Positions 1 to 26,200 are shown, counted from the stretch's first letter. The stretch is 26,200 nt of DNA from Promethearchaeota archaeon (GCA_011364975.1 RDOE01000047.1:1-26200), one strand, 5' to 3'. Program-made: numbers and translations. Notes: a model not told the origin generated them from the letters alone.

Positions 1-832
1 CGATCATATTATGAGAGATTTTTCCTCCAGGGTCAAAAATGCCAATACTATTTAATTGACTTATAAAACTTTTTACTGTCTCATTTAAGTTATCATATTC
101 TTTCCATTTAGAAATAATAAAATCTCGCCATTCAATATAACTATCCTCTGCTTTTTGTAGAAAATTTAAGGCGAACTCTTCAGTCAAAAGTCCAAAATGA
201 GCTAAGCTAAGTGATTTATAATCTATATCTTTAATTTTTTCAAAGGAGGAGAACAATTTTTCCTCAGAAAAATCGGGAGGCATAATTGGTGGAATTATCA
301 ATTCCTTGGTCCATAAATATCCCAGAACGTCGCCAATGATTAGGTTTTTATTTTTCTCATCAAAAATCGAAATACTACAATTTGTATGTCCTGGCGTTTC
401 ATAAATTTTTAATGTTAGCTCTCCTAAATTAATTTCTTCTTCATCTTCAACTACTTTAATTCCTTCAATTGATTTTAAATCCTTAAAGAAGGGATAGAAA
501 CAATCATTATACTTCTTATTGTTCTTAAGTGATTTAACTCCAGATTTTGCTGCTAATACTTCTAAATTTTTAATTTTTTCTTGAAATATATGAGTTCCTC
601 CCGCATGATCCCAATGCGAATGGGTTAAAATTAGAATATCTGGGGTTAAATTCATGCTTTTTAATCGTTCAAGTATGTTGAATGCATTTTCGGGTCCAGA
701 ACTGTCGATTAAAGCTTTTTTTTCAGTTCCTTTTAACATAAAAGAAGCCATAGCTTTCCTTTCGTTATTTAAGAAAGAATCGATCAAATAGGTATTCTGA
801 TTAAGTTTTCCTTCTTGCCTGATCCATCCCAT
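1..832 (-). CDS. MBL-fold metallo-hydrolase (3' end runs off the window; absent from the ORF track)
   Basis: Manual minus-strand translation from ATG at 832 gives MGWIRQEGKLNQNTYLIDSF...ALIDSSG...ILILTHSHWDHAGG (HxHxDH motif)...ETPGHTNCS...IIGDVLG. No stop codon was seen before the window edge. Confidence 0.88.
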   Translation of the reverse strand, partial: MGWIRQEGKLNQNTYLIDSFLNNERKAMASFMLKGTEKKALIDSSGPENAFNILERLKSMNLTPDILILTHSHWDHAGGTHIFQEKIKNLEVLAAKSGVKSLKNNKKYNDCFYPFFKDLKSIEGIKVVEDEEEINLGELTLKIYETPGHTNCSISIFDEKNKNLIIGDVLGYLWTKELIIPPIMPPDFSEEKLFSSFEKIKDIDYKSLSLAHFGLLTEEFALNFLQKAEDSYIEWRDFIISKWKEYDNLNETVKSFISQLNSIGIFDPGGKISHNMI

Positions 833-875
833 AAAAATTAGCACTCAAATTATTTTATTTTTTATCTAATTAAAA

Positions 876-2180
876 TTATTCATTACCAATTAAGTATATT
901 AAACCTTCAGGAAGATACTCTCGCCAAGCTATATATTCGTGTCCTCCGGGATATTCTTCATAATAATATGTATATCCTTTTTCCTCTAACATATTTTTAA
1001 AATTTCGTACGTGAGGGATAGCCCTAGTTTCAAGATTTCCTACATTGATATAAAATTTGATAGGTAACCGTTCCTTCTTATAAAACTGTTTTGTTAACCA
1101 TTCTGTCTCATACTCATCTTCTTTAGTCCACCAGCGAACAAAATCCTTTCCGTAGAACTGTATTGAATATTGAAACCAATCATATCCAGGATACCATCCA
1201 TACCATCCAGATTGAGATAATACTTTTCTAAACAAATTTGGATATCTATATGCAATAAAGCTTGCTGTTAAACCTCCAGAACTGCTTCCTATCAAAACCC
1301 TATTCTCCGGATCAGTACTGATATTATATTTATCACGAACCCAAGGAAGTAATTCTTTTGCTACAAAATCCGCAAAAAGAGGATAACACGATAAGTCTTT
1401 ACCCCGTATAAATCCACTAAAATTATGGACAAATACCGAAATAACAGGTGGGATCTTATTTTCAGCTATTAAATTATCAAAAATAGTCGGAGTTTGGGTG
1501 AAATCAATAAATGCCTTACCATCAAACACAACTGAAAAATGATATGGTCCTTCAATTTTCTTATAATTATGAGGGAAATAAACCCAAATTTTTCTAGTTT
1601 CATTTAGCGATTTACTCTCAAAATCAAATTCCTTTAATGTACCTGGAACAATATAATGTCTAGGAAAAGTCCATCTTTGCGGTTTTGCATCTGGCATTTC
1701 TAAGACCGAATATTTTACTTCAAACATTTTTCCTTCTCTTCTGTATCTTTGAATAAAGTATTTTGAATTATGCGGATCTGGAACAAGGGTATCTCCATGA
1801 GCTATTAAGTTATCGTAAAATCTAGTATATCTTAATGTATTATTTATACTAAAAGTGTATATCGTTCGGGTTCCTTTTAATACCTTAAAACTTTTATAAA
1901 AAAGATTAGTACCATCCATTCTTTCACAAATATTATTGGATATTACATCATCTTGATCTTCTAAAGCGCAAATTACCACCACATTTTTTATGTTTTTATC
2001 GCCTTTATAAACAAATGTAACTAATTGGTGTTCAATATCAGTATCGATAGATTCAATAATAGGAGTTCCTTCTCTTTCAATTTTCGTCCAAAAATCCTTT
2101 AAAGCAATTGAATTTCCATATGACAATTTTACTTTAAGATTTTCTAGTATAGGGCTTTCTATGTATTGTTTGTTAATCAT
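876..2180 (-). CDS. Enterochelin esterase (Fes)-like alpha/beta hydrolase with N-terminal DUF3327-like domain
   Basis: Nucleophile elbow IGSSSGG, SQSG motif, C-terminal YPGGHEY (catalytic His), and Fes-like N-terminus TPIIE...VTFVYKG. ATG at 2180 is preferred over TTG at 2189. Confidence 0.82.
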   Translation of the reverse strand: MINKQYIESPILENLKVKLSYGNSIALKDFWTKIEREGTPIIESIDTDIEHQLVTFVYKGDKNIKNVVVICALEDQDDVISNNICERMDGTNLFYKSFKVLKGTRTIYTFSINNTLRYTRFYDNLIAHGDTLVPDPHNSKYFIQRYRREGKMFEVKYSVLEMPDAKPQRWTFPRHYIVPGTLKEFDFESKSLNETRKIWVYFPHNYKKIEGPYHFSVVFDGKAFIDFTQTPTIFDNLIAENKIPPVISVFVHNFSGFIRGKDLSCYPLFADFVAKELLPWVRDKYNISTDPENRVLIGSSSGGLTASFIAYRYPNLFRKVLSQSGWYGWYPGYDWFQYSIQFYGKDFVRWWTKEDEYETEWLTKQFYKKERLPIKFYINVGNLETRAIPHVRNFKNMLEEKGYTYYYEEYPGGHEYIAWREYLPEGLIYLIGNE

Positions 2181-2304
2181 CGATATCAATTTATTTTAAA
2201 TACTATATTAAATTCAGATGGTTATTTTTTATTCTATGATAAATAGACATTATAAATTAAGTTTTTTCCTTTTATGAAAGAATACACTATTGATTTTATT
2301 TTCA

Positions 2305-2319
2305 ATTAAGTTACTTAAT
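2305..2319. promoter_or_regulatory. Palindromic candidate operator ATTAAGT-T-ACTTAAT in the divergent esterase/GRE intergenic region
   Basis: Perfect 7-bp inverted repeat with a 1-nt spacer, about 70 bp upstream of the GRE ATG. The background is AT-rich, so a chance occurrence is possible. Confidence 0.3.
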
Positions 2320-2386
2320 AGTATTATTTTAAAGGTAGTTAATTTTATTTTAACTCAAATAAAAAGGTCAAATTTAGGGATAAAGA

Positions 2387-4870
2387 ATGACTGAATCGAA
2401 TAAACAATTAAAATTTAAAATTGCTACTCCACACGACCTTTCAGAACGCTCAAAATGGTTAAGAGAATATTACTTCAAAGGTGCCAATCGCGAATGGAAT
2501 AATCAATTTATGCCTTTTACCACTGGAATGGATTGGGATACCATATGGAGCGAATTGGATTATTACATTGTACCTGAAGTACATACTTATATAGGAATTA
2601 AGGGAAAAGGAGTTTTTGAAAGTACTTTTCGATCTATGGCACAAACTATAGATTCCTTACCTGAGAATTTTTGGAAATTATCCTTACCGGAACGACGGGC
2701 TATCTTTTTTAAGGAAGCGATGTTAAATTATATTCCCCAAGAGATTGTTGGTCCAAGCTTACTGGCGGGTTCAAGGTTTAATACTCAATTAAGCAAATGT
2801 TTTAATAAAGAAGAAGCTAAAAGCTTTTGGAAAAACATTCTTGAGGTTAGACATAAGTATTTTAAATTTCATAATTCCGGGTTTGGAAATGCAGGAGCAA
2901 CAGCAGGGCATTTTATTCCGGATTATGAAACCGTTATTAATAAAGGATTTAAATATATTTATGAACGAGCTAAACAGATTTATGAGGCTCTTAGTAAAAA
3001 AGAAAAGGCAAGTCCAAGAGGAGACGAGCTATTAGCTATAATGATCTCTGCTGAGGTACCCCGAGATTTAGCTAAAAAGTACGCTGAAGAATGCAGAAGG
3101 CTAAAAAATCAAACTAAGGATCCAAAAAGAGTAGAGGAGCTTGAACAAATGGCTAAGAATCTGGAACGAGTACCTTGGGAACCTGCTAAAACATTCTGGC
3201 AAGGTGTCCAAGCAATATGGTTAACCCATATGTTAATCATGGCAGAGGAATCATATCCGGGAGCTGGAACCTCCTTTGGTAGAACTGATCAACATCTCTG
3301 GCCATTATATAAAAAAGATGTAATTGAGGATAAAAGAATATCGAAAGAATTTGCTAAAGATATCTTGGGAAGCTTTTGGTTTCATTGTAACACCGCATAT
3401 GATGCTATGATTAAAATTGCTAAACAAGGTATAACGAGTGGTTTTGGGCAGCTAATGACTTTATCAGGTTGTGGTCCAAATGGTATAGATCTAACAAACG
3501 AATTGACATATACAATTCTCGAAGTTATAGATGAATGGTCCCCTATCTTAGAACCCAAACCAAATGTTAGATTGCATAGAAATTCACCAGAAAAATTATT
3601 GAATATCGTGGTTGATATGCTTTCACGTTCACAAGGAGCTCCTTTTTTAATCAATTTTGATGAAAGAAGTATTGCTGGTATGGTTGCCGAAGGAATTCCC
3701 GAGGAGGATGCATGGGATTACGCTTGTGTAGGGTGTCTTGAAAATACGATGCAAGGAAATGATCGTAGTGGTACAGTTAATTTAAACCCTAATTTAGCAA
3801 AAACAATTGAATTAGTGTTATGGAACGGAAAACTGATGCCTGGAAATGTAGCTAAACCATGGAATAAAGAAAGTGAACAATTCGGTCCAAAGACAGGAAA
3901 ACCTGAGGATTTTGAAAGCTGGGAGCAGTTCTTTAATGCTTGGAAGATGCAGATGGAGTATGCCATCAAATATTTAGCAGAGACGTACAACTTGACAGAA
4001 AAACTTCGGGCGGAGTATTTACCCACTCCATATGTATCCAGTATTGTTCGAGGATGCATAGAAAAGGGTTTAGATGTTAGAAATGGAGGACCTATGTTAG
4101 CGTTTGTAACAGTTGAAGGTGTTGGATATGCCACAACTGTTGACTCCCTTTTAGCAATAAAGCACATTGTATACGATACAAAGAAATATTCTATGACTGA
4201 ATTAAAAGATGCATTATTAAACAATTTTGAAGCAGATTATTCTATTCTCCAAACTATACTCATTAATAAAGCACCAAAATATGGCAATGATGAAGGGGAA
4301 GCTGATGAGCTAGCAAGAAGTATTATGGAATTCTGGTCAGGTGAAACTTGGAAATATAAAACTCCCACGGGTTTTCAATATCGTCCAGGAATGTTGTCTT
4401 GGAATTATTGGGCAGGTTCAGCTGCCAGTAAAACCCCAGCCACTCCTAATGGTAGGAAGAAAGGAACATTTTTATCTAACGCAATTTGTCCAACTGATGG
4501 TGTTGATATTAAGGGACCCACATCGGTTACCAATTCAGTGGGTACTGTCTTAGGTGGAAAAACAGAAGATGGAAAATATATTAACTACTTGCCCAATGGA
4601 GCAAGTCACACTATAACATTTAATCCTAGTATGCTAAGAAATCCAGAACATCAAGAAAAATTCAAAGCTTACTTGAAGGGCTATATCGAGAACGGAGGAA
4701 CTTGTTTACAAGTCAATATGCTGGATGCTGAAATGCTTCGAGATGCACAAAAACACCCAGAAAATTATCAAAACTTATTGGTACGAGTCACAGGGTATAA
4801 TGCCTATTTCAATGCAATTGGCAAGGAACTTCAAGATGAGATAATTGCAAGAGAAGCTCATAAAATTTAA
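2387..4870 (+). CDS. Glycyl radical enzyme (PFL2/eliminase-like superfamily member, substrate unknown)
   Basis: 827 aa. SFGRTDQ motif, Cys loop CVGCLE (Cys450/Glu452), TPNGRKKG, and C-terminal Gly loop LLVRVTGY (Gly803). Adjacent to an activase gene. Confidence 0.95.
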   Translation: MTESNKQLKFKIATPHDLSERSKWLREYYFKGANREWNNQFMPFTTGMDWDTIWSELDYYIVPEVHTYIGIKGKGVFESTFRSMAQTIDSLPENFWKLSLPERRAIFFKEAMLNYIPQEIVGPSLLAGSRFNTQLSKCFNKEEAKSFWKNILEVRHKYFKFHNSGFGNAGATAGHFIPDYETVINKGFKYIYERAKQIYEALSKKEKASPRGDELLAIMISAEVPRDLAKKYAEECRRLKNQTKDPKRVEELEQMAKNLERVPWEPAKTFWQGVQAIWLTHMLIMAEESYPGAGTSFGRTDQHLWPLYKKDVIEDKRISKEFAKDILGSFWFHCNTAYDAMIKIAKQGITSGFGQLMTLSGCGPNGIDLTNELTYTILEVIDEWSPILEPKPNVRLHRNSPEKLLNIVVDMLSRSQGAPFLINFDERSIAGMVAEGIPEEDAWDYACVGCLENTMQGNDRSGTVNLNPNLAKTIELVLWNGKLMPGNVAKPWNKESEQFGPKTGKPEDFESWEQFFNAWKMQMEYAIKYLAETYNLTEKLRAEYLPTPYVSSIVRGCIEKGLDVRNGGPMLAFVTVEGVGYATTVDSLLAIKHIVYDTKKYSMTELKDALLNNFEADYSILQTILINKAPKYGNDEGEADELARSIMEFWSGETWKYKTPTGFQYRPGMLSWNYWAGSAASKTPATPNGRKKGTFLSNAICPTDGVDIKGPTSVTNSVGTVLGGKTEDGKYINYLPNGASHTITFNPSMLRNPEHQEKFKAYLKGYIENGGTCLQVNMLDAEMLRDAQKHPENYQNLLVRVTGYNAYFNAIGKELQDEIIAREAHKI

Positions 4871-4884
4871 ATGAGGATTCAAGA

Positions 4885-5835
4885 ATGGCTACATCTAACC
4901 AAGCCCTTATCTTTCAGATTCAAAAAATGTCCACTGAGGATGGACCAGGAATTCGTACCACCATTTTTTTTAAACAATGTCCTTTAAAGTGCGTGTGGTG
5001 CCACAATCCAGAATCTATTCTAAAAAAGAAGCAATTAGAATGGCTCCAACATAAATGTATTGGATGTAAAACATGTTTAGAAACGTGTCCAAATGAAGCG
5101 TTATTTTTAGACGAAAATGGAATGCATATTGATCGAGATAAATGCGATTGTTGTGGAAGATGTGTTGAAGAATGTCCAAGTACTGCACTTCATATGTGGG
5201 GTGAAATTTGGAATTTAGATGACCTTTATTATGAAATCCAAAAGGATAAAGTGTATTATACAGAATCTAAAGGCGGAATTACTGTATCTGGGGGAGAACC
5301 AACCCTTCAAGAGGAATTTATAGTTGAATTCTTTAAAAAATGTAAAGAAAATGATATATCCACTGCTTTAGATACTTGTGGCATTACAAGTCGCGAAATT
5401 TACGAAAAAATCTTACCGTATACTGATTTAATTTTATTAGATATCAAGGAAATGGATAATGAAAAGCATAAGGAATTCACAGGAGTTTCTAATGAAACTA
5501 TATTAAAAAATGCAATTTGGATGGCGGAATATGTGGATAAAGAAAAGAAACGTCTCTGGATTAGAACTCCTTTAATCCCAAATTACACTGCAACAGAAGA
5601 GAATGTGCAAAACATAGGTAATTTTATTGTTAACGAATTACATAACATTCCAGAACGATGGGACCTCTTAAGTTTTAATAATTTATGTACTTCTAAATAT
5701 GAAAGATTAGATATGGAATGGCTTCTAAAAGATGTCCCTCTAATGAAAACAAGCGAAATAGAAAAATTATTTAACCTTGCCAAAAGCACAAAGACAAGGA
5801 ATATTCATTGGTCAGGATTAACCAAAAAAGACTAA
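4885..5835 (+). CDS. Glycyl-radical enzyme activating enzyme (radical SAM with ferredoxin-like insert)
   Basis: DGPGIRTTIFFKQCPLKCVWCHNPE (CxxxCxxC), auxiliary cluster motifs CIGCKTCLETCP and CDCCGRCVEECP, and SGGEP. Starts 14 nt after the GRE stop, with GAGG upstream. Confidence 0.95.
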   Translation: MATSNQALIFQIQKMSTEDGPGIRTTIFFKQCPLKCVWCHNPESILKKKQLEWLQHKCIGCKTCLETCPNEALFLDENGMHIDRDKCDCCGRCVEECPSTALHMWGEIWNLDDLYYEIQKDKVYYTESKGGITVSGGEPTLQEEFIVEFFKKCKENDISTALDTCGITSREIYEKILPYTDLILLDIKEMDNEKHKEFTGVSNETILKNAIWMAEYVDKEKKRLWIRTPLIPNYTATEENVQNIGNFIVNELHNIPERWDLLSFNNLCTSKYERLDMEWLLKDVPLMKTSEIEKLFNLAKSTKTRNIHWSGLTKKD

Positions 5836-5875
5836 GATTGATTTTATTATTATAAATATATAAAAAGTGGTAAAA

Positions 5876-6760
5876 ATGGGAAAGAAAAGTAATCAAATAC
5901 AATGGAATGAACAAGCTTCAGAAGAGGCAATTAATTTTACTCAACCAGATATAATGTTAAAATTAGTTTCAACGGTGGATGACCGGGGATGGCCTCATAT
6001 AACTATGATATCAAGCAATCGCTTGATAGGGAAAAAGGAATTAGTATGGGGACAATTCACCGAAGGGACAAGCAAAGAATATGTCAAGAAAAACCCAAAA
6101 CAGGGGATTTTTTACATGACCGCGGAAATGCCGTTTAAATACCTTCAAGTGAAAGCGGATTTTTCCTATACATCTAAAGAGGGTGAAGATTTGGAACATT
6201 TTAACAAATCCAACTTAATGCGTTATTTTACTTATGTTAGGGTTCATACTGCCTATTATAATACTATTAAAAAAATTACTCAAGTAAGAGATTTACCCTT
6301 AATGGGGGTAATTATGGGAATCTTGAAAAATATGATAGGAAAAGGAGGCGCTAAAACCAAATTGATTGAAAAAAGGTTAAATGTGATAGGATATAATCTA
6401 TTTAAAGCGCCGATTGCAGTTCGGGTCATTTCATATATAGATCCAGAAGACACTTATCCTCTAATGATTCCCTGTCTTCAACTTCAAGCAGCCGATCATA
6501 ATAGATTAGTATTTCCGCTAACTGTTGGAAAAGAAGATTTACTTAAAATACCTCAAAACATTAAAGTAGCAGTTTTTGGAATGAATTTTGATTTTGCTAA
6601 TCAGCTTGTAAAAGGAACTTTCACAGGGTTTAATAAATTCAGAGGAATCAAGTTTGGTGTAATTGAAATTGAAGAAATCTATAACGGAGCCCCTCCTTTA
6701 ATGGGAAAAATTTATCCTGAAATTCAAACGCAGCCCAAAGTTACAGAATTTCACCTTTAA
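5876..6760 (+). CDS. Tandem pyridoxamine 5'-phosphate oxidase-like (split-barrel flavin/F420-binding) protein
   Basis: Two related halves: LKLVSTVDDRGWPHITMISS...KKNPK and VRVISYIDPEDTYPLMIP...KVAVF...VKGTFTG. ATG at 5876 is preferred over GTG at 5867. Confidence 0.7.
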   Translation: MGKKSNQIQWNEQASEEAINFTQPDIMLKLVSTVDDRGWPHITMISSNRLIGKKELVWGQFTEGTSKEYVKKNPKQGIFYMTAEMPFKYLQVKADFSYTSKEGEDLEHFNKSNLMRYFTYVRVHTAYYNTIKKITQVRDLPLMGVIMGILKNMIGKGGAKTKLIEKRLNVIGYNLFKAPIAVRVISYIDPEDTYPLMIPCLQLQAADHNRLVFPLTVGKEDLLKIPQNIKVAVFGMNFDFANQLVKGTFTGFNKFRGIKFGVIEIEEIYNGAPPLMGKIYPEIQTQPKVTEFHL

Positions 6761-6861
6761 TCTCAGAAATTTAAACATAATAAAATTTTGAAACTTTTAT
6801 TTTTGATTTTATTTTTTCTTAACTAAAGTAGCATAATGTTTTGAATTTGGTTTGTTTTAAA

Positions 6862-8394
6862 ATGAGTGAACGAATGAATGTATTATTTATAATTACGGAT
6901 CAACATAGATCAGACCATCTTGGATGCTATGGAAACTCCATATTAAAAACTCCGAATATCGACAAGTTTGCTAACGAAAGTGTTAGATTTTCGAATGCTT
7001 TCTGTACAAATCCCATGTGTATGCCTAATAGAGCAACACTTCTAACAGGATATTATCCAAATGTGCATGGTGTGAGAAGTAACGGCATAAATTTACCTTG
7101 GGAGACACCAACTATAACCAAAACGCTCGCAAGTAGAGGATATCATACAATAAATATAGGAAAGATGCATTTAAACTATTGGACTCCACCGTATTCTCCC
7201 AGTGATAGAACAGCAGAAAGTTTTGATGATTGGAAAGTTGAAAACCCTAAAGGAAACCATTTAGCCCATGAGAATTTCCCGATGCCATATTATGGATTTC
7301 AAGAATGTGATCTGGTTTTAGGACACAGTTCTGCCTGTATCGGTCATTATCTTAATTGGTTAAAAGAAAGAGCACCCGATATAGCTAAAAGTGTTATAGA
7401 GCAACATAATACGGAACTGCCTATATTTCACCTTTTCAATGAAAATTATATTTCTGAAGAATTATACAACACTACTTATATTAAAGATCATACTATTTCT
7501 TTCTTAGAACGATATGTTCAAGGTAGATACGGGAATAAACCCTTCTTTTTACATTGTAGTTTCCCCGATCCTCATCATCCTGTGAGTCCACCGGGTAAAT
7601 ATAAGGATATGTATAGCCCAGAAGATATTGAATTACCTGCATCCTTTCATGATATTGAGAGACTCTACAAGCATCCTTATATGAAAACTCATTTAGAAAA
7701 CCCTCCTATGAGAGGAGGCTTACTTAGAGAAGAAACTGAACAAAATGTAAAAAGATTTATCGCATTAAATTATGGTGCAGTTTCATTAATTGATCATGCT
7801 GTAGGTAAAATTTTAGCATCATTAAATAAGTTGGGTTTATCTGAAAATACAATGGTCATATTCACTTCGGATCATGGCGATTATATGGGAGATCACGGTA
7901 TAACCTTGAAAGGGCCATCTCCCTTTAATGGAACTTTACAGATTCCATTGATTTGGAAAGTTCCGGGAATTTCCAAGCCAAGTATTTCTAATGCATTGAT
8001 TAGTTCAATAGACATTCCTAAAACCATCTTAGAATTATTAAGCATAAAAGAAAGATATCGACCACCTCAAATGCAGGGTTATGATATGACACCCGTTCTA
8101 AAGAATGAAAGTGAAGATGTAAGAGATTGTATCCTAATTACCGAAGACGAGGAGGTGGGACCTAAGGGACCATTATATACCCGATTATGCCATTTAATAA
8201 CTAAGGACTACAAACTAACAAAATATGCAGAACTTCCTCACTTTGGAGATATCTATCATCGAAAGAGGGATAAAGACGAATTGTATAATCTCTGGAATCG
8301 AAATAAGGATTTAAAAATGAAATTAGTAGACAAATTATTTCATGAGTATATGATTACAAGGAGCCGATTTCCTATCCGACAAGGTGGTACCTGA
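6862..8394 (+). CDS. Cys-type sulfatase family hydrolase (cytoplasmic, no signal peptide)
   Basis: NVLFIITDQHRSD, formylglycine motif CMPNRATLLTG, GKMH, PDPHHP and TSDHGD...KG. ATG at 6862 is preferred over TTG at 6841. Confidence 0.93.
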   Translation: MSERMNVLFIITDQHRSDHLGCYGNSILKTPNIDKFANESVRFSNAFCTNPMCMPNRATLLTGYYPNVHGVRSNGINLPWETPTITKTLASRGYHTINIGKMHLNYWTPPYSPSDRTAESFDDWKVENPKGNHLAHENFPMPYYGFQECDLVLGHSSACIGHYLNWLKERAPDIAKSVIEQHNTELPIFHLFNENYISEELYNTTYIKDHTISFLERYVQGRYGNKPFFLHCSFPDPHHPVSPPGKYKDMYSPEDIELPASFHDIERLYKHPYMKTHLENPPMRGGLLREETEQNVKRFIALNYGAVSLIDHAVGKILASLNKLGLSENTMVIFTSDHGDYMGDHGITLKGPSPFNGTLQIPLIWKVPGISKPSISNALISSIDIPKTILELLSIKERYRPPQMQGYDMTPVLKNESEDVRDCILITEDEEVGPKGPLYTRLCHLITKDYKLTKYAELPHFGDIYHRKRDKDELYNLWNRNKDLKMKLVDKLFHEYMITRSRFPIRQGGT

Positions 8395-8398
8395 AACT

Positions 8399-9289
8399 AT
8401 GATTTGGAAAACTAAAATTACTCAGATGTTAAACATACAATATCCATTGGTAATGGGTGCTTTTGGAGGTTGGGGAAAATCTGATTTTGCCCATTCCTTT
8501 TCCGAATCTGGAGGTTTAGGAACCATTGCTGCCTTGAATTTTCCAAAAATCGAGGATTTTAAAAATGACCTTCAGAAAATGAAAAACTTAACAGAAAAAC
8601 CTTTTGCGGTTAATCTATCCTTACCACACCATGCTTTAGACAAAGCTTATGAAGAAGAAGAAATACAAAAACGCCATTTAGCCTACATAGAGGCAGCATT
8701 ATCAAAGGAATGTAAGATATTTACCACTTCTGGCTATAAAGCATCATTTATAGAAAAAAGAGTACATGATGCAGGTGGAATTTGGATACATAAATGTACT
8801 TTATTAAATCATGCCCTTTCATCTGAGAGAGAAGGAGCAGATGCAGTCACGATATTAGGACTTGAAGGAACGGGTTTTAAAAATCCAATTTCAAATACCA
8901 CTTTAGTAAATATTACTGTTGCGAGAAAATACTTGAAAATCCCTATTATAGCTGCAGGAGGAGTAGGAGATGCGCGAGGATTTCTAGCCTCTTTAGCGAT
9001 GGGTGCAGAAGCAGTTTGCCTTGGAACCGCATTAATGACAACAGAGGAATGCCCAGTACCGGCTAGAGTCAAGCAAAAGTGGATTCAAACGGATATATAT
9101 ACGGAAGATTTTTATAAGCGAATTTATCACTACAATATTAAGAACTTTATGGCCCCATCCACTGCAATAGCACATTGTAAAGAAATTATTCCAATGAAAA
9201 AGTTAATTCATAATATAATAAACGAATCAGAGAAAATCCTAAAATCATGGGGATTCACCAATAATGAATTTCGTACATTAGGTTTATAA
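8399..9289 (+). CDS. Nitronate monooxygenase / FabK-like FMN-dependent oxidoreductase (paralog 1)
   Basis: YPLVMGA, GGLGTI, KPFAVNL, IHKCT and PIIAAGGVGDARG...MGAEAVCLGT. ATG at 8399 gives the same N-terminus (MIWKTKIT) as paralog 2 and lies 4 nt after the sulfatase stop. Confidence 0.85.
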   Translation: MIWKTKITQMLNIQYPLVMGAFGGWGKSDFAHSFSESGGLGTIAALNFPKIEDFKNDLQKMKNLTEKPFAVNLSLPHHALDKAYEEEEIQKRHLAYIEAALSKECKIFTTSGYKASFIEKRVHDAGGIWIHKCTLLNHALSSEREGADAVTILGLEGTGFKNPISNTTLVNITVARKYLKIPIIAAGGVGDARGFLASLAMGAEAVCLGTALMTTEECPVPARVKQKWIQTDIYTEDFYKRIYHYNIKNFMAPSTAIAHCKEIIPMKKLIHNIINESEKILKSWGFTNNEFRTLGL

Positions 9290-9319
9290 TAGGATTGTAT
9301 ATAAAACTCCATTAAAAGA

Positions 9320-9381
9320 AGATTTAGGTAATAAATCTAATACAAAATTCAAAATATTTATAGGATTTAGGCTAATAGATC
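9320..9381 (+). promoter_or_regulatory. Candidate hppA promoter: TTTATA box (9357-9362) flanked by two related pseudo-palindromic sites
   Basis: Inverted repeat AGATTTA-GGTAA-TAAATCT (9320-9338) and a near-copy GATTTAGGCTAATAGATC (9364-9381). Confidence 0.4.
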
Positions 9382-9438
9382 AAATATTAACTCTATATAA
9401 AAATTGTTATAAATTTTTTACTAAAAAGTGAATAAAAT

Positions 9439-11526
9439 ATGATACCATTAATTTTAATAGTTGCTTTAATTGCGGGTATTATTTCGATTGGCATGGCTCT
9501 CTACTTTAGGAAACTGGTTTTGAAAGAAGATCCTGGAAATGAACGGATGGTCGAAGTATCAGGCTATATTGAGAAAGGAGCAAAAACCTACATCAAAATC
9601 CAATATAAAGTTTTAGCAATATTTGTTGCTGTTCTCTTTGTAGTTATTTTACTCTTTCTCCCATCTGAATTAACGGGTGGAGCACTTCCATTAGCAGTAG
9701 GAGATCTTAATTGGGAACAAGCTATGGCATATGCTATAGGAGCTCTTGGTTCAATGGTAGCAGGATATTTAGGGATGTATGTTGGAGTGAAAGCCAACAC
9801 ACGGGCTGCCCAAGGATGTACTGTTGGAACTAAAAAAGGCTTTGATATCGCCTTTTTTGGAGGCTCAGTTATGGGATTAGCTGTTGTAGGAGTAGCTCTG
9901 ATTGGAGTTTCTATTATCATTTGGGTCTTTCAAACACCAATTGTCGTACTGGGCTTCAGTTTTGGAGCTAGTAGTATTGCGCTCTTCATGAAATGTGGTG
10001 GTGGAATCTATACCAAGACTGCTGATGTTGGTGCTGACTTAGTTGGGAAAGCAGAATATAATCTACCTGAAGATGATCCAAGAAATCCTGCTACAATTGC
10101 GGATAATGTTGGAGATAACGTAGGAGATATTGCTGGTATGGGAAGTGATTTATTTGACTCTTATGTTGCCTCTATAGTTGCTGCTATGCTTCTTGCTGCT
10201 GCTTTAGTAATTGGAGATGCGCAGGGCTATTTTGTCGTGTATCCCCTTGTTATTTGTGGGGTAGGCTTAATCGCTTCTTTGATTGGTATTTTCTTAATAA
10301 AGTGGAAGGGCTCTGAAGACCCTGGAAAATCTCTAAATCTTGGAACATACCTTGCCACTGTCATTTTCGCTGGATTAGGCGCAATATTTTCTTTATTAAT
10401 GACAATAGGTCTTGATCCGATTTATATAAGTAAAGTATGGAGTAATTATTGGGCTGTGTTATTAGGACTTGCTAGTGGATTAGTGATTGGTTTTACAAGT
10501 GATTATTTTACTAGAGATGATAAAAAACCCACACGCAATATGGCATATGCAGCTCAGGAGGGAGATGCGGTTGTTATCCTCTCTGGATTTGCATATGGTT
10601 TAATAAGTGTCGTACCTCCTGCAATTGGAATAGTCATTGCAATGTTCCTAGCCTATATTCTTGATGGAGTATTTGGTGTAGCTATGGCGGCTGTAGGGAT
10701 GTTAGCTATTGTAGGAACAATTGTATCAAATGATGCATATGGTCCAATTGTCGATAATGCGAGAAGTATTGCTGAACAGGGTGAACTAGGAGATGAAATT
10801 ATCCGTACAGCAGATCGTTTAGATTCTGCGGGAAATACAGCAAAAGCAATAACAAAAGGTTTTGCGATAGGTGCTGCCAACTTAACGGTACTTGCCTTGC
10901 TCTTTTCTTATACAGAAGAAGCTGGTATAACCTTAGCTGGTATAAACCTATTAGATATTAGAGTCCTTATAGGTGCATTTATCGGTGTTGTGGTTCCAGC
11001 CTTATTTTCAGCGTTATTAGTATTAGCCGTCCAAAGAAATGCTGCTAAGATGGTTGATGAAATTCGACGACAATTTGAAGAAAACCCGAAAATACTAAAA
11101 GGCGAAGAGGCTGCTGATTTCAGCAGAACCATAGATATTGCCACTAAAGGTTCATTAAAAGAATTAATCCTCCCTAGTATTATTTCTATTGTAATTCCTA
11201 TTGTTGTAGGAATTTTGTTTGGCGTTGCTGGCTTAGGAGCCTTCCTGGCTGGTGCAATTCTTTCAGGGTTCGTATTTGCAGTATTTATGAGTAATGCAGG
11301 TGGAGCTTGGGATAATGCGAAAAAGTGGATTGAAGATGGAAACCTCGGAGGCAAAGGAACTGATACTCATAAAGCTGCAATTACAGGTGATACGGTGGGT
11401 GATCCGTTCAAAGACACTGCCGGTCCTAGCATTAATACACTTCTAGTAGTGATGTCACTTACGGCTTCAATATTTATGGGACTATTACTTCTCTTTAATG
11501 GCGGAGCAGGACTTTTTGTCTTATAA
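9439..11526 (+). CDS. hppA: Membrane-bound proton-translocating pyrophosphatase, predicted K+-independent
   Basis: GGGIYTKTADVGADLVGKAE, EDDPRNPATIADNVGDNVGD, DAYGPIVDNA, GNTAKAITKG (Lys/Thr signature of K+-independent enzymes), GGAWDNAKK, GDTVGDPFKDT, plus many TM helices. Confidence 0.97.
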   Translation: MIPLILIVALIAGIISIGMALYFRKLVLKEDPGNERMVEVSGYIEKGAKTYIKIQYKVLAIFVAVLFVVILLFLPSELTGGALPLAVGDLNWEQAMAYAIGALGSMVAGYLGMYVGVKANTRAAQGCTVGTKKGFDIAFFGGSVMGLAVVGVALIGVSIIIWVFQTPIVVLGFSFGASSIALFMKCGGGIYTKTADVGADLVGKAEYNLPEDDPRNPATIADNVGDNVGDIAGMGSDLFDSYVASIVAAMLLAAALVIGDAQGYFVVYPLVICGVGLIASLIGIFLIKWKGSEDPGKSLNLGTYLATVIFAGLGAIFSLLMTIGLDPIYISKVWSNYWAVLLGLASGLVIGFTSDYFTRDDKKPTRNMAYAAQEGDAVVILSGFAYGLISVVPPAIGIVIAMFLAYILDGVFGVAMAAVGMLAIVGTIVSNDAYGPIVDNARSIAEQGELGDEIIRTADRLDSAGNTAKAITKGFAIGAANLTVLALLFSYTEEAGITLAGINLLDIRVLIGAFIGVVVPALFSALLVLAVQRNAAKMVDEIRRQFEENPKILKGEEAADFSRTIDIATKGSLKELILPSIISIVIPIVVGILFGVAGLGAFLAGAILSGFVFAVFMSNAGGAWDNAKKWIEDGNLGGKGTDTHKAAITGDTVGDPFKDTAGPSINTLLVVMSLTASIFMGLLLLFNGGAGLFVL

Positions 11527-11549
11527 AAAAAATTAGTAAATTTAATCAA

Positions 11550-11563
11550 TTTTTCTTTTTTTT
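11550..11563 (+). terminator. Archaeal-type oligo-T terminator after hppA
   Basis: T-rich tract (T-run, C, T-run) about 25 nt downstream of the stop codon. Confidence 0.5.
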
Positions 11564-11724
11564 ATTAAATACACAAACAAGACTGTAATTACTTTTCAAC
11601 ATTTTATAAAGTATATTTACTGGACAGTTAATCAATTCAAAAAATATAACCAATCAAAAAAAAATTTATATTATTTTTTCTATAAATATTAAAAATTTAT
11701 ACTCCTCTTCCTTTTTAATATTAT

Positions 11725-11745
11725 AGAAAACCTTTAATAATATAT
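11725..11745 (+). promoter_or_regulatory. Putative BRE/TATA promoter of nre
   Basis: AGAAAACC-TTTAATAA-TATAT lies about 30-45 nt upstream of the TTG start, implying a short leader. Confidence 0.5.
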
Positions 11746-11768
11746 AATCATCATTTAAGAGTTTTACA

Positions 11769-13100
11769 TTGGTACGACCTCCGACAGAAAAGAATATTTG
11801 TCTGAAATGCAAGGGCTCGCGTCTCCTATGTGGGAAAAAAACATGTCCAATTCTCCTTAAAAAATCTGTTTTAAAATCTTTAGTCCCATTTGAGATTGAT
11901 AAAACAATGAGAAATGTGGAAGTATTTGGAGCAAGCCCCCCCGGATTTTTCGTAGGTCGTTTTAACTATCCAAATGTATATTTAGGACCTTTAATTCCTT
12001 ACCAAGAATTTGAGACTGGACTCAATATCTCAGATTATCATATTCTGGATGCTCCGGAATTATGGTTTGGACGACCAATGACAGACATTATAAAATACAG
12101 GAGTAGTTTAGTTAGAAGTAATTTTAAAGTGCATGTTAATATTGGTCAGAAAAAGAGAAAAAACACACCTTCGTTAAGTTCGCAAAGACTCTTAGAAACA
12201 TCACAACATTTATCCATGGCAGCTCGCCCCGTAGACGCCGAGTCTTCAATTGAAAGAATGAGTTTGAGAATGATGATGGATAATCATGCACTACCAATGG
12301 GACCAAGTGGGACCACTAAAAAAATTGAGATTACAGAGAATATAAAAGTTCATCCTAAAGTAGAATATTGTGTTTCTGATACGGATTTAAAAGCAACTGA
12401 GGCTGTTTCCGAGTATCTATATAAGAATGGGCATGTACCAGAATCTACCATCGAACGAGTGTTTTCAGCAGGGCTTCTTGGTCAGAAAAATTTGAGAAGA
12501 CTTGTTCCAACTCGTTGGTCAATAACTGCTGTTGATGATATCATTTCAAAAGGATTAATTGAAGAAATAAAGAAATTTCCTGAAATTAATGATTATCAGA
12601 TTTTTGAATCTACTTATTTAGACAATCATTTTAAAATTCTGATTTTTCCAGGTAAATTCACATATGAAATGAATGAAGTGTGGGCTCCTAATACGTTATG
12701 GAACATATCACTTGATGGAAATACTCGAAATTTAAAACCTCAGATAATGACCGATTTTGAGTTTTATCAAGGTCGTAAAAATTATGCAAGTAATATAACT
12801 GGTGCGTATTATGCAGCTCGTAAGTCTGTTTGTGAATATCTTTATAATATTAAGCGTCAAGCTAGGATTCTAATATTTCGAGAAGTTTCTGGCGGATATG
12901 TGGTACCTCTGGGTGTTTGGGTAATACGAGAGACTGTTGAAAATGCGATGTTCACCACAAAATCCATTAAATTTGATAATTTTGATGATGCAATAAAGAA
13001 GATGGCGGATGGATTTATGGTTGATTTGAAATATTGGAAGCAAAGCAGTAAATTAATAAATTTTATTAAATCTCAGAAAACTATAGACACCTTTTTATAA
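11769..13100 (+). CDS. nreA: Archaeal DNA repair protein Nre (PCNA-interacting)
   Basis: N-terminal C4 zinc finger CLKCKGSRLLCGKKTCP, GASPPGFFVGRFNYP, RRLVPTRWSITAVD, GAYYAAR, PLGVWVIRE, and a C-terminal PIP box QKTIDTFL. A TTG start is required to include the Zn finger. Confidence 0.92.
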   Translation: MVRPPTEKNICLKCKGSRLLCGKKTCPILLKKSVLKSLVPFEIDKTMRNVEVFGASPPGFFVGRFNYPNVYLGPLIPYQEFETGLNISDYHILDAPELWFGRPMTDIIKYRSSLVRSNFKVHVNIGQKKRKNTPSLSSQRLLETSQHLSMAARPVDAESSIERMSLRMMMDNHALPMGPSGTTKKIEITENIKVHPKVEYCVSDTDLKATEAVSEYLYKNGHVPESTIERVFSAGLLGQKNLRRLVPTRWSITAVDDIISKGLIEEIKKFPEINDYQIFESTYLDNHFKILIFPGKFTYEMNEVWAPNTLWNISLDGNTRNLKPQIMTDFEFYQGRKNYASNITGAYYAARKSVCEYLYNIKRQARILIFREVSGGYVVPLGVWVIRETVENAMFTTKSIKFDNFDDAIKKMADGFMVDLKYWKQSSKLINFIKSQKTIDTFL

Positions 13101-13147
13101 TTTATCATCCTTTCCTATTTACATTTAAATTTCTGGGGTATTTTAAA

Positions 13148-14005
13148 TTGATCATTGATATGCACATGCATCCATTTTGTCGTGAAGCGCATTATGGAAA
13201 TAAAAAGTTAATTATAAATGCTATGGCTGGAGAAAATTCAAGGAAATTATTAGCCACAAAGCGTTATGTTAATGCTATAATGGAAAAATATACGATCGAA
13301 GATTACATTAAAATAATGAATAAATTTAAAATTGATAAAGCAGTTATCGTGTCTCTTAATGTGAAAACTGCGTATGGTTTTTATATGGTTAATAATGATG
13401 ACATTGCGGATTTTGTGTCTAAATATCCTGAACGTTTCATAGGATTTGGATGTATAGATGTGCCTGCTCAAAATGCCATAGATGAACTTGATTATGCCAT
13501 CAATTCGCTTAGCTTGAAAGGGATAAAATTAGTTCCACCTGCGCAAAAGTTTGATTTATCTAATAAAAAGTTTGATCCATTATGGGCCAAAATGATAGAT
13601 TCAAATATTCTACTATGGACACATGGCGGTCATCAACAATCTTTTATCGGATCAGACGCTAAATACGGCCATCCTATGTTAATAGATGATTTAGCGTTAA
13701 GATTCAAGGATTTAATTATTATAATTGGTCATATGGGTGTTCCTTGGATGTGGGAGGCATGGTCTGTTACAGCTAGACATGAAAACGTGTATGTTGATAT
13801 TTCTTCTCATCCTAATTTATATAAATGGTTTCCATTTGATGCTTTTAAATCTTATAACATAACTAATAAACTTCTTTTTGCAACCGATTATCCTCTAGTT
13901 CATTATAGTGAAATTTTTTCAGAATTTGACAAAATAAATATAGATGATGGATTTAGAAATAAAATCTTAGGAGAAAATGCTCAAAAATTATTAAAATTTT
14001 CATAA
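13148..14005 (+). CDS. Amidohydrolase_2-type TIM-barrel metal-dependent hydrolase
   Basis: IIDMHMH, PERFIGFG, KGIKL, THGGH, GHMG, VYVDIS, FATDYP and ILGENA motifs. Confidence 0.9.
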   Translation: MIIDMHMHPFCREAHYGNKKLIINAMAGENSRKLLATKRYVNAIMEKYTIEDYIKIMNKFKIDKAVIVSLNVKTAYGFYMVNNDDIADFVSKYPERFIGFGCIDVPAQNAIDELDYAINSLSLKGIKLVPPAQKFDLSNKKFDPLWAKMIDSNILLWTHGGHQQSFIGSDAKYGHPMLIDDLALRFKDLIIIIGHMGVPWMWEAWSVTARHENVYVDISSHPNLYKWFPFDAFKSYNITNKLLFATDYPLVHYSEIFSEFDKINIDDGFRNKILGENAQKLLKFS

Positions 14006-14057
14006 ATTTTCAATTTATAAAGCGATAATAAGAATGAAAGTTTTTATTTGAGTTAAT

Positions 14058-14945
14058 ATGATTTGGAAAACTAAAATCACCGAGATGACCAAAACTAAAT
14101 ATCCTTTAGTTATGGCAGCATTTGCTAGATGGAGCTCAACGGAATTTGCTGCTGCATTTTCAAATGCAGGAGGATTGGGTATAGTTACCGCATTAAATTA
14201 CGCTAAAGATACATTTAGAAAAGAATTACAAAAAATGAAATCATTAACGGATAAACCATTTGGAGTGAATATAACAGTCACACCACCAAGAAATTATTAT
14301 AATGAAGATAAATTCAAAGAAGAGGATTATCTTAAATATGTTGAAATTGCTCTTAGTGAAGGGATTACAATTTTTACTAGTTCCGCTTATCAAGCTCCGT
14401 TCATAGGAAAGAGAGTCCATGAAGCAGGATGTTATTGGTTTCATAAATGTTCATTAATAAGACATGCCTTATCTGCAGAGAGATTAGGCGCAGATGCAAT
14501 AACAATCATTGGTCTAGAAGCAGCGGGATATAAAAATCCATACATGCACACTACGTTAGTAAATCTTACTGTAGCAAAGGAAATATTAAAAGTACCTATA
14601 ATAGCAGCGGGAGGTTTTGGCGATGCGCGTGGAATAATTGGTGCGCTAGTCATGGGTGCTGAAGCAGTTTGTTTAGGTACAGCAATATTAACTACAAAAG
14701 AAAGTCCATTAGATCAACTTAGAAAAAATGAATGGTTAAATACGGATATCTTAACAGAAGAATATCATAGAGCTCTTTATCATATGACTTTGAAGGGTAC
14801 TCGTGTTCCTTCGCCTGCAGTGTCCTTTCAAAAAGAAGAGAAGCCATTGAAAATGTTCCTTGAAAGTTTAATGAAAGAAGCAGAAATAATTTTGAAATCC
14901 TATGGATTTGCGAGTGAGGAATTTAATACTTTACAAAAGATATAG
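14058..14945 (+). CDS. Nitronate monooxygenase / FabK-like FMN-dependent oxidoreductase (paralog 2)
   Basis: YPLVMAA, AGGLGIV, KPFGVNI, FHKCS and PIIAAGGFGDARG...MGAEAVCLGT. Colinear with the 8399-9289 gene. Confidence 0.85.
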   Translation: MIWKTKITEMTKTKYPLVMAAFARWSSTEFAAAFSNAGGLGIVTALNYAKDTFRKELQKMKSLTDKPFGVNITVTPPRNYYNEDKFKEEDYLKYVEIALSEGITIFTSSAYQAPFIGKRVHEAGCYWFHKCSLIRHALSAERLGADAITIIGLEAAGYKNPYMHTTLVNLTVAKEILKVPIIAAGGFGDARGIIGALVMGAEAVCLGTAILTTKESPLDQLRKNEWLNTDILTEEYHRALYHMTLKGTRVPSPAVSFQKEEKPLKMFLESLMKEAEIILKSYGFASEEFNTLQKI

Positions 14946-14949
14946 TAAT

Positions 14950-14958
14950 AAAAAAAAA
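14950..14958 (-). terminator. Oligo-T terminator for the minus-strand amidohydrolase
   Basis: A9 on the plus strand (T9 on minus) between the convergent stops at 14945 and 14967. Confidence 0.4.
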
Positions 14959-14966
14959 TATTTTAT

Positions 14967-16712
14967 CTATATTTCAATCGGAATTAATTCTACTTTTTCT
15001 AATTTTTTAATCTTGTTTACTTTAGGATGTTTGATTATATGACCTCGAATTAAAACCATAGAAACTTTACCTAAAGCATCAATATTTTCTAAGGGATTCT
15101 CTTGAACGATTTGTAAATCCGCAGATTTTCCTACTTCAATGCTTCCGGTGATCTTATCAATTCCAATCACTTCCGCTGTGTTCTTAGTAGCAAAATATAT
15201 TGCTTCCTGGGCACTCATATTAGTATATCTCAAATAATACTTCAATTCTTTCCAAACTCCATAATGAGTTGAATATGGGACAGATGCATCTGTACCACAT
15301 GCGAACCTTATATTATTTTGATATGCTTTTTGCAAACAGCGTATCATCCCTTTTTCAATAAGTTTAGCATTTTCAAACTTTATGGGCGTAATTTTAGTAT
15401 CTTTATAGTGCAGAGTTGCTAATGCCATACCAGCAGAGATAGTAGGAGTAACAGCCGTATAACCACGTAAAGATTTGGGGTTACTTTTAAAGAAAGGGAT
15501 CAGATTATCGGGGATATCAGCACCATGTTCTATGGAATCAACTCCTCCTTCTAAAGCTTCTTTCATTCCATCTGTGCTTTCGCAATGTGTTGCTACTAAT
15601 AAATTAGCACGATGAGCCTCATAACAGGCGGTTTCAATCTCTTCAACCGTCATTTGAGGACGACCGGCTTCTCCGATCATTTTTGCATCCATTACACCTC
15701 CCGTTGAAAGAATCTTTATGTGATCTACCTCTTCTCTAGCATTCTGTCTTATACGCTTTCTAATTTCCCCTTTATCATCTGCTATAAATCCAAGCATTCC
15801 ACCATGACCTCCTGTAGGACATAAACCTAAGCCCGAAACCAATAACCTCGGACCAATAAATCTTCCCCCTTCAATTTTTTTTCTTAACTTAACATCAAAA
15901 TAAAAGGGGTCCCCCATAGTTCGAAGTGTGGTTACACCTGCATTTAATGCGTTTATCACATTAGATTTCATCCTGTTTTTTACTAATATAACCCCAATCG
16001 GGGTAGCAAGAATTTTCATCAACTTTTTCATAACTGAGTCACTTAAATTCATGATCTTCATCGGTTTTCCATTTCCAAAGAGATGACAATGGGCATTGAT
16101 TAGTCCTGGAAGAATAAAGCTTCCTTTGAGATCAATTTTTTTATAGTCAGAAGGAATAATAATATCGGTCTGAGTACCAATTTTTTCAATTAAACCGGGA
16201 GTTAGCCCACTTTCTACAAGATTTTTGATTAAAATAACACCATTAGAAATAATTTTACTATCTTTATTTCCATCAATAATATTGCAATTTATTAAAGCGA
16301 GATTGGCTTTCGCAACTTTTTCTCGATACTTTACTTTTTTAATAGACGATATGATAATTATCATAAAAATGATCTCAAGTGATATTCCTAAAATTATTAT
16401 GAGCCAATACCAAAAAATAGGCATCCAGCTATTATTTAAGTGAGCAATATCTAAGGTTAGATCATACATTTTAAAGCCGAAAAATCCAAGTAAATCCAAA
16501 ATACCTAAAGGAATACCGATAAAAGGAATTATCCAAGGATAAAAGTTCAATAATCCAATTATTCCATATGAAAGAGTTCCTAACACATCAGTTAAGTTCC
16601 CATACGTAATCCAAGCTAATAATGAAATTAGAACTGTTAAAAAAACAAAAAAGGTAATATAGGATAAAAAGAAGTTCGAATTTTTGCTATTATCTATCAC
16701 TAATCTTCCCAA
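14967..16712 (-). CDS. Amidohydrolase (Xaa-Pro dipeptidase-like metal-dependent hydrolase) with an N-terminal membrane domain
   Basis: LPGLINAHCH, GVTTLRTMG, TGGHG, DHIKILSTGGV, ATHCES, DSIEHG, GTDA and GSIEVGKSADL. The first ~125 aa contain about three hydrophobic segments. Confidence 0.88.
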   Translation of the reverse strand: MGRLVIDNSKNSNFFLSYITFFVFLTVLISLLAWITYGNLTDVLGTLSYGIIGLLNFYPWIIPFIGIPLGILDLLGFFGFKMYDLTLDIAHLNNSWMPIFWYWLIIILGISLEIIFMIIIISSIKKVKYREKVAKANLALINCNIIDGNKDSKIISNGVILIKNLVESGLTPGLIEKIGTQTDIIIPSDYKKIDLKGSFILPGLINAHCHLFGNGKPMKIMNLSDSVMKKLMKILATPIGVILVKNRMKSNVINALNAGVTTLRTMGDPFYFDVKLRKKIEGGRFIGPRLLVSGLGLCPTGGHGGMLGFIADDKGEIRKRIRQNAREEVDHIKILSTGGVMDAKMIGEAGRPQMTVEEIETACYEAHRANLLVATHCESTDGMKEALEGGVDSIEHGADIPDNLIPFFKSNPKSLRGYTAVTPTISAGMALATLHYKDTKITPIKFENAKLIEKGMIRCLQKAYQNNIRFACGTDASVPYSTHYGVWKELKYYLRYTNMSAQEAIYFATKNTAEVIGIDKITGSIEVGKSADLQIVQENPLENIDALGKVSMVLIRGHIIKHPKVNKIKKLEKVELIPIEI

Positions 16713-16814
16713 TTTTTTAGTTTGTAAGTTTTAAGAAATTTTAATAATTAATAGATTTAAATTATGGTTCTAATATAAAAATAGTCTTTATTTTAGCGAT
16801 AAACCTAAAACAAC

Positions 16815-16886
16815 AAACCTTTATAACTTCGAATAAACCGGTTAGGATTTAAAAATGGAATAATTCGAATATCTTCTGTTCGAATA
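16815..16886. promoter_or_regulatory. Putative BRE/TATA (AAACC-TTTATAA) followed by three TTCGAATA repeats
   Basis: TATA-like TTTATAA at 16820-16826. TTCGAATA occurs at 16828, 16864 and 16879, and the palindrome AACCGGTT at 16836-16843. Confidence 0.4.
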
Positions 16887-16986
16887 ATATTTATTAATTA
16901 AATTTCAATTATATTATCCAATAATTTTGAAATCATGAAATATTTAACAGGAAATACGTTAAGAAATTAAAAATAAGGTGAAATTT

Positions 16987-17478
16987 ATGGCTTTAACTGG
17001 TGAAAAAGTAGGGATTCCATCTGTTGATGAAGCTCCCATGATTGTTATGGCTCGTTTTAAACAGCCTGTTGCTGGAATTTTATCAATAATTATAGTATTT
17101 ATTATTAGTTGGATTACTTGGCTAGTATTTTTTGATCCACGTTGGCATAATCCCTATCCCACACAAGATATGGAAATTACAGCTTGGGCAACTGTTATTG
17201 GGGGATTTGGTTTGATAGGTGTTGTTTGGGCAATTTGGTTTGAAAATTGGTCTAAAAAATTTTCTCAATGGATGAACTTTTTCTTTAGATTTTTGTTAGT
17301 TATCCTAATAGGAACCATAAGCTTTCTTGGTTATTATCTGCTCTCACCCATTTTTTTTGGAAACACTACTGATTTCTGGCGAATGAATCCAACACCTTTC
17401 ACACTCTGGTTTTTGTGGATTGAGATTTTGTTTGCTTATGTTTGGAGAAAATGGCCAATATATAAAGCTGTTGGGTGA
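16987..17478 (+). CDS. Small Trp-rich integral membrane protein of unknown function (about 4 TM)
   Basis: Four hydrophobic segments, with similar Trp motifs (WFENW, WRKWP) ending TM2 and TM4. A GGTGA SD at 16977-16981 supports ATG 16987. Its stop overlaps the SD of the next gene. Confidence 0.7.
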   Translation: MALTGEKVGIPSVDEAPMIVMARFKQPVAGILSIIIVFIISWITWLVFFDPRWHNPYPTQDMEITAWATVIGGFGLIGVVWAIWFENWSKKFSQWMNFFFRFLLVILIGTISFLGYYLLSPIFFGNTTDFWRMNPTPFTLWFLWIEILFAYVWRKWPIYKAVG

Positions 17479-17483
17479 TTTAG

Positions 17484-19034
17484 TTGTATAGGGCCGGTGA
17501 TTATTCTATCCCTCAAGAGTTTTCCTGGACTGGAGATTGGGCTACTCGACGTGCTTTATTAACTCCAAATCGAGAAGCAATTTATGATCATGTCCAAAAT
17601 ATTCGATACACATTTGCTGATCTTAATAATCGAGCTAATAAATTAGCAAGAGTACTGCTAGATTATGAAATATCTAAAGGTGATCGTGTTGCCATTTTTG
17701 CTACAAATATCATTGAATTTATCGATTTATTCTTAGCAACAGGAAAAATTGGAGCTATCTTGGTGCCATTTAATGTGAGATTATCATCCCAAGAAATACT
17801 TTATTTAATCAAAAAGACAAAACCCTCACTGTTATTTTATGAGGATAAATTTGCTCTGAAAATTGATGAAATAAAGAATCAAAAGCTAATTAATAATCAT
17901 ATTGTTATGGGTAAAGAATCACTCCAAGATGATCCCTCTGTTTATAATTTAACGCAGAAACAAACTGATTCTGGTATTGAAAGACCGATTATCAATTTGG
18001 AAGATCCTCACCTTATCTTATTCACAGGAGGTACAACGGGGTTACCCAAAGGGGCAATTCTACCTCATAGATTAATCTACTGGAATTCAATTAACACTAT
18101 TCTATCTTGGAATTTAAAACCAGATGACATTCAACCATTGCTATTTCCTTTATTTCATACAGGAGGATGGAATGTCCTACTGGTGCCATTTTACCATCTC
18201 GGAGCTAAAACCATATTAATGGGAGATTTTAATCCTGAAGAGACTCTAAAGGTTATTGAGAAAGAAAAGTGTACAATAGTAATAGGCGTGCCTACTATGT
18301 TTCATATGATGGCAAATTCTTCTCAATTCCATACATCTAACATTGATTCTGTAAGAGTATTTATCTCAGGAGGTGCACCATGTCCCGTTGCTATAATGGA
18401 GCACTATTGGGAAAAAAATAAATATTTTAAGATGGGATATGGACTAACTGAAGTTGGTCCAAACAATTTTTATCTTCCTGAAGAAATTATAAAGAAAAAA
18501 CCCACTTCTGTTGGATTACCAGTTTTACATTGCGATATGAAAATTGTAAACACTGAAACTAATAAAGTTGTTAAACAAGGAAATGTGGGGGAATTATTAC
18601 TTAAAGGACCTCATATTTTTACTGGATACTGGGATGAACCTGAAGAATCTAAAAAAACTATAGAGCATGACGGTTGGGTTCACACAGGTGATCTTGCTAT
18701 GCAAGACGAGCAAGGATACTATTATATCGTTGGTAGAAAGAAAGAAATGTTTATTAGTGGGGGAGAAAACGTATATCCTGTAGAAATAGAAGAATTATTA
18801 TTTAAACATCCTGCAATTGATTTAGCTGCTGTTATCGGTGTTCCTGATGAAAAGTGGGGTGAAGTAGGAAAAGCATTTTTAACCCTTAAACCAAATAAAA
18901 CCATTATTGAAGATGAGATTAGAAATTACCTTATTGACCGCCTTGCTAAATATAAAGTTCCTAGATATTATGAAATACGTGATTCTTTACCAACAAGCGC
19001 CACAGGTAAAATCCTAAAAAGGGAATTATCATAG
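17484..19034 (+). CDS. Acyl-CoA synthetase / AMP-dependent ligase (long-chain fatty acid-CoA ligase / MenE-like)
   Basis: FTGGTTGLPKG, PLFHTGG, GYGLTE, HTGDL, GRKKEMFISGGENVYP and SATGKIL. A GGTGA SD precedes the TTG start. Confidence 0.93.
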   Translation: MYRAGDYSIPQEFSWTGDWATRRALLTPNREAIYDHVQNIRYTFADLNNRANKLARVLLDYEISKGDRVAIFATNIIEFIDLFLATGKIGAILVPFNVRLSSQEILYLIKKTKPSLLFYEDKFALKIDEIKNQKLINNHIVMGKESLQDDPSVYNLTQKQTDSGIERPIINLEDPHLILFTGGTTGLPKGAILPHRLIYWNSINTILSWNLKPDDIQPLLFPLFHTGGWNVLLVPFYHLGAKTILMGDFNPEETLKVIEKEKCTIVIGVPTMFHMMANSSQFHTSNIDSVRVFISGGAPCPVAIMEHYWEKNKYFKMGYGLTEVGPNNFYLPEEIIKKKPTSVGLPVLHCDMKIVNTETNKVVKQGNVGELLLKGPHIFTGYWDEPEESKKTIEHDGWVHTGDLAMQDEQGYYYIVGRKKEMFISGGENVYPVEIEELLFKHPAIDLAAVIGVPDEKWGEVGKAFLTLKPNKTIIEDEIRNYLIDRLAKYKVPRYYEIRDSLPTSATGKILKRELS

Positions 19035-19044
19035 GTGCTTTATT

Positions 19045-20064
19045 ATGAATGTTCGACATGTAGGTTTAGAATCATGGGGGATATATCTCCCAAAGGAGCG
19101 CCATACAAGCGATTATATAGCAAAAGGAACAGGAATACCGAAAGAAATTATTGAAGATAAGTTTGGTCTTAAAAGTAAGACGGTTCCAGGACCATACGAT
19201 CACACAGTCGCAATGGGTGCAAAAGCAAGTTTTCAAGCCTTGAAACGAGCAGCTTTAACCCCAGAAGATATTGATCTTATAATTTGGGCCGGAGAAGTCT
19301 ATGCAGAAAGACCTTTAATGACTTATGGTATTAAACTTCAACAGCTATTAGGTAATCCTTCTAATCCGTGGGCATTTGATATCAATCAAAGATGTGGAAC
19401 TTTTTTGGTGGGTATGCTACTTGCGAAAAGTTTGATTCAAACAGAATTTGGAATAAATAGAGTATTATTAGCTAGTGGTTATAGAAATTCGGATTTAATT
19501 AATTATAAAAATCAACGTTCGCGATTTATGATAAGTCTAGCAGCAAGTGGAGTTGCTGCTGTTCTTAAAGGAGACTATAAAACTAACGAGATATTAGGGA
19601 TTTCTGCAATTTCAGATGGTCGATTTGCGGATGATGTATACGTGCCTGCAGGAGGTACGGTTCATCCAATATCAGCAGAAGCAATTAAGGAAGAGCTTAT
19701 ATATTTAGATGTGCCAGATCCTGAGGGGTTAAAAGATAGGTTGGATCAATATAGTATGAATTCTTTTGTTAGAGTTATTGAAGATGCTTTACATAAATCA
19801 GGATACACAAAAGAAGATATTGATTATTTAGCACTTTTACATATGAAAAGGAGCGCATTTGAATTTGTAGCCAAAGCAGTGGGCGTCGACCCATATAAAC
19901 AAGCAACTTATTTTGAAGATATTGGCCATAATGGCCAGAATGACGCCATTCTTTCTTTAGAATATGGATTAAACGATGGAAAAATAAAGAAAGGGGATAT
20001 AGTTGTACTCACTGCAGCCGGAATCGGATGGGCCTGGAATGCTGGAGTTATTAAATGGGGATAA
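19045..20064 (+). CDS. 3-oxoacyl-ACP synthase III (FabH)-like thiolase-fold condensing enzyme
   Basis: GIYLP, FDINQRCGTF (catalytic Cys), LALLHMKRS (His), IGHNGQND and KKGDIVVLTAAGIGWAWNA. Starts 10 nt after the ligase stop. Confidence 0.88.
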   Translation: MNVRHVGLESWGIYLPKERHTSDYIAKGTGIPKEIIEDKFGLKSKTVPGPYDHTVAMGAKASFQALKRAALTPEDIDLIIWAGEVYAERPLMTYGIKLQQLLGNPSNPWAFDINQRCGTFLVGMLLAKSLIQTEFGINRVLLASGYRNSDLINYKNQRSRFMISLAASGVAAVLKGDYKTNEILGISAISDGRFADDVYVPAGGTVHPISAEAIKEELIYLDVPDPEGLKDRLDQYSMNSFVRVIEDALHKSGYTKEDIDYLALLHMKRSAFEFVAKAVGVDPYKQATYFEDIGHNGQNDAILSLEYGLNDGKIKKGDIVVLTAAGIGWAWNAGVIKWG

Positions 20065-20112
20065 AATTAATAAAATAAATTTTTTTACTTTTTCCAGAAA
20101 GAAAGTACAAGA

Positions 20113-20358
20113 TTGTTAAACTCATCCTTATGGTCAAAAATAGTTAAATATTCCGCATTAGGACTTATGATACTACTTATGGGGGCATGGATCCCCTATG
20201 AAATTAAAGATGATGTGGGAAATACAATATATAAATTTTCAATAGAATTGTCTACTCTTCCTGCTATACCTGGTTATGATATTATCTTATTATGTATAAC
20301 GGCTTCTGGGTCAATAGGGATTATATACTTATTAATAAAAAAGAAAAGACTATTTTAA
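20113..20358 (+). CDS. Small membrane protein with a C-terminal Loki-CTERM/PGF-CTERM-like sorting signal (possibly a gene remnant)
   Basis: N-terminal hydrophobic stretch. The C-terminus AIPGY-DIILLCITASGSIGIIYLLI-KKKRLF has the motif + TM + basic tail layout. Start codon uncertain. Confidence 0.55.
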   Translation: MLNSSLWSKIVKYSALGLMILLMGAWIPYEIKDDVGNTIYKFSIELSTLPAIPGYDIILLCITASGSIGIIYLLIKKKRLF

Positions 20359-20378
20359 AAACATATTTTTTATTTTTG

Positions 20379-21155
20379 TTAATTTTTAACTATTGAATTG
20401 TTCTCTGTTTTTTTAAAAAGATTTCCTAAAAGATTGATTTTCCCAGCTATTGTACCACGCGATAAATACATAAAGGGAGTATCAATTATACCAAAAAACC
20501 ATTTAGTAAGAAGTTGTCCCCAAATAATTGAAAATAGAAGCTCAATAGGTACCGTTCCTCCAAAAGCAACACTAACAAATATGAAACTATCAAGGGTAAG
20601 AGTAGGAATATCGCTGAACACATTTCTAATCCATAACTTCCTTCCTTTTGTTATTTCTTTAATCTTAGCAAAAAGAATTGCATCTAAGTTTTCTGTAATA
20701 ATAAATGAAATCCAAGACGCTGCAGTGATTCTTATAGTTGAGCCTAAGAAGTTTAACCAAAATTGTTGAGACTCATTAGGATTACTACCCCAATCGAAGC
20801 CCCAAAAAGGGGCAGCAGGAACCTCAATACTAAACCAAATGAATACCGACATTATTATTTGGGTTACGAAGGCAATGAAAATCATTCGGTGAGTTTCTTT
20901 TCGACCAAAATTTTCATTTACCATATCAGTTATTTGAAATGTGAATGGAAAGATTAAAACTGCAACGGGAGCAGTAATTTGTAAGCCCCATATACTGAAA
21001 TCTCCAATTTTAGCAGCAATAATCTGAGACATTGTTATAAAAAGGATATAAAATGCCGTTGCAACATCTGCTCGTTGTTGCATCTTAATATATTGGCTTA
21101 TTAAGATTGTGGAAACAAAAATTACTAAGATCCATATCAAAAATATTAACCACAT
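20379..21155 (-). CDS. yhhQ: Queuosine/archaeosine precursor (preQ0/preQ1) transporter, YhhQ/VUT family
   Basis: QIIAAKI, IFPFTFQITDMVNENFG, RITAASWISFIITENLD, LWIRNVFS...LDSFIFVSVAFGG and DTPFMY motifs; multi-TM protein. Confidence 0.88.
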   Translation of the reverse strand: MWLIFLIWILVIFVSTILISQYIKMQQRADVATAFYILFITMSQIIAAKIGDFSIWGLQITAPVAVLIFPFTFQITDMVNENFGRKETHRMIFIAFVTQIIMSVFIWFSIEVPAAPFWGFDWGSNPNESQQFWLNFLGSTIRITAASWISFIITENLDAILFAKIKEITKGRKLWIRNVFSDIPTLTLDSFIFVSVAFGGTVPIELLFSIIWGQLLTKWFFGIIDTPFMYLSRGTIAGKINLLGNLFKKTENNSIVKN

Positions 21156-21334
21156 CTAGATCAACTTGTTATATTATCGCTAGTTTATGATATTTCTAAG
21201 AATTCATGTTTTTAAAAACTCTCTAATTGTTTCTTATGATTAAACCTTCAAACATATCTATCTATCTTTTTTTAAACCCCAACATTACACTAATTATTAT
21301 TAAATCCTTAAGATTATAATAGAATTTTAGAACA

Positions 21335-22654
21335 TTGAATAAAAAAAATAGCGTTAGCATACACAATTTATTGAGTTTTTTAACTAAATTTGTTGAAGGA
21401 AGGATCAGCTATATTGATAATGAGAATAGAAAAGATCCAGCTTTTATGCATTATTATAATGAGATTGTACGTTATTGGAATCGTTTAAATTTTATTTTAA
21501 GTAGAACAACAAATCTGAACAATAAAGATAAAAAACTCAAATCAGATACAATTGCTAAGTATTTATATATAATTTTTTGCTATATCGAAGAAAAAACACC
21601 CTTGGATAAAATACTTAGTGAAATTAATATTAAAAATCAGGATCTAAGGTTTATTAAAAAGCTAACACGTTTTTCTTTTAAACGAGCATTAGAAAGAAAA
21701 CCTACAATTGAAAAATTAAGCTTGATTTACGCATATCCAACCTTCTTGATTAGACATTTAGAATCATATATGCAGAAAGATTTCTTAAAGGAAAATTTAG
21801 TCCAAATGAATAGTTATGATATGAACACAGATATGTTTTCTTTTTTCATTAATAATTTAGCGATAAAGAATGGGGAAGAACTTAACATTTTATTAAGAGA
21901 TCTAAAAGATAGTAAGATTGAGGTTGTTCCTGATAATGACTTTTCACTTTTATATTATACACTATTGAAAAATAAGAAAAAGATTATACTCAGTCATTGG
22001 TACAGAACTGGAAAAATTATTATAGTTGATAAAGCCTCTCTTATTGTAGCGAGTGTGTTAGCTCCAAAAGAAGGTGAACTAATTAGTGATAGTTGTGCCG
22101 CACCTGGAATTAAAACGACATTATTGGCACAACTAACAAATAATAGATCTAAAATCATAGCAAGCGATTTCTCTTATAAAAGAACTAAAGAAATGAACTC
22201 TCTTCTCAAAAAATTGTCCATTTATTCTGTGTTTTCTCTTAATTCTGATAGTATTACCCCTGTAATAAGAGATGATATCAAATTTGACAGTGTATTAATC
22301 GATGCTCCCTGTACTGGGAGTGGTGCTTTATTTAGTAATCCTGAATTAAAGTGGCGTCAAAATTTTAACTTTTTAAAACAAAATATGATTCTTCAAACTA
22401 AATTGCTTAATTCAGGAATAAATAATCTTAAACCCGGAGGGATTTTGGTATATTCAACATGTAGTTTGTATGCGGAAGAGGGGGAATTACAAATACTTAA
22501 GTTTTTAGACAAATTAGAACCTATTAACCTTCCAGAATGGGTTTCGAATGGTTATAAAATTAATGATCAATACATTGAAGGAACTGGAAGGTTATATCCC
22601 TCTATTCATTCAACAAAAGGATTTTTTATCAGCAAATTCAAAAAAAAAGAATAA
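21335..22654 (+). CDS. RsmB/NOP2/NSUN family RNA cytosine-C5 methyltransferase
   Basis: DSCAAPGIKT (SAM binding), FDSVLIDAPCTGSG (motif IV), LVYSTCSL...EEGE (motif VI) and GFFISKF. Confidence 0.92.
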   Translation: MNKKNSVSIHNLLSFLTKFVEGRISYIDNENRKDPAFMHYYNEIVRYWNRLNFILSRTTNLNNKDKKLKSDTIAKYLYIIFCYIEEKTPLDKILSEINIKNQDLRFIKKLTRFSFKRALERKPTIEKLSLIYAYPTFLIRHLESYMQKDFLKENLVQMNSYDMNTDMFSFFINNLAIKNGEELNILLRDLKDSKIEVVPDNDFSLLYYTLLKNKKKIILSHWYRTGKIIIVDKASLIVASVLAPKEGELISDSCAAPGIKTTLLAQLTNNRSKIIASDFSYKRTKEMNSLLKKLSIYSVFSLNSDSITPVIRDDIKFDSVLIDAPCTGSGALFSNPELKWRQNFNFLKQNMILQTKLLNSGINNLKPGGILVYSTCSLYAEEGELQILKFLDKLEPINLPEWVSNGYKINDQYIEGTGRLYPSIHSTKGFFISKFKKKE

Positions 22655-22696
22655 TTTTATAATTTTAAAGCAAATTTCTTATGACCTAATAAAATT

Positions 22697-23512
22697 ATGA
22701 CGCAAAAGAAATTTAAATATTGGACAGTTAGCGAAATTGATGCAACAGGGGTAAGAGGTCCGCATGAAGTTGAATTACAAAATATTAGCAAAGCTAAGTA
22801 TTCGTTATTTACAAATATCCCGCGTGATTATCTTAAAAATCTTGTTGAGCACTCTTTGGGAGGAAAAATAGAAAACATTGGTTTTAATGAGGATTGGACT
22901 ATTACTATAGAAATGTTTCCAGAAGTAAATATTCATCTTGTATATACATACTTCGGAAATGAATTTGGGGATGGTATTGAAGCGGAATTCAAATTTCTTT
23001 TTTCAGGAGAAAGAGCGTATTTGATTCCAGGAGAAGATAGTGCCACATATATTGATTTGATAATGGATTTTCTTGAGAGAAAAATTAAAGACAAAGAGCC
23101 TTTTGAAAAAAAATATGAAGAAAAGACAGAATTGATGAAGAAAGTCTTAATTCAAAGAAGTGAACCCTTCAAGTATTTAAAAGAAGAAGATAAAGAATTA
23201 CTTGCAAAATTTATAGGTGCGAAAATTAGGAAAACAATTGATGGATGGAAAATTAAAAAAGAAATCTTTCCAGAGGTCTTTATAATATTAAGTTGGGATA
23301 ACCAAAACTTTTTAGATATATATTATAGTGGAAATAATCTTCATAAACATATTAGTAGTTACCACGCAGAATTGATTGGTATCTTTATGATTAATCACAT
23401 TTTACGTTATATTACCTTGACTTATGAGGAAGAGGATTTACCTGATATTTGCTATATTATGTTTTCAAGAATATTTACAAAACAAAAGGATTGGCAACAC
23501 AGAAGAACATAA
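22697..23512 (+). CDS. Hypothetical protein with two DUF3786-like repeats
   Basis: Repeat 1 is LGGKIENIGFNEDWTITIEMFPEVNIHLVY...EF...AEFKFLFSG. Repeat 2 is IGAKIRKTIDGWKIKKEIFPEVFIILSWD...YSG. Confidence 0.6.
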   Translation: MTQKKFKYWTVSEIDATGVRGPHEVELQNISKAKYSLFTNIPRDYLKNLVEHSLGGKIENIGFNEDWTITIEMFPEVNIHLVYTYFGNEFGDGIEAEFKFLFSGERAYLIPGEDSATYIDLIMDFLERKIKDKEPFEKKYEEKTELMKKVLIQRSEPFKYLKEEDKELLAKFIGAKIRKTIDGWKIKKEIFPEVFIILSWDNQNFLDIYYSGNNLHKHISSYHAELIGIFMINHILRYITLTYEEEDLPDICYIMFSRIFTKQKDWQHRRT

Positions 23513-23525
23513 AAAATTTATGAAT

Positions 23526-24080
23526 TTAAAGAGCTGTCCAATAAACTGCTCTTCCTTTCTTATCTGCGCGTTTAACTTTATTAGAACTTTCTAGATCTGA
23601 CATCACTTTCCAGATTTGTGAATTATTCAACTTAAAGTACTTCCTTAATTCCGGAGTCGACATTTCAGTACAATTTAATAAATTTAAGATCAACCGTTTT
23701 ATTTCTTCCACAGTATCATTATCTGATTGGTCTTCAGGTTCAATTCCCTCAAGCTCAATTTCCATTTCATCTACAATTCTAGACGCTATTCTATTTAATT
23801 GTTTAATATTATTCTCAATTCCTTGTGGTTGCATAAATAGGCAACATAATTCTAAATCTTTAGGAAAAGCTACAATATAGAAACTATCATAAAGAATTGC
23901 CCTAGGTTTTTTACCAGCATTTCCGCCGCGAAATGCTAAATAGAAGTTCATAGCAAAATCATCAAGGTTCATAATATTAGTACTGCTACCATATTCTTTC
24001 TTCCACTTTAAAAAAGGACCATCAATCATGTCAAATCCTATTAAAGCCGCTCCAAATAATTCTTTTTCATCAAAATGCAA
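23526..24080 (-). CDS. Longin/uDENN-like domain fused to a C-terminal winged helix-turn-helix
   Basis: N-terminal AALIGFDMIDGPFL (FDxxxGP hairpin) with an apparent beta-beta-alpha-beta-beta-beta-alpha pattern, an acidic linker, then RLILNLL...MSTPELRKYFKLNNSQIWKVMSDLESSNKVKR...GRAVYW. The TTG start overlaps the GTPase gene by 11 nt. Confidence 0.65.
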   Translation of the reverse strand: MHFDEKELFGAALIGFDMIDGPFLKWKKEYGSSTNIMNLDDFAMNFYLAFRGGNAGKKPRAILYDSFYIVAFPKDLELCCLFMQPQGIENNIKQLNRIASRIVDEMEIELEGIEPEDQSDNDTVEEIKRLILNLLNCTEMSTPELRKYFKLNNSQIWKVMSDLESSNKVKRADKKGRAVYWTAL

Positions 24081-24606
24081 CTTCTTTTAACCTCTTTCTT
24101 ATTGAAATTTTATTTAATTCTTTTCTAATAATATCCATCAACTTAAGTCGTTGACTAGGGTCGATAGCAGTAAGACCGTAAGTTTTAATATTAAGTATCT
24201 CCTCAACTCTTCTAGGATCCATTCTTCCATCATTTCTTTGCAGATCTTGTTTATTCGCAATCGCAATTATAGGACAATCTTTTCCAACAAATTGGGCCGC
24301 ATAATTAATTAATTCTCGGGATCTTAAAACGTTACGAGGTGAAGAATCAGTGACTATAAAAAGTAGGTCTGATCCTAAAAGATGATCGCTACTATAGGTC
24401 TTAAGGTAACCGCCTTGACCACCAAAATCCCATACTTTCACTGTAAAATCATCTATCTTTACCGTTTTCAAATCAAAACCATGGGTGGGAAGATATAGCC
24501 TGTCGATTGTATGTTTGGAAAGCAATTTTAACATTGTAGTTTTTCCCACGGCTGGTGCTCCAATTATCGATACTTTTAATAGTTTTTGTAATTCAGAACT
24601 TAACAT
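24070..24606 (-). CDS. Ras-superfamily small GTPase (Arf/Rab-like, Asgard type)
   Basis: G1 GAPAVGKT, G2 LPTHG, G3 WDFGGQ, G4 ANKQD and G5-like LTAI; 178 aa. Confidence 0.93.
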   Translation of the reverse strand: MLSSELQKLLKVSIIGAPAVGKTTMLKLLSKHTIDRLYLPTHGFDLKTVKIDDFTVKVWDFGGQGGYLKTYSSDHLLGSDLLFIVTDSSPRNVLRSRELINYAAQFVGKDCPIIAIANKQDLQRNDGRMDPRRVEEILNIKTYGLTAIDPSQRLKLMDIIRKELNKISIRKRLKEVAF

Positions 24607-24726
24607 CTGAAATCATTATGAAAAGAATTTATTTAATGAAAAAGGAACAAAGATGTTATATGAATCTGCATAATATCAACGTAATATGTTGTTGATTTCC
24701 AGAGAACCAACTTCATATTGATATTA

Positions 24727-26199
24727 TTAAAAAATAATACCAAATTGAATATTATAAAAAAATAATAACAAAATTATCGAGAAAAATGTTGGAGCAATCA
24801 AACTATAGGTGAGTAATCCTTGTGAAACTTTTATGACTCTTAGTAATGTGTTCATAATAACGTCAAAGTATTTTGGATCTCCCCATATTTTAACATTTTT
24901 AACTACAGAATCAAAATAGAGAACTTCCACGTTTTCAAGATCTTGTTGGGCTTGAGAAATTAACACATCTAATTTTTGCAAAATATTATCTAATTTAATC
25001 TTATCGCCTATAGGAGAGTAACCTCGCCGACTGAATTGCCTTGCTACAGTATGAGAATCTGAAGTGGTTACTTCTCCTCTCTCAATTCCCCTATTTTGAA
25101 GCATATTTAAAATGTATGACCGGATATCAACATATGCATTATTTGCATCAAAATGAATTAATGCTGTTTTTTGTCCTGTATCCGAATTTTTAAATAAATG
25201 AACTATTAAACCACCAATTCCTATTCCATCCTTAGGTGTGTATTCCTCTAATGGATCTCTTACTACACTATATTGGATAGTAGTTCTTTCCCTGCTTTCT
25301 GCTTTTTTAATGGAAGTTAAGAATTTTTCTGCGACTGAAATTATGTCTTTCCCTTCGAAGGAATCTTTTTTGATTAAAATTTCATCTCCGATTATTGAAT
25401 TATGAGCATCGATAATAATTAAATCCTTATACCCCTTAGATTTAGCAATTCGCCTAATTTCATCTCCTATTTTAGCTTCAATATCATCTGAAGGTAATGG
25501 ATGTCTAGTTAAAAATACAATCGCGGCGTCATTTATTTCAGTTCCGATTAATTTTGCAGAATTAGCCATTTTTCTTGATACGTCGGGTATTTTATTGATC
25601 CAAATTAATGAAGTATCTTTTTCGATTTGTTCGACGTCAGAATGAATTTGGGTTATGATTTTTTCTACTTCCTTTTGAGAGGTTAAATTTTGAGTATGAT
25701 CATTTGTTGTATGATATACAGTAGCACCCTTGATTCTCTTAAAATTCCTATATATATGCGCTGGTAAGTCTGAGGAACCACAGGTTTTAAATGGACCAAA
25801 ATGCACATGGGGTATTACAAATAATCCTTTTAACTCTTTATTCTTACTATTTCTTATTGCAAAATATTGAATTTCAATATCTGAATTTACTCCTATCTGA
25901 TCAAAAAAACTTTCAATTAGAGCATCATTTCCTTCTGTAAGCATGGATAATACAAAGGCTCTTATGAATGGATACCCACCAATACCCATCGCTTCTCTAT
26001 AAACATTACTTACACTAGATAAGCTTCTTGCATAAGGAATGGCAAATATAACCGCACAAATAATGAAAAATGATGTTGCTCTGATAAAAAAATCCAGAGG
26101 GCGTTGAGCCGCAAATAGACTAAAAAAAATAATGGCTGCAAATGGCTGAACTAAAGCAAGAATGAAATTACCATATTTTCCAACGGTTGTAAATGAAAA
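24727..26199 (-). CDS. DUF2070 family archaeal membrane protein (5' end beyond the window)
   Basis: The frame stays open upstream of 25989 to the window edge (FSFTTVGKYGNFILALVQPF...REAMGIGG). Conserved motifs PHVHFGPF..CGSSDLP, HTTNDHTQN, IDAHNS, DANN and TSDSH, plus a C-terminal TM. Confidence 0.85.
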   Translation of the reverse strand, partial: FSFTTVGKYGNFILALVQPFAAIIFFSLFAAQRPLDFFIRATSFFIICAVIFAIPYARSLSSVSNVYREAMGIGGYPFIRAFVLSMLTEGNDALIESFFDQIGVNSDIEIQYFAIRNSKNKELKGLFVIPHVHFGPFKTCGSSDLPAHIYRNFKRIKGATVYHTTNDHTQNLTSQKEVEKIITQIHSDVEQIEKDTSLIWINKIPDVSRKMANSAKLIGTEINDAAIVFLTRHPLPSDDIEAKIGDEIRRIAKSKGYKDLIIIDAHNSIIGDEILIKKDSFEGKDIISVAEKFLTSIKKAESRERTTIQYSVVRDPLEEYTPKDGIGIGGLIVHLFKNSDTGQKTALIHFDANNAYVDIRSYILNMLQNRGIERGEVTTSDSHTVARQFSRRGYSPIGDKIKLDNILQKLDVLISQAQQDLENVEVLYFDSVVKNVKIWGDPKYFDVIMNTLLRVIKVSQGLLTYSLIAPTFFSIILLLFFYNIQFGIIF

Positions 26200-26200
26200 A

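Follow-up and report, generated by a model that had tools for sequence, protein, structure and literature searches.

The B12-independent glycerol dehydratase DhaB1 of Clostridium butyricum (1r8w), with its activase DhaB2, is among the closest known systems to the glycyl radical enzyme (GRE) described here. It was compared together with other Cys-x-Glu eliminases, including propanediol dehydratase (5i2g, 9rco) and HypD (6vxc). A glutamate two residues past the catalytic cysteine is a trait of eliminases. To our knowledge, none of the compared Cys-x-Glu eliminases has a split-barrel partner, and literature searches found no paper on a GRE with such a partner. In 4-hydroxyphenylacetate decarboxylase (2y8n) and the benzylsuccinate and (1-methylalkyl)succinate synthases (4pkf, 9o8u), an extra small conserved subunit binds the GRE, and these accessory subunits are small Fe-S proteins.

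The analysed DNA (the window, the whole stretch of 26,200 nt) carries a three-gene glycyl-radical module at 2387–6760. At a probability of roughly 0.6, it comprises an eliminase-type GRE of a separate clade, its activase, and a two-barrel protein of the PNPOx/FMN-binding fold, given the working name X, which is most likely a stoichiometric subunit. The GRE and activase genes are separated by 14 nt. The ORF of X opens at GTG 5867, while ATG 5876, the start used in 294-aa homologues, yields 294 aa and lies 40 nt past the activase stop (5835). The initial annotation had described a GRE, a ferredoxin-insert activase and a two-domain PNPOx-like protein with gaps of 14 and about 40 nt, and this description was confirmed. 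As it had also stated, the window ORFs of at least 80–90 aa yielded no domains of a microcompartment shell, a small Fe-S subunit or an aldehyde/alcohol dehydrogenase.

Table 1. Features of the module and its neighbourhood, in window coordinates.
Feature	Position	Strand	Basis
Glycyl radical enzyme (GRE, P0001; 827 aa), X-associated distinct clade	2387..4870	+	PF02901, PF01228, canonical GRE fold
GRE N-terminal segment, residues 24–122, clade-specific, predicted X docking surface	2456..2752	+	profile/PDB alignments, co-fold
GRE His175	2909..2911	+	HMMER alignment to 1r8w; aligns with glycerol dehydratase His164
GRE loop ESYPGAGTSFGR, residues 288–299, two-residue insertion, clade signature	3248..3283	+	alignments
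GRE Cys loop VGCLENTMQGNDRSGTV, residues 448–464, including Cys450 and Glu452	3728..3778	+	alignment A2
GRE RPGMLSWNYW hairpin, residues 666–675, clade signature	4382..4411	+	alignments, co-fold
GRE glycyl radical loop RVTGYNAYF (Gly803)	4784..4810	+	sequence, Pfam
GRE-activating radical SAM enzyme (316 aa)	4885..5835	+	TIGR02494, Fer4 families, Cys motifs
X, two-barrel PNPOx/FMN-binding-fold protein (294 aa)	5876..6760	+	AF2, Foldseek, VIA, homologues, hhalign
X C-terminal tail, conserved, residues 273–297 of P0003, predicted GRE docking	6683..6757	+	AF2, alignment, co-fold
Cys-type sulfatase, lineage-specific neighbour	6862..8394	+	PF00884, CMPNR motif
NMO/FabK-like FMN TIM-barrel oxidoreductase	8399..9289	+	PF03060, PDB match
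Divergent esterase (enterochelin-esterase-like), possible accessory neighbour	876..2189	-	PF00756

Pfam analysis placed the GRE in its superfamily through the PFL-like barrel (PF02901; 9.7e-128, 428 bits) and the Gly_radical domain with its RVxG motif (PF01228; 1.2e-21, 77.6 bits), together with the Cys-loop cysteine and a cognate radical SAM activase. The AF2 model (pLDDT 85.8) showed the canonical GRE fold (Z ~35), with a ten-stranded barrel common to the eliminases 5i2g, 9rco, 6vxc and 1r8w (Z 35.5–35.8, ~710 residues). Fold likeness to CutC (5fau) reached Z 35.2, and that to IseG/IslA (5ymr/7kq3) and HpsG (6lon) about 32. Overall, the GRE is about equally far in fold from the solved eliminases (Z ~35). 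The Cys loop reads C447-V-G-C450-L-E452, and HMMER alignment placed C450, E452 and H175 on C433, E435 and H164 of 1r8w, the pattern of a Cys-x-Glu eliminase. H175, V448-G-C450-L-E452-N-T454, R800 and T802-G803-Y-N-A were invariant in all 28 clade rows of alignment A2; Arg460 of the Cys loop is not retained in bacterial clade members. The lack of an adjacent Cys-Cys pair, pointed out in the initial annotation, was borne out by the single cysteine of the V-G-C-L-E loop. The extra Cys447 which it had listed is present in this GRE, but it is kept only in the Loki-type tier (tier 1), with Pro or Ile at this position in Thor-type members, which makes a catalytic role unlikely. The aromatic N-terminus, likewise recorded earlier, was located at residues 24–54 (WLREYYFKGANREWNNQFMPFTTGMDWDTIW). 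No Pfam, NCBIfam or PDB sequence alignment covered residues 24–122, as such alignments begin near residue 170.

The activase matched the Pfam Radical_SAM and Fer4 families and NCBIfam TIGR02494 (318.7, cut-off 174.35), and contains the CX3CX2C motif (C32, C36, C39) and a two-cluster ferredoxin-like insert (C58–C68, C87–C97). The Gly loop, the Cys-x-Glu loop, the His164 equivalent and a ferredoxin-insert activase are shared with the Cys-x-Glu eliminases, from which the clade differs by its own loop motifs, ESYPGxGxSxGR, VGCLENT, GxLSWN and RVTGYNAYF. Based on the conserved residues, the activase would install the radical on Gly803, from which it would pass to Cys450; Cys450 would abstract a hydrogen from a hydroxylated substrate, and Glu452 and His175 would then assist 1,2-elimination, in the manner of Cys-x-Glu eliminases.

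The nearest solved enzyme is ~33% identical to the GRE, and the best PDB sequence match, glycerol dehydratase 1r8w (325 bits), extends from residue 173 onward only. Against the PFL2/glycerol dehydratase subfamily TIGR01774, the GRE scored 420.3 bits (cut-off 678.2; match from residue 171), and clade representatives likewise remained under this cut-off. None of the NCBIfam equivalogs scored (HpsG, HpfG, HypD, CutC, PflD, indoleacetate and 4-hydroxyphenylacetate decarboxylases, and PFL) was passed, with 82–383 bits against curated cut-offs of 994–1150; against equivalog cut-offs of 1000–1100, the GRE scored 339–383 bits. At E <= 1e-180, no family was obtained for any of the seven full-length clade representatives scanned. 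Phylogenetic analysis revealed a branch of length 0.43 and support 100 which separates the 34 rows of the clade from 41 further PFL2-type rows, including five paralogs from the host genome. These comparisons support the GRE as a member of a separate uncharacterised clade. B12-independent glycerol/1,2-propanediol dehydratase was considered and rejected: of the diol-binding residues, which we take to be H281, S282, D447 and Y339 of glycerol dehydratase, the first three align with A, G and V464 in this GRE, and Y339 is opposite a gap; S642 is also deleted in the alignment to 1r8w.

Database records label clade members as 'pyruvate formate-lyase' or 'formate C-acetyltransferase', and, in the Hermodarchaeota paper, single-Cys Asgard GREs are labelled alkyl-/benzylsuccinate synthase (Ass/Bss) on 29–33% identity (PMC8163825). 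Either assignment is extremely improbable for this GRE, which scored 81.7 bits against the PFL profile TIGR01255 (cut-off 994) and does not contain the adjacent Cys-Cys pair of true pyruvate formate-lyase. PDB bit scores were 169 for BSS alpha and 205 for MasD versus 325 for glycerol dehydratase, and fold Z values were 29–31 versus 35 for the eliminases. No small beta/gamma subunit genes of the Ass/Bss type were seen among the window ORFs, and Glu452, two residues after the cysteine, is an eliminase trait.

No Pfam or NCBIfam match was obtained for the X of the window. In its AF2 model (pLDDT 84.9), residues 8–144 matched FMN-binding split-barrel structures, and both VIA (Z 14.3 to 3in6) and Foldseek (E 1.8e-6, probability 1.00) assigned the first barrel to this fold. 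Matches at Z 11.9–14.3 over this range comprised Swol_0183 (3in6), the Desulfovibrio FMN-binding protein (1axj), HupZ (7kpz), which also gave a weak sequence match (E 0.0018), and the F420 reductases 3f7e and 5jab. The second barrel was recognised from seven predicted strands (185–273) and from the match of both X halves to a one-barrel bacterial homologue. A total of 394 homologues could be found. The Loki-type and Thor-type families of X proved homologous by hhalign (probability 100, E 1.6e-43), with Thor-type X 23% identical; one Thor-type homologue (L071:10390-11217) was the sole X to pass PF01243 (31.6 bits, cut-off 28.1). Unlike PNPOx-like split-barrel proteins, X consists of two fused barrels with a conserved C-terminal tail predicted to dock, is confined to GRE operons and, in the Loki tier, has no Pfam match. 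When X was modelled alone, pLDDT was below 50 at tail residues 276–289; P276, P284 and K291 are invariant. A flavin or deazaflavin is the probable cofactor of X, which may contribute a redox step or control entry to the active site.

Comparison across genomes revealed that X is tied to this GRE clade. In all 43 related loci that offer 1100 nt or more of room, the activase lies upstream of X, and the GRE is found within 10 kb of X in 28 of 35 loci. Among 400 Asgard genomes, both GRE and X were present in 164, GRE only in 18, X only in 13 and neither in 205. Thor-type Asgard loci again show GRE, activase and X in this order. By tblastn, X stood beside the GRE or activase in nine of 13 Thor-type or deep Loki-class loci, and the other four had an ORF of 274–288 aa at its position. 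Dehalococcoidia-like metagenome loci showed the same order wherever there was room (13/13), with X as a single barrel. X was beside an unrelated GRE in none of eight loci. Since the clade is distinct and the split-barrel gene is conserved, neither of the outcomes that the initial annotation had named in advance as contrary to its reading was observed: the GRE did not cluster with a characterised family by cut-offs, fold or substrate residues, and the split-barrel gene was retained beside homologs in the Asgard, Thor-type and bacterial loci.

Co-folding of the GRE, trimmed to residues 1–702, with X produced scores of 0.82, 0.82 and 0.79, while the best of three controls, which were unrelated proteins and not paralogous GREs, scored 0.00. 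Of 157 solved complexes, 116 attain the mark used, as do 2 of 215 mismatched pairs; these counts are only roughly valid here because analysis-specific alignments were used. At least 86% of contacts agreed between runs, and partner pLDDT was at least 86. In the predicted complex, GRE residues 24–86 and 117–122 form the interface together with loop 342–351, which has low confidence in the model of the GRE by itself, and N673 contacts X; on X, the otherwise disordered tail residues 273–297 are used. The GRE interface columns were no more conserved than the remaining N-terminal region (0.50 vs 0.58). The co-fold supports binding of X to the divergent N-terminal segment of the GRE via the conserved tail, in which the tail and a first-barrel loop would dock on this segment and on GRE loops 340–345 and 673–681. 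The initial annotation had cast the split-barrel protein as a product processor or electron supplier; the model instead suggests a bound subunit with a different role. The new radical chemistry and the flavin/F420 binding that it also proposed stand as hypotheses. An extra conserved protein encoded with the GRE resembles the subunit-bearing enzymes 2y8n, 4pkf and 9o8u, although binding here is predicted, their GREs are more distant (Z 29–31), and X, a split-barrel protein of flavin type with a single Cys, differs from their Fe-S subunits. The module would unite, in an Asgard archaeon, a radical enzyme sensitive to oxygen, its activator and a partner resembling a flavoprotein, with X as a predicted new kind of GRE subunit.

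Other roles for X were weighed against that of a stoichiometric subunit. X could be a free flavin- or F420-dependent enzyme acting on the GRE substrate or product, a pathway partner and not a stable subunit; reduction of an unsaturated or imine product is an example. Its split-barrel fold is common to the F420/FMN reductases MSMEG_3380, Rv2074 and Ddn, and operon linkage alone needs no binding. This role is nonetheless unlikely given the co-fold result against controls, obtained through a conserved tail whose motif is also retained by bacterial X with its single barrel. Alternatively, X could be a subunit that lacks a cofactor and serves in structure or regulation, by stabilising the GRE, gating it or aiding its activation, much as the small subunits do in 4-hydroxyphenylacetate decarboxylase or in benzylsuccinate synthase. 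Such a subunit would fit the predicted interface and the missing Pfam match of Loki-tier X, and HupZ-like and PilZ-like split barrels bind ligands other than flavin. It is rather unlikely, as the lining of the first barrel includes many polar residues that are invariant (D38, H44, T46, N51, S69, K78, Q79, K96, R119, Y120, Y123) and the stretch FTEGTSK...NPKQG (Ser/Thr-x-Lys...Asn-Pro), presumably the flavin-phosphate motif of the family, is kept in both X tiers.

Adjacency is tightest between activase and X (within 200 nt in 39 of the 43 loci) and holds where the GRE lies 4–10 kb or more away; in seven of the 35 loci, the pair occurs with no GRE in up to 10 kb of available upstream sequence, which fits an activase-linked role of X as well. 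With the similar fold of the Desulfovibrio FMN-binding protein, this would suit X as a dedicated donor of low-potential electrons to the activase iron-sulfur clusters, in place of a flavodoxin. Such a donor is quite improbable, since X directly follows the GRE in five of the 13 deep-branching loci, with no activase in the locus, and the host genome has a single X for at least eight GRE loci and three activases, which points to one specific GRE and not to general activation. A bolder reading, of low probability, is that GRE and X constitute a composite radical-flavin enzyme, in an ancient module common to anaerobic bacteria and the Asgard archaea. A flavin or deazaflavin bound at the GRE-X interface would pass electrons or hydride to or from an intermediate derived from the substrate, giving a GRE with a net redox reaction, such as a reductive or oxidative elimination; we know of no GRE performing one of this kind.

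The operon had been described as 'orphan', which overlooked two genes directly downstream. The sulfatase (PF00884; 2.1e-47, 162 bits) carries the C-x-P-x-R motif as C60-M-P-N-R64 (7018–7032), and an anaerobic sulfatase maturase (TIGR03942; 412 bits, cut-off 349) is encoded on contig C167 of the genome, so that domain, motif and maturase all agree with a type I (formylglycine) sulfatase. The NMO/FabK-like gene starts 4 nt past the sulfatase (PF03060, 8.4e-35; best PDB match PA1024/2gjl, 6.6e-35). Orthologs occur in 27 (sulfatase) and 22 (oxidoreductase) of 50 related loci and in none of the module's Thor-type or bacterial loci; the pair is a Loki-lineage add-on. Their position beside the module hints at a sulfated GRE substrate in the Loki-type lineage, a link that is lineage-specific. 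The esterase on the opposite strand matched PF00756 (2.2e-31), and a 60%-identical copy is located upstream of the activase in three loci (L022, L023 and L073).

The GRE, its radical SAM activase, protein X (the third member of the trio, with a two-barrel PNPOx/FMN-binding fold), a sulfatase and an NMO/FabK-like protein were arranged head-to-tail on the forward strand, with an esterase gene diverging upstream. The spacing of the trio described in the initial annotation was confirmed, with gaps of 14 nt between GRE and activase and 40 nt between the activase stop codon and the X start codon at 5876. A gap of 4 nt separated the sulfatase from the NMO-like gene. The G+C content of the window was approximately 32%. 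Pfam analysis revealed an archaeal Nre, an Arf-family GTPase and DUF2070 among the other genes of the window, and these, together with the source names of the homologues, identified the host as an Asgard archaeon.

Genes of the GRE locus and its flanks (window positions; alternative starts separated by a slash)
Gene	Position	Strand	Remark
GRE	2387-4870	+	ORF
Activase	4885-5835	+	ORF
X	5867/5876-6760	+	ORF, alternative starts
Sulfatase	6841/6862-8394	+	ORF, alternative starts
NMO/FabK-like protein	8384/8399-9289	+	ORF, alternative starts
Esterase	876-2189	-	divergent, upstream of GRE

Pfam assigned PFL-like and Gly_radical domains to the GRE. Against the NCBIfam models it scored 420.3 for the PFL2/glycerol-dehydratase subfamily (cut-off 678.2) and 82–383 bits for the equivalogs, the models of characterised GREs (cut-offs 994–1150), and was therefore below every curated cut-off; all sequence matches began near residue 170. 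Among solved enzymes, the B12-independent glycerol dehydratase was the best match (325 bits). The AlphaFold2 model displayed the canonical fold (pLDDT 85.8), in which propanediol dehydratase, HypD, glycerol dehydratase, A. fulgidus PFL2, CutC, PflD/YbiW and HplG were tied as nearest structures (Z 34–36), whereas BSS and MasD (Z 29–31) and PFL (Z 26) were more distant. Gly803, Cys450, Glu452 and His175 were all present. In contrast, of the glycerol dehydratase residues H281, S282, D447, Y339 and S642, which we take to be the diol-binding positions, H281/S282 were replaced by A/G and D447 by V464, while Y339 and S642 fell in alignment gaps. Cys447 was kept only in the Loki-type close relatives (tier 1) and was replaced by Pro or Ile in the Thor-type and deep Loki-class relatives (tier 2); its candidacy as a second catalytic Cys was rejected on this lack of conservation. 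Arg460 was likewise rejected as a universal anion binder, being Thr or Leu in the bacterial members.

An exhaustive phmmer search with the GRE returned 7238 proteins at E ≤ 0.001, among which only about nine representatives of 50%-identity clusters matched over the full length including the N-terminus (29–55% identity); beyond these, scores dropped to approximately 350 bits and the matches began near residue 170. The 150 representatives listed included 131 of full length, and 61 of these were scanned against NCBIfam; the seven clade members were without any family at E ≤ 1e-180, and only one of the 61 (P0171, HpsG) passed an equivalog cut-off. A FastTree phylogeny was built from 75 rows selected to the exclusion of all other sequences, namely 13 tier-1 sequences including that of the window, 13 tier-2 sequences, eight clade representatives, five own-genome paralogs and 36 other representatives; the 34 clade rows were placed on one side of a single branch (support 100, length 0.43). 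The clade could be recognised by the signatures ESYPGxGxSxGR, which carries a two-residue insertion, VGC(L/I)EN(T/S), G(Y/M)LSWN and R(V/I)TGYNA(Y/F)F, and loose forms of three of its motifs were found in 108 of 117 full-length relatives of the protein P0130. By source name, the members belonged to Loki-, Thor-, Hermod-, Njord- and Jord-type Asgard archaea, Nezhaarchaeales, Dehalococcoidia, Abyssubacteria and Desulfobacterales.

Five GRE-like proteins branching inside or beside the clade (P0131, P0133, P0134, P0139 and P0247) had lost the Cys loop (e.g. SGFHETT, ISGGAIA), and in most of them the C-terminal domain was missing along with the glycyl radical loop; they may be inactive derivatives. 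The own genome carried at least eight further GRE loci (contigs C159, C200, C123, C14, C130, C51, C75 and C20), only three GRE activases over the cut-off of the activase model TIGR02494 plus a fragment on C14, and one copy of X.

Searching with X recovered 50 genome-contig loci, 44 named as Asgard lineages and six as 'uncultured archaeon'. The activase was upstream of X in all 43 loci that had room for it (1100 nt or more), and within 200 nt of it in 39. Among the 35 loci where the room amounted to 3700 nt or more, the GRE was contiguous with activase-X in 18 and within 10 kb in 28, and was absent from the available upstream sequence (up to 10 kb) in seven. A survey of 400 Asgard genomes (GRE at E ≤ 1e-130; X by profile A3 at E ≤ 1e-15) detected the GRE in 182 and X in 177; the two occurred together in 164, 18 had the GRE alone, 13 had X alone and 205 lacked both. 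These genomes are mutually related and many are incomplete, and the discordant cases are soft since scoring was limited to two GRE candidates in each genome. In the 13 loci of the 45–50% identity tier, X (23–32% identical) was detected by tblastn in nine, and the remaining four carried an ORF of 274–288 aa at the X position, one of which passed PF01243; the family of this ORF was homologous to the window X (hhalign E 1.6e-43). GRE, activase and X followed each other with overlapping stop and start codons in 8/13 loci of this tier, and GRE and X occurred without an activase in the locus in 5/13. Twenty metagenome loci were 83–91% identical to a GRE assigned by NCBI to a Dehalococcoidia MAG, and all 13 of these with room contained GRE-activase-X. 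X was found in none of the eight loci compared that carry unrelated GREs. The trio is a real, widely conserved and uncharacterised GRE system.

Protein X had no match in Pfam or NCBIfam. Among its 394 homologues, the best 120 were 69–99% identical, nearly all 294 aa long, and Asgard wherever named. The AlphaFold2 model (pLDDT 84.9) consisted of two beta-barrel halves linked by helices, with a low-confidence tail at residues 276–297. Residues 8–144 resembled FMN-binding split barrels in the VIA comparison, with Z scores of 14.3 (3in6), 14.0 (HupZ), 12.9 (an F420 reductase) and 11.9 (Desulfovibrio FMN-binding protein); Foldseek also matched split barrels (E 1.8e-6), and a profile search of PDB sequences recovered only HupZ (E 0.0018). 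While these fold matches covered residues 8–144, both halves of X aligned with a one-barrel bacterial homologue. In the Dehalococcoidia-like loci (L077-L095, e.g. L079:9325-9759), X was a single barrel of 140–164 aa, read from the preceding stop, that kept the tail motif. Since this one-barrel form matched the N-terminal portion of the Asgard protein together with its final strands and tail, the two-barrel form looks like a duplication or fusion.

The association of X with the GRE was evaluated by co-folding GRE residues 1–702, which leave out the glycyl radical domain, with X residues 4–297 (numbered from the GTG at 5867). The pair scored 0.82, 0.82 and 0.79, compared to 0.00 for the best of three unrelated control proteins. 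In calibration, 116 of 157 solved complexes attained this mark, as did 2 of 215 mismatched pairs; these counts are only rough for the present runs because author-built alignments were used. The runs shared at least 86% of contacts, with a partner pLDDT of at least 86. The predicted interface comprised residues 24–86, 117–122, 340–345, 673, 678 and 681 of the GRE and residues 64–67, 116–124, 172–178, 241–246 and 273–297 of X. The unusual aromatic N-terminus pointed out in the initial annotation falls within this surface (24–86 and 117–122). The tail of X was disordered in the model of X alone, and GRE loop 342–351 had low confidence in the model of the GRE alone. Across the tiers, the GRE interface columns were not especially conserved (0.50 vs 0.58 for the other N-terminal columns). 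To our knowledge, no GRE structure containing a split-barrel partner has been solved, which makes it unlikely that the score reflects a memorised complex. The co-fold supports binding of X to the GRE, and X is predicted from it to be a new type of accessory subunit.

The sulfatase carried the motif C-M-P-N-R, and an anaerobic sulfatase maturase was encoded in the own genome. Of the 50 loci, 27 had an ortholog of the sulfatase, 22 had one of the NMO-like gene and 21 had both; these genes immediately followed X or immediately preceded the GRE. Neither gene was present in the Thor-type or bacterial loci compared, and the pair is therefore a Loki-lineage add-on and not a defining part of the module. 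Its presence is a hint that the substrate may be sulfated in the Loki lineage. Comparison with the PDB gave generic best matches for the sulfatase (4upi and others) and PA1024 and FabK for the NMO-like oxidoreductase, with no substrate clue from either. The sulfatase was located upstream of the GRE instead in four loci (L026, L034, L036 and L041), with the NMO-like gene between the two in L034; in L012 (11209-12090) the NMO-like gene directly followed X with no sulfatase between.

In loci with a displaced GRE, the genes inserted between GRE and activase were varied and catabolic, and included a thiolase, hydroxyacyl-CoA dehydrogenase, enoyl-CoA hydratase, molybdopterin oxidoreductase, amidohydrolase, MFS_2, GH127, GH4 and TetR. 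Downstream of X, the Thor-type loci (L065-L072) carried a GNAT acetyltransferase, a protein of approximately 170 aa without Pfam match and an MFS transporter. No common substrate theme emerged from these inserts and Thor-type downstream genes. Inserts of 4–9 kb between GRE and activase-X were present in L019, L024, L035, L017, L049, L050, L052, L033 and L059, also holding an Fe-S subunit with the molybdopterin oxidoreductase, an extra NMO-like gene, Amidohydro_3, a SIR2-like protein and beta-oxidation-type genes. Several Thor-type loci had a divergent gene for a 520–750-aa protein without Pfam match upstream of the GRE.

Glycyl radical enzymes catalyse difficult bond cleavages under anaerobic conditions, and newly assigned clades have each led to a new pathway, as for choline, hydroxyproline, sulfonates and anhydro-sugar phosphates. 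The present clade occurred in approximately 41–45% of the 400 Asgard genomes sampled, and its members are routinely mislabelled as pyruvate formate-lyase or taken for hydrocarbon-activating enzymes; metabolic reconstructions may therefore be wrong here for Asgard archaea, the archaea most closely related to eukaryotes. If true, a GRE subunit with a flavoprotein fold would represent a new type of accessory component, and the analysis provides a defined three-protein target and a candidate sulfatase link for biochemical study. No literature pairing a glycyl radical enzyme with a split barrel or with PNPOx was found, and no title or abstract opening among the matches listed described a GRE-sulfatase system. 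In the text available of each, a uric-acid paper (PMC12507026) had GREs only in its references, and neither PMC12747264 (microcompartment) nor PMC10849945 (FESNov) treated the present clade.

An AT-rich TTATAAAT element was located approximately 20 nt before the X ATG (region 5840-5875), and the gap of approximately 100 nt between X and the sulfatase ATG at 6862 held three T-tracts (6761-6861). Read by eye, the former could be an internal archaeal promoter and the latter a terminator, in which case the sulfatase and NMO-like genes would form a separate transcription unit. A bacterial-type scan gave 36 promoter-like sites (33.6 expected) and four terminator-like sites (4.0 expected), and a scan of this type is uninformative for an archaeon. 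The sequencing-run listing contained no RNA dataset; its 20 DNA datasets came from six studies of marine, estuary and mangrove sediment and of soil.

Further downstream (13148-20064), a second NMO-like gene (14058-14945) was flanked by amidohydrolases (13148-14005; 14967-16712, reverse strand). Beyond these came genes for a 166-aa unknown, an acyl-CoA synthetase-type protein (17484-19034) and a FabH-like protein (19045-20064). The gene of the Arf-family small GTPase (178 aa), a typical eukaryote-like signature gene of Asgard archaea, overlapped by 11 nt with a downstream 184-aa ORF without Pfam match; the two together spanned 23526-24606 on the reverse strand.
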